Shown here one piece after another: positions 1 through 64,000 of a DNA stretch of 64,000 nt. A program made the translations under genes and the position numbers. How positions within the stretch are numbered: the first letter of the stretch is position 1; the number at the start of each line of letters is the position of its first letter. The notes under the pieces were generated by a model. That model did not search any database and had not been told where the DNA came from. It saw only the letters and a list, made by a program, of their open reading frames with translations. Location of the stretch: the NCBI GenBank assembly GCA_964383705.1, contig CAYLHJ010000002.1, forward strand, positions 1,635-65,634. The letters run 5' to 3'. The stretch comes from an uncultured Candidatus Saccharibacteria bacterium. GTDB taxonomy: Bacteria; Patescibacteriota; Minisyncoccia; Phycocordibacterales; Zambryskibacteraceae.

Positions 1-152
1 GCCGTATTTTGCAATAATTCTACGAAATGAAGCGTCCGTGACGTCTGCCATCGGAGCCAAGATAAAAATTGGTTTATTTAATTTCTCCCAGAAACCATTA
101 TTCATATGTCTTGCACCATATCACGCACGAAGTATGGTGACAATAAAAGTCA

Positions 153-2528
153 CTACGAATATAATTGCGACTTATCAAAAGCAATGTGAGAACCTGGTCG
201 TAAATTTCCTGAAATTATTCTGTCAGCAATTATTTTTTCAACTTTATCTTGTATTGCGCGATTCAATGGTCGTGCTCCAAATTTAGGATCACTCCCTTTT
301 TCTACAAGATAGTTAAGCAAGGTGTCATTTACCTCCAGCGTAACTCCTCTCTCTCGGAGTCGCCATTCAAGTTTTTTTAGAAGCATTTTTGCAATCTCTT
401 TAAGGTTGGCTGGGGAGAGCGGATGGAATAAAATGACGCCATCAAAGCGGTTCAGAAGTTCTGGACGAAAAACACCGTCACTTACAATCGAATTTATAAT
501 AAAATCTTTACTCTCCAAAAGGTCTTCCCCCTTCCCAACTGCATCAAAGATGAATTGGCTACCAGCATTTGAAGTTGCAATGATGATTAAATTCCTAGCA
601 CTAATTTTTTTACCTCGAGAATCCGAAAACACCCCCTCGTCAAGAATCTGGAGAAAAAGGTCTAGAACTCTCTTTTCTGTTTTTTCAAATTCATCAAGAA
701 GAAGAACTCCGTAAGGATTTTCTCGAATTAAAGAAACCAGAACACCCTGTTGATCTTGCCCGAAACCGCCTATCAAACGATTCAAAGCATCTGGAGTATT
801 GTATTCGGACATATCGAGACGGAGGATTTTTGCTTCTTTACCAAAAAATATTTCCGCAAGAGCTTTTGTTGTTTCAGTTTTACCAACTCCAGTAGGCCCC
901 AAAAAAAGAAATGAGCCGATTGGTCTATTCGGATTATTTATTCCGGACCGCGCACGACGAAGAGCGTCACTAATGAGTGAGACCGCCTCGTCTTGTCCAA
1001 CAATGCGTTGGTGTAAAAACTCTTCAAGTCGCGTTAGCGTATTTCTTTCCGTATCAGTTATTTCTCCAGTAGGAATTCCTGTTTTTGTTTTAACTAATGA
1101 TTCAATATCTTTATCCATTACTGTCGTTCTGCCAACCGATCTAGCTTCTGCCACAGCACCAATCAATAAGTCACTTGCCGTATCATAAAGCGGTGATCCG
1201 ACAAAATAGCGTGACGCACTTTGAACCGCCTCTTTAACAGCGCCGTATGTAAAAAAGATTCCTTCTTTCTCCTCCAAAACAATAACTTCTTCCATCAAGA
1301 CATCAGAGACCCGACCCTCATCTCCGTCCTCTATAATGATAGTTTCAAAATATTCCATGAGCTTTTGATCGCGCTCAAGGTGATTATGAAATCCTTCCCC
1401 ATCACTTACTGCAATAATGTGAATATCAGGTGAAACGAGAAACTCTGACATGATTGCAACAGCATCACTTTGTAGTGTTTCAGCCCCATATAAAAGACCC
1501 GGAAGATCTGGAATGACAAGAATAATATTGCCCGACTTGATAACTTCTCTAAGAATCTTTAGAAATAAGCGCTCAAACGAAGTCCCGTCTGAGACTGAGG
1601 AAAGTAAAGTCTGCACGGCAAGCACAAGAAATTTCTTATCATGGAGTGATTCATTGGTTTTTTTGTGAATTATTTTTTGGGCTAGACCCTTTATTATTTC
1701 CATCTTTCCACCACCATCTTCACCAATGACCAAAGCGTTAGCTTCTGATGATTTAGAAAGTACGGTTTCTAGTGTTTTGATTTCATTGGCGTAAAGATCT
1801 TTCCCTTGTTCAAGCGATAAATCTAATGAGCTACTAAATTTAAGAAGTGCATAAGCATTACCATATGCCCAATCTCTGCCTATTGGAGATAATCGATTAA
1901 GACGCGCCCTTGACCACCATCGCTCCTTTTGAATTAAATTTTTTTCTAAATCTGAAACCCAGCGAAAAGTATTCCAAAAAGTTTCTGGAGTAACTCCATG
2001 AGCACTGAGAAAGGTTTGAAATTCTTTTTCACCAGATATTAATCCTGAAATAAATGATTCAGCCTTTGATGATTTTTGTGAGAAAACAAAATCTGAAGGT
2101 TTAACCGTTTTCTTTCTACTATCAAGGAATATTTCAATAGAAGCATCGTCAATCCCAAGTCGCATCAAAGTCAAAGCGCCATAATAAGATTCAATGAAAT
2201 TGAGAATTAAATCTTTTCGATTCGAAGAAAAAATAATAGAAGCTAATTCAAATTCGTAAGCACTGTTTCTTTTATCAAAACGATATGAGTAATAAAAAGA
2301 CTCCATTATAAATACAATGAGAAAGGCCGATAAGACAATGAAGAAGAATCCGGACATTGCCCCACTCGCTTGCTCTACAATAATTCCACTTGAGATAACA
2401 AAAGAAATTAATACCAAAAAACCTAATATTTTTATAAACAATCTGCGAGTACTATGAGAAATGCTTTTTTCAAGAAAAAATACTGGTTGCAGATATGAGA
2501 TTTCTTTTTTTAAATCTTCTAAATTCAT
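153..2528 (-). CDS. Clp/Hsp100-family AAA+ ATPase, membrane-anchored, with degenerate first AAA module
   Basis: The second AAA module is canonical (Walker [21 protein letters not shown], sensor and arginine-finger region, ClpB_D2-small-like C-terminus). The first module aligns to ClpC D1 but has Walker A GEDGGGKM and a Walker B-like ILVIPDLP with the DE acidic pair missing. Two N-terminal hydrophobic helices replace the usual Clp_N repeats. Start taken at MNLEDL (2528) rather than the ORF-track start at 2672. Confidence 0.8.
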   Translation of the reverse strand: MNLEDLKKEISYLQPVFFLEKSISHSTRRLFIKILGFLVLISFVISSGIIVEQASGAMSGFFFIVLSAFLIVFIMESFYYSYRFDKRNSAYEFELASIIFSSNRKDLILNFIESYYGALTLMRLGIDDASIEIFLDSRKKTVKPSDFVFSQKSSKAESFISGLISGEKEFQTFLSAHGVTPETFWNTFRWVSDLEKNLIQKERWWSRARLNRLSPIGRDWAYGNAYALLKFSSSLDLSLEQGKDLYANEIKTLETVLSKSSEANALVIGEDGGGKMEIIKGLAQKIIHKKTNESLHDKKFLVLAVQTLLSSVSDGTSFERLFLKILREVIKSGNIILVIPDLPGLLYGAETLQSDAVAIMSEFLVSPDIHIIAVSDGEGFHNHLERDQKLMEYFETIIIEDGDEGRVSDVLMEEVIVLEEKEGIFFTYGAVKEAVQSASRYFVGSPLYDTASDLLIGAVAEARSVGRTTVMDKDIESLVKTKTGIPTGEITDTERNTLTRLEEFLHQRIVGQDEAVSLISDALRRARSGINNPNRPIGSFLFLGPTGVGKTETTKALAEIFFGKEAKILRLDMSEYNTPDALNRLIGGFGQDQQGVLVSLIRENPYGVLLLDEFEKTEKRVLDLFLQILDEGVFSDSRGKKISARNLIIIATSNAGSQFIFDAVGKGEDLLESKDFIINSIVSDGVFRPELLNRFDGVILFHPLSPANLKEIAKMLLKKLEWRLRERGVTLEVNDTLLNYLVEKGSDPKFGARPLNRAIQDKVEKIIADRIISGNLRPGSHIAFDKSQLYS

Positions 2529-2530
2529 AT

Positions 2531-2917
2531 TTATACGATTTGCTTTAATGCGAGAGCAATCAAAAAAGCAAAAACGACAGGAAACAGGAGCCAGAGAAAG
2601 AAAGATAAAATACCGGCGATGAAGATGGCGGTGGTAACAAAAATGCCGAGGATAATAACCGCACCTCGACAAACAAAACCAACCAAACGCATAATGAAAT
2701 TAATAATAGCCGTTTGAAAAAATTCCTTTGGATGAAAGCCTTCCTTATATTCATCTTGAAGCCTTTTCCATGGCGCAAAAAGCGTCCTTAGGAGAAGAGA
2801 AACAGAAAAATATGTAAACGAGGCTTCAATAAAAATAAGCCAATTAGAGTAGAAATCTTTTAAAGCCCTGCCATAGTGCCATCGAATGTAATACGGCAAG
2901 AACAAAAGCAAATGCAT
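2531..2917 (-). CDS. small integral membrane protein (hypothetical), translationally coupled to the Clp-like ATPase
   Basis: 128 aa with about three hydrophobic helices. Its stop lies 3 nt from the downstream Clp-like start. No recognisable family. Confidence 0.45.
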   Translation of the reverse strand: MHLLLFLPYYIRWHYGRALKDFYSNWLIFIEASFTYFSVSLLLRTLFAPWKRLQDEYKEGFHPKEFFQTAIINFIMRLVGFVCRGAVIILGIFVTTAIFIAGILSFFLWLLFPVVFAFLIALALKQIV

Positions 2918-2934
2918 GTATTAATTATACCTCA

Positions 2935-3744
2935 CTACTCTTGCTTTTTTAAGATAACCTTATTCCCATATTGCAAATCTATTGATTTAACTGTAAGCCC
3001 ACCGTCGTGGAGAACATCTAACTTAGGATCAGATAGAACTGACTCTAGGTTAGATACAACCTTTTCTGGATCATCACGGAGAGAAAAGAATATAACCCCA
3101 GTAGAAAGCTTCAATTCATATGTCTCTCCGACCACATGATTTAAACTTTCAAGGTTAAGGCCGAGAGAGCGAAACCCTGACAAAAATCTATTCATTAAAT
3201 CAAATTCTTTTTGTGGTAAATAATAATCGCCGAGCGGAGAATCATCTAATCTGCCGATATATACGAAATAAACGTTCGGAGAAAATGTTGGCGATTTATC
3301 AAAAACAAAACCTCGGCTATCTAAGAAATAACAGTCAGAGAAAGTGTCGTCTTTGCACCAAAGTGATTGGGGATTGCGCTCGGTGATTGAAATTTGGATT
3401 GATTTTAAAGAAGAAAGTTTAATTTTTACATCATCCACACGCGGAAAATTTAAGGCAATTTCTTTTTGGATTGTTTTTTTGGGATAAAGTAAAGTATTTG
3501 ATTTTGGAAATAAGAAAAAATAATTTCCGGTCAGATGTCTTTTTGAAAGCTCGATAATCTCATCAGACCTCACCACAGAGCTCCCCAAAACTTTAATTGA
3601 AGAAATCGTCACAAAATCAGCTCTAGATAAAAAAACCGGGCCAGCAATAACAAAAATAACTATCGATAAAAAAAATACTGAACGAAAAATAATTTTCTTG
3701 CGGCGCTTTTTTATAAGGTTCGGCGAACGCAAAGAGCGAGGCAT
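2935..3744 (-). CDS. ftsQ: cell division protein FtsQ/DivIB-like (POTRA domain)
   Basis: N-terminal basic tail plus one TM helix, followed by a POTRA-like region (VKIKLSSLKSIQISITERNP), as in FtsQ/DivIB. Confidence 0.6.
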   Translation of the reverse strand: MPRSLRSPNLIKKRRKKIIFRSVFFLSIVIFVIAGPVFLSRADFVTISSIKVLGSSVVRSDEIIELSKRHLTGNYFFLFPKSNTLLYPKKTIQKEIALNFPRVDDVKIKLSSLKSIQISITERNPQSLWCKDDTFSDCYFLDSRGFVFDKSPTFSPNVYFVYIGRLDDSPLGDYYLPQKEFDLMNRFLSGFRSLGLNLESLNHVVGETYELKLSTGVIFFSLRDDPEKVVSNLESVLSDPKLDVLHDGGLTVKSIDLQYGNKVILKKQE

Positions 3745-3756
3745 AATTTCTATTTA

Positions 3757-5025
3757 TTATCTCCCCAAGACCTCCCTGCCATTCAGATATTTTTGCAATA
3801 CTTGAGGGATGTGGACTAGACCATCTCTGTCTTGGTAATTTTCAACCAAAGAAACAAGAATGCGAGGCGTTGGGGCGGCTGTGCAATTTAAGGAATGAGC
3901 ATATTTTACTTTTCCATCTACATCTTTATAACGAATATTAAGTCTCCTTGTTTGAAAATCATGAAAATATGAAGCCGAGCTGATCTCACGATAAGCATTC
4001 TCAAGAGGAACCCAAAGTTCTATATCATATTTTTTTACCTGACCAAGACCAAGATCAGCCCCGCAATTTATAACTGTTCGATATGGGATACCAAGACTTT
4101 CAATAAATTCCTCGGTATTTCTATTTAATTCTTCATGAAAATTAACTGACATTTCATGATTTGCCTCACACAATATAACTTGTTCAACTTTGTAAAATTC
4201 ATGGACTCTAATAAGGCCCTTAACATCCTTACTATAACTTCCGGCTTCTCTTCTAAAGCAGGGAGAAAAAGAAAGAAACTTCTTAGGCAAATCAGAAATG
4301 GGTAGTATTTCATCTGCATGATATCCCATAGTTGCAACTTCTGCCGTGCCTGCTAAGAAATCACCGTCTTGGGTTCTATAAAGATCTTCTTCACCTTGTG
4401 GTAAAAATCCAGTTCCCATAAGATTTTCTCTTCGAACAATCGAAGGAACAATAAATGGAGAAAAACCTCTTTTCAAGAAAAATTCGTAAGCATATTGCCA
4501 AATAGCAAAAGAAAGAAGGGCTCCGTCATTTTTTAAGAAATAACCCCTGAAACCGGCAACTTTCGTCCCCCTATCAAGATCAACCATATCTAGAGATTCC
4601 ATGATCTCAATATGATTTTTTGGTTTAAAATCAAATTTCGGAATTTCTCCCCACCTCTTCACCTCTTTATTGTCTGCATCACTTTCTCCGTCTGGCACAG
4701 AAATATCTGGCACATTTGGAACAGAAACCATAAGCGATTGCCACTCTTTCATTATCTCTTTAAGCTCCGCTTCCTCTTTTTGAAGTTCTTCTTTTAGAAC
4801 TTTCATTTTTTCAATGTATTCTAATTTTAAGGTTGAATTAGTTTCAGAGACAATCAGATTACTGAACTCATTTTGTGTTTTCCTTTTGTCTTCCACCCTC
4901 TGGAGAATATCCTTGCGTTTATCATCTACAGCAATCAAAGAGCGAACATCAAATTTTACATTCTTTTTACGTGCCGCTTCAGCAATAAGATCAGTATTTT
5001 CTCTAATAAATTTAATATCCAACAT
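3757..5025 (-). CDS. serS: seryl-tRNA synthetase
   Basis: N-terminal MLDIKFIREN followed by a coiled-coil arm. Class II motifs are present (FSPCFRREAGSYSKDVKGLIRVHEF, GLGQ). Start chosen at MLDIK instead of the 16-codon ORF-track extension. Confidence 0.9.
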   Translation of the reverse strand: MLDIKFIRENTDLIAEAARKKNVKFDVRSLIAVDDKRKDILQRVEDKRKTQNEFSNLIVSETNSTLKLEYIEKMKVLKEELQKEEAELKEIMKEWQSLMVSVPNVPDISVPDGESDADNKEVKRWGEIPKFDFKPKNHIEIMESLDMVDLDRGTKVAGFRGYFLKNDGALLSFAIWQYAYEFFLKRGFSPFIVPSIVRRENLMGTGFLPQGEEDLYRTQDGDFLAGTAEVATMGYHADEILPISDLPKKFLSFSPCFRREAGSYSKDVKGLIRVHEFYKVEQVILCEANHEMSVNFHEELNRNTEEFIESLGIPYRTVINCGADLGLGQVKKYDIELWVPLENAYREISSASYFHDFQTRRLNIRYKDVDGKVKYAHSLNCTAAPTPRILVSLVENYQDRDGLVHIPQVLQKYLNGREVLGR

Positions 5026-5106
5026 AAAATTCAAAATCTGGCATATAGCCCTTAGTATTAAGCTTTTATACAATATATAGTAGCAGAAAATAGAAAATCA
5101 TTAAAA

Positions 5107-5970
5107 ATGACCTATTTAATTCGTAGATTAAAACCAGAGGAATTCCCGACACTCCTTAAAGAAATACCAGATAAGCCAGAACAGTTATTTTGTGCTGGCA
5201 ATCTACCAGACACAGAGACAAAGCTTATCTGCGTGGTGGGATCAAGAAAATATACCAACTACGGCAAAGAAGTTTGCGAAGAATTAATTTCTCAACTTAA
5301 AGGCTATCCAATTTCAATTGTGTCAGGGCTCGCTTTGGGGATTGACTCCATAGCCCACAAAAGCGCGGTTAGGCACAGCATCCATACGATAGCAATACCC
5401 GGGTCTGGCCTTTCTCCTAAAAATCTATATCCAAGTTCACACAGAAAACTTGCCGAAGAAATCGTGGATTCTGGCGGAGCTCTTCTTTCCGAATTTGAAA
5501 ATGATTTTCAAGCGACAAAATGGAGTTTCCCACAGAGAAACAGAATTATGGCTGGTATTTCCAATGCAACACTTGTTATCGAAGCAGAAGCAAAATCTGG
5601 GACACTCATTACCTCCCGTCTAGCAACGGAATATAACCGTGATGTTCTAACGGTTCCTGGCTCTATTTATTCTAAAAACTCAGAAGGACCTCATATGCTT
5701 ATAAAACTTGGAGCTACTCCTGTTACATCTGGAGACGATATATTAGAGGCCTTAGGTCTTAAAAAAGAAGAAAAACCATCAAGAATTAATTATGAAGAGT
5801 TATCTCAAGAAGAAAGAGAAATAGTGGCGCTACTAAAAACTCCAATTGAAAAAGATGAATTGATACGCAGGGCTGGAATTCCAACTTTTCAAATAAATGC
5901 AATTTTAACTGCTATGGAAATAAAAGGAATCATTGCTGAATCAATGGGAGAAATAAGACTCATAAAATGA
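5107..5970 (+). CDS. dprA: DNA processing protein DprA/Smf
   Basis: Rossmann-like DprA core (VVGSRKYTNYGKEVCEELISQL, SGLALGIDSIAHKSA) and a C-terminal winged-helix-like tail. Confidence 0.85.
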   Translation: MTYLIRRLKPEEFPTLLKEIPDKPEQLFCAGNLPDTETKLICVVGSRKYTNYGKEVCEELISQLKGYPISIVSGLALGIDSIAHKSAVRHSIHTIAIPGSGLSPKNLYPSSHRKLAEEIVDSGGALLSEFENDFQATKWSFPQRNRIMAGISNATLVIEAEAKSGTLITSRLATEYNRDVLTVPGSIYSKNSEGPHMLIKLGATPVTSGDDILEALGLKKEEKPSRINYEELSQEEREIVALLKTPIEKDELIRRAGIPTFQINAILTAMEIKGIIAESMGEIRLIK

Positions 5971-6040
5971 TTCTCTAATATCACCTAAACAGAGGGTAAT
6001 ATTTGCATTCAAAAAATATTTGTAGTACTAATAAGCGCTA

Positions 6041-8230
6041 ATGAAACTATTAATTGTCGAGTCTCCGGCAAAAGCAAAAACAATTTCAAAATATTTAGAT
6101 GGCGAATACGAAGTAGTCGCAAGTGTTGGACATGTCCGAGATTTACCCAAAAATAATAAAAAAGCCATCGATATTGATGGTGGGTTTACTCCTCGCTACG
6201 AAATAAGTAAAGGAAAAGAAAAAGTTATATCACAAATAAAAAAACTTGCAGCCGCATCTGATGAAGTGGTATTGGCAACCGACCCAGATCGCGAAGGTGA
6301 AGCAATAGCTTGGCATATTGCCCAAAGCGTTGGCCTTAAACACCCAAAAAGAGTTGTTTTTTATGAAATTACAAAAGATGCGGTTACAGAAGCAATAAAA
6401 CACCCTCGAGACATTGATGACAATTTAAAGACGGCCCAAGAAGCTCGCCGAGTTTTAGATCGCCTAGTTGGTTACGATCTGTCTGGTTTGATTTGGAAAA
6501 AAGTTCGCTATGGGCTTTCTGCTGGCCGAGTACAATCCCCCGCCCTTCGTATCATTATGGAACGCGAGAGAGAAATTCGCGCCTTTAAACCAGAAATATT
6601 TTGGACACTGTCTGGATTATTTGAAACTAATGATAAAAATCGCCTCACATTTACCTGCGAATCCGAACCTCATGACAAAAAAGAAGTTGATAGGATTGTG
6701 GCAATAGCAAATAAGGAAGATTGGGAAGTCAAAGACATTAGAGAAACTGAAGTTAAGCGAGCCCCTCGCGCGCCATTCATAACTTCCACGCTTCAACAAG
6801 CGGCAAGTTCTCGTCTCGGATTTTCACCCTCAAGAACAATGTCTATTGCCCAAAAACTTTACGAAGCTGGTCTCATTACATATATGAGAACAGACAGCAC
6901 AAACTTAAGTGCCCAGGCAAAAAAACAAATTGCCGATATTATAAAAAATAAATTTGGCAATGATTTACACGAATCACGTTTCTACGGGGAAAAAAGTAAA
7001 AATGCTCAAGAGGCACACGAAGCAGTAAGACCGTCTGATATAAGAAAAGAAAATGCCGGCCATACCGACGAACAAAAGAAACTCTATAACCTAATTTGGC
7101 AAAGAACCGTGGCTTCACAGATGAAAGATGCGAAAATGCTTCGCACCAAAATTGTCGCAAATGTGATAAATGGGTCTATCCCTGATTTCTCATTAAATGG
7201 GTCACGAATTCTTTTTGATGGCTGGCTTCTTGCTGACCCAAGAGCAAAACAAGATGATGTTGAGGTTCCAAAGATTGCAAAAGGCGCAAAATTGAAATTA
7301 ATTTCAATGAATACTGAGCAAAAGGAAACAACCCCTCCACCACGATATTCAGAAGCCGGACTAGTTAAAGAAATGGAAAAGCGCGGTATCGGCAGACCAT
7401 CAACATACGCTTCAATTATCAAGACCATTGTTGACCGAGGATACGTGGTTAAAGAACAACGTTCACTCATTCCAACCGACACCGGTGATGTTGTTAGTTC
7501 TTTCTTGGAAGACAACTTTACCGAATACATTAGTGACTCATTTACAGCAGAAATGGAAGACAAGCTTGATGACATTGCCTCTGGAAAACGCGAGTATGTA
7601 AAAACATTAAAAGATTTCTACAAACCATTTTTGAAAGATGTAAAATCAAAAGAAAAAACAGAAAAAATCACCAACCTCGGGAAAGCAGACGATAAGTGGA
7701 AGTGCCCAAAATGTAGTGGCAATATGATTATAAAACTCGGCCGGTCGGGCAAATTCCTTTCTTGTGAAAAATTCCCAGATTGTGTTGGGGCCCGAACTAT
7801 TGATGGTGCCGAACTTGAAGGACCGAAAGATACTGGTGAATTATGCCCTGAGTGCGGAAAAGCAAATCTAGTAGAAAGAGATGGAAAATTTGGAAGATTT
7901 ATAGCATGTACCAGATACCCCAAGTGTAAATTTGTAAAAGAAGATCCAGAAGCAAAGAAAAAACTCCTGACTGGTGTAAAGTGTCCAGACTGTAAAGACG
8001 GAGAGTTAATGGAAAGGCGTGGGAGATTTGGAATTTTTTACAGCTGCAGTAATTATCCAAAATGTAAAAATGCTATAAAAGCAAAACCAACAGGAAATAT
8101 CTGCAAACACCAAAGAGATTGGGGGCCTTGCGGAAAACTCATGATGGAAGGAACTAAGACGATACCAGAAAGATGTTCCGATAAAAACTGTCCGAACCAT
8201 AACCCACATAAACTAAAACAGATATCTTGA
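6041..8230 (+). CDS. topA: DNA topoisomerase I
   Basis: TOPRIM N-terminus (MKLLIVESPAKAKTISKYL, GHVRDLP). Active-site region has the catalytic Tyr context (LITYMRTDS). C-terminal C4 zinc ribbons (CPKCSG..CEKFPDC, CPECGK..CTRYPKC, CPDCKDG..CSNYPKC). Confidence 0.95.
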   Translation: MKLLIVESPAKAKTISKYLDGEYEVVASVGHVRDLPKNNKKAIDIDGGFTPRYEISKGKEKVISQIKKLAAASDEVVLATDPDREGEAIAWHIAQSVGLKHPKRVVFYEITKDAVTEAIKHPRDIDDNLKTAQEARRVLDRLVGYDLSGLIWKKVRYGLSAGRVQSPALRIIMEREREIRAFKPEIFWTLSGLFETNDKNRLTFTCESEPHDKKEVDRIVAIANKEDWEVKDIRETEVKRAPRAPFITSTLQQAASSRLGFSPSRTMSIAQKLYEAGLITYMRTDSTNLSAQAKKQIADIIKNKFGNDLHESRFYGEKSKNAQEAHEAVRPSDIRKENAGHTDEQKKLYNLIWQRTVASQMKDAKMLRTKIVANVINGSIPDFSLNGSRILFDGWLLADPRAKQDDVEVPKIAKGAKLKLISMNTEQKETTPPPRYSEAGLVKEMEKRGIGRPSTYASIIKTIVDRGYVVKEQRSLIPTDTGDVVSSFLEDNFTEYISDSFTAEMEDKLDDIASGKREYVKTLKDFYKPFLKDVKSKEKTEKITNLGKADDKWKCPKCSGNMIIKLGRSGKFLSCEKFPDCVGARTIDGAELEGPKDTGELCPECGKANLVERDGKFGRFIACTRYPKCKFVKEDPEAKKKLLTGVKCPDCKDGELMERRGRFGIFYSCSNYPKCKNAIKAKPTGNICKHQRDWGPCGKLMMEGTKTIPERCSDKNCPNHNPHKLKQIS

Positions 8231-8245
8231 TTTATACTAAAATCT

Positions 8246-8509
8246 GTGTTTGAATGGTTAGAGAAAAATCCACACACGGAGCAAATCATGGATCAAAACG
8301 AGATCCGAGAGAGAGTAACAAAGCTAAACCAGGAACGAGTGGCGGCTGAAGAAGTGATAATCCGGGTAACAGCAGAACTTCAAGGAATTCGAAATATCTG
8401 CAAACATCCGGGGGTACCTCAGCATTCTGCTTCAAGGACGATTTCTCCAATGGCCTGCCCCGACTGTCTTCACCCAGTGTTTCTATCAACGGCCGGACGT
8501 GTTGGTTAA
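8246..8509 (+). CDS. small GC-rich hypothetical protein (Cys/His-containing)
   Basis: 87 aa. GC content is clearly above that of neighbouring genes. Ends immediately before a strong terminator hairpin. Contains a CKHP...CPDCLHP motif. No recognisable family. Confidence 0.35.
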   Translation: MFEWLEKNPHTEQIMDQNEIRERVTKLNQERVAAEEVIIRVTAELQGIRNICKHPGVPQHSASRTISPMACPDCLHPVFLSTAGRVG

Positions 8510-8520
8510 TGGCACCAGAG

Positions 8521-8559
8521 AACCCCGAGCACAAAGCTGTTCGGGGTTTTGCTTTTTTG
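8521..8559 (+). terminator. rho-independent terminator
   Basis: Hairpin accccgagcacaaagctgttcggggt followed by tttgctttttt. Confidence 0.7.
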
Positions 8560-8582
8560 TTTGGAAAAAGTAGACTTTCATT

Positions 8583-10103
8583 ATGTTTGAAGTAAAGCAA
8601 ATATTTGAATTAATGGAGTCCCCTAGTACCGAAGAAAAGGCGCTTATACAGAGCGCTCACAACTTCGCAAAAAATGCACATAAAGATCATTTGAGATATT
8701 CCGGAGAACCATACTTTACTCACCTACATGAGACAGCAAAAATTTTGGCCCAGTATGGCATGCGAGCAACGACCATTGCGGCGGGCCTTCTTCACGACAC
8801 CATAGAAGACGTCGGGATAAAACCAGAAACAATAGAAAAAGAATTTGGGCCTGAAATACTTTTTCTGGTTGATGGAGTGACAAAACTCGGAAGCTTAAGA
8901 TATCGCGGGGCGGACAGGCACAATGAAAGCTTGCGCAAATTATTTGTAGCAATGTCTCAAGACATTCGTGTATTAATGATAAAACTCGCCGACAGATTAC
9001 ATAATATGCGCACACTTTCCCACGCACCGGAAGAAAAAAGGGGTCGCATTGCCCGAGAAACACTAGAAATTTACGCCCCGATAGCATACAGATTGGGTAT
9101 CAGAAAACTTTCTCGCGAACTTGAGGATCTAGCCTTCCCCTTTGTTTACCCAAGAGAATGGAGTGATGTGCAAGGAGTAATAAAACAAAGGCATGATGAA
9201 AATGTTAATAGCTTGGAGAAATTCCTAAAATCAGTCAAAAAGGCGCTGGCTAAAGAAGGCATAACTAATGTCCGCACAGAATATCGCGTTAAAGGACTTT
9301 ATAGTTTGTATAGAAAGATGCAAACAAAGAAAAAACAAGCTGAAGAAATTCATGATGTTTTGGCTCTTCGAATTATTGTTAAAGAACAAAATGATTGCTA
9401 TAAGGTTCTCGGAATCATACACGGAACCTGGCGGCCGCTTCCTGGGAAAATCAAAGATTATATTGCATTTCCAAAACCAAATGGCTACCAAGCCCTTCAT
9501 ACAACCGTATTCACCGGCGATGGAAGCCTTGTTGAAGTTCAAATCAAAACAGAAGAAATGTATAAGCACTCAGAATACGGTATTGCTTCCCATATTTCCT
9601 ATAAAGATGGTAATAAAAAAGAAATACCGCAAAGCCTTGTCTGGATAGAACACTTACTGCCCAAAAAACCTTATGAAATGGAAGATAAAACACAACACAT
9701 AACCACAAAAGATGTCCCACGTTGGATACAAGAGCTAGTGAAACATCAGGCACTAGAAGGAGATCATGAAAAATTTCAAGAAGGCTTAAAAAGCGACTTC
9801 TTTGAGCACCGTATTTTTGTCTTCACGCCTCTTGGGGATGTGGTCGACTTGCCTACCCACTCAACACCGGTTGATTACGCATATTCAATACATTCAGATA
9901 TTGGCGATCACATGTCGGGAGCAAAAGTAAATGGAAAGCTCGTCTCCCTTGATACAGAACTCCATAATGGAGATATTGTAGATATCATAACTAAGCCGAG
10001 CTCAAAACCAAATATAAAATGGCTTGAACATGCTCAGACAACTATGGCGCGCCATCACATTCGTTCAGCAATACAAAAACAAAGAAAAAAAGAAATCAAA
10101 TAG
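8583..10103 (+). CDS. rel: compact RelA/SpoT-family (p)ppGpp synthetase/hydrolase (HD, synthetase and TGS domains, no ACT/CC tail)
   Basis: HD motif HLHETAKIL...LLHDTIED. RelA/SpoT synthetase region (LALRIIV..YKVLGIIHGTWRPLPGKIKDYIAFPKPNGYQALHTTV). TGS (IFVFTPLGDVVDLP..GDIVDIIT). 506 aa. Confidence 0.9.
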   Translation: MFEVKQIFELMESPSTEEKALIQSAHNFAKNAHKDHLRYSGEPYFTHLHETAKILAQYGMRATTIAAGLLHDTIEDVGIKPETIEKEFGPEILFLVDGVTKLGSLRYRGADRHNESLRKLFVAMSQDIRVLMIKLADRLHNMRTLSHAPEEKRGRIARETLEIYAPIAYRLGIRKLSRELEDLAFPFVYPREWSDVQGVIKQRHDENVNSLEKFLKSVKKALAKEGITNVRTEYRVKGLYSLYRKMQTKKKQAEEIHDVLALRIIVKEQNDCYKVLGIIHGTWRPLPGKIKDYIAFPKPNGYQALHTTVFTGDGSLVEVQIKTEEMYKHSEYGIASHISYKDGNKKEIPQSLVWIEHLLPKKPYEMEDKTQHITTKDVPRWIQELVKHQALEGDHEKFQEGLKSDFFEHRIFVFTPLGDVVDLPTHSTPVDYAYSIHSDIGDHMSGAKVNGKLVSLDTELHNGDIVDIITKPSSKPNIKWLEHAQTTMARHHIRSAIQKQRKKEIK

Positions 10104-11076
10104 AGAAATTTTTTACAGAATAAATATCTTCAGCTTGTTTTTCTTCGGCAGATCTATCATCAATCAAGGGAGCTTTATCGGTATTACTCTCAGCGTTTTC
10201 TAAGACTTCGGATTCATGCCTATTGAGCGCTTCATTTGGATCTTTCGTCACATTAGTTTGAATGATATCTAAAAGACTTCGAAGGTCATCATTTGAAAAA
10301 AAATCAATCATAATCTTACCGCCAACATCTCGACGTTCGATTTGAACCCTAGTACCAAGGGCCTCTCGAAGTTTTTCTTCGAGATCGACCGTTTCTGGAT
10401 CAATTATATTTTCTTTTTTGCGAACCTTATCAAATGCGATGCGACGAGCAATGGCCTCCGCTTCACGCACAGTAAGTTTTTTAAAAATAACTTCTTTAAA
10501 TAGAACAAGTTGTTCATCAGGGCGATCACAAAGCATCATAAGAGGTCTCGCATGACCTTCAGAAATTTTGCCAAAAGATAATGCTTCAAGAATTTCAGGT
10601 GGCAAAGTAAGGAGACGCAATGTGTTTGAAACATACTCTCGACTTTTACCAACCTTTTGAGCAATGACATGGTGCTTAAAACCAAATTCTTTAACAAGGC
10701 GCTCGAATGCGCGAGCGCGATCAACGGCATTTAAATCCTCTCTCTGGATATTTTCAATAATCGCAAGCTCAAGTTTCATCAAGTCGGTGTCATCCCCCGT
10801 CTTTATGAGGACTGGAACTTGGAGAAGGCCAGCCAATTTTGAAGCGCGTAAACGACGCTCACCGGCAATAAGTTCATAATGAACACCAATACCACCTTCT
10901 GGTTTTTCATATTCTTTTCTAGTTACAACAAGGGCCTGAAGAACTCCGTATTGGCGAATTGAATCTGCTAAGCTTTGAAGTTCAGCTTGGTTAAATTCTC
11001 GACGAGGCTGAAAGGGGTTGGGCTCAATTTTGTCTACATCAATCCAAAAAACTGAGTCATTATAAAACTGTGTCAT
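10096..11076 (-). CDS. parB: chromosome partitioning protein ParB/Spo0J
   Basis: ParB N-terminal box (IEPNPFQPRREF, GERRLRASKLAG) and an HTH region. Confidence 0.9.
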   Translation of the reverse strand: MTQFYNDSVFWIDVDKIEPNPFQPRREFNQAELQSLADSIRQYGVLQALVVTRKEYEKPEGGIGVHYELIAGERRLRASKLAGLLQVPVLIKTGDDTDLMKLELAIIENIQREDLNAVDRARAFERLVKEFGFKHHVIAQKVGKSREYVSNTLRLLTLPPEILEALSFGKISEGHARPLMMLCDRPDEQLVLFKEVIFKKLTVREAEAIARRIAFDKVRKKENIIDPETVDLEEKLREALGTRVQIERRDVGGKIMIDFFSNDDLRSLLDIIQTNVTKDPNEALNRHESEVLENAESNTDKAPLIDDRSAEEKQAEDIYSVKNFSI

Positions 11077-11164
11077 AATGAAATTCTAACATATTCAATT
11101 TACGCTTTCAGCTAAATTGTAAAAGAGTTGTTTTTATTGTAACTTACAGTGGAGTTTGAAAATT

Positions 11165-11248
11165 GCCGGAGTGGTGGAATGGCAGACACGCACGACTCAA
11201 AATCGTGTATCGCAAGATGTGAGGGTTCAAGTCCCTCCTCCGGCACCA
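11165..11248 (+). tRNA. tRNA-Leu (anticodon CAA), CCA encoded
   Basis: Acceptor gccggag/ctccggc. Anticodon loop cuCAAaa. Long variable arm. T-arm ggttcaagtcc. Confidence 0.85.
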
Positions 11249-11335
11249 GTAAATTTAAATTCATTTGAATTTGACAAATCTATATATTATGATATTGTGG
11301 AGCTAGAATAGTTATTCAAAAACCCAAACCGCAAG

Positions 11336-11767
11336 GTGGCCATGTCGACACATCACAAACGACGCAGCCAATTTGCGTCAGTCGTGGTCCCAATCACAAT
11401 GGACCGAAGGGTCATCGTAGTCCGTGACCCTAAGGGTCGTCCCCCTCTCTGGAAATTCCCCGGAGGACATCAAGAATTTGGGGAAACCGCAGAGGAATGC
11501 GGAGTGCGTGAGCTCAAAGAAGAAACCGGGGCAACAACAGAAGTGAGTAACCTCAAGCACATCATCTCGCAAGAGAAAGGTGCCCATACTCGCCGGTTCT
11601 TCCTCGCAGAGGGCGTCTGCACAGAAAACCTCAAGGTAATCGGTGACGGAAATCTCGAGGTGAAAATCGCCCTTCCGCATGAGATTCTCGAGATGTCAGA
11701 TTTCGTCTTCGACCACCTGGCCGCAGCGAGAAACATTCTCGATGAGATTCGATTTGGGATTCTGTAA
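11336..11767 (+). CDS. NUDIX hydrolase (GC-rich gene)
   Basis: Nudix box GGHQEFGETAEECGVRELKEETG. Hand-counted GC is about 55-60%, against about 35% in flanking genes. Sits just downstream of tRNA-Leu. Confidence 0.8.
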   Translation: MAMSTHHKRRSQFASVVVPITMDRRVIVVRDPKGRPPLWKFPGGHQEFGETAEECGVRELKEETGATTEVSNLKHIISQEKGAHTRRFFLAEGVCTENLKVIGDGNLEVKIALPHEILEMSDFVFDHLAAARNILDEIRFGIL

Positions 11768-11807
11768 CCTGGGCAAGATTGGGCGCTAGAGAAATCTGGC
11801 GCCCTTT

Positions 11808-12605
11808 TTGATTTATAGCCATTTTTTATATAAAAACTTGATTTTTTATATAATATATGGTATTATTGAGGAGATGAAAGAATATGCAAAAAAACTAAAA
11901 AGATTGCTCTCGGCGCATAAGAAAGTTTATGTGCTGGCGTTTATTGGTATCATTCTTATACCAAGCTCATTTGTTATTGCTGAAATAAAGAATGATTCTA
12001 CTCCCTACCCGCCAAATCTTTACTCCCAGTGTTTTGATGGTAAAGACAATGATAATGATGGAACAATTGACCTAAAAGACATAGATTGTCCGAAATGTTT
12101 TGATGGAATTGATAATGATTTAGATGGACTTATAGATATAGAAGACCCAGACTGTCCAAAAGCAGAACAAGCAAATAAAGGAGTTTTTAAGGCCGCAGCC
12201 GCAGCTCTCTTATTTGGTGATGCTTCAAAAACCGAAAGACTAGATAATGTAATAGATCTAAATTCTATTCAGGTAATTAATCCAGTTCGCCTTTCCCCTG
12301 CAGAAAGAACTGCTGTTGAGGGTACTGGATGTCTACAAATCATTGTTTACAGAAAGACAATCAGAACTCAGAGCGGAGGAAAACATGAATATGTATTCAA
12401 ATGTGATAATAGATTACCTCGAGGTGAAAAGCTTGATGACATCAAAGAACTTGGTGTAAAAGATTTACCGGGACCAAGACATACAACACCCAAAGACACA
12501 CCTGATACTGTAGACCTACCACCCCCAGTTACTACAAATACTGAAAAGGTTAAATCAGAAAAGTTACCACCACCAATCCTTTTGCCAAAGCCAGAAAAAG
12601 TGTAA
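11808..12605 (+). CDS. membrane-anchored/secreted protein with two MopE-like Cys/Asp-rich (putative metal-binding) repeats
   Basis: One N-terminal hydrophobic helix. Tandem CFDGxDNDxDGxIDxxDxDCPK motifs. Pro/Thr-rich C-terminus. The true start is probably the MKEYAKK methionine at 11874. Confidence 0.6.
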   Translation: MIYSHFLYKNLIFYIIYGIIEEMKEYAKKLKRLLSAHKKVYVLAFIGIILIPSSFVIAEIKNDSTPYPPNLYSQCFDGKDNDNDGTIDLKDIDCPKCFDGIDNDLDGLIDIEDPDCPKAEQANKGVFKAAAAALLFGDASKTERLDNVIDLNSIQVINPVRLSPAERTAVEGTGCLQIIVYRKTIRTQSGGKHEYVFKCDNRLPRGEKLDDIKELGVKDLPGPRHTTPKDTPDTVDLPPPVTTNTEKVKSEKLPPPILLPKPEKV

Positions 12606-12642
12606 TATTCGAGGATAATCTTGCACGTGTTCCCATATTGTT

Positions 12643-13548
12643 ATGAAAAAAAAGATGGTCATTGCTGTTATTGGACCAACTGCAACTGGGAAAAGTGCCT
12701 TAGCAGTAAAAATTTCGAAGAAAATTAATGGGGAGATAATATCTGCGGACTCAAGACAGGTATACAGGGACCTCACAATCGGATCAGGAAAAATCACTAA
12801 GAAAGAGATGCGCGGTATACCCCATCATCTTATTGATGTTGCTAGTCCAAAAAAGATTTTTACAGTTTCCGACTTCCAATCAAGCGCGCTAAAGAAGATA
12901 GAAGAAATACACTCAAGAAATAAAATTCCTGTAATTTGTGGAGGAAGCGGTCTTTATATTGATTCGATTGTTTATGAAAGCAAATTTCCAGAAGTTCCAC
13001 CAAATAGAAAACTGCGAAAAGACCTACAGAAAAAATCGGCAGAAGAGCTTTTAGAAAAACTTAAGAAAATTGATCCAGAGAGGGCCGATAAAATCGATCC
13101 ACACAATAAAGTAAGAATTGTCCGCGCTCTTGAAATTGCTGAAAGGTTAGGAAAAGTTCCTCCTCTTCAAGCAAATAAATTGAAATATAAAACTCTTTTT
13201 ATAGGACTTAAATTAGAAAAAGATGAGCAAAGAATTGCAATAGCCAAAAGACTCAAAAAAAGGATTTCTGCTGGGCTTATCGCTGAAGCAAAAAAATTAA
13301 CAAAAGAAGGTCTCTCCTATAAAAGGATGAATGAATTGGGGCTAGAATACAGATACCTTGCAGAATATCTACAGAACAAAATAACGAAAGAGAAAATGGT
13401 TTCTCAACTTGAGAATGCCATTTTCCAATTCAGTAAAAGACAGATGACTTGGTTTAAAAGAAATAAAAAGATATTTTGGCTTAATCCAAATAAAAAAGGA
13501 GACTACAAAAAAGCGCTGGGTTTATCTAAAAAATTCCTAAAAAGTTAG
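12643..13548 (+). CDS. miaA: tRNA dimethylallyltransferase
   Basis: P-loop VIAVIGPTATGKSALAV, SADSRQVYRDLTIGSGK, GIPHHLID. Confidence 0.92.
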   Translation: MKKKMVIAVIGPTATGKSALAVKISKKINGEIISADSRQVYRDLTIGSGKITKKEMRGIPHHLIDVASPKKIFTVSDFQSSALKKIEEIHSRNKIPVICGGSGLYIDSIVYESKFPEVPPNRKLRKDLQKKSAEELLEKLKKIDPERADKIDPHNKVRIVRALEIAERLGKVPPLQANKLKYKTLFIGLKLEKDEQRIAIAKRLKKRISAGLIAEAKKLTKEGLSYKRMNELGLEYRYLAEYLQNKITKEKMVSQLENAIFQFSKRQMTWFKRNKKIFWLNPNKKGDYKKALGLSKKFLKS

Positions 13549-13578
13549 ATTTGAAAGGGCAAGGAAATCTGATAACAT

Positions 13579-13649
13579 GAACTTCCATGGGAGCTTAGTT
13601 AAGTGGTATAACTGCGGTCTCCAAAACCGCTGTCGAGGGTTCGATTCCT
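13579..13649 (+). tRNA. tRNA-Trp (anticodon CCA)
   Basis: Acceptor gggagct/agctccc. Anticodon loop cuCCAaa. T-arm gagggttcgattccttc. No encoded CCA. Confidence 0.85.
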
Positions 13650-13698
13650 TCAGCTCCCGCAACTTGTAAAGTCGACAATAATCACAAGAAATAACAAA

Positions 13699-13730
13699 AT
13701 CCCCGCAATATTGCGGGGATTTTGTTATTT
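13699..13730. terminator. bidirectional rho-independent terminator
   Basis: Perfect hairpin atccccgcaatattgcggggat flanked by an A-run and a T-run. Lies between tRNA-Trp (+) and rpmG (-). Confidence 0.7.
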
Positions 13731-13880
13731 CTTTGCTTCTTTAAAAACTACTCGTTTACGAAGTTTTTTGCTGTATTTTTTTAGCTCAATTTTTCGCTCA
13801 ACTTTCCTGCGATTTTTACGAGTAAAATAGACCTCTCCGGTCTCTTTGTTTTTAAGCTGTATAAGATTATCCTGTGACAT
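13725..13880 (-). CDS. rpmG: 50S ribosomal protein L33
   Basis: L33 signature TRKNRRKVERKIELKKYSKKLRKRVVFKE. Start taken at MSQDN; the ORF-track N-terminal extension is unlikely. Confidence 0.75.
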   Translation of the reverse strand: MSQDNLIQLKNKETGEVYFTRKNRRKVERKIELKKYSKKLRKRVVFKEAKK

Positions 13881-13989
13881 AGAGCACTTAAGATACCATA
13901 AACATTTGGAAATGCAACTTTTTTTTGACAAGCATTATAAAGATAATACCTTGAAAAAGTGGGTCCAAAATACTACAATGCTTTAACTT

Positions 13990-14075
13990 GCGTCGGTGGT
14001 AGAGTGGTCAATTACAAGAGACTGTAAATCTCTCGCCTTCGGGCTACGAAGGTTCGAATCCTTCCCGGCGCACCA
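13990..14075 (+). tRNA. tRNA-Tyr (anticodon GTA), CCA encoded
   Basis: Acceptor gcgtcgg/ccggcgc (one G-U pair). Anticodon loop cuGUAaa. Long variable arm. T-arm gaaggttcgaatccttc. Confidence 0.85.
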
Positions 14076-14139
14076 AAATAAAAATTAAAACCAGCATTAT
14101 GCTGGTTTTAATTTTGGATAATTATTTTGCAATCTTATC

Positions 14140-16830
14140 CTAAGAAGTTTTCTCTCTTGATTCTAGAAGATTCTCAACCCAAAGACTTCCCTTTCTCCCT
14201 TTTTTAACTTCAAAGGTAAATTCTCCATTTTTTACATCAGCATATATTGAGCCACCTTTAAGAATGCCTTTGGAAATCATAAGAGATGCTACTGGCGTCA
14301 AAATCTTATTTTGAATCATTCGCTTTAGAGGTCGTGCGCCGTATTGAGGATTGTATCCTTCCTTAACTAAAAATTCCAAAGCATTTGGAGAGACATCGAG
14401 AACAATCTCTTTTTGGAGAAGTCTTTCTTTGACCTGCTCAACTTGGATTTTTACGATATCACGAACAGCTTCGGGTGAAAGAATATTAAATAGGATGATG
14501 TCGTCGAGACGATTCAAAAATTCTGGACGGAAACTTTCTTTTACCGCCTCCATAACCTTTACCTTTGCTTCTTCGTAGTTGTCTTTATCGGCACCTTTTT
14601 CCGCAAAACCAATTTTTTCCATCTTATCAATAAATTGCGCGCCTATATTTGAAGTGAGAATTATGACTGTGTTTTTGAAATTAACCACTCTCCCCTTAGC
14701 ATCTGTCAAACGGCCATTATCAAGCACTTGAAGAAGGATGTTAAATACTTCTGGATGAGCTTTTTCTATTTCGTCAAAAAGAATCACAGAATACGGGCGA
14801 TGACGAACCATTTCTGTAAGATTTCCGCCTTCTTCATGACCCACATATCCTGGAGGAGCACCAATGAGCTTAGAGACAGCATGACGCTCCATAAACTCGG
14901 ACATATCGATTCTTATAAGAGCTTTTTCATCATCAAAAAGAAACTCTGCCAAAGCCTTCGTAAGCTCGGTTTTCCCGACCCCAGTCGGACCCAAAAATAT
15001 AAAAGAACCAATCGGCCGATTAGGGTCAGATATTCCCGCCCTGGATCGCTTTATGGTATCGGAAATTTTCTGAACAGCTTCATCTTGACCAATAATGCGC
15101 TTTTTTAGGAAGTACTCCATTCGACCCAGACGCTCTGCTTCTTCTTCAAGCATTCGAGAAACTGGAATACCTGTCCAACGAGAGACAATGTCAGCAATAT
15201 CTTGCTCAGTAATTTCTTCTTTCAAAATCCTACGAGAACTTTGGAGTCTCTTTAAGCGCTTTGATTTTGCATCCAATTCTTTCTCTAAATTTGGTATTTT
15301 CCCATATCGTATTTCAGCGGCTGTCGATAAATCAGCTCTTATTTCCGCCGCTTCCGCTTCAAGTCTTAAAGATTCCAAATCTTTTTTAATTTTTTTAATA
15401 TCACCGACTGTTTCTTTTTCATTTTTCCACTTTAGTTCAATTTCAGAAGTTTTTTCTTTTAGATCTGCGATGTTTTGATCTATCTCTTTTACCCTAACCT
15501 TTGTCTTTGGGTTCTTTGTAGTTCCTAATTCTTTTTTAAGGGCTTCGCGCTCAATCTCCAACTTCATAATTCTTGAGTGGGTCTCCTCAAGTACTGGGGG
15601 CATATTTTCCAATGAGATTTTTAAATGCGAGGCAGATTCATCAATGAGATCAACGGCCTTATCTGGGAGAAATCTGTCAGTAATATAACGACTCGATAAA
15701 TTAACCGCAGACACTATGGCATCGTCAGTGATTCGAACACCATGATAAAGTTCATATTTTTCTTTAAGTCCACGCAAAATGGTTATTGCATCTTCTTGAG
15801 ATGGCTCATTAACAAAAACCGGTTGGAATCTGCGTGTTAAGGCCGGGTCTTTTTCAATATATTTTTGGTATTCCTTAAGTGTTGTAGCACCAATAGCACG
15901 AAGCTCGCCACGAGCAAGAGCGGGCTTTAGCATATTTGAGGCATCAAGAGAACCTTCAGCAGAGCCGGCACCAACAATGGTGTGTATCTCATCAATAAAT
16001 AAAATGACTTTGCCGTCTGATCTCTCAATTTCTTTCAAGATATTTTTTAAACGCTCTTCAAATTCTCCTCGATATTTTGTGCCCGCAATAAGGAGGCCGA
16101 GATCAAGAGAAACTAGTTCCTTATCACGAAGAGATTCTGGAACATTGCCAGACGCCATCTTTAGAGCAAGACCTTCGACAATTGCGGTCTTTCCAACTCC
16201 GGCTTCTCCGATAAGGATTGGATTGTTTTTTGTGCGTCTCGAAAGTATTTGGATAATTCGAGAAATTTCATTATCACGACCAATAACTGGGTCTAATTTA
16301 TTTTGTGATGCAAGTTTTGTAAGACTTCTCGTGTATTTTAGAAGAGATTTGAGTTTCTTTGGTTCCTTTTCCGAATGAGATTTTGTAACACGAAGTTCTT
16401 CTATAACTCGAGTAACTGTAGCTCGGTCAAGTTTAAAGCGTGCAAGTAAATCCCTGGCAGGACCAGGAACATCAATTGCTGCTAAAAATAAATGCTCAGT
16501 TGAGACAAACTCATCACTTAAGCTCTGCGCAATCTTTGCACTACCTTCAATGATCTGCGCAAGTTCGGGTGTAAGAAAAATCTGATATGAGGGGGCAATA
16601 GTAGAAGAAGATTCTGGGGCCTCAATTGATTCTAAAATAGAATCCGTAAGAAGAATTGTATCTACATCTAACTTATCTAAAATAGAAGCGACCATACTCT
16701 CCTCTTGAACAATTAAAGAAGCGAGTAGATGCATAGGGCTAACATGATTTTGTCCACGTTCTATCGCGAGCTCGTGCGCCTTGCGAATTGCCTCCTTTGC
16801 TTTAGTTGTGAATTGATTAAAGGGGTGCAT
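14140..16830 (-). CDS. clpB: chaperone ClpB (Hsp100 disaggregase)
   Basis: Clp_N repeats. Both AAA modules intact ([15 protein letters not shown] / ILFIDEIH; [19 protein letters not shown]). Long coiled-coil M-domain between them. No ClpP-binding loop noticed. Confidence 0.95.
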
Positions 16831-16898
16831 ATTAGATTTATATTATGATACTTAACATATTAAGTAAAGAAAATCAAACTCCCTTTCCGACCAAATTT

Positions 16899-17693
16899 CT
16901 ATTTTATTTGGGAAAGCTCTTGACCTATGACACTTGAAGGAACAAAAGTCTCATTCCCCAATGAAAGACTGACACGGATACCTATGATTTCTGAAGACAA
17001 ATTAATGAGGGGTGCACCAACAACACTCGGCACTGCCGTGATATCTGTTTCAATCAATGAAACAGTATTCAAAGCTGACTCTTGTAAACTTGTAATCCTA
17101 CCAATGTAAACAGTGTTCTTGCTTTCCCCATCAAGCGCAATTACTGACTGCCCTAGTTGAGGACGACCAGAACTCAAAGTTGTTACAACTTGAGGAATAA
17201 CTTGATCTTCTCTTTTATCAATCCTAAAAAAGGCAAGATTGTGTTCTGAACCCATTAAAATAAATTTTGCGGAAAACTCTTGCCCGTCTTCAAAAACGAT
17301 TGTGTATGACCCCGAAGCGCTGACATTTTCTCGTTTTGCCGAAACAACAATCCCTTCGCTTGAAACAAGAAAGCCCATACCATAAAAAGGTTTTTGCCCA
17401 TTTGCAAGTCTGTCATCCCAAATACGAACCGTGCTTTTGGTATTTTTTTCAATCGCCTCAATTACTTGATCTTCCTCTTTTACAACAACCGTCACCTCTT
17501 TCACCGTCTCAGTGTTTCCAATTTCAGGAGAAACATTTTCAATCGTTTTTTCAACAACACGATTAATTACTTGAGTCACTCCGGGAGGCGCTTCTTGAAG
17601 AAGCGTGGTGGTTATAATACCCGTAGCAATCGAAGTGACGAAGCTTACAAGAAGCGTTAAAAGAATGAGTTGATTTTTATTTAAATCATTCAT
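16899..17693 (-). CDS. membrane-anchored trypsin-like (HtrA/S1C-fold) protein, apparently lacking the catalytic His and Ser
   Basis: N-terminal TM. Aligns to the HtrA protease domain (TVRIW..GMGFLVSSEGIVVSA..IETDITAVPSVVGAPLINLSSEIIGI). The positions equivalent to the His motif (TNNHV) and the GNSGGPL serine motif are substituted (SAKRE, PSVVGAPL). Confidence 0.55.
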   Translation of the reverse strand: MNDLNKNQLILLTLLVSFVTSIATGIITTTLLQEAPPGVTQVINRVVEKTIENVSPEIGNTETVKEVTVVVKEEDQVIEAIEKNTKSTVRIWDDRLANGQKPFYGMGFLVSSEGIVVSAKRENVSASGSYTIVFEDGQEFSAKFILMGSEHNLAFFRIDKREDQVIPQVVTTLSSGRPQLGQSVIALDGESKNTVYIGRITSLQESALNTVSLIETDITAVPSVVGAPLINLSSEIIGIRVSLSLGNETFVPSSVIGQELSQIK

Positions 17694-17734
17694 ATGTAGC
17701 TATATAATACGAGAAAAAACAAGTGCAATCAATA

Positions 17735-18922
17735 TTAAGAAATAATCTTTTTTAGAATCTTCAATAAATAGACAATATCTTCTCGTCTGGTTTCCCTTCC
17801 GAGAGTAAATCGTAGCGATGATTCACTGCATTCTGGTCGGCCCAAAGACTCAACAACATATGATCGAACATTTTCACTCAAACTCCTACAAGAGCTTGAT
17901 GAAGAAACAGCAATCCCGTGCGCATCCAACTGAATGACAGCGAACTCTCCATCAATATTAGGGAAGCAGACATTAACATTATTTGGCAAACGATTTTCCA
18001 AACTTCCATTAAGTTGCGACTTTGGAAATGCTTTCTTGATTTCACTTGCTAAATAATTACGAAGTTTCATCAAACGCCTTGTTTCGGCCTCACTATCAGA
18101 CTGAACCACAGAAAGAGCCTTAGAAAAGCCAATAATTAGAGGGACATTTTCTGTGCCGGATCTCAGACCCATCTCTTGACCACCGCCAACTATTATTGGA
18201 CTAATTTCTACCCCCTTTCTAACATATAAAAGCCCAATACCTTTGGGACCATATAACTTTGAAGCATCTAGGGTCATTAGGTCGACGTGAAGTTCAGATG
18301 TCTTCAAGCTAAGATAGTTCCCCGCCTGACTCGCATCAGTATGAAAATAAGGAAAAGTTTTATTTTTTATTTTATTTTCTTTAAATAGCCTAATGGTCTT
18401 TGAAATTTCTCTTAGAGGTTGAATAGTGCCAATCTCATTATTGGCATACATTATTGTGACAAGAACAGTATTGTCTCTCAGATTTTTTTTCAAATCCGCA
18501 AGACTCACAAAACCATTTCTATCGACCGGCAAGTATGTCACTGGGTAACCCCTTTTTTCCATTTTTAAAAGCGCCTCCATAACAGCAGGATGTTCAAATG
18601 ATGAAGCAATAATGTGAGGATTTTTGACACGCCCTTCTAATGATTCAATTAGACCAAAAATTGCCAGATTATTTGACTCAGTACCGCTTGCAGTAAAGAC
18701 AATCTCATCGCTATGCGCCCTCAAAATTCTAGCGATATTTTCCCTTGCCAGCTTAATTGCATTCTTCGCAATGACTCCCTCTTTATAAAGAGCCGAAGCG
18801 TTTGAGAAATCCTTAGAAAAAAATCTGTGCATTGCTTTAAAAACCTCAGGTAAGATTGGCGTAGCTGAAGCGTAATCGAGAAAGACTCTTTTTTTGTCCC
18901 CCATGATATCTATTCTTTTCAT
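17735..18922 (-). CDS. cysteine desulfurase / class V aminotransferase (IscS/NifS/SufS family)
   Basis: PLP-fold motifs (SATPIL, SGTESNNLA, FHTDASQAGNY, LDASKLYGPKGIGLLY, LRSGTENVP). An alternative start at MGDKK is possible. Confidence 0.85.
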   Translation of the reverse strand: MKRIDIMGDKKRVFLDYASATPILPEVFKAMHRFFSKDFSNASALYKEGVIAKNAIKLARENIARILRAHSDEIVFTASGTESNNLAIFGLIESLEGRVKNPHIIASSFEHPAVMEALLKMEKRGYPVTYLPVDRNGFVSLADLKKNLRDNTVLVTIMYANNEIGTIQPLREISKTIRLFKENKIKNKTFPYFHTDASQAGNYLSLKTSELHVDLMTLDASKLYGPKGIGLLYVRKGVEISPIIVGGGQEMGLRSGTENVPLIIGFSKALSVVQSDSEAETRRLMKLRNYLASEIKKAFPKSQLNGSLENRLPNNVNVCFPNIDGEFAVIQLDAHGIAVSSSSSCRSLSENVRSYVVESLGRPECSESSLRFTLGRETRREDIVYLLKILKKIIS

Positions 18923-19053
18923 GGCAAATTCATACCACTTTTAAGACATTTTGTATATTGATCCCCCATAGAGTTAATTGTTAAATTAATTGCAAATAGG
19001 AGTTTTTTTTGTATAATTGACCTCTCTCTATCGTTATTTTTAAAAGCAAATAT

Positions 19054-19548
19054 ATGCCTATTTTTGAGACCGAAGTGGTCATTTATATTCTAGTTGGATT
19101 GATGGTTATCCTGATTTCGTGGATTATACGATTAGAAGTAAGGCTTCATAAGATATTGGGTGGGAAAAAAGCACAAAGTGTAGAAAATGTCATAACAAGT
19201 ATCCAAAGCGATATGAAGGATATGCAGTCGTTTAAGTTAGACTCCATAAACTATCTAAAAAATATCGAAGCTCGACTAAAAAGGAGCATTCAGGCAATTG
19301 AGACAATACGTTTTAATCCATTTAAAGGTAGTGGGTCTGGCGGAAATCAAAGCTTCTCTACTGTATTTATGAGTGAAAAAGGTGATGGCGTTGTCGTATC
19401 AAGTCTTTACTCCAGAGACCATATAAGTGTTTTTTCAAAACCTCTGAAAAAATTTTCTTCAGAATTTGAAATGACAGAAGAAGAGCGTGAAGTAACACAG
19501 AAAGCAAAGGAATCTCTCGTTTACCAAAATCAGAATGAAAAAAACTGA
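19054..19548 (+). CDS. DUF4446-like membrane protein
   Basis: N-terminal TM plus a conserved RFNPFKGSGSGGNQSFSTVF..GVVVSSLYSRD block typical of the DUF4446 family. The 3' end overlaps the infB start. Confidence 0.55.
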   Translation: MPIFETEVVIYILVGLMVILISWIIRLEVRLHKILGGKKAQSVENVITSIQSDMKDMQSFKLDSINYLKNIEARLKRSIQAIETIRFNPFKGSGSGGNQSFSTVFMSEKGDGVVVSSLYSRDHISVFSKPLKKFSSEFEMTEEEREVTQKAKESLVYQNQNEKN

Positions 19549-21037
19549 ACATGAAAACCTCATAGAGCGACCACCTATCATCGTAGTCATGGGACATATT
19601 GACCATGGTAAATCAACACTCCTAGATTACATTCGCAAGAGTAACACTGTTCAAAAAGAAGCTGGAGGAATCACTCAACATATTTCTGCCTATGAAGTTA
19701 ACCACAGCGCCAAAGATGGAAAAGTTCATCGGATCACATTTCTTGATACACCAGGTCACGAAGCATTCCAAGCAATGCGAGAGCGCGGAGCCAAGGTTGC
19801 AGATATTGCAATACTTATTGTCTCCGCAGAAGATGGAGTAAAACCACAGACCATTGAGGCGCTCAATGCTATAAAAAAAGATGGTCTACCTTATGTAGTT
19901 GCGATAAGTAAGATTGATAAACCAGAAGCAAACATTGAAAAAACAAAACAAAGCCTCGCCGAAAATGATGTCTTTGTGGAAGGATTTGGTGGTGAAATAC
20001 CCTGTGTTGAGATTTCTGCAAAAAGTGGAGTTGGAATTCCAGAACTACTCGATATGCTCATTCTCGTTTCTGAATTAGAAGAACTTAAAGCAGAATCAAA
20101 TAAACCCGGAAGTGGTGTTGTAATTGAAAGCAATTTAGATACAAAAAAAGGACTAACAGCAACTGCCATAGTAACTGATGGGACCTTAGAGAGGGGCCAA
20201 TTTGCTGTTTCCGGAAAGAGCATCTCCCCTCTACGCTTGATAGAAAACTTTATGGGAGAAAATATCCAAAGCGCTTCTTTCTCAAGCCCAGTTAGAATTA
20301 TTGGGTGGGACACGCCACCTACGGTCGGTTCCAATTTCACTTGCGTAAAGACAAAAAAAGAAGCCCTCCTTCTTGTAGAAAAATTTAATGATAAAAAACC
20401 CGACCAAGCGGATGATCAATTTAAAAGCGAGGCAGAGATTATTCCTATAGTCATAAAAGCTGACACCTCAGGAAGTCTAGACGCTTTGGCTTATGAAATA
20501 AATAAACTGAACAACGACAGAGTAAATACAAAAATAGTCCTCTCTGGTATTGGGCCAATTTCAGAAAATGACATAAAGAATGCAGGAAGTAATAATAACG
20601 CTTTCGTTCTCGGATTTAACACAAAAATTGACCCGAAAGCAGAGAGCTTGGCATTGCGTCTTAATATCCCTGTTTATACTTTCGATATCATATATAAACT
20701 TACTGAATGGTTAGAGGGCGCAATTAAAGATCGCACACCATCACTAGAAGTTGAGGAAGTCTTGGGGGTAGCAAAAATTCTTAAAATCTTTAGCAAAGTA
20801 AAAGACAAACAAATCGTTGGGGGGCGTGTTGAATCAGGAGAAATAAAAATTGGTGAAAATGTTCGAATACTTAGAAGAGATGTGGAAATAAGCCGTGGCA
20901 GAATTAGAGAATTACAAAAACAAAAACAAAAAACTGGAACTGTTTCTCAAGGTGAAGAATTTGGCGCTCAAATCGAAGCAAAATTTGAAATTGCTCCGGG
21001 AGATAAGATAGAGTGTCTAACTCTAGTTAAGAAATAA
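19535..21037 (+). CDS. infB: translation initiation factor IF-2 (short form lacking the N-terminal domains)
   Basis: G domain VVMGHIDHGKSTLLD, DTPGHEAF, SKID. C-terminal beta-barrel domains. Only 500 aa. Confidence 0.92.
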   Translation: MKKTEHENLIERPPIIVVMGHIDHGKSTLLDYIRKSNTVQKEAGGITQHISAYEVNHSAKDGKVHRITFLDTPGHEAFQAMRERGAKVADIAILIVSAEDGVKPQTIEALNAIKKDGLPYVVAISKIDKPEANIEKTKQSLAENDVFVEGFGGEIPCVEISAKSGVGIPELLDMLILVSELEELKAESNKPGSGVVIESNLDTKKGLTATAIVTDGTLERGQFAVSGKSISPLRLIENFMGENIQSASFSSPVRIIGWDTPPTVGSNFTCVKTKKEALLLVEKFNDKKPDQADDQFKSEAEIIPIVIKADTSGSLDALAYEINKLNNDRVNTKIVLSGIGPISENDIKNAGSNNNAFVLGFNTKIDPKAESLALRLNIPVYTFDIIYKLTEWLEGAIKDRTPSLEVEEVLGVAKILKIFSKVKDKQIVGGRVESGEIKIGENVRILRRDVEISRGRIRELQKQKQKTGTVSQGEEFGAQIEAKFEIAPGDKIECLTLVKK

Positions 21038-21051
21038 TTCTTAAAAACTTT

Positions 21052-21453
21052 ATGGACGAAAAGAAAAGGGAAGAAAATACAGCCCAAAAAGCTAGAGATG
21101 TTGCTCAACAGGCTTCTTCCAATAAAGGAAAATCCTATAGAAAAGAAAAGTTGCCAGAATTGCTTAAACACTTGGCCGCTGAGTTTTTTCAAAGAGAGCT
21201 TGATAGCTCATCTCTCGTTACGATAACCAAGGCCGAATTATCACAAAATAAAAAAAGGGTAACAATATTTTTTACCGTGCTACCAGAAGAAAAAGAATTG
21301 ACGATCCTCACTTTTTTTGAAAAAAAAAGAGGGGCTCTTGCCCAATATGTGGATGATCACGCTCGTATCGGACGTATGCCAGAAATAAAATTCTCAGTTG
21401 ATACTGGCGAAAAAAATAGGCAACGAATTGATTTTTTGACCCAAAACGATTAA
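21052..21453 (+). CDS. rbfA: ribosome-binding factor A
   Basis: Immediately downstream of infB, in the conserved gene order. KH-like RbfA fold signature (RIGRMPEIKF). Confidence 0.75.
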   Translation: MDEKKREENTAQKARDVAQQASSNKGKSYRKEKLPELLKHLAAEFFQRELDSSSLVTITKAELSQNKKRVTIFFTVLPEEKELTILTFFEKKRGALAQYVDDHARIGRMPEIKFSVDTGEKNRQRIDFLTQND

Positions 21454-21506
21454 AATTCCTTAGCAGGCTAAGAAATAATTCTTATCCTTGTTAATACCGA
21501 GGTTGT

Positions 21507-21578
21507 GGCCACGTAGACAAGTGGTAAGTCGAGAGTCTGCAAAACTCTTATGCGCGAGTTCGATTCTCGCCGTGGCCT
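21507..21578 (+). tRNA. tRNA-Cys (anticodon GCA)
   Basis: Acceptor ggccacg/cgtggcc. Anticodon loop cuGCAaa. T-arm gcgagttcgattctcgc. Short D-stem. Confidence 0.8.
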
Positions 21579-21592
21579 CCGGGAATATATAT

Positions 21593-21674
21593 GCCCGAGT
21601 GGCGGAACTGGTATACGCGCGCGACTTAAAATCGCGTCCCGTAAGGGATGTGGGTTCGATTCCCACCTCGGGCA
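21593..21674 (+). tRNA. tRNA-Leu (anticodon TAA)
   Basis: Acceptor gcccgag/ctcgggc. Anticodon loop cuUAAaa. Long variable arm tcccgtaagggat. T-arm gtgggttcgattcccac. Confidence 0.85.
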
Positions 21675-21739
21675 CAGAGATCAAATTATCATAGCTGAAT
21701 TTGGTGGGCATAGAGTTAAATAGTAAAGTAATATAATAT

Positions 21740-21812
21740 GCGCCCATAGCTCAGTTGGTAGAGCTGCTCCCTCTTAAGGAGAAGGTCGCAGGTTCGAATC
21801 CTGCTGGGCGCA
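21740..21812 (+). tRNA. tRNA-Lys (anticodon CTT)
   Basis: Acceptor gcgccca/tgggcgc. D-arm gctcagttggtagagc. Anticodon loop cuCUUaa. T-arm gcaggttcgaatcctgc. Confidence 0.85.
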
Positions 21813-21827
21813 CAGTGCGAAATATAT

Positions 21828-21910
21828 GGGCACGTGGCGGAATTGGTATACGCGCTAGTCTTAGGAACTAGTTCCTTAACGGATTGGGAGTTCGAGTCTC
21901 CCCGTGCCCA
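21828..21910 (+). tRNA. tRNA-Leu (anticodon TAG)
   Basis: Acceptor gggcacg/cgtgccc. Anticodon stem ctagt/actag with loop cuUAGga. Long variable arm. T-arm gggagttcgagtctccc. Confidence 0.85.
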
Positions 21911-21994
21911 CAAAAAAGCGAAAAGGTTTATTGACTTTTTAATTATCTGTGATAAAATGTTGTCGGAAAAGTTCTCTCGAATTCAAGATTCTCA

Positions 21995-23005
21995 TTGGAG
22001 GTTCAAATGATGCTCATGATTATAGGCTTTTGGGAGAAAGCGTTCCTTCTCATGGTCGGAACAATCTCCCTCGGCACAGTAGTGGCAATCATTGCATGGT
22101 TTGGCTTCGATAGGCTTGTCCTAAAGATAGCAGACTATGACAAGTGGTGGTCCATCTTTCGGAGACTCCCACTTGAAGGCACTGTAGCATATATTCTGAA
22201 GGGCGGACCTGGCGGTCCAGTCCGCAAAGTCATCCACTCTGTACCGGGCTGGAGTATCAATGAAGATGGGATTTTTATTCCCATCCCAGAACCGGAGGGC
22301 GGATATCTCCGCAGAGAGCTCGGAGTGGTGCTAGTCTGGCCAAATAGCAAGTTCCATACCAGGACCCGACACTATGAGGTACTGGAGCAAGTGCAGGGCC
22401 AGCATGGCGCGGTGATGGTCCCAAAAACGCGCGAGGGTTCTGAATTCTTTTTTCAAACGGTGATCAGCATTGAAATCGTTGCTGCGGAAGATAAGGGTAA
22501 CTTCCCAATCAACGCTAAGGCAACTTTTACAATGCGGATTATCCAACCAATCACAGCAGAATTCACTTCTGGTAAGCCCGAAGTCCAAGCAATGTCTGCC
22601 GCTCGAGTCATGGCAAGAGAATACATCGGCTCGCATCACTTCGATGAGCTTCGAGGTAAAGTCCACCCTGTTCCAGACAATAGCTTGATTGAATTGTTTG
22701 GAATAGAAATCATTGCCATGCGACTCGAAGAATTCAATCCGGTAGATCCGGATAGTGACTATGCCAAGGCAAATCGATTGAAGGAAATCAATCGACTCAA
22801 TGCCGACGCAGCAGGAGAAAAAGCTCGGGAGATAGAGGTGCTAAGCAAGGCTGAAGAAGCAAGAGTCCTCCGGGTTTATGGAGCTAAGGCGGGAGTCAGG
22901 GATGGTGGTTTAATCGCCATGGCCGAGGCCATCGAGTCTTCTAAACCTTCGACCTTGGTAGTTGGGAATTTCCCAACATCAATTCCCCTTCCACCGATTA
23001 AGTAG
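21995..23005 (+). CDS. SPFH/band-7-like membrane protein (GC-rich gene)
   Basis: N-terminal TM, a central beta-rich region, and a C-terminal Ala/Glu-rich coiled-coil (EINRLNADAAGEKAREIEVLSKAEEARVLRVYGAKAG). GC is about 50%, clearly above surrounding genes. The family call is tentative. Confidence 0.45.
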   Translation: MEVQMMLMIIGFWEKAFLLMVGTISLGTVVAIIAWFGFDRLVLKIADYDKWWSIFRRLPLEGTVAYILKGGPGGPVRKVIHSVPGWSINEDGIFIPIPEPEGGYLRRELGVVLVWPNSKFHTRTRHYEVLEQVQGQHGAVMVPKTREGSEFFFQTVISIEIVAAEDKGNFPINAKATFTMRIIQPITAEFTSGKPEVQAMSAARVMAREYIGSHHFDELRGKVHPVPDNSLIELFGIEIIAMRLEEFNPVDPDSDYAKANRLKEINRLNADAAGEKAREIEVLSKAEEARVLRVYGAKAGVRDGGLIAMAEAIESSKPSTLVVGNFPTSIPLPPIK

Positions 23006-23127
23006 CTCTGCCCGCACCAAAACAGTATGAGCCCAGCAACGAATTAGTTGCTGGGCTTTTCCATTTGACAGATTGTATTATTTTATGATATAGTTCGGGA
23101 AGATCAGTTCTGTTAAATTTCCTTTTC

Positions 23128-24378
23128 TTGGAGGCGCCCATGTGGGCAACAATTCGACGATACCCGAAGCGGCTGGTTTTCTTTATCGCTATCTCAATAG
23201 TTCCAATCTTCTTCTTGCTTTTCTACACCCTCTCCCACTACTCAAAGAACGAGAGTGATGTGGTGCTGGAGAGACAAGATTCAGTAAACGTAGTTACGGC
23301 CCCAACCACAGAAAGAGAGCATGAGGGGAGCGCGTCTGGATTCTTTATCCCGCTGATCCTCATTGGCGTCGCAGGCTCTATATGGAGAATGGTAAAGGGG
23401 CGTTGGCCTCATATCCTGACAATGGCGATTTTGGCTAGCGGGATTCTTTTCAACTGGCTTTGGTGGTCAATCCATCCGGCAAGTTGGCAGGAATGGCGTA
23501 ACTCGTCTAGCTTCTGGCCACTGATTTTCTCCATGTTTATCGTCGCCTTTCTCAGTGGAGAAAGTAACCCCGTTGCGAAATTCGCCCGCGGCGCTCTTCT
23601 TGGGCTCGTGATTGTGAGCATCGCCATTGGGGTAACGAGCTATGCGAGAAAAAGTTGGTGTTGGGCAGCTTCAGATGAGGCGAAAGCCCAACTCTGCGCA
23701 ACTACTTATAGTTCAACATCGACCGTCTCGCTTCCTGCGAAGTTTGACGGCCATGCTCGGGATTACTTCAATGGACCCGAAAGAGACTCCGTCCTCGCCT
23801 ACTTCCACGACATCCCCGTACTTGCAGATATTGCTGGAGCCGAATCCGGTTTCAGGCAATACAACAATGGTTCTCCTGACAGGTCCTGTAGCACTGTCTT
23901 GAGAAACAAGAACACGAATGGTACGGAAGACATGGGGGTAATGCAGATCAACGAGGTTCACTGGGGAAAAGCCAAAGAACTCGGGCATGATCTCTGCTTG
24001 CTCAAGGGAAATATGGCTTTCGCCAGACACCTTTATGAGCAAGATGGCACCCAGCCTTGGGAAGCGTCGAGTCCTGTTTGGCGAGATCACTATGTGTCGG
24101 TTCCAAGATCCACCTCATCCACCCAAATAGCGGTAGGGGGCGGAAATACCGTAACTGTTATTGCTCCAAGTGATAGCAGTTGGAGCACCCCCATCGACAC
24201 AAAGGGTCGCAGGACAAGATGTGAAGGAATTCAACACAAGAAATACCGCGCCCTGATTGATAGGAAAAGAGAATTCCAAATCGAACCTGGCGCCTTTAAG
24301 AATGTTGGCCAGTTCCGCTTAATCCAATTCCGTTCAGACAGCTCAGAAGCAACTGAGGTTTCCTGCACGGTCGGATAG
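23128..24378 (+). CDS. polytopic membrane protein with C-terminal lytic transglycosylase (SLT/lysozyme-like) domain (GC-rich gene)
   Basis: About five N-terminal TM helices. Then an SLT-like motif set (AESGFRQYN...GVMQINEVHW...AFARHLYE). GC-rich like the preceding gene. A hairpin terminator follows. Confidence 0.6.
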   Translation: MEAPMWATIRRYPKRLVFFIAISIVPIFFLLFYTLSHYSKNESDVVLERQDSVNVVTAPTTEREHEGSASGFFIPLILIGVAGSIWRMVKGRWPHILTMAILASGILFNWLWWSIHPASWQEWRNSSSFWPLIFSMFIVAFLSGESNPVAKFARGALLGLVIVSIAIGVTSYARKSWCWAASDEAKAQLCATTYSSTSTVSLPAKFDGHARDYFNGPERDSVLAYFHDIPVLADIAGAESGFRQYNNGSPDRSCSTVLRNKNTNGTEDMGVMQINEVHWGKAKELGHDLCLLKGNMAFARHLYEQDGTQPWEASSPVWRDHYVSVPRSTSSTQIAVGGGNTVTVIAPSDSSWSTPIDTKGRRTRCEGIQHKKYRALIDRKREFQIEPGAFKNVGQFRLIQFRSDSSEATEVSCTVG

Positions 24379-24398
24379 CGGAAGATCGATAGCACCCC

Positions 24399-24432
24399 GG
24401 GCGCAGACAAGCAATATGTCTGCGCCCTTTTT
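24399..24432 (+). terminator. rho-independent terminator
   Basis: Hairpin gggcgcagacaagcaatatgtctgcgccc followed by ttttt. Confidence 0.75.
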
Positions 24433-24439
24433 CATAAAC

Positions 24440-24475
24440 AAAATAGCGCGAGAATATTTCTCGCGCTATTTTGAA
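24440..24475 (-). terminator. rho-independent terminator for the minus-strand pilin-like gene array
   Basis: Perfect inverted repeat aaatagcgcgaga / tctcgcgctattt with a U-tract on the minus strand. Convergent with the previous terminator. Confidence 0.6.
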
Positions 24476-24486
24476 TCCCTCAATTA

Positions 24487-24756
24487 TTAATTAAGTGGAT
24501 ATATATTTGTGGAAAAACCGAACGAATTGAGCACGAAACGAATAATACCAAAAACTGAAACCATAATGAGCATGCCAACAAGACCCCAAACAATAGATTT
24601 CTTACCCTCTTCCCTTGCTTTATCCTCGCCGGAATTCATAACAAACTTAAAAATACCGTAGAGAAATACAACAAGTGCCACGCTAAACAAAAGTATAATT
24701 ATCGGATTAAGGATAAACTCATTAACCTTGTTGATAAGCGCAACAATTGGAGACAT
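24487..24756 (-). CDS. VirB2/TrbC-like (T4SS-pilin-like) small two-helix membrane protein, paralog 1
   Basis: 89 aa with two hydrophobic helices separated by the charged loop NSGEDKAREEGKKSIVWG. Shares the Gx(E/D)Exx(K/R)xG(K/R)xxxxWG core with the five upstream paralogs. Confidence 0.6.
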   Translation of the reverse strand: MSPIVALINKVNEFILNPIIILLFSVALVVFLYGIFKFVMNSGEDKAREEGKKSIVWGLVGMLIMVSVFGIIRFVLNSFGFSTNIYPLN

Positions 24757-24780
24757 GTAAATCTAATCTAACTTGATTAA

Positions 24781-25080
24781 CTAGAAACCAGGAACGTATG
24801 GAGTTTCGGAAATCTGAGATTGTCGGATGCCGAAGATATTCCCGAGGAAAGTAGTAAGACCCCAAACAGTTACCATGACGAAAAGGGCTACAACCCCCCA
24901 AATCATAATTCGTCTTCCACGTTCCTTGGCCTCCTCATTTCCGGCAGCAAGAATGAATGTTGCCAATCCCCAGAAAAAGAATAGCAATGCGAGACCAGCA
25001 ACTATAGGTGTTGCTGTTTCAACGATATTGCCAATTTGTGTTATGAGCGTATTGAAATATGTAAAACCCGGAGTATTCAT
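24781..25080 (-). CDS. VirB2/TrbC-like (T4SS-pilin-like) small membrane protein, paralog 2
   Basis: LALLFFFWGLATFILAAGNEEAKERGRRIMIWGVVALFVMVTVWGL: two TM helices around an acidic/basic loop. Confidence 0.6.
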   Translation of the reverse strand: MNTPGFTYFNTLITQIGNIVETATPIVAGLALLFFFWGLATFILAAGNEEAKERGRRIMIWGVVALFVMVTVWGLTTFLGNIFGIRQSQISETPYVPGF

Positions 25081-25209
25081 CGTATTAAGTTTAATTTAAC
25101 TTATTAATAATCCTTATAATCAATTGAGTACATTAATGATAATAACTCAAAAAACCTCTAAAAACAACGGACTGGGGACAATTTTTCTCCCCCACCCCCA
25201 CACAAAACC

Positions 25210-25536
25210 CTAATTAACAGGAAGACTATATATAGGAGAACCGCCCAGAAAAACATTTTGAAGAAGTTCAACAATTCCCCAAATAGAAATCATTACAAAA
25301 AGGGCTACAACCCCCCATATTAAAAGCCTTCTGCCGTCCTTAACCGCCTCCTCACTTCCCGCCGCCAATATAAATTTGGCTATACCCCAAAAAAATAGAA
25401 GAAGAGCAACACCAATCGTGAGAGGTATAAGACCTTTCAGAATTGAAGCAATGGTTCCAATAATATTCTGGATACTTGCCGTAGCGGCAAAAGAAAATAT
25501 TGGGAAAATAAATAAAATCAAAATTTTCTTTTTCAT
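25210..25536 (-). CDS. VirB2/TrbC-like (T4SS-pilin-like) small membrane protein, paralog 3 (with signal peptide)
   Basis: N-terminal signal-like MKKKILILFIFPIFSFAATAS, then LLLFFWGIAKFILAAGSEEAVKDGRRLLIWGVVALFVMISIWGI. Confidence 0.6.
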   Translation of the reverse strand: MKKKILILFIFPIFSFAATASIQNIIGTIASILKGLIPLTIGVALLLFFWGIAKFILAAGSEEAVKDGRRLLIWGVVALFVMISIWGIVELLQNVFLGGSPIYSLPVN

Positions 25537-25961
25537 GGATTTGTATCAGGTAGTTGGGGTAGCCCTATCGGACCAGAACCAAAAATACTGTTTGAAAGAA
25601 CTTGGACTATACCCCAGATAGAAACTGCAACAAAAATCCCAACTGCTCCCCAGAGCATAAGATTTTTTCCTTCCTTTTGAGCATCTTCACTTCCCCCCGC
25701 TTGAATAAACTTCACTAGACCCCAAAAGAAAACAACTACTGTTGCACCAACTAATACTGGAAATAAAGAACTCGTTATATTTGTAACAATACAAATAAAA
25801 TCACCGAAATTTTGTGGAGGACCAGACGGGGCGCCAGAAAAAACTCCAGCTGGATTTGAAACGCATGCAGCATAAATCGTATTTGGCGAAAAAATCAAAC
25901 CAACCATAAAAATAATTACAAGAAAATGAAACAAAATATTTTTTAAAAAATAGATCCTCAT
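25533..25961 (-). CDS. VirB2/TrbC-like (T4SS-pilin-like) small membrane protein, paralog 4
   Basis: Signal/TM N-terminus, then VVVFFWGLVKFIQAGGSEDAQKEGKNLMLWGAVGIFVAVSIWGI. A 4-nt overlap (ATGA) with paralog 3 suggests an operon. Confidence 0.6.
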   Translation of the reverse strand: MRIYFLKNILFHFLVIIFMVGLIFSPNTIYAACVSNPAGVFSGAPSGPPQNFGDFICIVTNITSSLFPVLVGATVVVFFWGLVKFIQAGGSEDAQKEGKNLMLWGAVGIFVAVSIWGIVQVLSNSIFGSGPIGLPQLPDTNP

Positions 25962-26365
25962 GTTAGCTGGTCAATAGTGGCCTTTATCGCAGCAGAAATC
26001 GCCCAAGCACCCAAAAGCACCGCTGTACCTATGGCCGCGTACAGAAAAGCTCTCTTTGCTGTTTCAAGCTTAGTCTCATTTCCTTGCGCCGTTACAAAAA
26101 GAAAACCGGCGTAAATAATATATATTACGGCAATAACGCCGCCTAAAGGCAAGATGACAGTATTAATTATCAAATCAATGAATTCATACAGACTATCAGC
26201 ACCAGAAGCTAAAGGATTTGGTATTGATATGCTATATGACGGGTCATTTCCACCAATATCACCATCATCATTACCACCAATATCATGATTGCTAGCAAAA
26301 ACAGTGAAAGAGAGAGAAAGGAAGGTTATAAAAGATAGGACAGCTATATAACGAAATCGTTTCAT
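25958..26365 (-). CDS. VirB2/TrbC-like small membrane protein, divergent paralog 5
   Basis: Signal peptide. A Gly/Asp-rich stretch (HDIGGNDDGDIGGNDPS). Then two helices around the loop QGNETKLETAKRAF. 4-nt overlap with paralog 4. Confidence 0.5.
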   Translation of the reverse strand: MKRFRYIAVLSFITFLSLSFTVFASNHDIGGNDDGDIGGNDPSYSISIPNPLASGADSLYEFIDLIINTVILPLGGVIAVIYIIYAGFLFVTAQGNETKLETAKRAFLYAAIGTAVLLGAWAISAAIKATIDQLT

Positions 26366-26387
26366 ATTTGTAATATTATATCATTCA

Positions 26388-26795
26388 TTAAAAACCAATA
26401 AGAGTGAAACCTTGACCGGGCAATAATAAGGCTCTCACAATTGTATTTACGATCAGCCAAGCTGATAGAACAACAACAAAGCCAATTCCGGCTTTTGTAA
26501 AAATAGATTTAGCCTTTTTTGCCTGCCCCTCATCCCCCGCTGAAGTAAGATAAAGGAAACCAGCCCAAACAAAAGAAATTGCAACCAATGCGGTAGACAT
26601 GATAATAAGAAAATTTATTATCCTTACACCAAGTTCTACCAAGTCATTAAAATCACAATCATTGGGATCAACAGCCGGATCACAAAAAATTAGATAGCCG
26701 GGTTCTTGTGGTGAATCGGCCGAAAAAACTGGTAACGCAATAAAAAAGATTGAGGTGATAACTACAAATAAAATCTTATTTGAATGACTTAACAT
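26388..26795 (-). CDS. VirB2/TrbC-like small membrane protein, divergent paralog 6
   Basis: Signal peptide. A Cys/Asp-containing segment (FCDPAVDPNDCDFND). Two helices around SAGDEGQAKKAKSIF. Confidence 0.5.
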   Translation of the reverse strand: MLSHSNKILFVVITSIFFIALPVFSADSPQEPGYLIFCDPAVDPNDCDFNDLVELGVRIINFLIIMSTALVAISFVWAGFLYLTSAGDEGQAKKAKSIFTKAGIGFVVVLSAWLIVNTIVRALLLPGQGFTLIGF

Positions 26796-26797
26796 AA

Positions 26798-28087
26798 TTA
26801 TTTGAAATTATTAACCATCACTTGCAATTTTTGTTCTGTTTGGCTCAATGCTTCTTCGGTTCTTAATCTCCCCGAAGTTATTGACTCAACCATTTCTTTA
26901 AAAAGAATATTTGTCTCATTTATATCTGGATCAAGCCAACCACGAGACCATAATGCGCTCTCAAAGAAAAGAGTGAGAAAAGGATCTGTGGTCCCTCTGG
27001 ATATCACGTCCTTACGTATTGGTGGCAAACCAGTCAACTTTATTAATTCCGATATGGCCTCGGGCGAAGAAAGTCCGGCTATAACTCTAAGTGCACCAGC
27101 GATATTTTTGGAGGTCTTAGTGATTGCAAGTCCTTGCAAATCTCCATATGTGATTTTAGCACTACCAGTACGAGATTGAGGAATAGCAGAAACATCAAAA
27201 TTTAAATTAGGATTTTTAAGTTTCAAAGTATTTAGCTCGGAAGCGAAACCAAAATAAACCGCAAGATCTCCAGAAAGAAAAGCTGTTTGTGAATCTGGGA
27301 GAGACCTATTCCAAGAATAATGCGTCTTCGAAGGGTTAGAAAATTCTGTATAGAAATTTAATGCTGATAATGCTGGTGGAATTGCATAACCAAAATTATC
27401 TAAAATAGAAGCGCGATACCCAGTATCAGTTTTTGATATTATTGGGCTCCCTGCTTGAAAAATGAGCGTTGATATAATCTCTTTTGCATTATTTATATTT
27501 TGAAATTCACCAAAAGCGAGCGCTGACCGAGTTAGATTAAGAGCATTGTCTTTCTCTGTGAATTTCTTAGAAAATGCATAAAATTCATCCCAATACTTTG
27601 GTGGCGTAGCAGAGCCTAGAGAGAAAAGAATGTCCCGATTCCAATACATCACCAATGGATCAATTAGAATCGGAAAAGCAAATATTCCTTCCTTGTTCAA
27701 AAATAGTTCGCCTTCTTGGATAAATGTATCCCTAAACGTACGCTCAGAATAACTTTCAAAAGGCACTATAAATAATTTATTTTTTTGTTTCAGTAAATTA
27801 TCTTCTCCGATAAAGACAACATCTGGCCCAACTCCTGCGGCAATAGCCTCCACAAAATCCCTATCAAAATCACTTTTTGCCTTATATACATAGCGTATAG
27901 TAGTATTCTTATCTTTTGAAAGAGGCAATCGAGAATACATTGAAGAAAAATCTGTCTCTGATATTGTTCCCCAAACCAAAATATTTGCTCGCTCGCTTTG
28001 ATTTGGTCTTGCAAAAGCGAAAAGTAAGACGCCAATAATAATAAAAACTCCAAAAATGCCTGTCAGTATAATTTGAAATTTAGACAT
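26798..28087 (-). CDS. membrane-anchored extracellular solute-binding protein (ABC-type SBP family 1-like), no cognate permease adjacent
   Basis: N-terminal TM anchor. SBP_bac_1-like blocks (ILVWGT, AAGVGPDVVFIGEDNL, MYWNRDILF, PPKYWDEFYAFSKKF). The flanking genes are the pilin-like array and a methyltransferase, not ABC permease or ATPase genes. Confidence 0.6.
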   Translation of the reverse strand: MSKFQIILTGIFGVFIIIGVLLFAFARPNQSERANILVWGTISETDFSSMYSRLPLSKDKNTTIRYVYKAKSDFDRDFVEAIAAGVGPDVVFIGEDNLLKQKNKLFIVPFESYSERTFRDTFIQEGELFLNKEGIFAFPILIDPLVMYWNRDILFSLGSATPPKYWDEFYAFSKKFTEKDNALNLTRSALAFGEFQNINNAKEIISTLIFQAGSPIISKTDTGYRASILDNFGYAIPPALSALNFYTEFSNPSKTHYSWNRSLPDSQTAFLSGDLAVYFGFASELNTLKLKNPNLNFDVSAIPQSRTGSAKITYGDLQGLAITKTSKNIAGALRVIAGLSSPEAISELIKLTGLPPIRKDVISRGTTDPFLTLFFESALWSRGWLDPDINETNILFKEMVESITSGRLRTEEALSQTEQKLQVMVNNFK

Positions 28088-28088
28088 A

Positions 28089-28616
28089 TCAATTCTTCTT
28101 GAAGATTATACCAAAATGGTGTTTTCCTGCTTGTATTTCCCTTTCAAAAACAAAACCCTTCTTCTCAAAAAGCTCCATCACTTTTTCCTTTCCAAATAAA
28201 GCTTTACTTTCTGGTCCAATACCACCAAAAGAATCTGACCAATCAATAACAAGAACACTGCCACCACTTTTTAAGACTCTATATGCCTCACTCGCAATAA
28301 TTGCTTTGTTACTGACCTGAAACAGAAGATTGGAAATGACCACGCCATCGACACCGGCATCCTTAAGTTTTGTTCCTCTTTCTTGTTCAAGATCTCCCCA
28401 GATAACCTCAATATTTGAAAGACCTCTTTTGAGACCATCTGCTTTTAATCTTGCCAATAAGTCTTTTTGTATATCAACGGCATAAACCTTCCCTTTTTCA
28501 CCAACAGCCATTGCAAGCGCAAATGCATAATGACCAGAACCAGAACCAAAATCGGCAATTATTGCACCAAGAGGAAATCTAGCCTGTTCAATATTTTTTT
28601 CTGGGTCTGAAAACAT
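28089..28616 (-). CDS. class I SAM-dependent methyltransferase
   Basis: Motif I IIADFGSGSGHYAFALA, post-I acidic motif VYAVDIQ, motif II VDGVVISNLL. Start taken at MFSDP. Confidence 0.8.
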   Translation of the reverse strand: MFSDPEKNIEQARFPLGAIIADFGSGSGHYAFALAMAVGEKGKVYAVDIQKDLLARLKADGLKRGLSNIEVIWGDLEQERGTKLKDAGVDGVVISNLLFQVSNKAIIASEAYRVLKSGGSVLVIDWSDSFGGIGPESKALFGKEKVMELFEKKGFVFEREIQAGKHHFGIIFKKN

Positions 28617-28666
28617 ACTTTCTGTGTATATATTATACACAAAAAGATTAATCCATATGGTAATTA

Positions 28667-31144
28667 TCAAAGACAGACGATCGAGGCGAGACTGTCTCCT
28701 TCACGGAGCTTCATGATACGAACACCTTGAGTTTGGCGTCCAAGCTTTGGTATTTCTTCAATGGACGTTCTGATAACTTGACCTCTTTTTGATATAGCCA
28801 CCACTTCTTCTTCGGAGGTAACAGTAACAGAAGAGATAAGCGGACCTGTTTTTGTAGTCACATTACCCGTTTTTATCCCAGATCCACCTCGATTTTGAAT
28901 TTTATATTCATCGAGACCGGTCTTTTTGCCATATCCATTTTCTGAAATGACAAGAAGGTGGGGTTTCTCAAAATCTTTTCTAACAATATCTGCAGCAATA
29001 ACCCTATCACCTTTTGAGAGTTTCATAATTCTCACTCCAGCAGCACCTCGACCCATTTCACGAACATCAGCTTCCTTGAAGCGAATGGCTTGACCTTTAC
29101 TTGTGACAAGCACAACACTATCTCCTTTTTCAACGAGAGAAGCCGAAACAAGAAGATCGTCATCAGAAAGTTTTATAGCAATAATTCCGCTTGATCTTAC
29201 ATCCGAAAAGCTTTTTGCAGAGACTTTTTTACCAATACCATTCTTGGTTGCCATAACAAGCGAGAGATTTTCTTTGCCTTTAGCGTCCTTTGAAACAGGT
29301 AGAATCGAAGTAATTTTTTCTTCTGACTGAAGGGCGATAAAATTCATTATAGACTTTCCTCGGGTTGCCCGTTTGCCTTCGGGGATATCATACATCTTAA
29401 TCTGATAGACTTTCCCTTTATCAGTAAAAAATAGTAATTCGCTGTGAGTACTTGCAGTAAGAAAATGGGTTACAAAATCTTCCTCCTTAGTATTTAGATC
29501 AACGACACCAACACCACCACGCTTTTGCTTTTTGTATTCGTCTGGATTTGTCCTCTTAATATAACCACCAGAAGTCAAGACTAAAGCATTTTCCTCGTCA
29601 GCAATAAGATCTTCTGGTGAAAACACCTTGGCCCCATGCTTTATTATCTTCGTTCGACGGGCATCGCCATATTTCTCCTGAATCTGAGCAAGCTCCTTTT
29701 TAATTAAACCTAGTACTTTTTTAGGACTTTCTAAAATACCTCGATATTCTTCAATAAGAGCTTTTACCTCTTTCAATTCGTCCTCTACCTTCTGTCTCTC
29801 TAATCCAGCAAGTTTCTGCAAACGCATTTCAAGAATAGCTAAGGCCTGTTTCTCTGAGAATTTAAATTTATCGCAAAGATTCTTCTTCGCATCTTCAACC
29901 GTTTTTGATGCCCTAATAAGTTTTATTATTTCATCGATATGATCAAGCGCCTTCTTAAGACCAAGTAAGATATGCTCTCGATCAAGCGCTTTCTCAAGAT
30001 CAAATTCTGTTCGTCTACGAATAACTTCTTTACGATGGGACACAAACTCTTCTAATATTTTTTTAAGAGAAAGTGTTTGGGGAATACCACCAACAAGAGC
30101 CACTAGATTAAAGTGAAAAGAATCTTCAAGTTGGGTATGTTTATATAAAGTATTAAGAACTTTCTGTGGCTGACTACCAGACTTAAGTTCAATAACAATG
30201 CGAATATCTTTTGCTGATTCATCACGAAGACCTTTAATGCCCTCAACTTTCTTATCTCTAACGAGTTCGGCAATTTTTTCAATAAGAGTCGCCTTATTCA
30301 CACGATATGGAATTTCAGTAATGATGATTTGGAAACTCCCTAATTTTGTTTCAGTAATCTCAGCCACTCCACGGACAACCACCCCACCTCGCCCAGTAGC
30401 ATAAGCATGGTGAATATCCTTCTCATTGAAAGCAATCCCACCAGTTGGGAAATCTGGCCCTTTGATATATTCGAGAAGATCGTCTGACGTTGCTTCTGGA
30501 TTATCCACTAGAAAAGAAACCGCATCACAAACTTCAGTCAAGTTGTGCGGAGGAATATTTGTTGCCATTCCAACAGCAATTCCCAATGTCCCATTTAAAA
30601 GAAGGTTTGGCACACAGGTAGGCAGAACCGTTGGCTCCTTCTTAGTCCCATCGTAATTAGGTCTAAAATCAACAGTATTTTTTTCAATATCATTTAAGAG
30701 TTCCCCAGAAAGCCGGGACATCTTTGCTTCCGTGTATCGATAGGCTGCAGCATTGTCACCATCAATTGAACCGAAGTTTCCCTGTCCTAAAACAAGCGGA
30801 TATCTGGTTGAGAAATCTTGCGCCATTTTGACCATAGCATCATAGACCGAAGCATCACCATGAGGATGAAAACTTCCAAGCACATCTCCAACAACGGTTG
30901 CAGATTTTCTGAATTTAGACGTTGCCGAAAGCCCCATATTGTTCATGGCATATAAAATACGACGATGAACTGGTTTTAAGCCATCTCTAACGTCAGGAAG
31001 GGCGCGATCAGTAATAACTGACATTGCATAATCGATAAAAGATTCCTTCATCTCAGAAACAATGTTTCGTGAGATAACATTGACTCTTTCTCCGCCACTT
31101 ATTGGGTTTTCTTCTTTAGAATTTTCTTTTTTTGCCATATACAA
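28667..31144 (-). CDS. gyrA: DNA gyrase subunit A
   Basis: N-terminal [32 protein letters not shown] with the active-site Tyr context. C-terminal beta-pinwheel repeats. 825 aa. Confidence 0.95.
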
Positions 31145-31152
31145 TCAGGACA

Positions 31153-31521
31153 TTAAAATCTACTTCCAGATTCCTCTGATTTTGGAATAAATTTTATATC
31201 TCCATTTTCAACCTGTTTTTTTATTTTTTCATATTCAGTTTCTAGATTAAGATCCTCAACTGAAGTCTTACTATCAAACCAAAGACCACGAACAGCTTCA
31301 AACGCCTGTGCAACACCATTTTTAAGAGTAGAAATCGGCGTTTCCACCTTTTCAACTTTTTGCGCATTATTCTCTGCCACAATCTCGCGCGTGCCGTGAG
31401 GAAAAATAACAGAAGCCCACAGAACAAAAACTATAACAGTAATACCACCAGAAAGAGCAAAGGCTATATGTCTTTTTTGATGGTCGGGATATTTTTTTAG
31501 ACGTTCAATTAAATCTTCCAT
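31153..31521 (-). CDS. hypothetical membrane protein
   Basis: 122 aa. One TM helix (IAFALSGGITVIVFVLWASVIF). Charged C-terminal region. Confidence 0.4.
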   Translation of the reverse strand: MEDLIERLKKYPDHQKRHIAFALSGGITVIVFVLWASVIFPHGTREIVAENNAQKVEKVETPISTLKNGVAQAFEAVRGLWFDSKTSVEDLNLETEYEKIKKQVENGDIKFIPKSEESGSRF

Positions 31522-31530
31522 TGTCTTAAT

Positions 31531-32175
31531 TTAAGAAGTTACTGCTGACAATATAACAATATCACCTTCTTTACCTTCAAGATCTTTTTTCTTTATGGTT
31601 AATTTATCAACTGGTTTAATCCCCTCTTCTCCGCCTTCTTTTAGAAAGGTCTTTAAGGCCCCCGGATTGATATCATCCCCATAATAAATTGGAATAATTA
31701 CTTTTGGTTCAAGTTTAACGGCAAGACTATATGCCTCCGCTGAAGACAAAACGCCATTACCACCAATTGGAACAAATAAAATGTCTATATCATCAAGAGC
31801 TTCGACCGTTTCTGTGGGTATACTTTCGCTTGAAGTAAGAGCTCCGAGAAAACAAATATTCATCCCTTCAAGATTCATAGTGTAAATGGTATTAATCAAA
31901 CTCTCCCCACCATATTTTGTCTGAGAAATAAATCCACGGATAAAAACTCCGGCAATTTCATATTCACCTGGACCACGAATAACAAACGGTTCTTTCTCTC
32001 CTCTACTCGCATTATCTATCCCATTAAAATCAAAATGATTAGCAGAGACAAGAACAATATCTGCCCCAAATTTTGAAAACTTGAATTTTGACTCTTTTGA
32101 GGGTGGATTATAGGCCACAACCATGTCCCCAAACTGGATTTTGACCGATAAGGCCCCCTGATAAGAAATAATCAT
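31531..32175 (-). CDS. metallo-beta-lactamase-fold hydrolase (UPF0173-like)
   Basis: MBL-fold pattern (DIVLVSANHFDFNG, ...GESLINTIYTMNLEGMNICFLGALTS, DILFVPIGGNG) over about 214 aa. Confidence 0.6.
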   Translation of the reverse strand: MIISYQGALSVKIQFGDMVVAYNPPSKESKFKFSKFGADIVLVSANHFDFNGIDNASRGEKEPFVIRGPGEYEIAGVFIRGFISQTKYGGESLINTIYTMNLEGMNICFLGALTSSESIPTETVEALDDIDILFVPIGGNGVLSSAEAYSLAVKLEPKVIIPIYYGDDINPGALKTFLKEGGEEGIKPVDKLTIKKKDLEGKEGDIVILSAVTS

Positions 32176-33415
32176 TATGACTATATATTAGCATATGCAA
32201 ATGATCTCTGCCAGCCAATTATAGACCTATACAAAGCCATATTATATAGCTTTGTGGTTTGTGGATAAGATAATGTGTTGACAAAATTTGAGGACATGTT
32301 ATGATGGGAGTAGAAGCACATCGCAGTTTATCTATAATGAACCGCCTCCACATTGATGATTCACATCATCTTAGGGGCGGCGAAGGATCCGCAAGCACAA
32401 GCTCTGCGGAAACGACGAAGAGGAGAGGAGGTTTCATGACCCGGCTCGCCCGCGGCAGCCCCCATCAGGGGGGTGACATCAAGAGGACCCATTCGACCGC
32501 CGACCAGACCAACGACACCAACATCACCGGCTGATCTTCGGCCGGCTCGGGGTGAGAGCATGAACAAGATTGGGGAAGAGCCCCAACCCATGACCTCACC
32601 CCTCCCTTTCCCCCATAGAGCCCGATGGGCCCGTGCGGGAAAATTCGCGGATTGTCGACGATGGTCCGCGATGCTCGTCCACTTCTCGCCGATGAATCGG
32701 CCAGAACTTCACCTGCGGAGATCGAGCCATGCTCAGCAAGCTGGAAACCGTGCGGGGGGAGCCCGCGGAGATCTGGACGCCGACCGAGTGAGCTGACAAC
32801 ACCGTTCCTGCGCCAAAAGCGTGAGAAAGGAAGATGGCCACGAGGCACCCAGTCTAGCCACTGGGCTCGTCGATAAGATACTTTACTAACTTTCCGCCCA
32901 ACGAAAGCCCCTTCTATTTTGATCGATTCCCTAGTCCCGTATGAATGGGCCGGGTGTCGCAAAACAGCTAAACGCCGAAAATCCTGGTGATTAATAATCA
33001 CCGGATAGTCGCCAAACAGCTAGAAGGCAGATGGCGAAAACTTGGTGGGCTCTTCGCCCCTCGGTGGTGTCTACGAAACACTACCTCAAGTATTCGCGGT
33101 CATGGCATATGGCGGAAAAAGCCACCATTAAAGAAAACGGCGAGAAAAACAGAGAGTACAAACGCTCCGAGGCGCGTCATAAGCCTCGGGAACAGGCACC
33201 CAGTGTGGTGCGCTTCCAAAGAAGGGTCTTTGACCCTTGCCCCCACGACAACCGTTGTGGGGGCTTTCTTTATATATAGACAAATACAGATCTTTGCGGT
33301 AGACTTTCGCTTGTCTTTAAATTTTTAGAAGAGACATTAATTATACGACGCAAGAGCTAATCCCACTTAGGAGAATAGTAGAAACGGCAACAGGTGGACC
33401 TCGGCGGGCAAAAAA

Positions 33416-34546
33416 ATGAAAAATAATACAAAAGATTTCCAAGAAGAAAATCCTTCTTCTGAGGATAGATCGGTTAAAAAGGATTCTTTAATGACGGGCC
33501 TAATGGATGAGAGCGCAACTCCGCCATCCCTTGAAGATCTCATTGAGGGAAAAGTTATCGCCATAGACAAGGGGGCAGTTTATATTGATTTACCACCTTT
33601 TGGAACAGGTATCATTTACGGTAGAGAATATCTAAACGCTAGAGATATTATTCGTAAGGTAAATATTGGCGATACGGTTGCCGGAAAAGTTATCGCCTTA
33701 GATAACAAAGAGGGATATATTGAAATATCCCTAAAAGAAGCTCGCCAAGCAATTATTTGGAGCGAGGCTGAAGATGCTATCCGCGATAAAAAGATATTTG
33801 ATCTTGCAGTAATTGATGCAAATAAGGGAGGTCTTATTTTAAGCTGGCAAGGAATTCAGGGTTTCTTACCCGCCTCACAATTAAAGCCTGAGCACTATCC
33901 AAGAATTTCTGATGGAGACAAAGATAGAATATTAGAAGAATTACGAAAGCTTGTTGGAGAAAAGATTGCTGTGATAATAATTGCCGCAATACCAAAAGAG
34001 GGCAAGTTAATATTCTCTGAAAAGAGTCATGAGACAAAAGACAAAGGCGAGATGGTTGATAAATATGCCTTGGGAGATGAACTTGAAGGAGAAGTTACAG
34101 GAATCGTAGATTTCGGAATATTCATAAAAATCGAAGAAGGTTTAGAGGGTCTAGTTCATATATCAGAAATAGATTGGGCGCTTGTTGAAAACCCTCGAGC
34201 TCTTTATAAGGTGGGAGATAAAGTAAAAGTAAAAATTATTGACATCAAAGATGGCAAAATTTCACTCTCTATCAAGGCATTGAAAGAAAATCCTTGGGTA
34301 AGCGCATCAAAGAAATACAAAAAAGACGATGAAGTTAAAGGAGTAATTATTAAATTCAATAAACACGGCGCACTAGCCTCAATTGAAGAAGGGGTCGCTG
34401 GTCTTGTTCATATTTCTGAGTTTGGTAGCGAAGAAAAATTGCGAGAAAAACTTGAACTTGGAAGAACATACGATTTTAAGATTACTCTTTTTGATTCGAA
34501 AGAGCAGAAGATGGCACTTTCTTTTGTAGACTCAGCAAAAAAATAA
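33416..34546 (+). CDS. rpsA: 30S ribosomal protein S1 (four S1 domains)
   Basis: Repeated S1 OB-fold motifs (GKVIAIDKGAVYIDL, GDTVAGKVIALD, LEGEVTGIVDFGIFIKI, VKGVIIKFNKHGALASI). Confidence 0.85.
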   Translation: MKNNTKDFQEENPSSEDRSVKKDSLMTGLMDESATPPSLEDLIEGKVIAIDKGAVYIDLPPFGTGIIYGREYLNARDIIRKVNIGDTVAGKVIALDNKEGYIEISLKEARQAIIWSEAEDAIRDKKIFDLAVIDANKGGLILSWQGIQGFLPASQLKPEHYPRISDGDKDRILEELRKLVGEKIAVIIIAAIPKEGKLIFSEKSHETKDKGEMVDKYALGDELEGEVTGIVDFGIFIKIEEGLEGLVHISEIDWALVENPRALYKVGDKVKVKIIDIKDGKISLSIKALKENPWVSASKKYKKDDEVKGVIIKFNKHGALASIEEGVAGLVHISEFGSEEKLREKLELGRTYDFKITLFDSKEQKMALSFVDSAKK

Positions 34547-34594
34547 ATAAACTAAGCTCCAAATTTACTAGGAGTTAATTTATTTTTTCCTAAT

Positions 34595-34629
34595 AACAAA
34601 GGCGCGCAGATAAAAAGCGCGCCTTTGTT
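34595..34629. terminator. bidirectional rho-independent terminator
   Basis: Hairpin aacaaaggcgcgcagataaaaagcgcgcctttgtt between convergent rpsA (+) and the 34628..34972 gene (-). Confidence 0.7.
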
Positions 34630-34972
34630 ATTCCAAAACATTCAAACGAGAAATTATATCTTCTTTCAATTCCTTCGGTATCTCGCTGGTCTTTTCCGAA
34701 TAAGTCTCCTGAAGCTCTAAAACGTAAGATCCGAGCGACTTAGCCTTATCCAGATAATTTTTACCTTGTTCTTCTGAAATTAATCCGTCTTCCTGACAAA
34801 TCTCTATATAAGCCATAATCACATTTATGCGAGTTGCTACACAAGCAAGCCAAATATTATCCGTGTTTGCAAATTCCCTTTCTATATTTTCCGGAGATTG
34901 CTCAATCTCCCGCTTTAGCATTTCAAAATCATTTTTTGGTTCCCCTTCCATGTTGTTATGAATTAAACTCAC
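34628..34972 (-). CDS. hypothetical acidic cytoplasmic protein
   Basis: 114 aa, Glu-rich, no family recognised. Overlaps the pth stop. Confidence 0.4.
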   Translation of the reverse strand: MSLIHNNMEGEPKNDFEMLKREIEQSPENIEREFANTDNIWLACVATRINVIMAYIEICQEDGLISEEQGKNYLDKAKSLGSYVLELQETYSEKTSEIPKELKEDIISRLNVLE

Positions 34973-35537
34973 TCATGGCCCTTTCCCTGCCCTCTAAAAT
35001 TATAGAGACAATAGCCTCAGAAACTTTTTTGGATATTTTTTTTAATGCCTCGGTTTCTTTCGGACTAAAATTGCCAATAATAAATTTATCTACATTGTTT
35101 GGTTTCTTAATTTTACCCGAGGGCGTGCTAGGGCTAATACCAACACGGATACGAACAAATTCGGTAGTTTTTAAAGATTTAATAATAGACTCAAGTCCGC
35201 GGTGACCGCCCGAGCCACGATTATAAGAGACCTTTATGCTACCAAAAGCAAGGTCTAAATCATCATAAACCACTATCAAACTGTGCGCACCCTTAATACT
35301 TCCAACCGCAGTTGACAGACTGGCGCCCGACTTATTCATAAATGTTTCAGGAAAAATGACCAAAACTTTTTCTTTTCCGATTTTACCCTGAGAGATCAAG
35401 GCTTTGTGTTTTTTACTCAGAATGGGTAAATCAAAATCATTCTTTTTAAGAAAAGATGAGACGACAATTCGCCCCGTATTATGACGAGTGTTTGCATATT
35501 CTTCCCCCGGATTCCCCAATCCCGCTATAACAATCAT
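34956..35537 (-). CDS. pth: peptidyl-tRNA hydrolase
   Basis: MIVIAGLGNPGEEYANTRHNTG N-terminal motif, central GGHRGLES, C-terminal RVGI. Start at MIVIAG rather than the longer ORF. Confidence 0.9.
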   Translation of the reverse strand: MIVIAGLGNPGEEYANTRHNTGRIVVSSFLKKNDFDLPILSKKHKALISQGKIGKEKVLVIFPETFMNKSGASLSTAVGSIKGAHSLIVVYDDLDLAFGSIKVSYNRGSGGHRGLESIIKSLKTTEFVRIRVGISPSTPSGKIKKPNNVDKFIIGNFSPKETEALKKISKKVSEAIVSIILEGRERAMSEFNS

Positions 35538-35629
35538 ATTGTTTAGTTTATCACATGAAAGAATTAGGAAAACACACAAATATCTCTTGTGTCAAAGCGG
35601 TAAAACATATTACAATCTGATAACAAAAA

Positions 35630-36244
35630 ATGAACCCACCTAGTACAAGCCAAGAAATCGAAACAAAAAACTATTCTGAGAGAAATAGTAGTGGTAACAA
35701 TCAGACAAGAAAACAAAAAAGTTTTTTCAGGGAGCTTTTGGAATTTGCATTAATCGCGGTCGTCATCGTTATACCATTCCGAATATTTATCGCCCAGCCA
35801 TTTGTCGTAAACGGTTCATCAATGGATCCAACATTTGAAAATGGAGAATATCTCATTGTAGATCAAATTTCTTACCGATTCGAAAAGCCCGCTCGTGGTT
35901 CAATAATCATTTTTAAATACCCAAAAGACCCGTCAAAATATTTTATTAAAAGAGTCATCGGTCTCCCGGGCGAAGAAATTATCATAAAAGATGGCAAAGT
36001 CACAATAATAAATGATAATTACCCAGAAGGAATTCCTCTGGAAGAACCTTATATTCAATATGAAAAAAAAGATTCTTTCACGACAACTCTTGAAAACGAT
36101 GAATATTTTGTTATGGGAGATAACAGACTTGGAAGCGCTGATTCTAGAGTTTGGGGGCCGCTCCCAGAATACAATATTGTGGGACGCCCACTTATAAGAC
36201 TCTTTCCGATTTCCAGACTTGATGTTTTACCTGGCAACGAGTAA
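35630..36244 (+). CDS. lepB: signal peptidase I
   Basis: TM anchor. Catalytic Ser box (VVNGSSMDPTF) and Lys box (KRVIGLPGE), plus GDNRLGSADSR. Confidence 0.9.
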   Translation: MNPPSTSQEIETKNYSERNSSGNNQTRKQKSFFRELLEFALIAVVIVIPFRIFIAQPFVVNGSSMDPTFENGEYLIVDQISYRFEKPARGSIIIFKYPKDPSKYFIKRVIGLPGEEIIIKDGKVTIINDNYPEGIPLEEPYIQYEKKDSFTTTLENDEYFVMGDNRLGSADSRVWGPLPEYNIVGRPLIRLFPISRLDVLPGNE

Positions 36245-36267
36245 CAGTCTTCAAAATAATAATAAAT

Positions 36268-37485
36268 ATGTTTAAAACTCAAGAGATAAAAGCCCCAGCA
36301 GAAAAAACTGACAACGCTTTCGCTCTGAAAGAATTTGATAAAAGCCTTCTTGTAGCAACATATTTTGGATTCACCCCAATACGCACCCCATCAATTACCA
36401 AAGAAGATACCTTAAAACAAAAAATTGTTCGTGACCCACTTATTGAAATCCATGAACATAAAATCAGCAGTATCCACGAATGTGACCCAATTGAAAAAAC
36501 AGCGATATTAAGAACTTTTCTTGATTGGAAACTTGATACATTACCATCACCGGTAATGATTGCCTACAAAAAACCTCTTCAGGGCGCACATCATAAAAAA
36601 AATAATGAAACGTCCGTAGGTCTTGAGATAATAGGCCTTTCGGGAAGCCCGGCGGAAGCAATTCTAATTCGCACCGCAATCTCAATGCTTGAGGAAGATG
36701 GATGGAAAGATCTTTCCTTAACCATAAATAGTCTGGGTGATAAAGATTCCATCAATGATTTTGAAAGAATGATTACAAACTATGTAAAAAAGAATCTTAA
36801 TTTAATCCCAGCAGATATTCGAAATGTCCTGAAAAAAGATATCTTCGAAATTATTCGAACAGAAGATCCTCGATGCGAGAAAGTTCGGACAGACGCCCCC
36901 AAATCAATAAGTTTCCTACAGGAAACAGCCAGAAATCATCTAAAAGAAGTTCTTGAATACACAGAATCCTTTAATATCCCTTATAGCATAAATCCCTCTC
37001 TTATTGGTTCTCCAGCATATTGTTCTCATACACTATTTGAAATTCGAGCTGGAGAAAATAGAGAAATATTGCTTGCAAGCGGTTATCGATATGGAAGACT
37101 AACAAAAAAACTTGGCTTTAAAAAAGAGTTGCCGGCAGTTGGCGCAACAGTCAGCATAAAAAAGAAGGAAAAAAATACTCCCGTAAAAATACGACCGAAA
37201 TTCAAGTTCTATCTTATTCAGCTAGGATTTGGGGCCAAGATGAAAGCTTTGAAGGCAGTCGAGGTATTAAGAAAAGCCAAAACATTTGTTGCTCATTCAC
37301 TTGCTAAAGATAAACTTCAAAGCCAACTTACAAGTGCGGAAAATATGAAGGTGCCATATGTATTAATTATCGGCCAAAAAGAAGCTTTGGAGGAAACAGT
37401 TGTGGTTCGTGACACAAATACAAGGTTTCAGGAAAGTGTCCCAATCAACGAACTCGCCGAATACTTAAAAAAACTCCAAAAATAA
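36268..37485 (+). CDS. histidyl-tRNA synthetase-like protein (class II aaRS fold, catalytic motifs not evident)
   Basis: The C-terminal HisRS-type anticodon-binding domain is clear (VPYVLIIGQKEALEETVVVRD). A GYRYGRL block resembles HisRS GGRYDGL. I could not find class II motif 2 (FRYE..) or motif 3, so this may be a HisZ-like or divergent HisS. Confidence 0.55.
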   Translation: MFKTQEIKAPAEKTDNAFALKEFDKSLLVATYFGFTPIRTPSITKEDTLKQKIVRDPLIEIHEHKISSIHECDPIEKTAILRTFLDWKLDTLPSPVMIAYKKPLQGAHHKKNNETSVGLEIIGLSGSPAEAILIRTAISMLEEDGWKDLSLTINSLGDKDSINDFERMITNYVKKNLNLIPADIRNVLKKDIFEIIRTEDPRCEKVRTDAPKSISFLQETARNHLKEVLEYTESFNIPYSINPSLIGSPAYCSHTLFEIRAGENREILLASGYRYGRLTKKLGFKKELPAVGATVSIKKKEKNTPVKIRPKFKFYLIQLGFGAKMKALKAVEVLRKAKTFVAHSLAKDKLQSQLTSAENMKVPYVLIIGQKEALEETVVVRDTNTRFQESVPINELAEYLKKLQK

Positions 37486-37550
37486 GTAAAAATTGCAAAT
37501 TTAAACTACATCTTGCCTAAATTAGGATTATTGTGTTACTATTCCAAACT

Positions 37551-37796
37551 ATGATAAATGTAGAAGTACAACGTGGTAGCACCGAAAATAGCTTGTCACT
37601 ACTCCGCCGATTTACCAAAAGGGTACAGGGGGCTGGCATTTTGCCTAGAATGAGGTCTCTGCGATATTCTGAACGAACAATATCTGAGAGCGTAAAACGT
37701 AAGAAAACTTTAAAACTCATCCGCCGTCGCGCTGAAATAGAAAAACTCTTGCGACTCGGGAAAATTATTCCTGATGCAAAAAAGAAACGAAAGTAA
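37551..37796 (+). CDS. rpsU: 30S ribosomal protein S21
   Basis: MINVEVQRGSTENSLSLLRRFTKRVQGAGILPRMRSLRYSERTISESVKRKK fits the bS21 pattern. Start at MINVEV. Confidence 0.7.
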   Translation: MINVEVQRGSTENSLSLLRRFTKRVQGAGILPRMRSLRYSERTISESVKRKKTLKLIRRRAEIEKLLRLGKIIPDAKKKRK

Positions 37797-38184
37797 TTTA
37801 TCGTGTGAAATAACCAACAAAACAAAGGGCAAGCTTCCACGCTTGCCCTTTGTTGAGATAAAAGAGTCGCTTCTTGGAAAAAAATACTCTGTTTCACTCG
37901 TTTTTATAGGAGACAAGCTTTCCCAAAAACTCAACAGAGCCTATAGAAACAAAAATAAACCAACAAATGTTCTTTCTTTTTCTCTCTCAAAAAAAGAGGG
38001 TGAAATTTTTATAAATGTTAGCAAATCTCGAAGTGAGGCAAAAAAATTGGGTGAAAAAACATCATCATACATTGCATTTCTTTTTATCCACGGTTTACTG
38101 CATTTGAAAGGAATGGAACACGGTAGTAGAATGGAAGCTGAAGAATTAAGAACACTAAAAAAATTCAATATTAGGCGTATCTAA
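37774..38184 (+). CDS. ybeY: endoribonuclease YbeY (rRNA maturation factor)
   Basis: NVLSFSL and the zinc-binding HGLLHLKGMEH motif. Overlaps the rpsU 3' end. The true start could be a non-ATG codon further in. Confidence 0.8.
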   Translation: MQKRNESNLSCEITNKTKGKLPRLPFVEIKESLLGKKYSVSLVFIGDKLSQKLNRAYRNKNKPTNVLSFSLSKKEGEIFINVSKSRSEAKKLGEKTSSYIAFLFIHGLLHLKGMEHGSRMEAEELRTLKKFNIRRI

Positions 38185-38219
38185 ATTTAGATAGTTTCTT
38201 TTTCTCAATTACACCAACA

Positions 38220-39407
38220 ATGGCACGAAATATTGCAGTCGGTATAGATATAGGCACATACCAAATTAAGGTGGTTGTGGCCGAGCGACTACGTGACGAA
38301 AACAAGGATCATCCAAGAATTTTAGGAACCGGTTTTACAGAATCAAAAGGCTTGCGCCATGGTTACATTGTGAATATAAACGAAGTTACAAAGGGACTCA
38401 GAATAGCCCTCGCGCAAGCAGAAAAATCGTCTGGAATTGAAATAAAACGAGCATATGTCTCTGTAGGCGGCATTGGGCTTTCGGGAATAATTTCGGTCGG
38501 ACAAGTAATAATCTCCAGAGCAGACTCAGAAATAACCAAACTAGATACTGAGAAAACTTTAGAGATAGCGAGAGGAGAAATACCGGTGGCATTATCGCAA
38601 AATAGACGCATCATTTACGAAATTCCAGTTCGATACAGAGTAGACGGAAAAGAAGTACTCGGCAATCATCCAATAGGAATGAAGGGATCAAAGCTTGAAG
38701 TTAAAGCATTATTTGTAACCTGTCTTGATCGCCACCTAAAAGATCTTGTTGAGGCGGTTGAAGACGCTGGAGTTGAAGTAATAGATATCGTTGCCTCTCC
38801 AATCGCAGCAAGTTTTGTAACAATATCAAAAGCCCAACGTGTTGCTGGATGTGTATTGGCGAATATTGGCTCTGAAACAATTTCTATCGTCGTTTTTGAA
38901 GACAATAATCCAATTTCACTTGAAGTGTTCCCTATTGGCTCAACAGATATTACCAACGACATAGCTTTAGGCCTGAGAATTCCGCTTGAGGAAGCCGAGA
39001 ATATAAAAATCGGCAGCATCACAGCTGCTAACTATCCAAAAAAGAAACTTGATGAGATTGTCTCAGCTAGACTTTCAGATATGTTTGAGCTTATTGATGC
39101 GCACTTAAAAAAAATGGGTAAAAATGAATTATTACCAGCAGGTATTATAATTACTGGCGGTGGTTCAAATTTGGCAACCCTTGAAGATTTTGCAAAATCT
39201 TCTTTACGTCTTCCATCTCGAATTGCCCACATAAATTTTCCAGAAAGAGAGAAAGGTAAAATTAAAGATTCTTTTTTTGCAGTAGCTCTTGGGCTTTGTA
39301 TGATCGGTTGGAACGACGAAGATGACGGTCCAGCGAAAGTAGTTTTTAAAACCCCAGCAAATATCATCAATTCAGTTAAAAGCTGGCTCCGACCATTTTT
39401 GCCGTAA
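38220..39407 (+). CDS. ftsA: cell division protein FtsA
   Basis: Actin-like ATPase motifs (VGIDIGTYQIKVVV, IITGGGSNLATL). Followed by ftsZ. Confidence 0.9.
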   Translation: MARNIAVGIDIGTYQIKVVVAERLRDENKDHPRILGTGFTESKGLRHGYIVNINEVTKGLRIALAQAEKSSGIEIKRAYVSVGGIGLSGIISVGQVIISRADSEITKLDTEKTLEIARGEIPVALSQNRRIIYEIPVRYRVDGKEVLGNHPIGMKGSKLEVKALFVTCLDRHLKDLVEAVEDAGVEVIDIVASPIAASFVTISKAQRVAGCVLANIGSETISIVVFEDNNPISLEVFPIGSTDITNDIALGLRIPLEEAENIKIGSITAANYPKKKLDEIVSARLSDMFELIDAHLKKMGKNELLPAGIIITGGGSNLATLEDFAKSSLRLPSRIAHINFPEREKGKIKDSFFAVALGLCMIGWNDEDDGPAKVVFKTPANIINSVKSWLRPFLP

Positions 39408-39573
39408 GCTTTTTATAAAAATAACAATATAATTACTGTTTTTAGTCAAGGAGCTTTTCTTTTTACAACGCTTTGTTATTATGGTTTTACTTATTAGATT
39501 ATATGTCACGAAAGGGCCGTTATAAGATGGAATAGCAGGTCAAATAAAGACCTTAACCCGGTAATTAATCATT

Positions 39574-40737
39574 ATGCCTCAAGTCAAACCAGACGTTGAA
39601 ACCTTTGCAAGAATTAAGGTTATCGGAATTGGTGGTTCAGGAAAAAATGCAGTAAATCATATGATCAACTCCAAAGTGCGCGGAGTAGACTTTATTGCGG
39701 TAAATACTGATGCTCAAGATTTACACCATTCTCTTGCGAAGAAAAAAATCCACATTGGAAAAAACTTAACTCGTGGACTAGGTACGGGTATGAACCCTGA
39801 ATTGGGAAAACGTGCGGCGGAAGAAACAAAGGAAGAAATCCAAGAAGCAATCAAGGGGGCTGATATGGTATTTATTGCCTGCGGTATGGGTGGCGGAACA
39901 GGAACCGGAGCAGCCCCATCAATTGCAAAAACTTCTAAAGAATCCGGTTGCCTCACTGTCGCCGTTGTTTCCAAGCCATTTTTCTTCGAAGGTCTCCAGA
40001 GAATGCGCATCGCCGAACAAGGTATTGACGAGCTTAAACAATCAGTGGACGCAATTATTATTATTCCAAATGATCGTCTTTTCTCTACGATTGATAAAGA
40101 CACTACGGCAAAAAATGCATTCGCTATGTGCGACGATATCTTGCGCCGAGCAGTTGAAGGAATCTCTGATCTCGTAACTACTCCAGGTCTTATTAATATT
40201 GATTTTGCTGATATCAGAGCAGTAATGGAAAATGCTGGCCCAGCCCTTATGGGTATCGGATATGCTTCGGGAGATAAAAGAGCCGAGGAGGCGGCAAAAC
40301 TGGCTATCAATTCCCCACTCTTGGAAGTATCTATTTCTGGAGCTCGTGGAGTACTATTCTCCATCGCTGGCGGTGATGATCTTACAATGTTTGAAATCCA
40401 AGATGCTGCAAAGACGATAACTGAATCTGTTGATCAAAATGCCAAAATCATATTTGGAACAGTTCGTGATGATAAATTAAAGAAAGGGGAAATAAAAATC
40501 ACAGTTATTGCGTCTGGTTTTCCTGAATCTTTGGTAAAAAAATCACTATTCCAACAGGAAGGAATAAATGATGAAAAAAAGGGAAAAATATTTAACGCAG
40601 TTCCTTCTTTCTCTGGCCACAAAGACATAAAACCGGAAGATAAAAGATCTGATTCCCCAAATACACCGACAAATGATAATGATGAAGATGATTGGGGTGC
40701 GGTGCCGGCATTCTTGAGACGATCAAAGCTTAAGTAA
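39574..40737 (+). CDS. ftsZ: cell division protein FtsZ
   Basis: IKVIGIGGSGKNAVNHMI, the tubulin signature GGGTGTGAAP, the T7 loop region, and a C-terminal conserved peptide. Confidence 0.97.
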   Translation: MPQVKPDVETFARIKVIGIGGSGKNAVNHMINSKVRGVDFIAVNTDAQDLHHSLAKKKIHIGKNLTRGLGTGMNPELGKRAAEETKEEIQEAIKGADMVFIACGMGGGTGTGAAPSIAKTSKESGCLTVAVVSKPFFFEGLQRMRIAEQGIDELKQSVDAIIIIPNDRLFSTIDKDTTAKNAFAMCDDILRRAVEGISDLVTTPGLINIDFADIRAVMENAGPALMGIGYASGDKRAEEAAKLAINSPLLEVSISGARGVLFSIAGGDDLTMFEIQDAAKTITESVDQNAKIIFGTVRDDKLKKGEIKITVIASGFPESLVKKSLFQQEGINDEKKGKIFNAVPSFSGHKDIKPEDKRSDSPNTPTNDNDEDDWGAVPAFLRRSKLK

Positions 40738-40809
40738 AATAAACAAAAATTCCCACAATAAATGGGAATTTTTGTTTATTAGTTGGCGATATAGTAGTAT
40801 AAGAAAATT

Positions 40810-41733
40810 ATGACATACGACTTAGCAATATTGGGCGGAGGACCGGCCGGAGTATCAGCCGGTGTTTATGCTTCCAGAAAACAATTAAAAACAGTTCTTA
40901 TAACTGAAAGCTTTGGTGGACAAAGCGTGGAATCATCTGGTATTGAAAACTGGATTGGAACTATAAAAATCCCTGGACCAGAATTGGCAGAAAATCTAAA
41001 AAAGCACTTATTGGCTTATGCTCAAGATGTCGTATCTGTTCGAGAAGGTGAACGCATAACAGATGTCTCTAAACAGAACGATATATTCATAGTAAAGACC
41101 GATAAAGGAACTTACGAAGCAAGAACCGTACTTGTAACCACCGGAAGTTCAAGAAGGAAATTAGAGATACCTGGGGCTTCCGAATTTGAAAATAGAGGTA
41201 TAACTTATTGTGCTTCTTGCGACGGACCACTGTTTTCAGGAAAAGACGTGGTAGTAATTGGTGGAGGAAATGCGGGATTTGAGACTGCCGCCCAACTTCT
41301 TGCTTATGCAAAAAGCGTAACTCTCCTTAATCGAAGTGGAGAATTTAAGGCAGATCCAGTAACGGTAAAAAATGTGCTAGCAAAAAGCAATATGAAAGCA
41401 ATCATGAATGCTACTCCACTTGAAGTAAAAGGAGATACATTTGTAACATCCTTAACTTATGAAGATGCTCTGACAAAAGAGAAGATTGAACTGCCAGCTC
41501 AAGGTATATTTGTAGAAATTGGGCTTATACCATCAACGGATTACATAAAAAATCTCGCCCCAACAAATCAATACGGCCAAATTATCATTGACCCAAAAAC
41601 ACAGAAAACAAATACCCCTGGCATCTGGGCCGCTGGTGATTGTGCCGAAGGTTTGTATCACCAGAACAATATTGCAGCGGGTGATGCCGTTCGGGCACTT
41701 GAGGATATCTATCTCTCTCTCCACGCAAAATAA
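40810..41733 (+). CDS. trxB: thioredoxin-disulfide reductase
   Basis: FAD site YDLAILGGGPAGVSAGVYA, redox-active CASCDG, NADPH site VVVIGGGNAGFETA. Confidence 0.92.
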   Translation: MTYDLAILGGGPAGVSAGVYASRKQLKTVLITESFGGQSVESSGIENWIGTIKIPGPELAENLKKHLLAYAQDVVSVREGERITDVSKQNDIFIVKTDKGTYEARTVLVTTGSSRRKLEIPGASEFENRGITYCASCDGPLFSGKDVVVIGGGNAGFETAAQLLAYAKSVTLLNRSGEFKADPVTVKNVLAKSNMKAIMNATPLEVKGDTFVTSLTYEDALTKEKIELPAQGIFVEIGLIPSTDYIKNLAPTNQYGQIIIDPKTQKTNTPGIWAAGDCAEGLYHQNNIAAGDAVRALEDIYLSLHAK

Positions 41734-41748
41734 AACTCAAAAGCTATA

Positions 41749-42825
41749 TCAAACAATCAATATTTCTGAGAATAAGCTCGCCCTATACACATAGGTCAAT
41801 ATGATAATGAGAGCAAGCAAACCAATTCCATATAGTATATGTTGTGTATGTTGCTTTCTAACCTCAATGATTATCATAAGAATAAGAGACAAGAGAACAA
41901 AGGCCCCAAGAAATATATAAAGATAACCAATTGTCATTTTTGGACTCGTTATTATGCGGCCAATTAATGATATAAATTTTTGCTTCTGAGTTACCTTATC
42001 TGAATATATCGGCTGGATTGATTCACCGCCGTCTTGAAGCTCAATATAAGTCTCCGCTTGACCTAATACGCTGAAACCATTTGATTTTTCTGAAAGCGTG
42101 GTAGTACTTGTGGTGCTCACATTAGCACTCTTGGCCGGCAGAGTGGTGCTAGAGTAATTAGCATTAGTCTGAACAATCTGGTTTTGATTAATATCTTTTT
42201 TGTCGTTTGTAATTTCTGTTACCGGATCGGGCAATTGAGATGCCAGTCTTGATTGCTCTTGTGGTTTACCAAACATTTGAACAACAAAAACAGTTTCATA
42301 ACCTTTGTAGAAACCTCTTGCGGTCGCCACACCAATTTCCGTAAATTTACTATTTAATATATTTGCACGATGTCCTGCGGAATTCATCCAAGCGTCATCT
42401 ACTTCTTCTGAATCAGAGAAATTTACTGCAAGATTCTCACCCGCATACACAAAGTCATAACCGACATCTTCAAACCAGTACCACGGAGTTTTGCCATCCG
42501 GAGATGTGTGAGCAAAATAACCCTTAGTAGCCATGTCATTCGCTTTTCTTTGGGCCGCAAGTTCAAGAATTGGATTGATTGTCAAATTTCCAATTTTATT
42601 TTCTGTCCTATTTTCATTAGCAAGACTTACGATGGTGCCAGATATCACAGCGCTCAATAAACTGCTGTTTTGGATTAGCGCGACATTCATCGTACCTATA
42701 AAAAAAAGAAAAAGGGCTAAGGAAGAAATGACCGCCAAAGAGGCCTCACGCATGATGTGTGGCTTATACTCATTCTTTTCATTTGGAATAAAATACTTTT
42801 TCAAGGCCCCTATCATTAAAACCAA
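41749..42825 (-). CDS. membrane-anchored CAP/SCP/PR-1 (YkwD-like) domain protein
   Basis: N-terminal TM helices plus a CAP domain (ANDMATKGYFAHTSPDGKTPW..GENLA..AWMNSAGHRANILNSKFTEIGVA). Confidence 0.7.
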   Translation of the reverse strand: MVLMIGALKKYFIPNEKNEYKPHIMREASLAVISSLALFLFFIGTMNVALIQNSSLLSAVISGTIVSLANENRTENKIGNLTINPILELAAQRKANDMATKGYFAHTSPDGKTPWYWFEDVGYDFVYAGENLAVNFSDSEEVDDAWMNSAGHRANILNSKFTEIGVATARGFYKGYETVFVVQMFGKPQEQSRLASQLPDPVTEITNDKKDINQNQIVQTNANYSSTTLPAKSANVSTTSTTTLSEKSNGFSVLGQAETYIELQDGGESIQPIYSDKVTQKQKFISLIGRIITSPKMTIGYLYIFLGAFVLLSLILMIIIEVRKQHTQHILYGIGLLALIIILTYVYRASLFSEILIV

Positions 42826-42849
42826 TTATATCACATTTATTCAAATATT

Positions 42850-43458
42850 TCAATATCCAACCACTCTTTCCGTAAAAATGACTAAACGCTCGCTATACAT
42901 CTTTTTTTCCGGAATCCAGATACCATCACATGTTATCAAATTAAGCCTGCTTTCAGAAGATTGTCCGAATATATCCAAAAGTGGAGGATTTAGGTAATCT
43001 ACAAGTCTAATCTCCTTAACGGCAAAGACCACTTTCTCTCCATTGGCATTCTCTGCAATAATTTCATCGCCAATATTTATATCTCTCAAATTATGAAACA
43101 CCGCAGGCTTCCCTTTTCCATCGTCCAAGTGGCCAGCAAGAACCGAATTGCCTATTTGCCCAGGGGTAGGACCGTATTTATACCAGCCAACATCTTCAAA
43201 TCTCTCTGGCACCGCCATATTACCACTTTCAGTTTTACCAACCGAAATCACCGCAGCATCTATACCTAAATTAGGAATAACGATTCGAGTCGGAGCAGAG
43301 GAAGAAACAACCCCGCTATAGACGCTGGCCGGAACTGGCACAACGACCGATCTCTGATCTAAAAAAGGAATCAGAAAGAAAATAATGCCAATAAAAAAGA
43401 GGAGAATAATGGTAAAAATGATTCTGTTCTTAGTGGAATTTAAATCCAAATGAATCAT
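42850..43458 (-). CDS. sortase (transpeptidase)
   Basis: N-terminal TM anchor, catalytic His (VLAGHLD), Cys in LNLITCDG (TLxTC-type), and a downstream Arg. Confidence 0.85.
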   Translation of the reverse strand: MIHLDLNSTKNRIIFTIILLFFIGIIFFLIPFLDQRSVVVPVPASVYSGVVSSSAPTRIVIPNLGIDAAVISVGKTESGNMAVPERFEDVGWYKYGPTPGQIGNSVLAGHLDDGKGKPAVFHNLRDINIGDEIIAENANGEKVVFAVKEIRLVDYLNPPLLDIFGQSSESRLNLITCDGIWIPEKKMYSERLVIFTERVVGY

Positions 43459-44087
43459 GTAAGCATTGCTATATACAATTTCATCAGTCTAATAATCTCC
43501 AATATAATTTTCTCTCTTTGGGCAAATTCATCCTGAATTTGAGCAGTTACCGGAGTTTGTTTAATAAAAAGGCTGGAAGGAGATTCTTCTTCTGTGGGCA
43601 ATCCGAAATAAACCACGATATATTGTCCAACTTTTCCATTGTGTTTACCAGGCTCCGCCCCTACTCCTATCTCTGTATAAACACTATTTAGGATGTTTGC
43701 CTTGTGTTTTGATGATTTTATCCAATTTTTTAAAACCTCCTTTGGTGAAGATAAATCTACTGCCAAATTTTCCCCCGCCAATTTATATTGATAGCCGACT
43801 TTTGCAAGTGAAGGCCAAGGTTTATCTTTTGCTGATTTAATGTGCACAAGGTAACCAAGCGAAACAAGCTCTTTGGCCCTATCTTGAGCGGCCATAGATA
43901 GTAAAGAATTCTCTAAAAGAGCACTTTTACCTTGAAGTTCCCTGTATTTATTTATTTCTGTAATTAAGCCATTAATATCAAATTGACCAGACGCAAAGCT
44001 CGTCACATAAAATGATAAAAAAAACAAAACAAAACAAGTAATCCCAACCAGAGGTTTTATCGCCATACATTTATTATACCAATACAA
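43455..44087 (-). CDS. CAP/SCP/PR-1 (YkwD-like) domain protein with signal peptide
   Basis: Signal peptide plus a CAP domain (AQDRAKELVSLGYLVH..GENLA..NWIKSSKHKANILNSVYTEIGV). Overlaps the sortase start. Confidence 0.7.
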   Translation of the reverse strand: MYWYNKCMAIKPLVGITCFVLFFLSFYVTSFASGQFDINGLITEINKYRELQGKSALLENSLLSMAAQDRAKELVSLGYLVHIKSAKDKPWPSLAKVGYQYKLAGENLAVDLSSPKEVLKNWIKSSKHKANILNSVYTEIGVGAEPGKHNGKVGQYIVVYFGLPTEEESPSSLFIKQTPVTAQIQDEFAQREKIILEIIRLMKLYIAMLT

Positions 44088-44126
44088 GCAACAACCATGC
44101 GATTGTTATTTGTCTTAGATATAAAT

Positions 44127-47100
44127 TTAATTAGTCTTTCTTTTCTTTGAAACAGAAGCGGAAACCAAGTTCAAACCCATAATAGATAGAGTCAGTGAAA
44201 TCAAAGCCATGAATGTTGAGAATGACTTTTTGTTGTCTGCAAAATTGATTGGACCATTCCCCGCATTTGGCAAACCTGGGAGCTCCGAAGTTGCACCCAA
44301 AACTTCCCCTAAAGGACTTATGCCGCCGGCGCCACCGCCACTTCCACCACTACTTCCACTGCTACCCCCACCACCCCCATTATTTCCACTACTACCACTA
44401 CTACGACGTGATGAAGGTGAAGGTGGATCATCATCACTTGTATCAACATTAGTTACAATTATCTCTTCTTCTGAAGAATCATCATCGTTTGAATTCACCA
44501 CATCAAATTTCTCTATAGACTCATCAATAGAAACTTCACCAAGACCAGAGATATTTTCCCAACCATCTTGCATAATTTCATCTAGAACATAATCTCCAAA
44601 TGGAACATCTTCAAATGTTACGCAACCATTGTCTCCTGTAACACCGCTATATCCTTCATAAATGTCAACTAACAAACTACCGGAATTATCTGCAAACCAA
44701 GATGGGTTTTGAACATTGTTTTCTCCATCAAATATGCCGAAGTTAACGGGGCCATCTGAAAGCGGAGTGAATGACTGCCAATAACTGTGATCACCCTTAT
44801 ACCCGCCCCAGAAACTAAACTGGCCTTGAATTCTTAAATCCAACACATCATCTGACTGCGAGAAGCCCGGATATACTTCTAGCGGTGATACCCAATTATC
44901 TACAGTAGAATATTCTGCATCTGCTGGATTATTTCCTCCTTGATTTGTCCATGTCCCGATTGCATTAGCTAAATACGAAGTTCCGGAAAGGAGAGCTACC
45001 GAATCTGCTCCAGCAACTAGACTAGAATCAACTGATAAATCGTTCTGAACTTCTTCCCCTCGGAGCATTATTGTCCATCCAGAAAGAAGGTTTTCTTCTG
45101 AAATTTCATCATCGTATTTACATACGGTTACACCAGCAATTTCTGGATCAGGTTCACCATCTCCCGGATCATTTGGTTCTTCTGGCTCACATGCACCAGA
45201 GCTAATTCCCAAAGTTACTGAAGATGAGGCGCTAATTTCACCATCCTCGCCATATGAGGCGCTAGCATTTGCTGTGTTTTTTACGTCACAAATATTTGGC
45301 ACCTTATGAAACACTCTAACAGCATCGACATCATAACCGTCTGCTGTTGTTTCAAATAAACTTTTATTAGATGACTCTGAAAGACGAATCTTGTCTGATG
45401 TGGAGAGAGAACCTAAATCAACTTCACCATCGCGATCAACAATACCTAGATCAACCCAGTTAGATCCATCCCAAGCCTCAACTTTTACCGATTCTGTTGG
45501 ATATGTTCCGCCCGTAGTCTCATAAACCTTAATATCATTTCCAACACCATTCCATACTGGATTATCAAAGGTAACAACAATATTTCCATTATCAAACCCT
45601 AAAGCAAAGAAAGAGTTCGGGACAACAACATCAGAAGCGCTTCCATTTGTTTGAGCTACACCTAATATATAGCTTGGATCAGATCGTTCTGGTAAAACAT
45701 TTGTTCCATCTTTCCTTTTCCCTTGATTATTATCTGAAGTACCACTAGCCCATTCATTCATTGATAAGGCGGCGTCTAGAGTTACTTCAAAAGATAGTGA
45801 CCCGTTTGCTCCAGCACTCTTTGATCCAAGATTCCATGTTACAGTCCCTGGTAGAAGGCCATCATGTACTCCGCCATCTGTCGCAGAATCAACGACATAT
45901 GTTGTGCCAGTCGGTAAGTTGTCAGTAATAACTAAATTATCTACATCATCATCGGAAACTTTCCAATCAATGGTAAAAGTAATTTTACCAGTGCTTGTAG
46001 CAAATGTTGCACTCTTTGAGAGCTCTAGGGAAGGAAGATCGGGGCAAGTTTCATTCTCAACTATAATATATCTATCTTGTTCTAAATTCTCAAAATTTGG
46101 TGATTGAGATAGTAGGTCGTTAGCCTTAGCATCAGCAAAACTTCCACCAACTCTGTACCCCAAAAGTCTATACTCGCCAGGAGAACATTCTCCACCAATT
46201 GGAATAACCCTACCGTCATCTGTTATTTCATTCGTTGAATAGTCAGCTGGAGCGTTCATAACGGCTGTATTTGCTTCATATGGGTCACCATTAAATCCAG
46301 TTGCATTTAACCCATAGAAACCACTGCCATTATTTCCAGGATAGACTACATCCCCAACTTTGACTTCAGGCCAATTCCAACTTGATTGCATTGGAAAATC
46401 ATAATCATTGGCAGATTCAGAAGTTGCATGTTCACCATCTAAGTATTTTGCTATATGAACAACAACAGTATTTCTCTCTTCGGGAGGAGGAGGTGGTGGT
46501 TCACCACAATCTTTACCATTCCATGAAAGAGCAAACATTAGGCCTGCTGGATTGGATTCTGGACTACTTCCATCAACTCCTTTATTAGTTGCCTCAATTT
46601 TTATTTCATTTGACCCACTTACGAGCAAACTAGATACATCGTAGGAATCTTGAGTGCCTATTTGAAAATTATTCTCATCAACAAGTTCTGCTCCAACCTG
46701 AATTCCATTTACCCAAACAGTGTAGAAATTATCTGCCGCAACATTTAATGTGCCACCTATTGGCGTTCCAGGGATGTTAAAGTTTTTTATAAATGTTTTT
46801 GTAGTATCTACCAAAGTGTCTGCTGGCAAGACTGGATTTTCAGACCAAATCCACTTTGCACTATCACTACTTCCATCTACATCAGCATCCCATGCTGGGT
46901 GCGTAGGCGACAAAACGACAGCAAAAGTGTCTGGGGTATCACCTGGATTATCTAGTTTGGTATCGTTATTACTTACTACCAAACCATCTATAGGATCACA
47001 TTCTTCTTTTTCTTCTTTACATTGCACGCTTACATTGTCGAGGAATGTTCCAACAGAGTTGCCAGTTCCACGATCCTCAAATTGGATACGGGAAAGAGAA

Positions 47101-48446
47101 TCATTTGCAACAACCGTTTTTGAATATTCTGTCCATTCCGTTTGAGAATCAGTGCTATTCAAAGAAAATGGTGAACCATTAACATCTGTCCCTTCCCAAG
47201 TAACTCCAAGAATATTTTGGGTATCATTTTCTCCAGGTCGAGGTGAAAAAGCGAATTTTATTTCATATTCACGACCAGGAACAGTAGGAATATCTTGATA
47301 AATTTTTGTTGAAGCCGGCTCTCCGCTTGTATCCCCATCTGGGCCTTCCCAGTCACCGTCTAATTCAGTATGTTGCAAACCGTCAAAAGAGAGCCAACCA
47401 TTAACATTCCTATGAAGTTCGAGGCTTGCTAATTCTGGCTGATTATCCCCACCAAATGGTCCTTCTGTATTCATCCATTCAACGGCCCAATCAAGATTAG
47501 AAGTCCCATTGTCAAAATTATCCCATAGTGCTCCGTGTGTAACTTCAGGGTTTTCGAAACTGCCATTCTTTATGAGTTCCTCTCCTGGAACGCATTGGGT
47601 TGGTTCCGGTTCAGGATCACGGGGAGCATTTTCTTCACACCAAGCGTCTCTAGTTTCTTTTTCTTCAGCATCTTCCCCTTCATAAGGAAAATCGCCGTGG
47701 TCCTCATGTTCATTCCAAGCACTTTCATTTATTTTAATTGCTTCCCATGGGTTTTCTTCTGAACCAGTAGCGTGACAAATATTTATTTTTTTCTCTTCAG
47801 ATTCTCTTTTTGTGCCCGTTACTTGGACATTATCAACTCTGGCGCCGCTCTTACTTGAATATGTTTTACCATCAAATTTTATAACAACAGAATCGTCAGA
47901 AAGTTCTGTCGGAAGAGCAAAAGTGACCTCAGGACTCCACACCGTTACATTCTTTATATGATATTCACCTAATTGTGTATATGAGGCATCAGTAGCTTTT
48001 TTCCAATAGACAATAAGTCGATCTGTAGATTCAACTTTATCGCCCGAATCTCCGCGCCACTTGAATGTCAACTGTATATTTTTGTATCCAGACACATTAA
48101 CAGAGTGAGAAATGGAAGCATTCTCTGTAAGACGAGCATTGGCACCAACAAGAGGAGAATTAACATCCTTGCGAGCAAAACTGGCGTTTCCTTCAATCTC
48201 CACCCAACCATTTCCAACATTGTCATTGTTTACAGCACCAAATGATTCTGAAAATAATACACTTGGAGATAAAGCTATCGCCTCCTTGACCGCAATGAGG
48301 CCTGGGCCAAATGCCTGAATGATCATCAAGAGAGACAATGCAATACTAGTAGCTGGACGAGCTTTCTTGAAAAGGAGTTTTGAGATTTTTTTTCTTTTAT
48401 AAATCATATTAGTAATTATTAATAATGTTAATAAAATAAACCACAC
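44127..48446 (-). CDS. giant cell-surface protein (1439 aa) with C-terminal sortase-type sorting signal
   Basis: Signal peptide, then long beta-rich Asn/Asp/Gly/Thr-rich repeats. A Gly/Ser linker (GGGGGSSGSSGGSGGGAGG). The C-terminus has an LPGLPNAG motif, a hydrophobic helix and a basic tail (SKKRKTN). Confidence 0.8.
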   Translation of the reverse strand: MWFILLTLLIITNMIYKRKKISKLLFKKARPATSIALSLLMIIQAFGPGLIAVKEAIALSPSVLFSESFGAVNNDNVGNGWVEIEGNASFARKDVNSPLVGANARLTENASISHSVNVSGYKNIQLTFKWRGDSGDKVESTDRLIVYWKKATDASYTQLGEYHIKNVTVWSPEVTFALPTELSDDSVVIKFDGKTYSSKSGARVDNVQVTGTKRESEEKKINICHATGSEENPWEAIKINESAWNEHEDHGDFPYEGEDAEEKETRDAWCEENAPRDPEPEPTQCVPGEELIKNGSFENPEVTHGALWDNFDNGTSNLDWAVEWMNTEGPFGGDNQPELASLELHRNVNGWLSFDGLQHTELDGDWEGPDGDTSGEPASTKIYQDIPTVPGREYEIKFAFSPRPGENDTQNILGVTWEGTDVNGSPFSLNSTDSQTEWTEYSKTVVANDSLSRIQFEDRGTGNSVGTFLDNVSVQCKEEKEECDPIDGLVVSNNDTKLDNPGDTPDTFAVVLSPTHPAWDADVDGSSDSAKWIWSENPVLPADTLVDTTKTFIKNFNIPGTPIGGTLNVAADNFYTVWVNGIQVGAELVDENNFQIGTQDSYDVSSLLVSGSNEIKIEATNKGVDGSSPESNPAGLMFALSWNGKDCGEPPPPPPEERNTVVVHIAKYLDGEHATSESANDYDFPMQSSWNWPEVKVGDVVYPGNNGSGFYGLNATGFNGDPYEANTAVMNAPADYSTNEITDDGRVIPIGGECSPGEYRLLGYRVGGSFADAKANDLLSQSPNFENLEQDRYIIVENETCPDLPSLELSKSATFATSTGKITFTIDWKVSDDDVDNLVITDNLPTGTTYVVDSATDGGVHDGLLPGTVTWNLGSKSAGANGSLSFEVTLDAALSMNEWASGTSDNNQGKRKDGTNVLPERSDPSYILGVAQTNGSASDVVVPNSFFALGFDNGNIVVTFDNPVWNGVGNDIKVYETTGGTYPTESVKVEAWDGSNWVDLGIVDRDGEVDLGSLSTSDKIRLSESSNKSLFETTADGYDVDAVRVFHKVPNICDVKNTANASASYGEDGEISASSSVTLGISSGACEPEEPNDPGDGEPDPEIAGVTVCKYDDEISEENLLSGWTIMLRGEEVQNDLSVDSSLVAGADSVALLSGTSYLANAIGTWTNQGGNNPADAEYSTVDNWVSPLEVYPGFSQSDDVLDLRIQGQFSFWGGYKGDHSYWQSFTPLSDGPVNFGIFDGENNVQNPSWFADNSGSLLVDIYEGYSGVTGDNGCVTFEDVPFGDYVLDEIMQDGWENISGLGEVSIDESIEKFDVVNSNDDDSSEEEIIVTNVDTSDDDPPSPSSRRSSGSSGNNGGGGGSSGSSGGSGGGAGGISPLGEVLGATSELPGLPNAGNGPINFADNKKSFSTFMALISLTLSIMGLNLVSASVSKKRKTN

Positions 48447-48607
48447 ACCAAAAATCTTTATTCGGCTTGAAAAATAATATGGTCAACAGAGACATTTTGC
48501 CCCTCACGCAAATAGCTCGCAATCATCAAATTTCTGGCAAAAGAATACCATATTTAGGGCAAAATATCAATTATAAAAACAAAGAAAAAGGGGATAAAAA
48601 GTGAACA

Positions 48608-48638
48608 AAAAAAGAGGGGCAGCGTTAAGCTACCCCTC
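48608..48638 (-). terminator. rho-independent terminator
   Basis: gagggg..cccctc hairpin with a T-run on the minus strand, downstream of the 48654..49511 gene. Confidence 0.55.
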
Positions 48639-48653
48639 ACCCTGACTCAAGCC

Positions 48654-49511
48654 CTAGAATGCGAACTGGAACGAAATGACGTTGGGAGGATTCACGGGCC
48701 CACCGCCATCTTTCTTACAGAGTCTGCAGGTAACACTTTCCTGCCCTCTCTTGTAGGCAATCAAACCCACAACTACGCCAGTAACAACAGCGGCCCCAAT
48801 CACAAGTGGCCAATTCGTGCCCTTTTTCGCGGCGGACCTCTGGGGAGCCTGGGGAACCGTGTCCTTGACGACAGTGAAAAGGACATCGGTCTGCCTCGGG
48901 AAAAAGAATGCTCTGTCCCTTACCACGCTTTCGGTCACGCCCGCAACAACGACTGTCGCGGAATCTGCGACCAGAATGCGAACAGTGTCAGCAGGAGGCA
49001 CAATTGCCTGAGATGCTACCTCTGGCAAAGCAACTGGCGGATTTGCCTGGCGAAAAGTGACTTCATCACCATTCGGGTTTCCACACCAGAGCGAAAACTC
49101 GATGAGACCGGTATTGTTATCGCCGAGACAGATCTCGTTTGGGCGAAACGGTCTCGACCAACCATTGGCGTCAACCCTCCGACTGCCGATACCAATGAGA
49201 AGCCTCGCCAGACGAACCTCGACTCCCTGAGGGCAAGCCACATTCACCAGATTCCTGATGAATACTTCGAGCTCGCCAACAGTTCGAATGTTGGGATGAC
49301 GAACCTGGACAGTCGAGAGAATCTCTTGAGGACTTACCCGAAGGCACTTCCTGTCATTGCGATTGACGCAATCAGCGTAGTCATCACCACTGAGAAGTGG
49401 CCGACGACTGAAAGCGTAACCGTGAACTCCGCCCGTACCCGAGTCCACCTGGGCCATTCCGGCTGTCGTAAAAAACAGCACGAGCGCGAAGATAGAGATC
49501 AAATACCTCAT
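48654..49511 (-). CDS. GC-rich hypothetical secreted/membrane-anchored protein
   Basis: Signal peptide (MRYLISIFALVLFFTTAGMA), Cys-containing ectodomain, C-terminal TM (WPLVIGAAVVTGVVVGLIAY). GC is about 50-58%. No family recognised. Confidence 0.5.
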   Translation of the reverse strand: MRYLISIFALVLFFTTAGMAQVDSGTGGVHGYAFSRRPLLSGDDYADCVNRNDRKCLRVSPQEILSTVQVRHPNIRTVGELEVFIRNLVNVACPQGVEVRLARLLIGIGSRRVDANGWSRPFRPNEICLGDNNTGLIEFSLWCGNPNGDEVTFRQANPPVALPEVASQAIVPPADTVRILVADSATVVVAGVTESVVRDRAFFFPRQTDVLFTVVKDTVPQAPQRSAAKKGTNWPLVIGAAVVTGVVVGLIAYKRGQESVTCRLCKKDGGGPVNPPNVISFQFAF

Positions 49512-49620
49512 TTATGGCTCCTTTTGTTGGTCTTTACTAAGATAGTTTCGAAGATCAATCCTCCCAGCAAACTACCACAAAACTATCTAAAAGTAAAGAG
49601 AATGTAGATTGATAAAATAG

Positions 49621-49693
49621 TGGGCGGTAGAGGACTCGAACCTCTGACCCTCTCAACGTCAATGAGATGCTCTACCAACTGAGCTAACCGCCC
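49621..49693 (-). tRNA. tRNA-Val (anticodon GAC)
   Basis: Reverse complement: gggcggt tagctcagttggtagagc atctc attGACgt tgaga ... ttcgagt ... accgccc a. Confidence 0.85.
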
Positions 49694-49721
49694 CTTAAAG
49701 AAAACTTAATCTAAAAATACC

Positions 49722-49811
49722 TGGCGGAAGAGGCGAGATTTGAACTCGCGAGAGGATTACTCCCCTGCCGGTTTTCGAAACCGGTGCCTTCAACCACTCA
49801 GCCACTCTTCC
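49722..49811 (-). tRNA. tRNA-Ser (anticodon CGA), CCA encoded
   Basis: Reverse complement: acceptor ggaagag/ctcttcc, anticodon stem ccggt/accgg with loop uuCGAaa, long variable arm, T-arm gcgagttcaaatctcgc. Confidence 0.8.
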
Positions 49812-49895
49812 ATAATAACTTATTCGTGGATCAAAATATCCTAGCATTTTTTTTGTTTTTTAAACAAAAAATGTTAGAATCTCTTTGTTTTATAT

Positions 49896-49967
49896 GGCCC
49901 TATCGTCTATCGGTTAGGACACAAGCTTTTCAAGCTTGGAAGCCGGGTTCGATTCCCGGTAGGGTCA
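49896..49967 (+). tRNA. tRNA-Glu (anticodon TTC)
   Basis: Acceptor ggcccta/tagggtc. Anticodon stem caagc/gcttg with loop uuUUCaa. T-arm ccgggttcgattcccgg. Confidence 0.8.
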
Positions 49968-50037
49968 CAAATACTTGACTAAAGCAGTGTTTTATGCTAG
50001 TATACGAGCAGACCTTGAAACCCGAAGGAGGTAACTC

Positions 50038-50226
50038 GTGCCTAGAGCTAAGAGGGGTGATAAGTTCTTCATGCAAAAGCTGGGAGCAGGCAAGGGAAGG
50101 TATTTGATCGGCATTCGAGTCGATCAGAGGCTCACCATACAAGATCTCCTCGCTTTCATCGAAGAAAAGGGTATCGAACCAGCAAAGGTCGATCTCCCGC
50201 CGTCCTTCATCACTCAAGCCGGGTGA
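50038..50226 (+). CDS. GC-rich small protein (62 aa) with GTG start and strong Shine-Dalgarno
   Basis: aaggaggt lies 7 nt upstream of the GTG. GC-rich. A long hairpin terminator follows. No family recognised. Confidence 0.4.
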   Translation: MPRAKRGDKFFMQKLGAGKGRYLIGIRVDQRLTIQDLLAFIEEKGIEPAKVDLPPSFITQAG

Positions 50227-50227
50227 G

Positions 50228-50275
50228 ACCCGCCCCGACAAGAGATTCGTCTCGCGTCGGAGGCGGGTTTCTTGT
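50228..50275 (+). terminator. rho-independent terminator
   Basis: Outer stem acccgcc...ggcgggt with inner stem ccgac...gtcgg, followed by ttcttgttt. Confidence 0.6.
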
Positions 50276-50437
50276 TTATATAAACTGAAAACTTTTTATA
50301 TTCTTAGCAATTGAGTTCCAATTCTGTATAATGTGGGTCACATTCAGAAACTCGGTCGGAAAGTGAGCGAGATGTTGAATTCTTGATAATTGCTGGATAA
50401 TTGGTTTTGAATTCTGTATCTTTAGGATCACTGGTTT

Positions 50438-51598
50438 ATGAAAATTCTCTCAATTGAAACAAGCTGTGACGAAACCGCTGTTTCTATCTTAGATATTAAT
50501 GGCAAAGCGACATCTCCAAAAATCCTATTGCTAGGAAATGCCCTTTTTTCTCAAGTTAAAATCCACGAAAAATATGGGGGAGTATTCCCAAACATAGCAA
50601 AGCGCGAACATGCAAAAAACTTACCCCCATTGCTTTTAAAAGCATTGGATCAGGCCGGCTTTGAAAAGAGAACAGGCAGGAATCAATTTACAAAAAATCA
50701 AATAAAAAAAGTTGGAAAAATTTTAGAGCGCGAGTATGGGGTCGCGCAAACACTCATAGATTTACTTTCAAATATTGAAAAACCCCCTATTGATATTATA
50801 GCCGTTACAAAGGGCCCAGGACTTGAACCCGCCCTTTGGGTTGGAATAAATGTTGCAATCGCACTTGGTGTCCTCTGGAACATTAAAGTTTTGCCAATAA
50901 ACCATATGGAAGGTCATATATTTTCAGTTTTGTATAAAAAAAATGAAGATATTAAGTTTCCAGTATTAAGTTTGCTCATATCGGGTGGCCACACTGAACT
51001 CGTATATTCGAAAAGCTTACTCTCTTATAAAATCCTTGGAGAAACAAGAGACGATGCGGTAGGAGAAGCATTTGATAAGGTTGCCCGAATGATTTCTTTA
51101 CCATACCCAGGAGGCCCACAAATAAGTCGCCTTGCGGAGAGAAAAAGGAAAAGTGGATACAAAAAATCTCTCTGGGGTTTCCCTAGACCGATGATTCACT
51201 CGAAAGATTTAGATTTCTCCTTTTCGGGATTAAAGACTGCAGTTCTCTATGCAATAAAAGGGAAAAAATTAAAAAAATCCCAAAAAGAGGAAATCGCTTT
51301 TGAATTTGAAGAAGCCGTAACAGATGTTCTTATCTCAAAAACAAGATCTGCCCTAAAAATGTTCCCCACTAGATCTCTCATTGTTGCCGGTGGAGTAATT
51401 GCCAATAAACATCTCCAAAAATCATTTAATAAACTAATAAGAGAATTTAATAATCTTAAACTTTATGTACCCGAAAAAGAATTGGCAACAGATAATAGCG
51501 TAATGATTGGAATTGCCGCTTTTTGTAAAATAAAGACATCTACCAAGAAGAATTTATGGAGCAAAAAAATAAAAGCTGAGGGAAACTTGAGACTTTAA
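50438..51598 (+). CDS. tsaD: tRNA N6-adenosine threonylcarbamoyltransferase TsaD (Kae1/YgjD family)
   Basis: MKILSIETSCDETAVSILD, the metal-binding HMEGH, GGVIANKHL, and the ASKH-fold C-terminal motifs. Confidence 0.9.
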   Translation: MKILSIETSCDETAVSILDINGKATSPKILLLGNALFSQVKIHEKYGGVFPNIAKREHAKNLPPLLLKALDQAGFEKRTGRNQFTKNQIKKVGKILEREYGVAQTLIDLLSNIEKPPIDIIAVTKGPGLEPALWVGINVAIALGVLWNIKVLPINHMEGHIFSVLYKKNEDIKFPVLSLLISGGHTELVYSKSLLSYKILGETRDDAVGEAFDKVARMISLPYPGGPQISRLAERKRKSGYKKSLWGFPRPMIHSKDLDFSFSGLKTAVLYAIKGKKLKKSQKEEIAFEFEEAVTDVLISKTRSALKMFPTRSLIVAGGVIANKHLQKSFNKLIREFNNLKLYVPEKELATDNSVMIGIAAFCKIKTSTKKNLWSKKIKAEGNLRL

Positions 51599-54500
51599 TT
51601 AGGAGAGATTGTTTTCTTCGATTTTAATAATCGTGCGAATTTCCTTTTTCCTGGATATTAGCCAAAAGAGAGAAGCTGAAACGATAATAATAAGTAAAAT
51701 AAGTGGCAAAATTATTACATAGAATTCAAGGACAAAAATTAGAACCGTAGCAATGACAAGCCCAATCGTGAATATAAATGTTTTTCTAATCTGAGCAGAC
51801 TCTTCCGTCAAAGCTCCGTTTCTATTCTGAAAATTAACAATTCCGCGAGACAGTAAATATATGGATAGCAATATGGTCAAAAATACCGCAATTGCATTCA
51901 TTGATTCATCCCAACCTTGTGGACCAGCAAAAACTGCCGCCGCTAGAGAGCGAAAGTCCCTTTCTTCTCCAATTTCATTCTCGGTACTAGAGGCGCTTAT
52001 CATTGCTACGCTATTTGGGTCCTCAGCAACAATAGCCCCAGTAGCGAATTGAATGCCCTTTTGGGAGAGAATTGGGGATTCTTTTGTCCTTGATTGAGAA
52101 GTATCTTGTCCTTGATAGTTATTTTGTCCTTGATACCCCCTATCTAGATCTGAAAAGCCTTGAGCTTTCAAGCTTGTGAGGAAGTTTCTAAAATCAACTA
52201 TCTCTTGCTCCTGCTGGGCATTCAACGGAAATGCTTGATTACATACTATTTCATTTACCTTTTTCTTCGTAAGAATATAGACAAATCCAGTACTTTGATC
52301 ATGACCCCAAGGAGTGAGGATGTCTCCAATATAGCGCTCCTGAAATACTCCTACCGCATCATAGGTTCCTTTATCAAATACGCCAGTGATTGGGAGATTC
52401 TTGAAACCCTCTAATTCTCTTAGGAAAACTTGGAGTTTAATAACTTCAAATGAATCGTTAACCCAATCTATACGCATATAATCTTCCAAGTAGTTGCACG
52501 CCAAAGTCGCACCAAGGACTTCTGGCTCTGGTCGGTTTCTGCTACTTCGTCCGCCACCACCACCCCCACCACCACCGCCATTGTCTCCCCCTCCACCACC
52601 ACCGTTATCTTCTGGATCAATAACAATTGTTAGGGTCTCCGTGTCACTACCGCATTGATTTGTAGCAGTAAGTAAGACAGTAAATGTTCCTGATTCGGTT
52701 GGAGTACCACTTAAGACATTGCTGGAAACAGAAAGGCCGGCAGGAAGAGTTGAGGTTGCTATGTTGTAAGTAATTGGTGTTGTTGTGCCGGTCGCAGTAG
52801 CAGAAAGTGTGTATGAAAAGGCATTTCCAACTTTACCGCTAGCCGTTAGTGCACTATCAATAGCTGGCAATGGGCAACTTGGTCCTTGAACACGAGTAAC
52901 AACGACGCTGTCTGTCGCATGTTGACCAGAAGCGTCTTGGCAATCAATTAAAAATGTATGACTTCCATTTGTTGGTGGATAAAAAGGACTTTGAGAATCA
53001 ATCGGGCCAGCACTTCCATTTAAAGCAACTAAACCAAGATCCTGAACACCTTGGATAGAAAGATTGCATGAAGTTGTATTCGTAGAAACCCAATTAACTG
53101 TAAATTGTTCGCCACTTGAAAGAAGAAGCGGACCTTGAGAGCCGTTAGCTGTGATGTCTGCGGTTGGAGATTGGGGTAAGCAATCAGTAGAAGATGTCGC
53201 GGTAACGGTATTTGATGGGTTGGAATCCCCTCTACTATTTGTTGCTTTAACAAAATATGAGAAAGATGTGCTTGCATTCACCAAATCCGTATAAGAAATC
53301 GCTGTTGTAGAAGCAATCTCAGATCCATTTCTAAATATTTTATAGAAAGATGCCTGTGAAACGGCGTTCCAAGATAAGTCAATTCGACCACCGCATTGAG
53401 AGCCAGTATTAGCAGAAAGGTTTGGAGATTGTGGTTTTCCCCCTCCACCACCACCGTTATCTTCTGGATCAATAACAATTGTTAGGGTCTCCGTGTCACT
53501 ACCGCATTGATTTGTAGCAGTAAGTAAGACAGTAAATGTTCCTGATTCGGTTGGAGTACCACTTAAGACATTGCTGGAAACAGAAAGGCCGGCAGGAAGA
53601 GTTGAGGTTGCTATGTTGTAAGTAATTGGTGTTGTTGTGCCGGTCGCAGTAGCAGAAAGTGTGTATGAAAAGGCATTTCCAACTTTACCGCTAGCCGTTA
53701 GTGCACTATCAATAGCTGGCAATGGGCAACTTGGTCCTTGAACACGAGTAACAACGACGCTGTCTGTCGCATGTTGACCAGAAGCGTCTTGGCAATCAAT
53801 TAAAAATGTATGACTTCCATTTGTTGGTGGATAAAAAGGACTTTGAGAATCAATCGGGCCAGCACTTCCATTTAAAGCAACTAAACCAAGATCCTGAACA
53901 CCTTGGATAGAAAGATTGCATGAAGTTGTATTCGTAGAAACCCAATTAACTGTAAATTGTTCGCCACTTGAAAGAAGAAGCGGACCTTGAGAGCCGTTAG
54001 CTGTGATGTCTGCGGTTGGAGAACCTGGCGGATTCACAATCGGTGGATTCACAACAACAGAATCCGTAGCGGTCTTTCCATTTCCATCATCACAGCTAAT
54101 ACTGTAAGTGACCGCCGTGTCTGTCGGATAAAAAGGATGTGATGGTGAAAGATCCATCTCGTCAGAAAGATTAACATTTGAATCAATCGGGGCCCCCAAT
54201 GAACAACTTTGTGTGTTAGTAGAATCCCATTCAATTAAAAGATTTTCTCCTTGCGAAAGGGTAATTGGTCCCTGAGAGCCATTTGCTTTTATATCCACAG
54301 TCGGATCATTTGAAGGAACATTGTTGCTGGAAACTTTAAAGCGGGCAACCACACTACCTTGGCTTTCCCAACCAGGAGCAATAGTTCCAAGATTTACACC
54401 CTGTGATGTTACGAACTCATCTCCAGTCTGCCCAAAAGGAAATTTTTTTGATGAAAGAGACTGGTCTGGATACCATTTTGTAGAACCCGGTATATAGGTG

Positions 54501-54982
54501 AGAGACTCGGAACTTGAAATAATAATTGATGATTGGCCATCAACCTGTGAAGCGTTATCAGCCCAAAGCGAACCATCCGCACTAATTGAAGTATCTTCAG
54601 ATTCTGGAACAGAGATTGAGGCGCGAACATTCAGGGCGTCTTCGGATGAGGTATTGTGATAATAAATTGTAAAACTGACAACATCTCCAGCCTCAGCATC
54701 TGTTGTAACCGCCCAATTGGTGGTTGAATTAGGAAATTTTGTAAAATTAGAAGATCTAAGTGTTTCAAAATCCTCTGGGTCAGTGTTAAAAGTGGCCGCC
54801 GCCCGAACAATCTTTGCAAACAAAGCATGGCTCGCATCGAAAGATATAAAAACATAGGCAAACATAACCGAAAATAGAGCAAAAAGGAGAATTGCCTTTA
54901 TTTTTTTTGATATTCTGTTTGTGTATCCAGTATTCATAGGCAGAATGTTTTGTCGTAACCAACATACTCCATTTTTTTTCAT
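51599..54982 (-). CDS. large surface/membrane protein (1127 aa) with FN3-like and putative Ig-like (He_PIG-like) modules, poly-Gly linkers and C-terminal TM helices; contains an exact internal duplication
   Basis: N-terminal TM/signal. The PTADITANGSQGP...IVIDPEDNGGGGGG block (about 194 aa) occurs twice. An FN3-like segment (YKIFRNGSEIASTTAISYTDL). C-terminal hydrophobic helices. The stop abuts the tsaD stop. Confidence 0.8.
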   Translation of the reverse strand: MKKNGVCWLRQNILPMNTGYTNRISKKIKAILLFALFSVMFAYVFISFDASHALFAKIVRAAATFNTDPEDFETLRSSNFTKFPNSTTNWAVTTDAEAGDVVSFTIYYHNTSSEDALNVRASISVPESEDTSISADGSLWADNASQVDGQSSIIISSSESLTYIPGSTKWYPDQSLSSKKFPFGQTGDEFVTSQGVNLGTIAPGWESQGSVVARFKVSSNNVPSNDPTVDIKANGSQGPITLSQGENLLIEWDSTNTQSCSLGAPIDSNVNLSDEMDLSPSHPFYPTDTAVTYSISCDDGNGKTATDSVVVNPPIVNPPGSPTADITANGSQGPLLLSSGEQFTVNWVSTNTTSCNLSIQGVQDLGLVALNGSAGPIDSQSPFYPPTNGSHTFLIDCQDASGQHATDSVVVTRVQGPSCPLPAIDSALTASGKVGNAFSYTLSATATGTTTPITYNIATSTLPAGLSVSSNVLSGTPTESGTFTVLLTATNQCGSDTETLTIVIDPEDNGGGGGGKPQSPNLSANTGSQCGGRIDLSWNAVSQASFYKIFRNGSEIASTTAISYTDLVNASTSFSYFVKATNSRGDSNPSNTVTATSSTDCLPQSPTADITANGSQGPLLLSSGEQFTVNWVSTNTTSCNLSIQGVQDLGLVALNGSAGPIDSQSPFYPPTNGSHTFLIDCQDASGQHATDSVVVTRVQGPSCPLPAIDSALTASGKVGNAFSYTLSATATGTTTPITYNIATSTLPAGLSVSSNVLSGTPTESGTFTVLLTATNQCGSDTETLTIVIDPEDNGGGGGGDNGGGGGGGGGGRSSRNRPEPEVLGATLACNYLEDYMRIDWVNDSFEVIKLQVFLRELEGFKNLPITGVFDKGTYDAVGVFQERYIGDILTPWGHDQSTGFVYILTKKKVNEIVCNQAFPLNAQQEQEIVDFRNFLTSLKAQGFSDLDRGYQGQNNYQGQDTSQSRTKESPILSQKGIQFATGAIVAEDPNSVAMISASSTENEIGEERDFRSLAAAVFAGPQGWDESMNAIAVFLTILLSIYLLSRGIVNFQNRNGALTEESAQIRKTFIFTIGLVIATVLIFVLEFYVIILPLILLIIIVSASLFWLISRKKEIRTIIKIEENNLS
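52586..53170. repeat. direct repeat copy 1 (585 bp, 100% identical to copy 2)
   Basis: Identity with 53438..54022 checked line by line. The period of 852 bp equals 284 codons, so the frame is preserved. Confidence 0.9.
53438..54022. repeat. direct repeat copy 2 (585 bp)
   Basis: See copy 1. Confidence 0.9.
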
Positions 54983-55310
54983 TTATGTCAAATAAAGACG
55001 TGAGTCACTAGATTACATTACAGCCTTATTTATAGCCATATTATTAATATTTGTCCTTTAACAAGTTATGACCTTTATTAAAACATCACGGTAGTCAATA
55101 TATATTCATAAACATAACTACATTTAAATACCCAATGAATAGGCCAATTTTTCTTAAAAGAACGTAAATTTTTGTCCTTTATGCTTAATATTTTCTTAGC
55201 TTTATCCCCTATTTTTTGACATATTTTAAGAACTGAATCATTAATATGGATTACGAATAATTGAATGGTCTAATATAAACAGTTTTCTCATGCTACGATA
55301 GACAATATTC

Positions 55311-57443
55311 ATGAATGAAAAACTTCTAAAAGCCTACGATCCTAAAGAGACGGAGCAAAGAATATATGAGAAATGGGAAAAGAGTGGCTATTTTAACCCA
55401 GACAATCTTCCTGGAGAAAGAAGGGGTCCATTTACTATTGTAATGCCACCACCAAATTCTAATGGTAATCTCCACACAGGACACTCACTATTTATAACGC
55501 TTGAGGATATAATCACCCGATTCAAGAGAATGTGTGGATACAAAGCTTTGTGGCTACCCGGGGCTGATCATGCCGGATTTGAAACTCAAGTAGTTTATGA
55601 AAGAAAACTCGAAAAAGAAGGCCGCTCGAGATTTGGTATGGATCCCAAAGAGCTCTACAGCGAGATACTCTCCTTTACTTTGGAAAATAAAAAAAATATG
55701 GAGTCTCAGGTCAGAATGCTCGGGGCATCTTGCGATTGGTCCCGTGAAAAATTTACTCTTGACGATGAGGTGGTTAGGAAAACTCAAAAAACTTTCATTA
55801 AAATGTTTGATGAAGGATTAATTTATCGAGGAAAGCGCGCAATTAATTGGTGCTCAAAACACCAAACCTCACTCTCTGATGTTGAAACAGAAACAACGGA
55901 GGAAAACACACCGCTTTATTATTTTAAATATGGACCGTTTGAAATAGCGACCGTTAGACCTGAAACTAAATTTGGGGATAAATATGTTGTTATGCATCCA
56001 GATGACAGCAGATATAAGGAATATTCTCATAATCAAAAAATTAAAGTTGAATGGATAAACGGAGAGATAGAAGCGACTATCATTAAAGATAAATCTATAG
56101 ACATGAATTTTGGTACAGGAGTTATGACCATCACTCCGTGGCATTCTCAAATTGATTATGAAATCGCGAAACGACATGGCCTAGACATAGAACAAATAAT
56201 TGATTGGCGAGGTAAATTACTGCCTATTGCTGAAGAATTTTCAGGAATAAGCATAAAAGAAGCCAGACCAAAAATAGTTGAAAAATTAAATGCAAAGGGT
56301 TTACTTACTCGTGTAGATGATAAATATCAAAATGCGGTCAAGAGATGCTACAAATGCAATACAATTATTGAACCTCAGATAAAAGATCAGTGGTTTGTGA
56401 AGATGGAACCATTAGCTCGGATGGCTATCGAATCAGTTAATCGTGGTGATATTAAATTTATCCCCAATAACTATGAGAAGATATTTCGATATTGGATGGA
56501 AAATAGTCAGGATTGGAATATATCAAGGCAAATAGTTTGGGGAATACCAATTCCAGCTTGGTTTAAAGATGACAAGGTTCATGCAAGCATTGAAAAACCG
56601 CCCGGAGACGGTTGGATTGCCGATTCTGACACCTTTGATACTTGGTTCTCAAGTGGCCAATGGCCTCTTATGATGACCGGCTTCCCTGAAAATAAGGATT
56701 TTAAAGAATATTATCCTACAGACATAATGGAAACTGGTCATGACCTAATTTTCAAGTGGGTACCAAGAATGATTATGTTTGGCCTTTACCTTACACAAAA
56801 ACCACCATTTCATACTGTCTACCTCCACGGTCTTGTAAATGATGCTCAGGGCAAAAAAATGAGTAAATCTAAAGGAAATACAATAAACCCGACCGATCTG
56901 ACAGAAAAATACGGAACTGATGCCTTACGAATGGCTCTTGTTGTCGGTAACGCTCCTGGAATGGATTTGGCCCTCCGTGAAGACAAGGTAAAGGGCTATA
57001 AGCACTTTGCCAATAAGATATGGAATGCCTCTCGCTTTGTATTAGAAAACACAGAAAATATAGATTACGAAAAAATACCAAATTTGTTGGAGGGAGATAA
57101 AAAATATATCGATGAGATGGATAAAATCTTTGAAGACATCACTCAAGATCTAAATAAACTCAGATTCCATCTTGCATCGGAAAAAATCTATCACTATTTC
57201 TGGCACACATTTGCTGACATAATTATAGAGTCATCTAAAAATATAATATTCAATGGAACTGAGTCTGAGAAAGAGTCGGCACAATGGACGATCTACCACA
57301 TTCTTATTTCATCGCTTAGATTGCTTCACCCATTCATGCCATTTATTACAGAAGAAATTTGGTCATTTCTACCACACAATAACAAAAAAATACTTATGGT
57401 CGAATCTTGGCCAGTCAAAATAATAGATGACAATATCAGTTGA
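55311..57443 (+). CDS. valS: valyl-tRNA synthetase (short form without C-terminal coiled-coil)
   Basis: Class I HIGH (PPPNSNGNLHTGHSL) and KMSKS (KMSKSKGN). The ValRS-type N-terminus YDPKETEQRIYEKWEKSGYFNP. LWLPGADHAGFETQ. 710 aa. Confidence 0.85.
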   Translation: MNEKLLKAYDPKETEQRIYEKWEKSGYFNPDNLPGERRGPFTIVMPPPNSNGNLHTGHSLFITLEDIITRFKRMCGYKALWLPGADHAGFETQVVYERKLEKEGRSRFGMDPKELYSEILSFTLENKKNMESQVRMLGASCDWSREKFTLDDEVVRKTQKTFIKMFDEGLIYRGKRAINWCSKHQTSLSDVETETTEENTPLYYFKYGPFEIATVRPETKFGDKYVVMHPDDSRYKEYSHNQKIKVEWINGEIEATIIKDKSIDMNFGTGVMTITPWHSQIDYEIAKRHGLDIEQIIDWRGKLLPIAEEFSGISIKEARPKIVEKLNAKGLLTRVDDKYQNAVKRCYKCNTIIEPQIKDQWFVKMEPLARMAIESVNRGDIKFIPNNYEKIFRYWMENSQDWNISRQIVWGIPIPAWFKDDKVHASIEKPPGDGWIADSDTFDTWFSSGQWPLMMTGFPENKDFKEYYPTDIMETGHDLIFKWVPRMIMFGLYLTQKPPFHTVYLHGLVNDAQGKKMSKSKGNTINPTDLTEKYGTDALRMALVVGNAPGMDLALREDKVKGYKHFANKIWNASRFVLENTENIDYEKIPNLLEGDKKYIDEMDKIFEDITQDLNKLRFHLASEKIYHYFWHTFADIIIESSKNIIFNGTESEKESAQWTIYHILISSLRLLHPFMPFITEEIWSFLPHNNKKILMVESWPVKIIDDNIS

Positions 57444-58122
57444 GACAATCTTTTTTTCATTGGTCGGCGGTATTGTTCCATCAATACTGTGGCTTTTCTT
57501 TTGGCTAAAAGAAGATAAAAAGCGACCCGAACCACGAGGGCTCATCGCATTAACTTTTATTTGTGGAATGCTAATGGTGCCCCTTGTCATCCCATTTCAA
57601 AAACTAACGCAGATTGACTCAAATGGAACCCTTACATTTTTCATTTGGGCGACACTTGAAGAATCGTTAAAATTCGCCGCGGCATACTTTATAGCTATAC
57701 GACGCAAAGAAGATAACGAACCAGTAGATGGTCTCATATACATAATGACAGCCGCACTGGGGTTCGCGGCTCTTGAAAATGCGATATTTATATTCCAACC
57801 ACTTTCAAGTGGCAATGTAACCGAAAGCCTTATCACGGGAAATATCCGTTTTATTGGAGCAAGCCTACTTCACACTATTTCTTCCGCGGTTATTGGAATA
57901 GCCCTTGGTTTATCATTCTACAAAGATAAGTTCACAAAACTTTTTAGTGTTCTATTCGCATTACTTATCGCAATCGCATTGCATACTGCGTTCAACTTAT
58001 TTATAATGAAAGAGCATAGTGGAACAACATTTGCCACCTTCGGATTTGTCTGGATTACGATTGTTGTTTTAATGCTCTTTTTTGAGAAAATAAAGAAAAT
58101 ATACCCAGTAAATAAAATATAA
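57427..58122 (+). CDS. PrsW-like intramembrane metalloprotease
   Basis: Polytopic. Motifs ATLEESLKF (EExxK-like), GFAALEN and a conserved His (LLHTISSA). Its start overlaps the valS stop. Confidence 0.6.
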   Translation: MTISVETIFFSLVGGIVPSILWLFFWLKEDKKRPEPRGLIALTFICGMLMVPLVIPFQKLTQIDSNGTLTFFIWATLEESLKFAAAYFIAIRRKEDNEPVDGLIYIMTAALGFAALENAIFIFQPLSSGNVTESLITGNIRFIGASLLHTISSAVIGIALGLSFYKDKFTKLFSVLFALLIAIALHTAFNLFIMKEHSGTTFATFGFVWITIVVLMLFFEKIKKIYPVNKI

Positions 58123-58125
58123 AAA

Positions 58126-58590
58126 ATGTTCAAGGATAAAAGATCTTTTTTTGAAAAATTAACCGGCTCTGTAAGGATAGAGGATGATGATTTAGAGCCA
58201 GCTGTGCCTATAAAAGCTCGAAATAACGAAAGTGCTGAATGGCTTGAAGAGGAGGCAGAAGATGGTCAGCTTACTGTTGATGTATACGAAACTCCGTCAG
58301 AAATTATTATTAAAACAATGGTTGCCGGAGTTAAACCAGAAGACCTTGATATATCTATCACGAGGGAAATGGTCACTATCAGGGGAAAGCGAGAGGAAGA
58401 CCGAAGTGCGTCTTCTGAGGATTACTTCCATAGAGAGCTTTATTGGGGATCATTTTCTCGTACCATTGTCCTGCCAAAAGAAGTCGATATAGACGAAGCG
58501 GAAGCAGTTGAAAAATATGGCTTACTTATATTGAAACTACCAAAATTAGACAAAAACAAAGAAGCTCGACTAAAGGTAAGGGGCTCTTAA
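58126..58590 (+). CDS. Hsp20/alpha-crystallin small heat-shock protein
   Basis: Alpha-crystallin domain (LTVDVYETPSEIIIKTMVAGVKPEDLDISI..VTIRGKREE..SFSRTIVLPKEVD..AEAVEKYGLLILKLPK). Confidence 0.85.
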   Translation: MFKDKRSFFEKLTGSVRIEDDDLEPAVPIKARNNESAEWLEEEAEDGQLTVDVYETPSEIIIKTMVAGVKPEDLDISITREMVTIRGKREEDRSASSEDYFHRELYWGSFSRTIVLPKEVDIDEAEAVEKYGLLILKLPKLDKNKEARLKVRGS

Positions 58591-58595
58591 AAATG

Positions 58596-58669
58596 TGCTT
58601 GGACCCAGGTTCGAACTGGGGACCCTTCGCTCTTCAGGCGAATGCTCTACCAACTGAGCTATCCAAGCT
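58596..58669 (-). tRNA. tRNA-Phe (anticodon GAA)
   Basis: Reverse complement: gcttgga tagctcagttggtagagc attcgc cuGAAga gcgaa ... ttcgaac ... tccaagc a. Confidence 0.85.
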
Positions 58670-58727
58670 TGTTTTGTTTATTAATCAGCAATACCACCCA
58701 CCAAAACAACTAGAAGTATAATTTAGT

Positions 58728-58973
58728 TTAATCAAAAAAACCATTTACACTGTCAACCGTACCTTTTATTCCACCATACACCTCTCTTAATTGGTCAATA
58801 TACGGTTGGAAAAAATAGAGCGCCCCAACTGATACTCCGATGATAACCAGCCAATAAACAATACGGACAAGCCGAGCCCATCGCATTGTTCGGAGCATTT
58901 TTTTTAAGATCTTATTGTTTTCCTCAGAAAGCTCCAACGCCCTTACTAGTCTTCTTTTGTCTTCGGTATCCAT
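58728..58973 (-). CDS. hypothetical small membrane protein
   Basis: 81 aa with one TM helix (LVRIVYWLVIIGVSVGALYFF). Confidence 0.4.
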   Translation of the reverse strand: MDTEDKRRLVRALELSEENNKILKKMLRTMRWARLVRIVYWLVIIGVSVGALYFFQPYIDQLREVYGGIKGTVDSVNGFFD

Positions 58974-59021
58974 AGAGCCTTAAAACTATAACAAAAATTA
59001 CCCAAAATACAAATAAGGTTG

Positions 59022-59093
59022 TGCTCTCGGCAGGAATCGAACCTACAATGGTCCCTTAGGACGGGACAGTTATATCCATTTAACTACGAGAGC
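59022..59093 (-). tRNA. tRNA-Arg (anticodon CCT)
   Basis: Reverse complement: acceptor gctctcg/cgagagc, anticodon stem gtccc/gggac with loop guCCUaa, T-arm taggttcgattcctg. Confidence 0.7.
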
Positions 59094-59129
59094 ATTATCG
59101 AACTATAATATACAACTGGTAAAATTAAA

Positions 59130-59160
59130 AACCCCGCATGGTTGTAAGGCGGGGTTTTTA
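59130..59160 (-). terminator. rho-independent terminator downstream of the glutaredoxin-like gene
   Basis: Hairpin aaccccgcatggttgtaaggcggggtt with T-runs on both sides. Confidence 0.65.
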
Positions 59161-59170
59161 ATTTTTACTC

Positions 59171-59407
59171 TTAAGCGGTGATTCCTAATAGCTCCGAGAG
59201 TCGATCTTTATCAAACCCAACAACCATCTCATCATCGACAAAGATTACCGGAACACCCATTTGGCTACTTCTTTCAATCATTTCTTGCCGTTTAGCAAGA
59301 TCTGATGCGACATCAAAAGTCTCGAACTGAACATTATTTGCCTTAAAAAACTCTTTTGCCGCATTGCAATATACGCAGGACGGAGTTGAATAAATAACTA
59401 CTTTTTT
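59171..59407 (-). CDS. glutaredoxin/NrdH-like thioredoxin-fold protein
   Basis: MKKVVIYSTPSCVYCNAAKEFF with a CxxC active site. C-terminal GVPVIFVDDEMVVGFD. Confidence 0.8.
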   Translation of the reverse strand, partial: KKVVIYSTPSCVYCNAAKEFFKANNVQFETFDVASDLAKRQEMIERSSQMGVPVIFVDDEMVVGFDKDRLSELLGITA

Positions 59408-59528
59408 CATTTCACTTAACAAGTAAACTGATAATGGTTTAGTATACCGCAGAAGAAAAAAGAACTCAAATATTTAGGTCTCAATTGCTGAGAAAATAAC
59501 TTATCTTGTCCCCAAAATTATAATTTTG

Positions 59529-59599
59529 TGCGAGTAGGGGGAATCGAACCCCCGCCCGATGCTTGGGAAGCACCAGTTCTACCACTAAACCATACTCGC
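59529..59599 (-). tRNA. tRNA-Gly (anticodon CCC)
   Basis: Reverse complement: gcgagta tggtttagtggtagaac tggtgc uuCCCaa gcatc ... gggggttcgattccccc tactcgc a. Confidence 0.8.
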
Positions 59600-59606
59600 A
59601 TGGTAT

Positions 59607-59996
59607 TTAATTTTTAAAAAACTGCGAAATCCAATCACTTATTTTAATAAATATTGATCTGTCATCACTTTTTACCCCATCCTCACCCCCTTCTTCCTCT
59701 ATTACAAGTATAACTTCTTCTCCGTCTCTGGCTACACTAAATTTATCACGAACTTCTCTCTCTAAGCCCTGGGAAGTCTTTAAATACGACATTGAAGAAG
59801 ACAGTTCGGCCTCTCTTTTCTCAAGAGATTTAAGATATAGTCTAGCTCTCAATAAATCATCTTCGCTCTCTCTTTGTTTTTTAATCACCCCAAGCGTACC
59901 TTTAACAATAAGAATTGTGATGATGCATAATACCAAAAAAGTGGTTCGAGAATAAATACGTTTTCTTATTTTTTTTATTCTTTGAAAATCTTCCAT
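59607..59996 (-). CDS. septum formation initiator (FtsB/DivIC/FtsL-like): TM plus coiled-coil
   Basis: Basic N-terminus, one TM (TFLVLCIITILIV), then a heptad-rich coiled-coil (LLRARLYLKSLEKREAELSS). Confidence 0.55.
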   Translation of the reverse strand: MEDFQRIKKIRKRIYSRTTFLVLCIITILIVKGTLGVIKKQRESEDDLLRARLYLKSLEKREAELSSSMSYLKTSQGLEREVRDKFSVARDGEEVILVIEEEGGEDGVKSDDRSIFIKISDWISQFFKN

Positions 59997-60151
59997 ATAT
60001 ACGATAATCTAAATAGTATACAACCAATACAATATGTTATTTCAACAAAAAAACAAAAAGGCAATACAGATAATTTGGACAGTTATTTGTATACTTATTA
60101 TTGTAAGTATGATTGCTTTCTCTGCGCCATCGCTATTCACAAATTAAATAT

Positions 60152-61942
60152 CTAATCCGAACGCATCATCTTGAGAAAGACATCGTGCGGGATATTCACT
60201 CTCCCCTCCTCTTTCATCCTCTTTTTACCCTTTTTTTGCTTTTCCCAAAGCTTCTTTTTTCTTGTTATGTCTCCACCATAGAGATATCCCGTGACATCTT
60301 TACGAAGAGCCGACATCGTTCTTGATGAGATAATCCTACCGAGAGCCTTGCCTTGAATTTTTGTAACAAACATTTGTTTTGGTAAAACAGAAAAAAGTTT
60401 CTCTACTGCCGATTCGGCCTCCGTTTCAACTAATCTCTTAGCGACAATTCGTGAAAATGCAGGAACAACTTCATCGGCCACTAAAATATCTAATCTCGTA
60501 ACATCCGCTTCTCGCATTTCAGATAGTTCATATGACATTGAAGCAAATCCAGATGACACGCTTTTAACCTGATCAAAAAAATTCCTCATCAGCTCACGAA
60601 GAGGCATATGTAATGTTAGCTTTGTACGAACTCCACCGAAAGTTTCAGTATCTTTCACTTCTGCTTCATGGTCATAAAGTATCTGCATAAGCTGACCAAT
60701 ATAAGACATTGGTGAAATAATCACTACGGTCGCCCAGGGTTCAAAAACTTTATTTATCTGGAAATCCTCTGGAAAATAAACGGGAGAATAGACCGTCTGC
60801 TTTTTTCCATTCTTTAATTCGACTTCATATGTGATACTCGGAGAAGTTACAATGAGCGATAAATTAAATTCCCTCCTGAGTCTCTCTGTAATAATTTCAA
60901 GATGAAGCATCCCAAGAAAACCTGAGCGATACCCTCTTCCGAGCGCCCCAGATGATTCTTCTTCATATGAAAACGATGAATCAGAAAGCCTAAGACGGCC
61001 TAAGGCAAGTTTCAAAAGAGGAAAATCATCCTGGCTCTCTGGGTAAATTGATGCCCAGACAACAGGCCTTGGGCTCATATAACCAGGAAGAGGCGGGGTC
61101 TTACTTCCAAAAAAGGTTACGGTGTCTCCGACGGAAGCAATGCCTGGTTCTTTTATACCGGTAACAAGATACCCGATTTCACCTGATACGAGCTCATCTT
61201 TCGAGACTTCTTCTGGAGAAAATATTCCGACTTCCATTGGAGCAAAACGCTCTTTACCGACTTGAAAAACAAGAGAATCACCACGCTTTGCTTTGCCATT
61301 CATTACTCTGACGAAAACAACAACACCTTTATGATTGGAATACTTGAAATCAAAAATCAAACCCCTAAAAATGCTCGAATCAGAAAGTTCGTCTTTGGGT
61401 GGAGGAATACGCGCCACTATTTCCTGAAGAAGTTTCTCCACACCCTCGCCTGTCCTGCCAGATACTTCTAAAACAGTGCCTATATCCACCCCAAGTAATT
61501 GCGCGATTTCTTGTTTTACTTCTCTTGTCCTTGCCAATGGCGAATCTATCTTGCTCACAACAGGGATAAGAACTAAACCTGCGTCCTGGGCCATTGAAAG
61601 AGTGGTCAGCGTCTGAGCTTGGACACCTTGAGTCGCATCAACAAGGATAATTCCACCCTCGACCGCCTTAAGAGCGCGTGATACCTCGTAAGAAAAATCA
61701 ATATGGCCTGGGGTGTCGATTAAATTAAATATGTAATTTTGTTCATTACATTTAAAATTCATTCTAACCGGCTGCATTTTTATAGTAATACCACGCTCTC
61801 GTTCAAGATCCATGGAATCCAAGACTTGATCGCGCATCTTTCTACTTTCAACAGTATTAGTAATTTCAAGCATACGATCAGCTAATGTTGATTTTCCGTG
61901 ATCAATGTGGGCAATAATTGAGAAATTCCGTATATTTTTCAT
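60152..61942 (-). CDS. lepA: elongation factor 4 (LepA)
   Basis: G domain (IRNFSIIAHIDHGKSTLADRMLE, DTPGHIDF) and the LepA-specific C-terminal domain. Confidence 0.95.
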   Translation of the reverse strand: MKNIRNFSIIAHIDHGKSTLADRMLEITNTVESRKMRDQVLDSMDLERERGITIKMQPVRMNFKCNEQNYIFNLIDTPGHIDFSYEVSRALKAVEGGIILVDATQGVQAQTLTTLSMAQDAGLVLIPVVSKIDSPLARTREVKQEIAQLLGVDIGTVLEVSGRTGEGVEKLLQEIVARIPPPKDELSDSSIFRGLIFDFKYSNHKGVVVFVRVMNGKAKRGDSLVFQVGKERFAPMEVGIFSPEEVSKDELVSGEIGYLVTGIKEPGIASVGDTVTFFGSKTPPLPGYMSPRPVVWASIYPESQDDFPLLKLALGRLRLSDSSFSYEEESSGALGRGYRSGFLGMLHLEIITERLRREFNLSLIVTSPSITYEVELKNGKKQTVYSPVYFPEDFQINKVFEPWATVVIISPMSYIGQLMQILYDHEAEVKDTETFGGVRTKLTLHMPLRELMRNFFDQVKSVSSGFASMSYELSEMREADVTRLDILVADEVVPAFSRIVAKRLVETEAESAVEKLFSVLPKQMFVTKIQGKALGRIISSRTMSALRKDVTGYLYGGDITRKKKLWEKQKKGKKRMKEEGRVNIPHDVFLKMMRSD

Positions 61943-61982
61943 GCCGGGTCATTTTATCTGATAGATACCAAAAAATAAAGGA

Positions 61983-63659
61983 TTATAAAAGCTCAGCGTC
62001 TGGTGAAAGAGTCTTCGTCTTCCAAAACTTCTGGTGAAGCGTCTTTTGAATGTCTGTGAGTTCTGGACTTTCAAGCGCCCGTAAAACAAAAACTAATGAA
62101 ATTATTCCACAAAGAGCGGATAGCGTCGCTTGAGTAAATACTCCCCAAAAAGTATCTAGAGAGATAAAGAGATTAAAAAAACGAAGAGAAAGAAATGTAA
62201 CAAAACCCATTATGACTGAAGCTGAAAATACCCTAAAAAGAGATGCTAGGAGCGGAGAAGAAAATCCTTTGCAGTACTTATTAAATAGAATCCAAATTAG
62301 TGTCCCCTCAAGAATACTGCCGAAAGTGAAACCTAGAGCAAGCATAGAAACAACAGAACCAGAAATATCGGGAATCTTAAGAAGCGTCTCCATAAAATAA
62401 CGAAAGGTTGGAAATAATTCAAAAAGACGGACAAAAATGTAAGAAAATAAGATGGTGGAGATGCCAGAGAGAAAAGTTATATAAAAAGGCTTCCCGGTCG
62501 ATCCCATCGAATAAAGAGCTCTTACAAAAAGGAGTACTAGTGACTGAAAAACCAGTGAGACACAAAATAGGGCCAGAACAGCGGCCGTAAGCCTAGTGTC
62601 AGTCCAATCAAATTGCCCCGCCCCCAAAACAATACGAACAATATGTGCCCTTAAAACAATAAATAGCACGCTTGACGGAACAACCCAAAATAAGATGTGA
62701 CGAGCTGATATTAAGAACTGAGATAAAAATTTTTCCTTCTCCCCAGAAACAAAAAATCTGGATAGTGTTGGAAAAGCTGCCATTGAATAACTAACGCCAA
62801 AGATACTAAGAGGTACTGACTGAAGATTAAAAGCCAAATTAAATATTGAAATAGAACCAGCCGTCATAAGCGAGGCAAATGAAAGTAAAAAAAAGATAAC
62901 GATGTGAGAAACCGACAAAGTAAAGGTGCGAGGGAAAGAAAGAAATAGAACTTTTTTTATACAAGAGAAGTTTGGTTTGAGCGTGAGTTTTGGTAAAACT
63001 CCAAGATGCAACACAGTTGGGACCTGCACAAGGAGATGAAGTGCCGCCCCGACTATTACACCCCAAGCAAGACCAGAGAGACCAAAATAAGGGTAGAGAA
63101 AGAGAATACCTAAAATAATCCCAATATTATATAAAAGCGGACTTATTGCATAAACAAAAAAACGATTTCGGGATTGAATAAGACTTCCGAAAAGATTTGA
63201 TATGCCGAGCAAGATCGGTGATAGAAGGATTATTCTCGCCAATGAAATTGTAATTTCTATCTCTCTTGCAGAAAAACCTGGGAAAAGCTTATCAATTAGG
63301 AGAGGGGTTAGAAAGAAAACTATCACACTCACCGCAAGTATAAGCCAGATAAAAAAAGTAAATATGTTATCAACAAAGGTCTGGTATCGTTCCGCCCCTT
63401 TCTCTTGCTCCCCAATTAAAAATGGAATTAGAACAGAAAGAGAAACGAGGGACCCAATCGTTACAAATAAAAAGTCTGGAATACGAAAGGCCGCATAATA
63501 AAGATCCAGGCTGGTGCTTGCGCCAAATGAGTAAGCAAGTAATTTATCTCTTACAAGAGCGAGAATCTGCGACAAGAGAGCAAAAAAACCCAAAAGGAAT
63601 GCGGCTTGATGGACCCCCCCAACCTCTTTATTAAAGATTTTTATTACTGATTCCACCAT
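61983..63659 (-). CDS. murJ: lipid II flippase MurJ (MviN family)
   Basis: About 14 predicted TM helices. MurJ-like N-terminal region with the conserved Arg context (YYAAFRIPDFLF). Confidence 0.8.
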   Translation of the reverse strand: MVESVIKIFNKEVGGVHQAAFLLGFFALLSQILALVRDKLLAYSFGASTSLDLYYAAFRIPDFLFVTIGSLVSLSVLIPFLIGEQEKGAERYQTFVDNIFTFFIWLILAVSVIVFFLTPLLIDKLFPGFSAREIEITISLARIILLSPILLGISNLFGSLIQSRNRFFVYAISPLLYNIGIILGILFLYPYFGLSGLAWGVIVGAALHLLVQVPTVLHLGVLPKLTLKPNFSCIKKVLFLSFPRTFTLSVSHIVIFFLLSFASLMTAGSISIFNLAFNLQSVPLSIFGVSYSMAAFPTLSRFFVSGEKEKFLSQFLISARHILFWVVPSSVLFIVLRAHIVRIVLGAGQFDWTDTRLTAAVLALFCVSLVFQSLVLLFVRALYSMGSTGKPFYITFLSGISTILFSYIFVRLFELFPTFRYFMETLLKIPDISGSVVSMLALGFTFGSILEGTLIWILFNKYCKGFSSPLLASLFRVFSASVIMGFVTFLSLRFFNLFISLDTFWGVFTQATLSALCGIISLVFVLRALESPELTDIQKTLHQKFWKTKTLSPDAELL

Positions 63660-63673
63660 CTATCAAAAAATCA

Positions 63674-63973
63674 CTAATTATCTTGTTCCAAAGGTAGCGT
63701 TGGTCGTTTTTCTGGACTAGCATCGACTGGTGGCTTAGCATCAGTAAATGGATCTTTACCTGATAGTAAATTGTTTAAGATAAGTGTTAATTCTGGATTA
63801 TTTGGGTTTGTTATATTCAATTCGGAAAATTGTTTAATTGATTCATCAATTTCTCCTAAACGATAAAGAGATAGCCCGAGAAAATATTTTGCATTTGCAT
63901 ATTCTGGGACTATTTCTATTGCGCGCGCGAATGATTCAGTGGCCCCAGAAAAATCCCTACCGTTATATTTCAA
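63674..63973 (-). CDS. TPR-repeat protein, C-terminal part (N-terminus probably beyond the window end)
   Basis: TPR-like AKYFLGLSLYRLGEIDESIKQF. The ORF runs to the window edge. Confidence 0.45.
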   Translation of the reverse strand: MKYNGRDFSGATESFARAIEIVPEYANAKYFLGLSLYRLGEIDESIKQFSELNITNPNNPELTLILNNLLSGKDPFTDAKPPVDASPEKRPTLPLEQDN

Positions 63974-64000
63974 AAGACCTAACTGAAAAAATAACCCTGG

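Follow-up and report, generated by a model that had tools for sequence, protein, structure and literature searches.

The analysed window, a 64,000-nucleotide stretch of DNA, carries a same-strand run of genes in which serS is followed by an ftsQ-like gene, the gene of a 128-residue membrane protein (hereafter the partner) and the gene of a 791-residue membrane-anchored AAA+ protein (hereafter the ATPase; Table 1). The gaps are 12 nt between serS and the ftsQ-like gene and 17 nt between the latter and the partner gene, and no terminator was predicted between these three genes. The true start of SerS is likely the methionine at about position 5025. The ATPase begins with the ATG at 2528, 2 nt past the TAA stop of the partner ORF, and the database holds a protein identical to it (P0001). 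The original prediction had described a membrane-tethered ClpC/ClpB-like protein with one catalytically competent ring, an ftsQ-like gene beside the gene pair and a separate clpB; the motifs were found at the positions listed in Table 1, and both neighbouring features were confirmed.

Table 1 Features of the ATPase locus and the separate ClpB in the window
Feature	Position	Strand	Basis
TM-anchored Clp/Hsp100-like AAA+ protein, 791 aa	153..2528	(-)	ORF and start-codon analysis; stop codon 153..155
Predicted N-terminal cytoplasmic helices, aa 1-33, conserved L19, E20, R28	2430..2528	(-)	Family alignments; AF2
TM hairpin, aa 34-52 and 57-75, ~4-residue loop	2304..2429	(-)	Hydropathy, AF2, family conservation
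Diverged Clp_N-like N-domain, aa 88-205	1914..2267	(-)	hhalign, AF2, Foldseek
Signature linker ERWWS...IGRDWAYG, aa 202-223, N-domain to D1	1860..1925	(-)	Family conservation
Degenerate D1 AAA+ module (putative pseudo-ATPase), aa 248-465	1134..1787	(-)	Alignments to ClpB, ClpC, ClpA
D1 Walker A GEDGGGKM, aa 269-276	1701..1724	(-)	Aligned to ClpB/ClpC
D1 pore loop SVSDGTSFE, no Tyr	1572..1598	(-)	Alignments to ClpB, ClpC, ClpA
D1 Walker B ILVIPDLP, aa 336-343	1500..1523	(-)	Aligned to ClpB/ClpC
D1 Arg-finger site LMEYFE	1344..1361	(-)	Alignments to ClpB, ClpC, ClpA
Catalytically intact D2 AAA+ module and D2-small, aa 466-791	156..1133	(-)	Pfam, PDB match, 150-member census
D2 Walker A GPTGVGKT	876..899	(-)	
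D2 atypical short pore loop LIGGFGQDQQGVL	738..776	(-)	
D2 Walker B LLLDEFEK	681..704	(-)	
D2 sensor-1, N654	561..578	(-)	
D2 Arg finger, R694	441..464	(-)	
D2 sensor-2 GAR	258..278	(-)	
Small membrane partner, 128 aa	2531..2917	(-)	ORF ends 2 nt upstream of ATPase start
FtsQ-like protein, 269 aa, TM segment and POTRA_1	2935..3744	(-)	Pfam POTRA_1, E 1e-5, 26.2 bits vs cut-off 23
Seryl-tRNA synthetase SerS, first gene of the same-strand run	3757..5073	(-)	Pfam Seryl_tRNA_N, tRNA-synt_2b
Separate end-to-end ClpB	14140..16830		NCBIfam ClpB score 1199

One could suspect that the membrane anchor and the dead D1 are spurious, the product of a wrongly placed start or of a sequencing artefact in a normal cytosolic ClpC or ClpB; relatives are listed in public records as "ATP-dependent Clp protease ATP-binding subunit ClpC". 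However, a longer alternative TTG start at 2672 would run into the small ORF, and the remaining in-frame starts (2441, 2417 and 2357) lie at or within the hydrophobic helices. Residues 1–33 are kept across homologs, with L19 and R28 at ≥90%, so the start lying upstream of the transmembrane helices is real; a start downstream of them, considered in the original prediction, is not what we found. Consistently, a check of whether relatives keep the membrane anchor showed that the hairpin and the residues preceding it are conserved in >150 homologs. The protein also falls far below the NCBIfam equivalog cut-offs for ClpB (413 bits against 1232.1) and ClpA (362 bits against 993), its D1 is degenerate family-wide (see below), and a true ClpB is encoded separately. 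The suspicion is effectively refuted by these observations, and we give it virtually no chance of being correct.

The ATPase matched Pfam AAA_2 and ClpB_D2-small, and the NCBIfam ClpA model covered residues 248–783 as a single stretch. Among PDB sequences, ClpB D1 and ClpB D2 matched with 55 and 282 bits, respectively. Two tandem AAA+ modules homologous to Clp D1 and D2 are thereby present, together with a C-terminal D2-small domain. Residues 402–527 of ClpB, its coiled-coil M-domain, have no counterpart in the alignment, and a gap of ~125 residues falls at the M-domain when the ATPase is aligned to the window's own ClpB. Neither Pfam nor NCBIfam detected a peptidase domain, including the M41 zinc protease. 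Overall, the architecture of the large subunit is well supported: a cytoplasmic N-terminal helix is followed by a transmembrane hairpin, by what is probably a diverged Clp_N, by a pseudo-ATPase D1 and by a D2 of the ClpB type whose catalytic residues are intact.

ClpA and ClpC, class I members of Clp/Hsp100, are unfoldases with ClpP as their docking partner. The ATPase resembles them in the order of N-domain, D1 and D2, in its probable Clp_N-type N-domain and in an AAA_2-type D2 with D2-small, and it shares with ClpA the direct D1–D2 junction to which the single-stretch match of the ClpA model corresponds. In contrast to both, it adds the transmembrane hairpin and an obligate membrane partner, its D1 lacks the Walker A Thr, the Walker B Asp-Glu, the pore Tyr and the Arg fingers, it has neither the (I/L/V)G(F/L) ClpP loop nor the D2 GYVG, and its scores lie far under the family cut-offs. 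ClpB is the best sequence match to D2, gap-free through the region of ClpC's ClpP loop, and like the ATPase it has no such loop. Unlike ClpB/Hsp104, the ATPase is membrane-anchored, has a dead D1 and no canonical aromatic pore loops, and lacks the M-domain, which is the DnaK/Hsp70 coupling element of ClpB/Hsp104.

AlphaFold2 (AF2) modeled helices at residues 3–9 and 11–22 (pLDDT about 95) and two hairpin helices at residues 25–47 and 56–83 (pLDDT >90); the Kyte-Doolittle hydropathy of the hairpin helices is 2.4 (residues 34–52) and 2.6 (residues 57–75). Basic residues are found beside both ends of the hairpin and none within its loop, and from this pattern both ends are probably cytoplasmic. 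The domain that follows had no match in a Pfam search. Direct hhalign comparison with Clp_N gave a probability of 37% with both repeats in register, and transitive comparison linked the domain to the P0019 group at 97.6% and the P0019 group to Clp_N at 95.3%. AF2 modeled the domain with pLDDT 83.5; its repeat 1 has four helices, and repeat 2 lacks the first helix. When the domain was searched against the PDB with Foldseek, the top 15 matches were all Clp N-domains, HSP101 N-domains among them, with probabilities up to 0.82 but E values of 0.2–2 and TM-scores of 0.35–0.44. The best reading of these profile and model comparisons is that the domain is a diverged Clp_N without the first helix of repeat 2. 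The original prediction had Clp_N replaced by an uncharacterised domain of ~230 residues. The transmembrane helices in this N-terminal region stand, but the single unknown domain gives way to a cytoplasmic helix, the hairpin and a probable diverged Clp_N double repeat. In the linker between N-domain and D1, residues W205, G217, W220, Y222 and G223 show little or no variation in the family alignments, and the linker motif, used as a search pattern, recovered 52 loci.

Hsp100 translocation runs from the N-domain side toward D2. With this polarity, taken from established Hsp100 structures, the N-terminal anchor would bring the ring's entry face, formed by N-domain and D1, up to the membrane, an arrangement also known from FtsH and Msp1/ATAD1. 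Such a geometry would suit a membrane-protein extractase for quality control, similar to a protease-less FtsH or to Msp1/ATAD1, in which the Clp_N-like domain and the partner pick damaged or orphan membrane proteins and D2 threads them out for refolding or for another protease. The retained Clp_N-like substrate/adaptor domain also fits this reading. FtsH and Msp1/ATAD1, however, come from another AAA+ clade and form just one ring, with canonical aromatic pore loops. FtsH also carries an M41 protease domain whereas the ATPase has no protease domain, and the N-terminal membrane anchor is all that the ATPase has in common with FtsH.

In D1, GEDGGGKM and ILVIPDLP occupy the same alignment columns as GEPGVGKT and ILFIDELH in ClpB and ClpC. 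Neither the Walker A GK[ST] nor the Walker B hhhhDE pattern is present, and the Arg-finger site reads MEYFE. A census of 150 family members extended this result. Among the residues listed after the Walker A lysine, which cover 132 of the 150, Ser and Thr are absent; the catalytic Glu occurs in 5/150; and the D1 pore tyrosine, or any aromatic residue there, in 0/150. Alignment and census thus agree with the predicted crippling of D1 and the loss of its catalytic acidic residues; the residues are missing on proper alignment as well. Judged by these residues, D1 is predicted to be dead throughout the family.

D2 matched Pfam AAA_2 (3e-39) and ClpB_D2-small (1.5e-23), and its sensor-1 N654, Arg finger R694 and sensor-2 GAR are canonical. 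Its catalytic residues, including R694, are invariant in 150/150 members, which implies strong selection on hydrolysis; wherever D2 is kept, its ATPase activity matters. The pore loop differs. In the window's protein it reads GGFGQDQQG, 4 residues shorter than canonical and without the GYVG motif, and across the 150 members it is 4–6 residues shorter, again without GYVG. An aromatic residue of any kind is found in the loop in 79/150 members and in none of the remaining 71. A search of D2 for the ClpP-docking (I/L/V)G(F/L) loop, a check that the original prediction had called for, found a deletion of 7–9 residues where ClpC and ClpA carry LGF, MGF or IGL. D2 was thus fully canonical, as had been claimed, in its catalytic residues but not in its pore loop. 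The membrane tethering of the proposed Hsp100 unfoldase likewise holds, but "unfoldase" is doubtful given the pore-loop counts and the D2-less orthologs described below.

These data bear on the extractase from both sides. The intact D2 catalytic residues would provide a motor, and the window's own clade retains Phe or Tyr in the D2 loop (GGF, GGY, GAF), so that the window protein itself may still thread. Against this, the D1 pore tyrosine is missing in every member, the shortened D2 loop has no aromatic residue in nearly half of them, there is neither a protease domain nor a ClpP loop, and D2-less orthologs retain the partner and the synteny. We therefore regard extraction as rather unlikely. 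Loss of pore-loop aromatics in D1 and D2 would instead count toward a non-threading character of the family.

Clustered at 50% identity, the ATPase family forms at least 308 clusters, every one of them patescibacterial, and the N-terminal half alone suffices to recover 308. Full-length proteins make up ~85% of the listed members, and ~19 clusters stop at the same D1/D2 boundary. Three of these D2-less orthologs, checked on DNA, have a real stop codon and no D2 remnant, and occupy the same serS–ftsQ–partner slot. Short forms often have full-length proteins as their closest relatives, which implies that D2 was lost several times independently. In the short forms the D1 fold is conserved and the active site has decayed further. 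Part of the family's function may therefore be independent of ATP. One could go further and regard the protein as a pseudoenzyme, an ATP-independent membrane scaffold, such as a platform carrying divisome or envelope proteins, with the hairpin, Clp_N, pseudo-D1 and partner as its core and D2 as a losable accessory that regulates assembly. Repeated clean loss of D2 with partner and synteny kept, the fate of D1 in these forms and the conservation of the N-terminal half would all be expected of such a scaffold. It is difficult to reconcile with the invariance of the D2 catalytic residues wherever D2 is present and with the predominance of full-length members, and we consider it clearly unlikely. 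No description of the family was found in the searched literature; it is a previously undescribed branch of Clp/Hsp100 confined to Patescibacteria, the ultra-small bacteria of the candidate phyla radiation (CPR).

The partner has a conserved N-terminal half with YxxWHY and FSPWKR motifs followed by a C-terminal transmembrane hairpin, and its length across the family is ~129 residues. It lies directly upstream of the ATPase on the same strand in 51/51 assessable loci, the two genes overlapping or lying a few nucleotides apart, as the proposed tight coupling would suggest. It occupies this position in L004–L006, L059–L061, L063 and L064 as well, and is retained in a distant ATPase subfamily at E 1e-35. 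Partner and ATPase are fused independently in two lineages (P0022 and P0017), one fusion being verified as a single intact ORF.

Linkage to other genes is looser. An ftsQ gene lies ≤4 kb upstream in 16/51 related loci, directly adjacent in 12, and upstream in all three D2-less loci examined; serS lies ≤4 kb upstream in 14/52 loci and is linked only in closer relatives. The predicted division-gene operon is accordingly present in the window, but as a linkage it holds in about a third of loci only. The conserved unit is the gene pair of ATPase and partner, not the serS–ftsQ operon. Downstream of the ATPase gene, membrane-anchored M14 carboxypeptidases are found in 15/51 loci, L059 has an S11 DD-carboxypeptidase, and L063 has DUF4015 and then mraZ-rsmH-ftsL-like-ftsI; together with ftsQ, these neighbours speak for a connection with the cell envelope and division. 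serS, dus and xth are as frequent as neighbours as the envelope genes. The neighbourhood evidence comes down to three or four syntenic blocks that were each probably inherited by descent, and therefore amounts to few independent observations. No ClpP gene was found within the window. The PADLOC anti-phage ClpB-like models (DolB, PDC-M37B) matched only the D2 core (residues 472–657); a defence ATPase of this type was rejected, since there is no full-length match and the context is housekeeping and syntenic across species. In the window, dprA is adjacent on the other strand, without conserved linkage, and secretion or competence genes are not consistently linked to the ATPase loci.

The latter result weighs on a further alternative, a membrane translocation motor in which a channel built of hairpins and partners lies on the axis of the AAA+ pore, much as the ClpB-type ATPase HSP101 sits on the membrane pore EXP2 in the Plasmodium PTEX, and which would pull polypeptides into these host-dependent bacteria or push them out. 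Twelve hairpin helices and those of the partner would ring the axial pore, PTEX likewise couples an Hsp100-family ring physically to membrane proteins, the Foldseek matches include HSP101 N-domains, and the CPR lifestyle relies on uptake, with dprA nearby though unlinked. However, HSP101 is soluble and docks via its D2 end, whereas the ATPase is anchored by its N-terminus, on the entry side. Moreover, both HSP101 rings are active with pore tyrosines, whereas canonical pore loops are absent here; the extracellular loops are minimal, and D2-less orthologs exist. We consider such a motor very improbable.

The architecture of the locus is well supported, and from it we infer the function. The ATPase probably acts at the membrane in a role other than classical protein unfolding. 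Our preferred reading, held tentatively and rated just short of even, is a remodeller of membrane or cell-envelope proteins that has two components, is bound to the membrane and draws its power from D2; on this reading it is not a partner of ClpP, nor a disaggregase of the ClpB type. By analogy with Hsp100 proteins, the ATPase would form a ring, and the orientation of the ring and its contact with the partner are proposed on the same grounds. The N-domain/D1 face would be held on the inner face of the membrane by the hairpins and partner subunits, leaving the membrane-distal D2 ring as the sole motor. ATP turnover in D2 would drive a conformational change that passes through the rigid pseudo-D1/Clp_N layer to the membrane-embedded part, so that client proteins of the membrane would be assembled, disassembled or otherwise remodelled; the most plausible clients are parts of the division and cell-wall machinery. 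The ATPase would neither feed a protease nor serve as a DnaK-coupled disaggregase. Any effect on the wall must be indirect, because the hairpins and partner have almost no extracytoplasmic mass. In lineages without D2, the TM/Clp_N/pseudo-D1 subunit and the partner would persist as an ATP-independent scaffold.

Torsins offer a parallel for this remodeller: they are Clp/Hsp100-related membrane AAA+ proteins without aromatic threading loops that have a degenerate, non-nucleotide-binding AAA+ companion and the small transmembrane cofactors LAP1 and LULL1 (PMC5425593). The likeness of the ATPase to torsins with LAP1/LULL1 is one of logic, not orthology. Torsins have a single D2-like AAA+ module that lacks an Arg finger of its own and borrows that of the cofactor, whereas R694 is invariant in D2; the degenerate module of the ATPase is fused in cis as D1; and the ATPase is cytoplasmic, whereas torsins are luminal proteins of the ER and nuclear envelope in eukaryotes. 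A version of the torsin principle in bacteria, that is, a non-threading membrane-embedded Hsp100 derivative whose pseudo-ATPase ring and small subunit scaffold the CPR division or cell-wall machinery and are switched between states by a detachable D2 ring, is a real possibility, though a doubtful one. If true, AAA+ machines would gain a new functional class, and cell-envelope biogenesis in CPR would have a component specific to this lineage.

Hsp100 proteins are textbook soluble threading machines. The branch described here departs from them in being membrane-integral, in a first ring that appears permanently dead, in the loss of gripping tyrosines, in being bound to a tiny membrane protein, sometimes by fusion, and in tolerating loss of the motor ring. 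Because of these five departures, it would offer a natural test case for AAA+ rings without threading and for the roles of pseudo-ATPase rings. Patescibacteria have minimal genomes, and their division and envelope biogenesis are poorly understood; a conserved module that is confined to them and keeps turning up beside ftsQ, the dcw cluster and wall peptidases offers a concrete candidate for a part of their division or envelope machinery.

Since the protein has no ClpP-docking loop, the ClpC-type names given to relatives in public records probably mislead. The partner has no relatives in Pfam, NCBIfam or PDB; its family comprises 324 clusters, all named hypothetical except one, which is named small-conductance mechanosensitive channel.

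The gene for the Clp-like ATPase closes a run of four head-to-tail genes on one strand, behind serS, an ftsQ-like gene and a gene for a small hydrophobic protein, hereafter the partner. Successive genes are spaced by 12, 17 and 2 nt, as the proposed gene run with a small membrane protein, ftsQ and serS had implied, and no terminator-like site was found between them. The sequence is AT-rich (GC ~31–43%) and comes from a Patescibacteria genome; among named genomes, one of Candidatus Zambryskibacteria is nearest to it. A promoter-like site just upstream of the partner gene could give the partner–ATPase pair a separate transcript; such matches are no commoner here than in shuffled sequence. The ATPase ATG at 2528 lies 2 nt past the partner TAA. 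The longest ORF begins at TTG 2672, a start that was rejected for its overlap with the partner ORF. Three further candidates, 2441, 2417 and 2357, were likewise rejected: they fall at or inside hydrophobic helices, downstream of conserved residues. Residues 1–33 are conserved among homologs, indicating that the anchor in the membrane belongs to the protein. The reading as an ordinary ClpC whose start was mis-called is excluded. The anchor, predicted earlier from the same sequence, is a transmembrane (TM) hairpin of two hydrophobic helices (aa 34–52 and 57–75) with a connector of ~4 residues and basic residues beside both outer ends. AF2, using a 39-sequence alignment, modelled aa 1–200 with pLDDT ~90 or above and pTM 0.79.

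Coordinates of features in the window and at related loci of other genomes
Feature	Coordinates	Strand	Remarks
serS (seryl-tRNA synthetase)	3757..5073	-	first of four genes
FtsQ-type POTRA protein	2935..3744	-	second
Partner	2531..2917	-	third; 128 aa
Clp-like ATPase	153..2528	-	fourth; 791 aa
Promoter-like site	2924..2952	-	TTAAAA, 17-nt spacer, TATAAT; 10/12 matches; within 3' end of ftsQ-like gene
dprA	5107..5970	+	between serS and topA
ClpB	14140..16830	-	1199 bits to ClpB model
Trypsin-like peptidase	16899..17693		after ClpB
Sortase, CAP-domain protein, DUF11 protein	42850..48446	-	in a row; DUF11 protein 1439 aa
He_PIG (Ig-like) protein	51599..54982	-	1127 aa
D2-less ortholog	L059:4287-5753		
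D2-less ortholog	L060:5001-6443		
D2-less ortholog	L061:3634-5112		
Partner–ATPase fusion P0022	L065:742-3312		one intact ORF on contig
Pair, DUF4015, mraZ, rsmH, FtsL-like gene, ftsI	L063:1116-8020		dcw cluster

By homology the ATPase is assigned to the Clp/Hsp100 superfamily. Pfam recognized only AAA_2 (aa 535–696) and ClpB_D2-small (aa 704–783), and the NCBIfam ClpA model gave a single continuous alignment to aa 248–783. PDB ClpB aligned through its D1 to aa 225–463 (55 bits) and through its D2 to aa 466–785 (282 bits), skipping ClpB residues 402–527, the M-domain. Scores fell far below the equivalog cut-offs of both ClpB (413 vs 1232) and ClpA (362 vs 993). Aligned by MAFFT to ClpB, ClpC and ClpA references, the first AAA+ module (D1) has GEDGGGKM for the canonical Walker A GEPGVGKT, ILVIPDLP for the Walker B ILFIDELH, AVSD for the sensor-1 GATT and MEYFE for the Arg-finger motif ERRFQ, while its pore loop reads SSVSDGTSFERL. 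The crippled D1 is thus upheld on alignment, and its degeneracy extends across the family. The second module (D2) had been called fully canonical; this holds for Walker A (GPTGVGKT, identical to the reference), Walker B (LLLDEFEK vs LLLDEIEK), sensor-1 (TSN), Arg finger (NRFD) and sensor-2 (GARP), but not for the pore loop, GGFGQDQQG. The ClpP-binding loop is also absent: a deletion of 7–9 residues falls exactly at the site of the ClpP-docking LGF or IGL of ClpC and ClpA. Collectively, the motifs show an architecture in which D1 is predicted to be dead and D2 live, with no M-domain, no ClpP loop and no pore loops of canonical type.

The original prediction also held that the TM helices and an uncharacterised domain replace Clp_N. 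The hairpin is present there, but the domain behind it (N-domain, aa 88–205) appears to be a diverged Clp_N. Pfam searches with single N-domain sequences gave nothing relevant at E up to 1, and direct profile–profile comparison of the family N-domain with canonical Clp_N reached 37% probability, with both repeats in register. A distant TM-anchored subfamily (P0019, P0015, P0016 and P0020) bridges the two. Its N-domain matched that of the family at 97.6% probability (E 4e-12) and canonical Clp_N at 95.3% probability (E 2e-8, both repeats covered), and Pfam detected a weak Clp_N match in P0019. Consistently, when the AF2 model of the isolated N-domain (pLDDT 83.5) was searched against the PDB with Foldseek, the best 15 matches were all Clp N-domains (ClpC1, ClpC, HSP101), with those of ClpA and ClpB lower in the list; the similarity is weak (probability up to 0.82, E 0.2–2, TM 0.35–0.44). 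From the profile bridge and the Foldseek matches to the model, we conclude that Clp_N was probably kept in diverged form and a TM hairpin added ahead of it.

The coupling of the small membrane protein to the ATPase extends well beyond the window. At 51 of 52 loci the gene just upstream, in the same orientation, encodes a partner homolog, and the 52nd locus starts at a contig end. Junctions are typically overlaps or gaps of a few nucleotides, the partner was also found at loci lacking a gene call, and it is present in the distant subfamily (E 1e-35). Two natural fusions, P0022 and P0017, carry an N-terminal partner followed by the ATPase. No separate partner gene accompanies P0022, in which the C-terminal TM hairpin of the partner passes directly into the N-domain in place of the ATPase's own hairpin, placing the partner C-terminus in the cytoplasm. 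These arrangements show the small protein to be an apparently obligate partner of the ATPase, at times fused to it. The partner family (~129 aa; 324 clusters at 90% identity) is marked by YxxWHY and FSPWKR motifs and the C-terminal hairpin. Its records have no functional annotation save one JGI entry, small-conductance mechanosensitive channel. No relatives emerged from NCBIfam, from a profile search of the PDB or from Pfam at E up to 1; the only hits were noise, for example DUF2207_C (E 0.16) and the small subunit of serine palmitoyltransferase (SPT; E 0.36).

An exhaustive HMMER search with ATPase aa 1–250 alone yielded 308 family clusters at 50% identity, 181 of them at E 1e-10 or better and most of 790–830 aa; the N-terminal profile, run through a word-indexed homolog search, recovered only 5 fragments. 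Scanning one genome per species with an 11-sequence alignment returned the 52 loci, all but one in Patescibacteria records. They come from Paceibacterota/Parcubacteria, from Zambryski-, Kaiser-, Nomura-, Taylor- and Yonath-bacteria, from Minisyncoccia and from one Berkelbacteria, with further loci in TPA assemblies titled "uncultured Candidatus Saccharibacteria". The exception, a 1523-bp contig binned as Sulfuricurvum sp. (L024, NZ_JBAQPS010000366.1), carries the gene pair and is probably a binning contaminant. Among 150 full-length members, the D1 Walker A Lys is retained in 73, and Ser/Thr is essentially missing from the next position (commonest residues M, I, L, R, E and Q, together 132); the D1 catalytic Glu remains in five and the D1 pore Tyr in none. 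D2 Walker A, Walker B, sensor-1 Asn, Arg finger and sensor-2 Arg are present in all 150, its pore loop is invariably 4–6 residues shorter than the canonical one, and 79 have an aromatic residue of any kind there. Pore loops, Arg fingers and IGF loop are lost likewise in TM-anchored relatives further afield, including three (P0025, P0028 and P0040) whose D1 Walker A keeps the canonical form, GxxGxGKT. In these three the D1 pore Tyr, Arg fingers, D2 GYVG and ClpP loop are already gone, and they may reflect an earlier point in the decay of D1.

Some orthologs have no D2. Counted by protein length, ~19 clusters of 464–517 aa align to ATPase aa 1–480 and end ~10 residues or fewer from a common D1/D2 boundary, with P-loops more decayed than in full-length forms. 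On DNA, the three loci checked (L059, L060 and L061) encode 480–492 aa ending at the D1/D2 linker, each with a genuine stop codon, in the same dprA<->serS–ftsQ–partner slot; tblastn found no D2 remnant at any of them, and a terminator-like hairpin follows the stop at L060. D2 thus appears dispensable in some lineages. The closest relatives of D2-less forms are often full-length (47–53% identity), which suggests several independent losses of D2 in separate lineages. A mainly ATP-independent scaffold, the reading to which these forms are most relevant, is nevertheless unlikely for a family whose full-length members all keep the D2 motifs.

The serS–ftsQ linkage is common to the window's closer relatives and the D2-less forms. 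An FtsQ-like gene lies within 4 kb upstream at 16 of 51 loci (adjacent in 12), a total unchanged by an iterated FtsQ model, which found no extra divergent copies; serS is upstream at 14 of 52. Membrane-anchored M14 carboxypeptidases lie downstream at 15 of 51 loci (24 ORFs; tandem copies at nine), dus downstream (10 genes) and xth upstream (eight). An S11 DD-carboxypeptidase directly follows the ATPase at L059. In the distant subfamily DUF4015 follows the partner–ATPase pair, as at L064 and at L063, where a dcw cluster comes next. Cell-envelope and division genes are a recurrent theme here, although one that traces to three or four syntenic blocks and not to a large number of separate events. 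At L062, whose ATPase is 97% identical to that of the window, dprA is absent and topA and serS are separated by only ~360 nt. A role in anti-phage defence was rejected: PADLOC reported only generic D2-core similarity to DolB and PDC-M37B, and the context speaks against it.

In Hsp100 rings, N-domains cap D1. By analogy, the ATPase would form a ring of this kind. The AF2 tether from TM2 to the N-domain, ~10 residues, would hold the N-domain/D1 face against the cytoplasmic side of the membrane, ringed by hairpins and partner subunits, and leave D2 on the side away from the membrane. Our preferred reading, held tentatively, is that D2 hydrolysis would remodel this membrane-proximal layer and the membrane proteins held there, for which components of division or wall synthesis are plausible candidates. 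An FtsH- or Msp1-like extractase that threads its substrates is less likely; the window's clade retains a Phe in the D2 loop, but unlike generic threading Hsp100s the ATPase lacks pore tyrosines and has an inactive D1. A translocation motor is highly improbable for the same protein. The remodelling reading finds a likeness in torsin–LAP1/LULL1, which works at a membrane with a degenerate AAA+ companion and small TM cofactors and has no aromatic pore loops (PMC5425593). The family similarly unites membrane location, a degenerate AAA+ module, a small TM partner and noncanonical pore loops; it differs in that its D2 carries its own Arg finger.

Public records name these proteins ClpC or hypothetical. 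The ATPase differs from ClpB in lacking the M-domain, from ClpA, ClpC and ClpE in lacking the ClpP loop, and from all of these in scoring under the cut-offs. Neither a bacterial Hsp100 anchored in the membrane nor the partner family was described in the full-text literature searched. Judged by its sequences, the family is a membrane-integral, two-component Hsp100 derivative confined to Patescibacteria that fits no named Clp type.

A separate clpB was correctly anticipated in the window: the ClpB model matched it end to end, just below the 1232 cut-off. This ClpB has an insertion with a tripeptide-like motif, "KIGF", exactly at the ClpP-docking loop site of ClpC/ClpA. No ClpP was found in the 64-kb window, where an E. 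coli ClpP query gave noise only. Elsewhere in the window, the sortase, CAP, DUF11 and He_PIG genes probably supply an episymbiont with surface proteins anchored by sortase.

Follow-up and report, generated by a model that had tools for sequence, protein, structure and literature searches.

The GC-rich, two-gene patch directly behind a four-tRNA cluster in the window (the whole 64,000-nucleotide stretch of DNA analyzed here) is, we conclude with moderate confidence, a positionally conserved, hypervariable envelope module of Zambryskibacteria-like Patescibacteria that is swapped between relatives, and not a foreign insertion. The module and its surroundings comprise the following features.

21507..21911, plus strand, four-tRNA cluster (ARAGORN, Rfam)
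21507-21580, plus strand, tRNA-Cys(gca) (ARAGORN, Rfam)
21593-21675, plus strand, tRNA-Leu(taa) (ARAGORN, Rfam)
21740-21813, plus strand, tRNA-Lys(ctt) (ARAGORN, Rfam)
21828-21911, plus strand, tRNA-Leu(tag) (ARAGORN, Rfam)
21931..21958, plus strand, predicted sigma-70-type promoter of ORF1 (TTGACT, 16 nt, TAAAAT; TG extended -10; 10/12 consensus matches)
22007..23005, plus strand, ORF1, 332 amino acids
23029..23058, plus strand, intrinsic terminator hairpin behind ORF1 (12-bp stem with 7 GC pairs, then a T-run)
23065..23094, plus strand, predicted sigma-70-type promoter of ORF2 (TTGACA, 18 nt, TATAGT; TG extended -10; 11/12 matches)
23140..24378, plus strand, ORF2, 412 amino acids
23776-24096, plus strand, putative lysozyme-family (EtgA/IagB/VirB1-like) domain of ORF2, residues ~213-319
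24145-24372, plus strand, C-terminal beta domain of ORF2, residues ~336-411
24399..24432, plus strand, intrinsic terminator of ORF2 (stem 24399-24427, 11 bp with 8 GC pairs; T-run to 24432)
24444..24473, no strand assigned, second hairpin AATAGCGCGAGAATATTTCTCGCGCTATT, found by sequence inspection only and missing from the list of the terminator scan
24487..26795, minus strand, six VirB2-like "T4SS_pilin" genes (Pfam PF18895; tblastn)
26798-28087, following the array, SBP gene, then methyltransferase and gyrA genes

ORF1 starts 95 nt after the end of tRNA-Leu(tag), and in both genes the ATG after a GGAGG ribosome-binding site (21998-22002 for ORF1, 23130-23134 for ORF2) was taken as the start. 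The element at 21931..21958 probably acts as the ORF1 promoter; a closely similar sequence, TTGACT...TGTGATA(n)AAT, lies upstream of the homologous genes in the related loci L008, L011, and L007/L018. Since the intergenic region carries its own terminator and promoter signals, ORF2 would form a separate transcription unit, and its terminator coincides with the 3' edge of the GC-rich patch. The second hairpin probably terminates the pilin genes, which, as the preliminary description stated, are read on the opposite strand, so that module and array are convergent. PF18895 was detected (E 1e-7 to 4e-12) in each of the three array genes examined with Pfam, and the remaining three were assigned from tblastn, which pairs them with pilin genes in L001 and L007.

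How anomalous is the patch? Between 21995 and 24435 the GC content is 49.5% (0.495), compared with 39.0% (0.390) in the remaining window, and when the whole window was scanned no other 2441-nt segment exceeded 0.457, so the compositional discontinuity after the tRNAs noted in the preliminary description is borne out. Relative to the 46 other genes of the window (GC 0.379 +/- 0.023, GC3 0.295 +/- 0.037), ORF1 has a GC of 0.492 and a GC3 of 0.502 (z = 5.0 and 5.6), and ORF2 a GC of 0.504 and a GC3 of 0.540 (z = 5.5 and 6.7). This third-position shift means that amino-acid composition alone, which the preliminary description had named as a possible explanation, is not the cause of the GC excess. 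Codon choice in the module is displaced toward C- and G-ending codons (TTC 0.64 vs 0.23, ATC 0.51 vs 0.18, AAG 0.62 vs 0.25, CTC 0.35 vs 0.12), and the shift extends to GC1, GC2, and the Arg fraction, Arg/(Arg+Lys); in ORF2, GC2 is 0.475 and the Arg fraction is 0.62, where the window means are 0.37 and 0.40. The patch is not the sole GC-rich segment, since two further genes that lie downstream of tRNAs equal it, as does one non-coding stretch, and codon usage is alike in all four GC-rich genes of the window. These two further genes are a NUDIX gene and a gene for a secreted protein. Two Logan contigs, derived from other SRA runs, match the window at 100% identity, one of them (19262-26298) covering both GC junctions, and as far as this can be tested the patch is not an assembly artifact. 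RNA structure was also considered as the cause of the high GC, and the fold of the ORF1 mRNA (z = -3.2) was judged not compelling.

According to its predicted structure, ORF1 is a divergent SPFH/stomatin-family membrane protein. The AlphaFold2 model (pLDDT 92.4, from a 46-sequence alignment) comprises an N-terminal transmembrane helix (residues ~10-42, hydrophobic by hydropathy and modeled as a long helix), an SPFH core (~50-250), a long helix that forms a coiled coil (251-295), and a short tail at the C terminus. Its Foldseek matches in the PDB include HflK/C (2.4e-07), stomatin (9e-07), QmcA (9e-07), prohibitin, flotillin, and the vault shoulder, with SPFH-type matches spanning E 2e-07 to 1e-04; by sequence, phmmer against the PDB gave the PH stomatin at E = 0.045. 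The fold therefore supports the SPFH/band-7-like assignment of the preliminary description, although ORF1 has no Pfam match at E <= 0.1 and so fails Band_7 (PF01145) itself, and nothing rose above threshold in Pfam, NCBIfam, PHROGs, or PADLOC. The protein at the position of ORF1 in L005 does pass Band_7 (25.8 bits vs a cut-off of 23.6). Orthology of the two was considered and not adopted, BLASTP finding nothing and hhalign reaching 69% probability in just the C-terminal part; what the two have in common is the fold family. A full HMMER scan of 1.84 billion proteins found 79 cluster representatives of the ORF1 family, on which the sole organism names are Ca. Zambryskibacteria and Parcubacteria. 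Word-indexed searches of 5.8 billion proteins returned, beyond ORF1 and ORF2, only a single ORF2 relative and a single member of the ORF1 family, a result unchanged even with the 46-sequence profile; the orphan status that such searches suggested for ORF1 was overturned by the HMMER scan.

The transmembrane helix, alpha/beta core, coiled coil, and short C-terminal strand of ORF1 are shared with the SPFH scaffolds of the HflK/C-FtsH and QmcA-YbbJ systems (PDB 7vhq, 7wi3, and 8z5g; Foldseek E 2e-07 to 1e-05 against these chains), and, as in those systems, the gene adjoins one for a polytopic membrane partner. Unlike in those systems, the SPFH gene does not encode a Band_7 match, the partner matches neither NfeD nor FtsH by the tests run, and each gene would be transcribed on its own, the SPFH gene coming first. 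The ORF1-type gene is, moreover, hypervariable and exchanged between near-identical genomes, which to our knowledge has not been described for SPFH genes.

ORF2 has a hydrophobic region (residues ~8-170, nt 23161-23649) of about five transmembrane segments that contains the conserved NWLWWS...NSSSFWP, followed by the lysozyme-like and beta domains. The preliminary description had proposed a polytopic protein with an SLT domain, and for a lysozyme/SLT-like (EtgA/VirB1-like) domain the sequence evidence is weak but consistent. In an alignment of six family members, with mutual identities of 24-38%, E235 (GAA at 23842-23844), S236, and G266-x-x-Q269 are invariant. The family profile against the PDB placed EtgA first (E = 0.004), followed by c-type lysozymes; NCBIfam IagB gave E = 0.014 (15 bits vs a cut-off of 208), and Pfam SLT gave E = 0.018 in one of the six members, below its curated threshold. 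By tblastn, ORF2 matched a Pantoea plasmid lytic transglycosylase (2e-5) and the phage lysozyme lyZ1 (1e-6), the latter match spanning just 25% of ORF2. Nothing passed threshold in Pfam, NCBIfam, PHROGs, or PADLOC. The AlphaFold2 model, from a two-sequence alignment, is poor (pLDDT 46; 23-41 over the lysozyme-like domain and 70-80 only in the beta domain), and a fold search with it matched the beta domain weakly (E ~1e-3) to small cupin-like sandwiches; a PDB profile search with the C-terminal domain returned nothing relevant. An NfeD-like partner role for ORF2 was rejected, there being no NfeD Pfam match and no support from the C-terminal domain searches. Judging from the hydrophobic segments and their flanking charges, the lysozyme-family domain would lie outside the cytoplasm. 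Scans with the ORF2 alignment found one locus each in genome contigs and metagenome contigs, and no relative in viral contigs (IMG/VR). A prophage lysis cassette or an anti-phage defense function was therefore set aside, as there was no PHROG or PADLOC match and no IMG/VR relative.

With EtgA of the T3SS, IagB, and VirB1, ORF2 shares the catalytic Glu-Ser motif, invariant in its family, and a G-(V/I)-(M/F)-Q-I motif. Like TraG (pIP501) and PrgK (pCF10), VirB1-like enzymes of monoderms, it is membrane-anchored, and its gene sits next to those for VirB2-like pilins. Unlike them, its matches all fall below curated thresholds, its anchor has about five transmembrane segments instead of one, it has no CHAP or LytM domain, and it carries the extra C-terminal beta domain. 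No gene for VirB4, VirB6, or VirD4 lies near the module in the window.

Where else is the module found? Relatives, which are Ca. Zambryskibacteria-type Parcubacteria, were retrieved through ORF1 or ORF2 homologs, so genomes with an empty site could have been missed; in every related locus so retrieved the module occupies the same site. The shared block runs IF2, RbfA, the Cys/Leu/Lys/Leu tRNAs, the SPFH gene, the partner gene, the convergent pilin array, SBP, methyltransferase, and GyrA; it is full in L006/L007, L015, L018, and L019 and partial in L001/L005, L008, L011, L013, and L016. The SPFH gene follows the full set of four tRNAs in L006, L015, and L019; in L007, L018, and L008 the last tRNAs of the cluster were seen, in L011 the tRNA-Leu 3' end was seen, and in L016 the cluster is rearranged. 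The convergent array is the downstream neighbor in most relatives; it recurs in L001, L007, L013, L015, L018, and L019 and is absent beside the module in L008 and L017. In L013, L015, and L016 the partner gene has no lysozyme domain; these shorter partners resemble ORF2 at the motif level and are at most candidate homologs, the hhalign probability being only 2.6%.

The preliminary description interpreted the GC jump as an inserted island, perhaps an old, partly decayed integration. The best homologs are found in related low-GC genomes, in the same order and behind the same four tRNAs; this is the outcome that the preliminary description itself had named as refuting, and with this shared gene order the island reading fails. 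The patch does resemble tRNA-linked genomic islands in its atypical GC and codon usage, which start less than 100 nt from a tRNA 3' end; unlike them, it is only 2.4 kb long, has no integrase or att site, and sits at one shared position throughout the relatives retrieved, with the same compositional offset in every host.

Nowhere in this conserved block is divergence greater than in the module. A comparison of the window with L006/7 gives 38-82% identity for flanking proteins (GyrA 82, IF2 62, SBP 50), as against 28-32% for ORF1 and 30% for ORF2. The two genes also tell different histories: in L008 ORF1 is 48-51% but ORF2 only 24.5% identical, and in L001/5 ORF2 is 38% identical, yet the SPFH protein is not alignable with ORF1. 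Allele replacement is seen directly in L007 and L018, whose DNA is 96-98% identical on either side of the SPFH gene, while blastn finds no alignment across the gene body and the proteins are 50.5% identical; the breakpoints lie 4 nt inside the gene and ~69 nt before its stop codon. The gene-body swap and the discordance of ORF1 and ORF2 together indicate ongoing exchange and not pure vertical descent. Horizontal acquisition, as proposed in the preliminary description, thus holds insofar as exchange occurs at the locus, but it takes the form of allele replacement between relatives, of the SPFH gene alone in the L007/L018 pair, and not of island insertion. Divergence at the locus would come chiefly from homologous replacement, in which whole gene bodies give way to diverged alleles that may circulate among related Patescibacteria; detected gene transfer in Patescibacteria is mostly from Patescibacteria to Patescibacteria (PMC12455944). 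This is reminiscent of hypervariable surface loci that are exchanged by homologous recombination across shared flanks, such as O-antigen/capsule, pilin, and flagellin loci, with which the module shares a fixed position, alleles diverging far beyond their flanks, sharp breakpoints at gene borders, and a composition that is atypical across alleles. Unlike O-antigen/capsule-type loci, it is GC-rich and not AT-rich relative to the genome, and its cargo would be an SPFH scaffold and a wall hydrolase, not a surface polymer or filament subunit.

What might explain why the module is GC-rich in every host? Its GC exceeds that of the flanks in 10 of 10 lineages (dGC +0.046 to +0.134, dGC3 +0.08 to +0.32), which are not all independent, L006/7 and L018 being near-identical genomes; host GC ranges from 38 to 51%, and the set includes a Ca. 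Zambryskibacteria genome of ~50% GC and L017, in which the context is different. Module GC3 follows that of the flanks only in part (slope 0.48, r = 0.77). The GC excess is best read as a property of the gene pool, maintained in every host, and not as a leftover donor signature. We favor a recombination-linked process over translational selection: the excess may be sustained by a recombination hot spot where gene conversion is GC-biased, by a net influx from clade members richer in GC, or by both.

Translational selection, in which ORF1, ORF2, and the two other GC-rich tRNA-downstream genes would be native, very highly expressed genes with codons selected for decoding, is a rather unlikely alternative that nevertheless accounts for several features: near-consensus extended -10 promoters, GGAGG sites and strong terminators, a preference for C-ending two-fold codons (TTC, ATC, AAC, TAC, GAC) and for AAG, whose tRNA-Lys(ctt) is encoded just upstream, a single codon usage in all four GC-rich window genes, and an excess that recurs across all lineages and to some extent follows host GC3. 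Against it, FtsZ, ClpB, IF2, and GyrA, which are expected to be well expressed, have an ordinary GC3 of 0.28-0.31, codon selection leaves the shifted GC1, GC2, and Arg/(Arg+Lys) unexplained, and in the reduced genomes of slow growers one would not expect codon selection to be strong. Another possibility is that the common ancestor of the clade took up the module once, long ago, from a donor richer in GC, and that vertical inheritance since then has left it not yet ameliorated; this would fit the clade-wide position, the excess in all lineages, and the smallest excess (+0.046) being that of L013, the GC-richest genome. We consider this scenario less likely still, because at 28-38% protein identity synonymous sites are saturated and should already match the host, whereas dGC3 is still +0.08 to +0.32, and because it is contradicted by the gene-body swap between ~97% identical genomes and by the discordant relationships of ORF1 and ORF2.

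Site-specific integration at tRNA-Leu(tag) from a high-GC donor (an actinobacterial host, phage, or integrative element), whether recent or decayed, is very improbable and is largely refuted by synteny. The GC jump directly 3' of the tRNA cluster and the two further GC-rich window genes that also follow tRNAs are in its favor, as is L011, where a perfect second copy of the final 22 nt of tRNA-Leu lies 136 nt downstream, which means that something integrated at the tRNA in at least one lineage; however, the module of L011 lies outside the duplicated segment. The window was searched for an integrase and att repeats, and none was found, in agreement with the preliminary description; it holds no second tRNA-Leu(tag) 3' end, even allowing 3 mismatches, and no direct repeats flanking the module. 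ORF1 and ORF2, the only two ORFs of the patch, have no recombinase match in Pfam, NCBIfam, or PHROGs, and the viral-contig scans with the ORF2 alignment, like PHROGs and PADLOC, gave nothing. The actinobacterial or other high-GC donor suggested in the preliminary description is at odds with a tiny family, of 79 clusters, whose organism names are CPR only, and with a GC excess present in every relative; actinobacterial GC3, moreover, is far above ~0.5.

Returning to the conserved, exchanged module, what might it do? By analogy with HflK/C, QmcA, and stomatin, ORF1 may oligomerize into a membrane cage or microdomain, and ORF2 may cut peptidoglycan locally, as VirB1, EtgA, and IagB do for secretion machines. 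From their adjacency, both could serve the adjoining convergent VirB2-like pilin array. Such arrays are described as widespread in Patescibacteria, with 441 arrays of 2-11 genes each and highly variable paralogs, and most array-bearing genomes are without a recognizable VirB1, for which other glycosidases may substitute (PMC12102498). The module abuts a six-gene PF18895 array of that kind. Unlike in that account, where SPFH has 0 occurrences in the text and the available passages do not describe a membrane lysozyme-like neighbor gene, the array here has both beside it, and it lies far from any T4SS ATPase gene. Our literature search found no paper describing an SPFH and lysozyme-like module.

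A broader reading, which we advance as speculation with prospects well short of even, is that the locus belongs to a small pool of independently transcribed cassettes, among them the SPFH gene and the gene for the putative membrane muramidase, which a recombination-linked process keeps GC-rich in all host genomes and which pass between lineages gene body by gene body via conserved promoter, tRNA, and 3'-tail anchors. The SPFH and lysozyme-like pair would then be the missing wall-opening and organizing accessory of the VirB2-like pilin arrays by which an epibiotic way of life is mediated, and host or phage specificity would drive the turnover of alleles. The cassette pool could perhaps take in the tRNA-downstream NUDIX and secreted-protein genes.

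The textbook island signature of a GC jump beside tRNAs misleads here, and composition-based island callers would misread the locus: the relatives share the anomaly, and what it marks is a hypervariable locus exchanged by recombination. The analysis nominates two uncharacterized, fast-evolving envelope proteins, a putative SPFH scaffold and a putative membrane-anchored EtgA/VirB1-like hydrolase, as partners of VirB2-like arrays. The persistent GC excess of their genes could serve as a small natural experiment for telling GC-biased gene conversion from codon selection in reduced genomes.

Why is a two-gene stretch directly after a tRNA cluster so much richer in GC than the genes around it? The preliminary description had read this module, which comprises ORF1 and ORF2 at 21995-24435, as a horizontally acquired island inserted after tRNA-Leu(tag), in one scenario from a high-GC donor. 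The compositional jump next to the four tRNA genes is real: in sliding windows GC climbs to 0.46-0.525 at about 22000-24400, then returns to 0.36-0.41. GC is 0.495 across 21995-24435 compared with 0.390 in the remainder of the window, and the highest value in any other 2441-nt window is 0.457 or less. GC3 is 0.502 in ORF1 (z 5.6) and 0.540 in ORF2 (z 6.7), against 0.295 +/- 0.037 in the 46 other genes of the window, and C- and G-ending codons are broadly favored in both genes; in ORF2, GC2 and the Arg/Lys ratio are shifted too. Because GC3 is so raised, amino acid composition alone, an alternative voiced at the outset, is counter-indicated as the source of the GC excess. An assembly chimera is unlikely, since two Logan contigs assembled from other runs match the window at 100% identity and one of them covers both GC junctions. 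Two long ORFs fill the stretch; the start of each, an ATG after GGAGG, was placed by reading the sequence.

21507-21911, + strand: tRNA-Cys(gca), tRNA-Leu(taa), tRNA-Lys(ctt) and tRNA-Leu(tag) genes (ARAGORN and Rfam)
21931-21958, + strand: predicted ORF1 promoter, near-consensus, extended -10
22007-23005, + strand: ORF1, 332 aa
23029-23058, + strand: predicted ORF1 intrinsic terminator
23065-23094, + strand: predicted ORF2 promoter, near-consensus, extended -10
23140-24378, + strand: ORF2, 412 aa
24399-24427, + strand: predicted ORF2 intrinsic terminator

As judged from these predicted signals, ORF1 and ORF2 are separate transcription units. No curated family model in Pfam, NCBIfam, PHROGs or PADLOC passed for either protein, and a phmmer match of ORF1 to Pyrococcus stomatin is weak (E = 0.045). 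The AlphaFold2 model of ORF1, built from an alignment of 45 relatives, has a pLDDT of 92.4 and consists of an N-terminal TM helix, an SPFH core and a long coiled-coil helix. Its best PDB matches by Foldseek are all SPFH-type (E 2e-07 to 1e-04): HflK/C, stomatin, QmcA, prohibitin, flotillin, erlin and the vault shoulder domain. On the strength of this model, the SPFH-like identity first proposed for ORF1 is firm, and the protein is best described as an SPFH-family membrane protein that has diverged beyond the reach of the Band_7 model. ORF2 contains hydrophobic segments within residues 8-170, and past them Glu235-Ser236 and G266-x-x-Q269 are invariant in the family alignment. The six-member ORF2 family profile matches best the T3SS muramidase EtgA (E = 0.004) and then c-type lysozymes; in NCBIfam there is a sub-threshold match to IagB (E = 0.014). 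By tblastn, ORF2 matches a Pantoea plasmid gene annotated as a lytic transglycosylase (2e-5) as well as a phage lysozyme (1e-6). The ORF2 structure model is poor (pLDDT 46), with the C-terminal beta domain alone reaching 70-80 and bearing a weak likeness to small cupin-like sandwiches. The guess that ORF2 has an SLT/lysozyme-like domain was right, but every match supporting it is sub-threshold; the evidence is consistent in suggesting that the domain after the hydrophobic segments carries the catalytic motifs of EtgA/IagB/VirB1-type lysozyme-family enzymes. Both proteins belong to known superfamilies, ORF1 to SPFH and ORF2 to the lysozyme-like/GH23-type, as new and strongly diverged members.

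In the first word-indexed protein searches ORF1 resembled an orphan and ORF2 had one relative. When 1.84 billion representatives were scanned in full with HMMER, the ORF1 family came to 79 clusters, nearly all of them metagenome singletons; the only organisms named among them are a Parcubacteria group bacterium and Candidatus Zambryskibacteria. In L006/L007, loci of one related genome whose GyrA and IF2 are 82-83% and 62% identical to those of the window, the gene order is that of the window, gene for gene: DUF4446, IF2, RbfA, tRNA-Cys/Leu(taa)/Lys(ctt)/Leu(tag), the ORF1 homolog, the ORF2 homolog, a convergent T4SS_pilin array, SBP, the methyltransferase, GyrA, a small gene and Lactamase_B_3. 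The block is also found, whole or partial, in the relatives' loci L015, L016, L018, L019, L013 (a named Ca. Zambryskibacteria assembly), L008-L012 and L001/L005 (one lineage), every locus having been reached via the module's own proteins, a retrieval to which genomes with an empty site are invisible. The preliminary description had itself held that best homologs in low-GC relatives with the same gene order would speak against an inserted island; because the best homologs lie in related low-GC genomes that do keep that order, the island reading is largely refuted on its own terms. The absence of an integrase and an att repeat is borne out within the window: the module has no integrase, the tRNA-Leu(tag) 3' end occurs only once, and no direct repeat was found flanking the module. 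Of the five features that define a tRNA-linked island, the module lacks three, namely integrase, att repeats and sporadic distribution. No relatives of the module were found in viral contigs, and a reading as a prophage or defense cassette fails by every test run.

Several relatives' loci have peculiarities of their own. In L011, 22 nt from the tRNA-Leu(tag) 3' end (CGAGTCTCCTCCCCAGCACAAA) form a perfect direct repeat, at 10-31 and 146-167 with a spacing of 136 nt, between the tRNA and the SPFH gene. The module lies outside the repeat pair, which resembles an att-type scar left by some element that used tRNA-Leu(tag). In L016, the tRNA cluster is rearranged (Gly, Leu(tag), Lys inverted), and 6132-7858, upstream of the SPFH gene, holds an apparent second SPFH paralog, split into pieces of 218 and 125 aa where the sequence contains Ns, and a gene for a TM protein of 194 aa that ends in a beta domain. 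In L001/L004 (GCA_964489565.1) the genes follow one another as in the window, and the pilins and SBP share 43-61% identity with their window counterparts. This assembly is labeled 'uncultured Candidatus Saccharibacteria bacterium'; the names in the ORF1 family are Zambryskibacteria and Parcubacteria, and the label may be loose.

The GC excess itself is a conserved property of the module. With module genes and flanking genes each pooled, the module is the GC-richer in 10/10 lineages, of which two are near-identical genomes, so that not all are independent.

GC/GC3 of pooled module genes and pooled flanking genes in the window and in relatives' loci.
Lineage: module; flanks
Window: 0.499/0.523; 0.380/0.284
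L006/7: 0.478/0.498; 0.398/0.290
L018: 0.468/0.493; 0.403/0.313
L008: 0.503/0.484; 0.379/0.260
L001/5: 0.503/0.508; 0.453/0.406
L015: 0.528/0.657; 0.461/0.479
L016: 0.513/0.573; 0.412/0.347
L019: 0.548/0.572; 0.448/0.441
L017 (different context, after type IV pilus genes): 0.530/0.588; 0.397/0.272
L013: 0.552/0.665; 0.506/0.583

Module GC3 tracks host GC3 in part (slope 0.48, r = 0.77). The suggestion of a high-GC donor is not supported by this comparison, because the offset persists across orthologous positions at 28-38% protein identity and is still present, though reduced, in a genome of about 50% GC; no leftover donor signature fits such a pattern.

What does distinguish the module, besides its composition, is its variability. 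Flanking proteins of the window share 38-82% identity with their L006/7 counterparts, against 28-32% for ORF1 and 30% for ORF2. The relationships of ORF1 and ORF2 appear discordant in the protein comparisons: L008 has the closest ORF1 (48-51%) yet the most distant ORF2 (24.5%), and L001/L005 has the closest ORF2 (38%) and, in the ORF1 position, a Band_7-positive protein that cannot be aligned with ORF1 by BLASTP. The window ORF1 is 32% identical to that of its sister L006/7 and 31-34% identical to those of L013, L015 and L016, so the sister is no closer, whereas IF2, RbfA and SBP do recover the sister relationship. Exchange is clearest between L018 and L007, which are near-identical, with 97.5% DNA identity on the tRNA side and 96.2-97.7% from the SPFH 3' end through the methyltransferase gene and gyrA; SBP is 100% and the methyltransferase 99.4% identical in protein sequence. 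The SPFH gene bodies, in contrast, are unalignable by blastn and encode proteins of 50.5% identity, with similarity stopping 4 nt into the gene and returning about 69 nt before the stop codon, so that in otherwise near-identical genomes the SPFH gene body has been replaced by a diverged allele. Smaller divergent patches (L007 2064-2313 and 5064-5563) stand out from the background identity of 0.98-0.99 in the N-terminal part of the ORF2 homolog (0.83) and in two pilin genes (0.87-0.88), a pattern suggestive of mosaic recombination, or of diversifying selection, over the entire envelope locus. Judging from the L007/L018 swap and the discordant relationships, horizontal exchange does shape the locus, as had been proposed, but as homologous allele replacement within the clade and not as insertion.

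We favor a recombination-linked cause of the GC richness, whether through GC-biased gene conversion in a hot spot of recombination or through net import of DNA from GC-richer clade members, because exchange is directly seen in the L007/L018 SPFH swap, because the shift extends to every codon position and to the Arg/Lys ratio, and because FtsZ, ClpB, IF2 and GyrA have ordinary GC3. The last two observations also count against translational selection on ORF1 and ORF2 codons, a live rival that would account for the preference for C-ending codons in both genes and for promoters and ribosome-binding sites near consensus.

The module is not the only GC-rich stretch. A NUDIX-domain gene at 11336-11767 (+ strand, 143 aa; GC 0.525, GC3 0.56, z about 7) begins 88 nt past tRNA-Leu(caa) (11165-11248) and is equipped with a promoter-like element of the TTGACA type and a strong terminator hairpin of its own. 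A gene at 48654-49511 (- strand; GC 0.54, GC3 0.56) starts 108 nt downstream of, and co-oriented with, tRNA-Ser(cga)/tRNA-Val(gac) at 49620-49811 (- strand), with its own promoter-like element and terminator hairpin; its 285-aa product has an N-terminal signal-like segment, a C-terminal hydrophobic segment and no Pfam match. Both genes share the C/G-ending codon usage of ORF1 and ORF2, and within the window all three genes or modules directly following tRNAs in the same orientation are GC-rich (3/3). About 1 kb at about 32250-33350, between a Lactamase_B_3-like gene and an S1-domain gene, has 52-62% GC against about 37% in its flanks. It contains only overlapping ORFs on both strands, none convincing, and has no Pfam match, no Rfam match even at E <= 1 and no sequence similarity to any relative locus compared; L007 is also GC-rich (0.53) at the syntenic place. 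Compared with shuffled controls, the predicted folding of the stretch is much stronger in both orientations (z = -6.9 for the + strand and -7.2 for the - strand). On the + strand the stretch closes with a terminator-like hairpin and U-run at about 33235-33275; it is a candidate large structured non-coding RNA. In L015, whose genome has about 46% GC, two ORFs at 14217-15315 (152 and 171 aa; GC 0.64 and 0.58, GC3 0.90 and 0.82) between the methyltransferase gene and gyrA have no Pfam match; they may represent either a high-GC insert of truly foreign origin or non-coding sequence that is rich in GC. Two very large genes of the window, 44127-48446 (- strand, 1439 aa) and 51599-54982 (- strand, 1127 aa), are normal in composition save for high GC2; the 1439-aa protein, the one of the pair that was scanned, has DUF11, DUF642 and SpaA-like domains typical of surface/adhesin proteins.

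What might the two proteins do? The module has a conserved neighborhood with the VirB2-like pilin array. By analogy with its structural relatives, ORF1 may oligomerize into a membrane scaffold. The ORF2 hydrolase domain probably sits outside the membrane, because the N-terminus is positively charged (RR..KR) and there are about five hydrophobic segments, three of which were flagged by a hydropathy scan at its threshold and the rest read by eye. ORF2 would then locally open peptidoglycan for a structure made of the neighboring pilins. Such a role would fit the literature on these arrays, in which VirB2-like arrays occur commonly across Patescibacteria and proved essential in the sole species tested, and most array-bearing genomes are without a recognizable VirB1, for which the authors propose that other glycosidases may substitute (PMC12102498). 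The link to the pilins has two weak points: adjacency is absent in L008 and L017, and the partner protein in L013, L015 and L016, whose homology to ORF2 was not established on comparison, is without a lysozyme domain.

No published description of the module was found in the literature searched. The locus behaves like recombination-exchanged hypervariable surface loci, though with an unusual cargo and with a GC-rich composition where theirs is AT-rich. It corrects the textbook inference that a GC jump beside tRNAs marks an island. The module also nominates partners for the pilin arrays of Patescibacteria, and is a compact system in which to test GC-biased conversion in reduced genomes.

Follow-up and report, generated by a model that had tools for sequence, protein, structure and literature searches.

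Within the window (the whole 64-kb stretch of DNA analysed here), six consecutive minus-strand open reading frames of 89-142 aa, at 24487-26795, had been taken in an earlier sequence-only reading for an operon of VirB2/TrbC-like pilins. The genes are there and, with the gene of a solute-binding-protein-like (SBP-like) protein, they make up one operon, from P6 to P1 in the direction of transcription (Table 1).

An operon led by an SBP-like gene

Both of the ATGA junctions noticed at first are present, as overlaps between P5 and P4 and between P4 and P3; 2 nt separate the SBP-like gene from P6, and a terminator-like hairpin ends the unit. The SBP-like gene had been described as a downstream neighbour, but with respect to transcription it lies upstream of the array. 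The widest junction, that before P2, has its counterpart in relatives: in 62 loci a median gap of 100 nt precedes the penultimate gene, against medians of 3-21 nt at the remaining junctions. On the other side, in 58 of 79 loci, the methyltransferase gene adjoins the SBP-like gene; it is missing from one subclade. It is probably co-transcribed with the operon, while a functional link is doubtful.

Table 1. Features of the SBP-pilin locus and its neighbours (positions in the window).
Feature	Position	Strand	Description
isl336, SPFH/stomatin-like membrane protein	21995-23005	plus	336 aa; family profile against PH stomatin 3bk6, E 4.6e-21
isl416, 'SLT' neighbour	23128-24378	plus	416 aa; N-terminal membrane region, lysozyme-like domain (ES...GVMQIN...), C-terminal beta-rich domain
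Terminator-like hairpin of the pilin operon	24439-24473	minus	inverted repeat; 16-bp perfect arms, 3-nt loop, T-run
P1 pilin	24487-24756	minus	89 aa; no signal peptide; PF18895 32 bits; final gene of array
P2 pilin	24781-25080	minus	99 aa; no signal peptide; PF18895 46.4 bits, top score of the six
Intergenic gap before P2	25081-25209	minus	129 nt, AT-rich; candidate internal promoter or attenuator
P3 pilin	25210-25536	minus	108 aa; middle group; signal-peptide-like N-terminus; PF18895 33 bits
P4 pilin	25533-25961	minus	longest ORF 142 aa; middle group; PF18895 38.3 bits
P5 pilin	25958-26365	minus	135 aa; signal-peptide-like N-terminus, TrbC-like hairpin; PF18895 34 bits; second in array
P6 pilin	26388-26795	minus	135 aa; signal-peptide-like N-terminus, N-terminal extension, two-helix hairpin; PF18895 42.4 bits; adjoins SBP-like gene
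SBP-like protein	26798-28087	minus	429 aa; N-terminal TM helix (residues 3-25), variable linker, MalE-type two-lobe domain; first gene of module
Class I methyltransferase	28089-28670	minus	Pfam Methyltransf_31 E 1e-16; 1-nt gap upstream of SBP-like gene; overlaps gyrA by 4 nt

The gene isl416, previously considered an upstream neighbour with an SLT lytic-transglycosylase domain, follows the array's 3' end and is convergent with it, on the plus strand. Back-to-back terminators stand between the two, and isl416 has its own promoter-like site (23065-23094) and terminator (24399-24427). As for the domain, the single sequence scores no better than E 0.16 with the SLT model of Pfam; what survives of the claim is a lysozyme-like domain detected at the level of the family profile, which matches C-type lysozymes with E 1.3e-5. 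The families of isl416 and of its companion isl336 (Pfam Band_7 in 19 of 29 members) were found in 24 and 29, respectively, of the 30 loci spanning the region, and both genes are unusually GC3-rich throughout the clade (here 0.54 for isl416 and 0.50 for isl336, against 0.25-0.34 elsewhere). Since isl416 matches SLT weakly and forms, with the SPFH gene isl336, a convergent two-gene unit separate from the array, its equivalence to VirB1 is no more than a possibility.

Six members of the T4SS_pilin family

All six proteins score above the gathering threshold of Pfam PF18895, T4SS_pilin (32-46 bits, E 1e-7 to 4e-12, threshold 26.6), and P5 also passes that of PF04956, TrbC/VirB2 (30.6 bits, threshold 27.9). 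They are, as initially read, VirB2/TrbC-like 'T4SS_pilin' paralogs of the type present in CPR genomes, and the tandem array is real, being a type of feature already published. A search of the 64-kb window with a pilin HMM found no seventh copy. Kyte-Doolittle profiles give three hydrophobic segments in P3-P6 (one signal-peptide-like, then two more) and two in P1-P2, with P2 starting at the position equivalent to the mature N-terminus. P4, as called in public assemblies, has 124 aa. P5 has an acidic repeat extension (GGNDDGDIGGND); the N-terminal extension of P6 carries a conserved Cys pair in the motif PC...C.F.DL, exactly two Cys being found in 45 of 63 orthologs. The AF2 model of P3 (pLDDT 79) consists of long helices at residues 22-57 and 62-95.

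Fold searches discriminate poorly between helical hairpins, and the pilins display weak, sub-threshold matches to assorted membrane families in Pfam, as might be expected of generic small two-TM proteins (holins, bacteriocin-immunity or membrane-stress proteins) that resemble pilins by composition only. This we hold to be very improbable. Every one of the six exceeds a curated threshold, and their Pfam matches include no holin or immunity family; P2 has no PHROGs match; a large clade shares both the loop motif and the features specific to each class, and in Patescibacteria the family is annotated, and has been studied, as a T4SS pilin.

The six are far from uniform. The loop core (A/G)G-x-(E/D)-(E/D)...G(K/R)(K/R)...WG, at first ascribed to all of them, holds for P1-P4, while the loop of P5 and P6 differs and lacks WG. 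It was also an overstatement to call paralogs 2 to 4 nearly identical there: over 82 ungapped columns identity is 53% for P2-P3 and 47% for P3-P4, with 36% for P5-P6 and 15-39% for the other pairs, and P5, P6 and P1 share at most 36% with any paralog.

Order and content of the array in relatives

About 80 related Paceibacteria loci were compared, as the sequence-only reading had advised. In all 77 that include downstream DNA the pilin array, with 2-8 genes, directly follows the SBP-like gene, which is the invariant leading gene of a module and not the orphan it had seemed. Across some 70 genomes the order is P6 (first in nearly all relatives), P5, a middle group of P4/P3/P2-like genes, with 2 to 5 copies depending on the genome, and P1; Campbellbacteria have a minimal form, with the SBP-like gene, P6 and P5 only. 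The genes are positional orthologs, each class having its own sequence signature, and orthologs (median identity 39-46%, up to 74%, reached by P5) are more similar to each other than paralogs are.

Tandem VirB2 paralogs have been proposed to serve variation in Anaplasma and Bartonella, and the six might similarly be interchangeable major pilins, exchanged for one another or expressed differentially so as to suit different host strains or avoid recognition. The variable middle group would fit, as would the N- and C-terminal tails, the least conserved regions of these proteins, and a published survey of Patescibacteria arrays suggests the same reading (PMC12102498). The conserved order of the paralogs argues against it, however, with P6, P5 and P1 holding both position and signature, orthologs closer than paralogs, and the genes translationally coupled within a single operon. 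Moreover, 24400-28100 contains no long repeated DNA, no cassette and no invertible element, the best shared stretch being 59 nt long, with 61-78% identity. A variation repertoire, one of the options first put forward, is therefore disfavoured and rather unlikely. We propose instead that the six form an ordered set of ancient origin, in four classes or more: P6, P5, the middle group P4/P3/P2, and P1.

The SBP-like protein is membrane-anchored, as had been supposed, and its globular part is clear: it matches Pfam SBP_bac_8 and SBP_bac_1 (E 1e-17), and its AF2 model (pLDDT 92.7) has an MBP-like fold, for which Foldseek retrieves sugar SBPs and MBP (E 1e-23, TM 0.65-0.72). It is also without a transport partner, no ABC permease or ABC ATPase having been found among the scanned ORFs of the window. 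Conservation is higher in its TM helix (0.69) than in its globular domain (0.61). Synteny in the clade extends over the entire hisS-infB region, so that adjacency to the pilins could partly reflect inherited gene order and not functional coupling. In one relative, L064, a P5-class pilin domain forms the C-terminus of a giant adhesin, a 2,170-aa Ig/cadherin/PKD protein; this puts the N-terminus of the pilin on the outer side of the cell and suggests a part in adhesion.

A putative host-contact structure and its known counterparts

No VirB4, VirD4 or VirB6 was found among the scanned ORFs of the window, in agreement with the earlier reading, nor does an ATPase lie within 10 kb of the module in relatives. 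This had been judged unusual, a view the literature does not bear out: 441 tandem arrays, of 2-11 VirB2-like pilins each, are described in 383 Patescibacteria assemblies (Quinonero-Coronel et al. 2025, PMC12102498), where pilin genes are linked to virB4 in 1,135 of 1,948 assemblies and lie apart from it in the other 813 (~40%), and Southlakia epibionticum has an essential six-gene array, inside its T4SS cluster. VirB4 itself is listed for 22 of 25 assemblies (published Table S1) of the Zambryskibacteria, to which the source genome, of a Paceibacteria (Parcubacteria) member, is close, including the genomes of three relatives bearing the operon (L003, L032 and L072), from which its presence in the source genome may be inferred.

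The missing ATPase could also mean that no T4SS is involved, the SBP-like protein and the two-helix proteins forming an independent complex in the membrane or at the surface, in which the hairpins anchor or scaffold displayed binding proteins and adhesins. In function it would be comparable to the archaeal bindosome. The invariant SBP-P6-P5 adjacency, sole part retained in Campbellbacteria, the high conservation of the SBP TM helix and the P5-class anchor of the L064 adhesin would all suit such a module. Against it stand the linkage of the family to virB4 in most assemblies and its place within the essential S. epibionticum cluster, the lack of any prepilin-type cleavage motif in the SBP N-terminus (inspected by eye), and the finding of no assembly ATPase of another type linked to the module. 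We regard it, too, as rather unlikely.

The explanation that we favour, and think fairly probable, is that the six are differentiated pilin subunits of the chromosomal, monoderm-type T4SS typical of Patescibacteria, whose VirB4 machine is encoded elsewhere, and that they form a host-contact structure. The SBP-like and pilin genes would be transcribed together from the gyrA side, with a probable second promoter in the conserved gap ahead of P2-P1. P3-P6 would be inserted via Sec and then trimmed by signal peptidase (a signal peptidase gene is present within the window), and P1-P2 inserted as leaderless hairpins. A VirB4-centred machine from another chromosomal site would then pull the subunits out of the membrane into an extracellular filament or an envelope-spanning conduit, with the conserved charged loop on the inside and the variable N- and C-termini on the outside. 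P6 and P5 are linked to the SBP-like protein, whose ligand at the contact site is probably a glycan or sugar from the host. Among the genes of unknown function in methanogen-parasitising Paceibacteria, those for T4SS_pilin are reported to belong to the most highly expressed. To be sure, no pilus has yet been observed in any patescibacterium, VirB2 is normally missing from monoderm T4SSs, and the T4SS cluster of S. epibionticum has no SBP gene.

Several known systems invite comparison. Diderm VirB2, TrbC, TraA and TrwL (T-pilus, F-pilus and R388 pilus) share the signal peptide, the two hydrophobic helices and the short charged loop; P5 passes their Pfam threshold, and a model superposes on full-length TrwL and VirB2, a match that is not specific. 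Here, in contrast, the host is a monoderm, with six differentiated paralogs, two of them leaderless, in place of one major pilin; enzymes for cyclisation or acetylation are not in evidence, and no adjacent virB gene was found among the window ORFs scanned against Pfam, VirB5 being covered by this general scan only. The T4SSs of Anaplasma, Bartonella and Rickettsiales also feature tandem sets of several divergent virB2 genes, in some cases apart from other virB genes and thought to serve antigenic or host-range variation, whereas order and classes persist here across a wide clade, in better agreement with roles that are fixed and distinct. Mbov_0395 of a Mycoplasma ICE, a pilin-like conjugal transfer protein (NCBIfam NF045849), is likewise a small two-helix pilin-like protein of a monoderm T4SS; all six proteins match its profile, from E 1e-9 (P1) to 1e-3 (P3), below the cut-off (at best 37.8 bits for P1, against 40), but the Mycoplasma proteins are single-copy on a mobile element. 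In the archaeal bindosome (the Sulfolobus Bas system), sugar-binding proteins depend on several small pilin-like membrane proteins, a similar genetic tie; the Bas proteins, however, resemble type IV pilins, carry class III signal peptides and have a dedicated ATPase, whereas the present module consists of VirB2-type small proteins and an SBP that lacks a prepilin motif, with no linked ATPase.

Closest are the VirB2-like arrays of Patescibacteria T4SSs themselves, as in S. epibionticum ML1 (SEML1_0014-0019; Wang et al. 2023, PMC10633639) and the 441 arrays of the survey (PMC12102498): tandem PF18895 genes, six in both ML1 and here, some also matching TrbC, encoding proteins of 89-185 aa, chromosomal and with no relaxase nearby, similar in structure and divergent in sequence (identity 15-53% here; published mean 25%, maximum 54%). 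The present array differs in lying outside a T4SS cluster, in a housekeeping setting from gyrA to infB and behind an SBP-like gene that the ML1 cluster lacks, and it belongs to the class Paceibacteria, while published arrays are most abundant in Microgenomatia and Saccharimonadia. New with respect to this literature are the SBP-array adjacency, the fixed order, the minimal form of Campbellbacteria and the L064 adhesin fusion, and an SBP-led pilin array gives a hint at how these parasites feed on or contact their hosts.

Pilin identity and operon layout

The six tandem minus-strand genes P1 to P6, which the sequence-only reading had taken for VirB2/TrbC-like pilins, are present exactly as it had drawn them (see the table), and their proteins all score above the gathering threshold of the Pfam family T4SS_pilin (PF18895; 32-46 bits against 26.6 bits). 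Public precomputed annotations concur with this assignment. The threshold of the TrbC/VirB2 model PF04956 (27.9 bits) is passed by P5 only, the other five having no match at E <= 1, and the NCBIfam model NF045849 (Mbov_0395 pilin-like, from a Mycoplasma ICE) matches all six, in each case below its 40-bit cut-off, with P1 the best at 37.8 bits and the remaining five at 18.7-29.9 bits. The proteins have the architecture of PF18895, namely two hydrophobic helices, a short charged loop and an optional signal peptide: in a hydropathy scan P3 to P6 display a signal-peptide-like segment and two helices, P1 and P2 the two helices only. In an AlphaFold2 model of P3 (alignment of 116 sequences, pLDDT 79), two long helices, residues 22-57 and 62-95, form a hairpin. 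Structural comparison of the pilins is compatible with a VirB2-type fold but does not discriminate it from other folds; that the six genes encode just generic two-TM proteins, which would suit such hairpins, is nevertheless very improbable in view of the family scores. The loop '...AAG-x-E-E...G-R/K-R/K...WG' is common to P1-P4, while P5 and P6, already read as divergent, form a second subtype in the alignment. Pairwise identity among the six is 15-53% (82 ungapped columns), and they fall within the published definition of pilin arrays, 2-11 tandem pilins with low inter-copy identity. A pilin HMM search found no seventh copy within the window. The N-terminal extension of P5 carries an acidic repeat, GGNDDGD-IGGND, encoded by an 18-nt direct repeat (24 nt spacing, 94% identical).

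Table. Positions of the features discussed, in the window or, for L-numbered entries, in loci of related genomes
Feature	Position	Strand	Remark
GC-rich segment	21950-24400		
SPFH-like gene	21995-23005	+	
Lysozyme-like gene	23128-24378	+	
Terminator-like hairpin	24439-24473		
P1	24487-24756	-	PF18895 32.0 bits
P2	24781-25080	-	PF18895 46.4 bits
Gap 5' of P2	25081-25209		
P3	25210-25536	-	PF18895 33.0 bits
P4	25533-25961	-	PF18895 38.3 bits
P5	25958-26365	-	PF18895 34.0 bits; PF04956 30.6 bits
Direct repeat inside P5	26244-26285		
P6	26388-26795	-	PF18895 42.4 bits
SBP-like gene	26798-28087	-	429 aa
Promoter-like site	32278-32305	+	
GC-rich patch	32330-33280		
CAP/sortase/surface-protein cluster	41749-48446	-	
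GC-rich gene adjoining tRNAs	48654-49511	-	
L044, vault-like ORF	2288-5107		939 aa
L063, SBP-P6-P5	10001-13842		CP011215.1
L064, giant ORF	9747-16259		JBBTXU010000042.1; 2,170 aa
L085, long pilin-like gene	8763-9482		Vogelbacteria

The array is headed by a gene for a solute-binding protein (SBP)-like product, separated from P6 by 2 nt, and further 5' gyrA, a methyltransferase gene and the SBP-like gene abut or overlap. ATGA overlaps join P5 to P4 and P4 to P3, the two junctions at which they had been read. A terminator-like hairpin with perfect 16-bp arms and a T-run follows P1. An AT-rich gap of 129 nt lies 5' of P2. In related loci, too, a gap precedes the penultimate (P2-class) gene, with a median of 100 nt against 3-21 nt at the other junctions (62 loci), a conservation that suggests an internal promoter for P2-P1; the gap and its equivalents may hold an internal promoter or a regulatory element. 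Directly 5' of the start codon, GGTCGTTTA is a recurrent motif in one subclade.

The array and its binding protein in related genomes

Relatives were surveyed with the SBP-like protein as query, one genome per GTDB species, keeping the best 80 of at least 431; L001, a short contig from the organism of the window itself, brings the set to 81 loci, in which pilins were detected with an HMM built from the six window proteins. Among the matches listed, the closest relatives of window proteins come from MAGs that carry the labels Zambryskibacteria, Paceibacteria, Vogelbacteria and Campbellbacteria, with identities of 44-57% for the SBP-like protein and 66-83% for GyrA; these labels and identities place the window in the class Paceibacteria (Parcubacteria) of the Patescibacteria/CPR. 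Logan assemblies of SRR33452760, SRR12822863 and SRR12816583 contain the window's sequence too. Of the closest MAGs, many (L002, L005, L013 and others) are labelled 'uncultured Candidatus Saccharibacteria bacterium' despite full Paceibacteria-type synteny and a GyrA 66-83% identical to that of Zambryskibacteria-labelled genomes. It seems to have been assigned generically at the level of the phylum and not to point to the class Saccharimonadia.

Pilin genes come directly after the SBP-like gene, in the same orientation, in 77 of the 81 loci, that is, wherever the available downstream DNA was long enough. Most arrays comprise 5-8 pilin genes, those on incomplete contigs and in Campbellbacteria-type loci 1-4. 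By best-hit assignment their order is fixed: the P6 type adjoins the SBP gene, the P5 type comes second and the P1 type last, with 2 to 5 copies of the middle P4/P3/P2-type group between genomes. Every class has a signature of its own, for instance two conserved Cys close to the N-terminus of mature P6 (exactly two Cys in 45/63 orthologs), 'IIYAGFLFVTA.GN' in P5 and 'ILNP...FFYGI' in P1. Median identity between orthologs is 39-46% (maximum 74%), which resembles the level of the SBP and exceeds that of most paralog pairs. The sequence-only reading had also considered a repertoire for pilin variation, an idea which the changing number of middle copies might call to mind. Yet the paralogs are positional orthologs, and neither recombination cassettes nor long DNA repeats linking the copies were found in the array. 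Both observations count against a variation repertoire, which we hold to be improbable; they sit better with a set of differentiated subunits.

The SBP-like protein itself matches Pfam SBP_bac_8 and SBP_bac_1 (E 1e-17 and 1e-16). Its AlphaFold2 model (pLDDT 92.7) combines an N-terminal TM helix with a two-lobe domain of the type II periplasmic-binding fold, for which Foldseek returns carbohydrate SBPs and maltose-binding protein (E 1e-23, TM 0.65-0.72). The TM helix is better conserved than the globular part (majority fraction 0.69 against 0.61), the linker after it being variable (0.35). For a simple anchor this pattern would be unusual; it suggests that helices make contact within the membrane. 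As had been noted, the protein has no permease partner in the window: no ABC permease or ATPase is found among the window ORFs scanned. In relatives its gene is flanked by a methyltransferase gene or gyrA on one side and by pilins on the other, and the adjacency to pilins is kept where the upstream context differs (L009, L019, L071, L075 and the subclade without the methyltransferase). To be sure, the whole region from hisS to infB is syntenic throughout the surveyed clade; gene order therefore suggests, within this one syntenic clade as covered by the best 120 homologs and the best 80 loci, that the SBP-like protein is functionally coupled to the pilins, and stops short of proof. We found no mention of such a link in Patescibacteria in the literature searched.

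Two loci are particularly telling. A complete Campbellbacteria genome (L063) retains only SBP-P6-P5, followed by a convergent gene for a 159-aa TM-plus-beta-domain protein without a lysozyme part and then by an SPFH-like gene. In L064 a giant ORF lies inside the pilin array; its product starts with a signal peptide, continues with He_PIG, Big_9, cadherin, PKD and fn3 repeats and a Pro/Thr-rich linker, and ends in a P5-class pilin domain 47% identical to P5 of the window. This natural adhesin-pilin fusion would put the pilin N-terminus outside the cell, and it ties the module to adhesion. A different type of long protein, of about 240 aa and roughly double the length of a single pilin, is encoded in L085, within the same type of SBP-led array, and is represented by the proteins P0121-P0123. 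They are the best-scoring against the six-pilin profile, and two of the three are annotated as TrbC; from length and profile score they look like fused double pilins.

Convergent neighbours and other contents of the window

Convergent with the array, on the other strand and with its own promoter-like site and terminator, stands the gene in which an SLT lytic-transglycosylase domain of VirB1-type function had been seen. Taken alone, the protein reaches 12 bits (E 0.16) against Pfam SLT (PF01464), below the curated cut-off of 21.3 bits. It displays the motifs AESGF and GVMQIN, and ES and GxxQI recur in the consensus of its family, ES...GxxQI...GN..A..LY..G..W. Besides a lysozyme-like domain, of which some members are devoid, the family has a membrane region and a C-terminal domain rich in beta structure. 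In profile comparison it matches C-type lysozymes (E 1.3e-5) and not SLT structures. The domain is lysozyme-like at the level of the family profile, and a VirB1-like role is no more than a possibility. The adjoining SPFH-like gene encodes a protein with no Pfam match when searched alone; its family is SPFH/stomatin-like, the profile matching PH stomatin (E 4.6e-21) and 19/29 members matching Band_7 (PF01145). Both families, defined by iterated searches among relatives, lie convergent to the array in most of them (24/30 loci for the lysozyme-like, 29/30 for the SPFH-like).

The pair stands out by its GC3, 0.50 for the SPFH-like and 0.54 for the lysozyme-like gene against 0.25-0.34 in the rest of the window's genes. 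Relatives show this as well: there the two exceed housekeeping genes in 22/23 and 24/28 loci (mean +0.16 and +0.12) although the proteins diverge fast. A foreign island inserted after the tRNA cluster was considered for this GC-rich segment and rejected, the two families being kept at the same place in relatives and GC3-rich there as well, which makes the pair a conserved neighbour of the array and not an island specific to the window. A prophage origin was also rejected, with no PHROGs matches. One idea is that the excess comes from GC-biased gene conversion, the surface locus being prone to recombination. A further GC-rich gene of the window (GC 0.54, GC3 0.56), adjoining tRNA-Val, tRNA-Ser and tRNA-Glu, has a product without Pfam or PHROGs match that bears a signal peptide and is anchored by a TM segment at its C-terminus; together with the convergent pair it suggests that envelope genes of the source genome tend to be GC3-rich.

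These neighbours enter a bolder reading, in which SBP-P6-P5 would be the core of an unrecognised surface apparatus of Paceibacteria. VirB2-type hairpins would anchor or carry the sugar-binding protein at the cell-host interface, and in some genomes giant adhesins. Ligand capture would be coupled directly to a T4SS-like conduit, making a nutrient-uptake pilus and not an export device, with the SPFH and lysozyme-like pair as envelope-remodelling partner. The reduced Campbellbacteria locus and the adhesin fusion are in keeping with it; we regard it as a speculation with a small chance of being right.

The remainder of the window is ordinary chromosomal DNA, from a genome that is small and low in GC. 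It carries two ClpB genes, topA, relA, parB, dprA, infB, rbfA, gyrA, rpsA, pth, lepB, hisS, ftsA, ftsZ, trxB, tsaD, lepA and murJ, a class I aminoacyl-tRNA synthetase gene and 13 tRNAs. A further cluster, in which two CAP-domain proteins and a sortase are encoded together with a giant surface protein (1,439 aa, DUF11/DUF642), is likely another host-contact locus, unrelated to the array. Between an MBL-fold gene and rpsA lies a patch of about 950 nt with up to 0.66 GC, preceded by a near-consensus promoter-like site. ORFs of the patch have no Pfam or PHROGs match, and DNA similarity to it is limited to the same organism, with none in other relatives. A structured RNA was rejected on this lack of DNA conservation and on an Rfam search that gave, at E <= 1, a single chance-level match. 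Either a rapidly evolving gene rich in GC or an RNA of unknown kind could account for the patch.

The secretion machine and published arrays

As first read, the window has no VirB4 or VirD4 among the ORFs scanned, and neither VirB6 nor PrgI was found among them. The array thus lies outside a T4SS gene cluster of the patescibacterial type, in which pilin genes stand within about 20 CDS of virB4 and further T4SS genes (TrsD, PrgI/VirB3, VirB6). The ten largest unmatched ORFs in the 10-kb flanks of relatives include no VirB4/VirD4-type ATPase either; they encode a P-type ATPase, an SMC-like protein, lipases, a PBP, a vault-like protein, adhesins and two proteins without Pfam match. The vault-like protein, from L044, has Major Vault Protein repeat and shoulder domains. 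In published Table S1, VirB4 is present in 22/25 of the Zambryskibacteria assemblies shown, including the genomes of L003, L032 and L072, all of which carry the SBP-pilin operon, and the same paper places virB4 near dnaA in Paceibacteria. From these relatives and this position, a putative VirB4 machine encoded distally is the simplest expectation for the source genome. The reading that we favour, and consider probable though far from assured, builds on it. P1-P6 and the SBP-like protein would be made from a single operon, and the distal VirB4-type T4SS would assemble the differentiated subunits into an extracellular filament or conduit serving host contact; we infer its assembly, its topology and the role of the SBP-like protein. 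Alternatively, pilins and SBP-like protein might form a display or anchor complex independent of any T4SS. The conserved TM helix and the ATPase-free surroundings would agree with such a complex; we find it rather doubtful.

The sequence-only reading had called a multi-paralog array with no adjacent secretion ATPase unusual, and here it must be amended. In a screen by Quinonero-Coronel et al. (2025; PMC12102498), which applied PF18895 and PF04956 to 3,035 genomes, 1,948 of the VirB4-positive assemblies encoded VirB2-like pilins, and in only 1,135 of these did the pilins lie near virB4, so that proximity to virB4 is not obligatory. The authors described 441 arrays, each of 2-11 pilin genes and spread over 383 assemblies (identity mean 25%, maximum 54%), and proposed host-range versatility as their function. 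Multi-paralog arrays and arrays away from the ATPase had thus both been published. Overall, the observation of a six-pilin array stands and its interpretation is supported only in part. Kuroda et al. (2024) list T4SS_pilin among the highest-expressed genes of unknown function in Paceibacteria parasitising methanogens. A 2025 review calls a six-pilin array remarkable and speculates on a conduit for uptake from the host; in reviews, where uptake from the host is speculated, the role of the essential Patescibacteria T4SS and pilin arrays remains 'completely unknown'.

The present locus leaves the category unchanged, and its comparison offers three handles for testing: the pilin classes form a fixed set instead of a variable repertoire, two of them are invariantly partnered with a sugar-type binding protein, and a natural adhesin-pilin fusion fixes topology. 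The conserved SBP-P6-P5 core and the fusion make the function of patescibacterial T4SS pilins more testable. Should the SBP link prove functional, genomics would have given a first clue that ties the structure to capture of a host molecule. The nearest point of comparison is S. epibionticum, where six PF18895 genes (SEML1_0014-0019), all essential, adjoin VirB6-, PrgI- and VirB4-like genes with no SBP there (Wang et al., PMC10633639). Whereas that array is embedded in its T4SS cluster and has no binding protein, the array of the window, with no T4SS gene in the window, is led by one.
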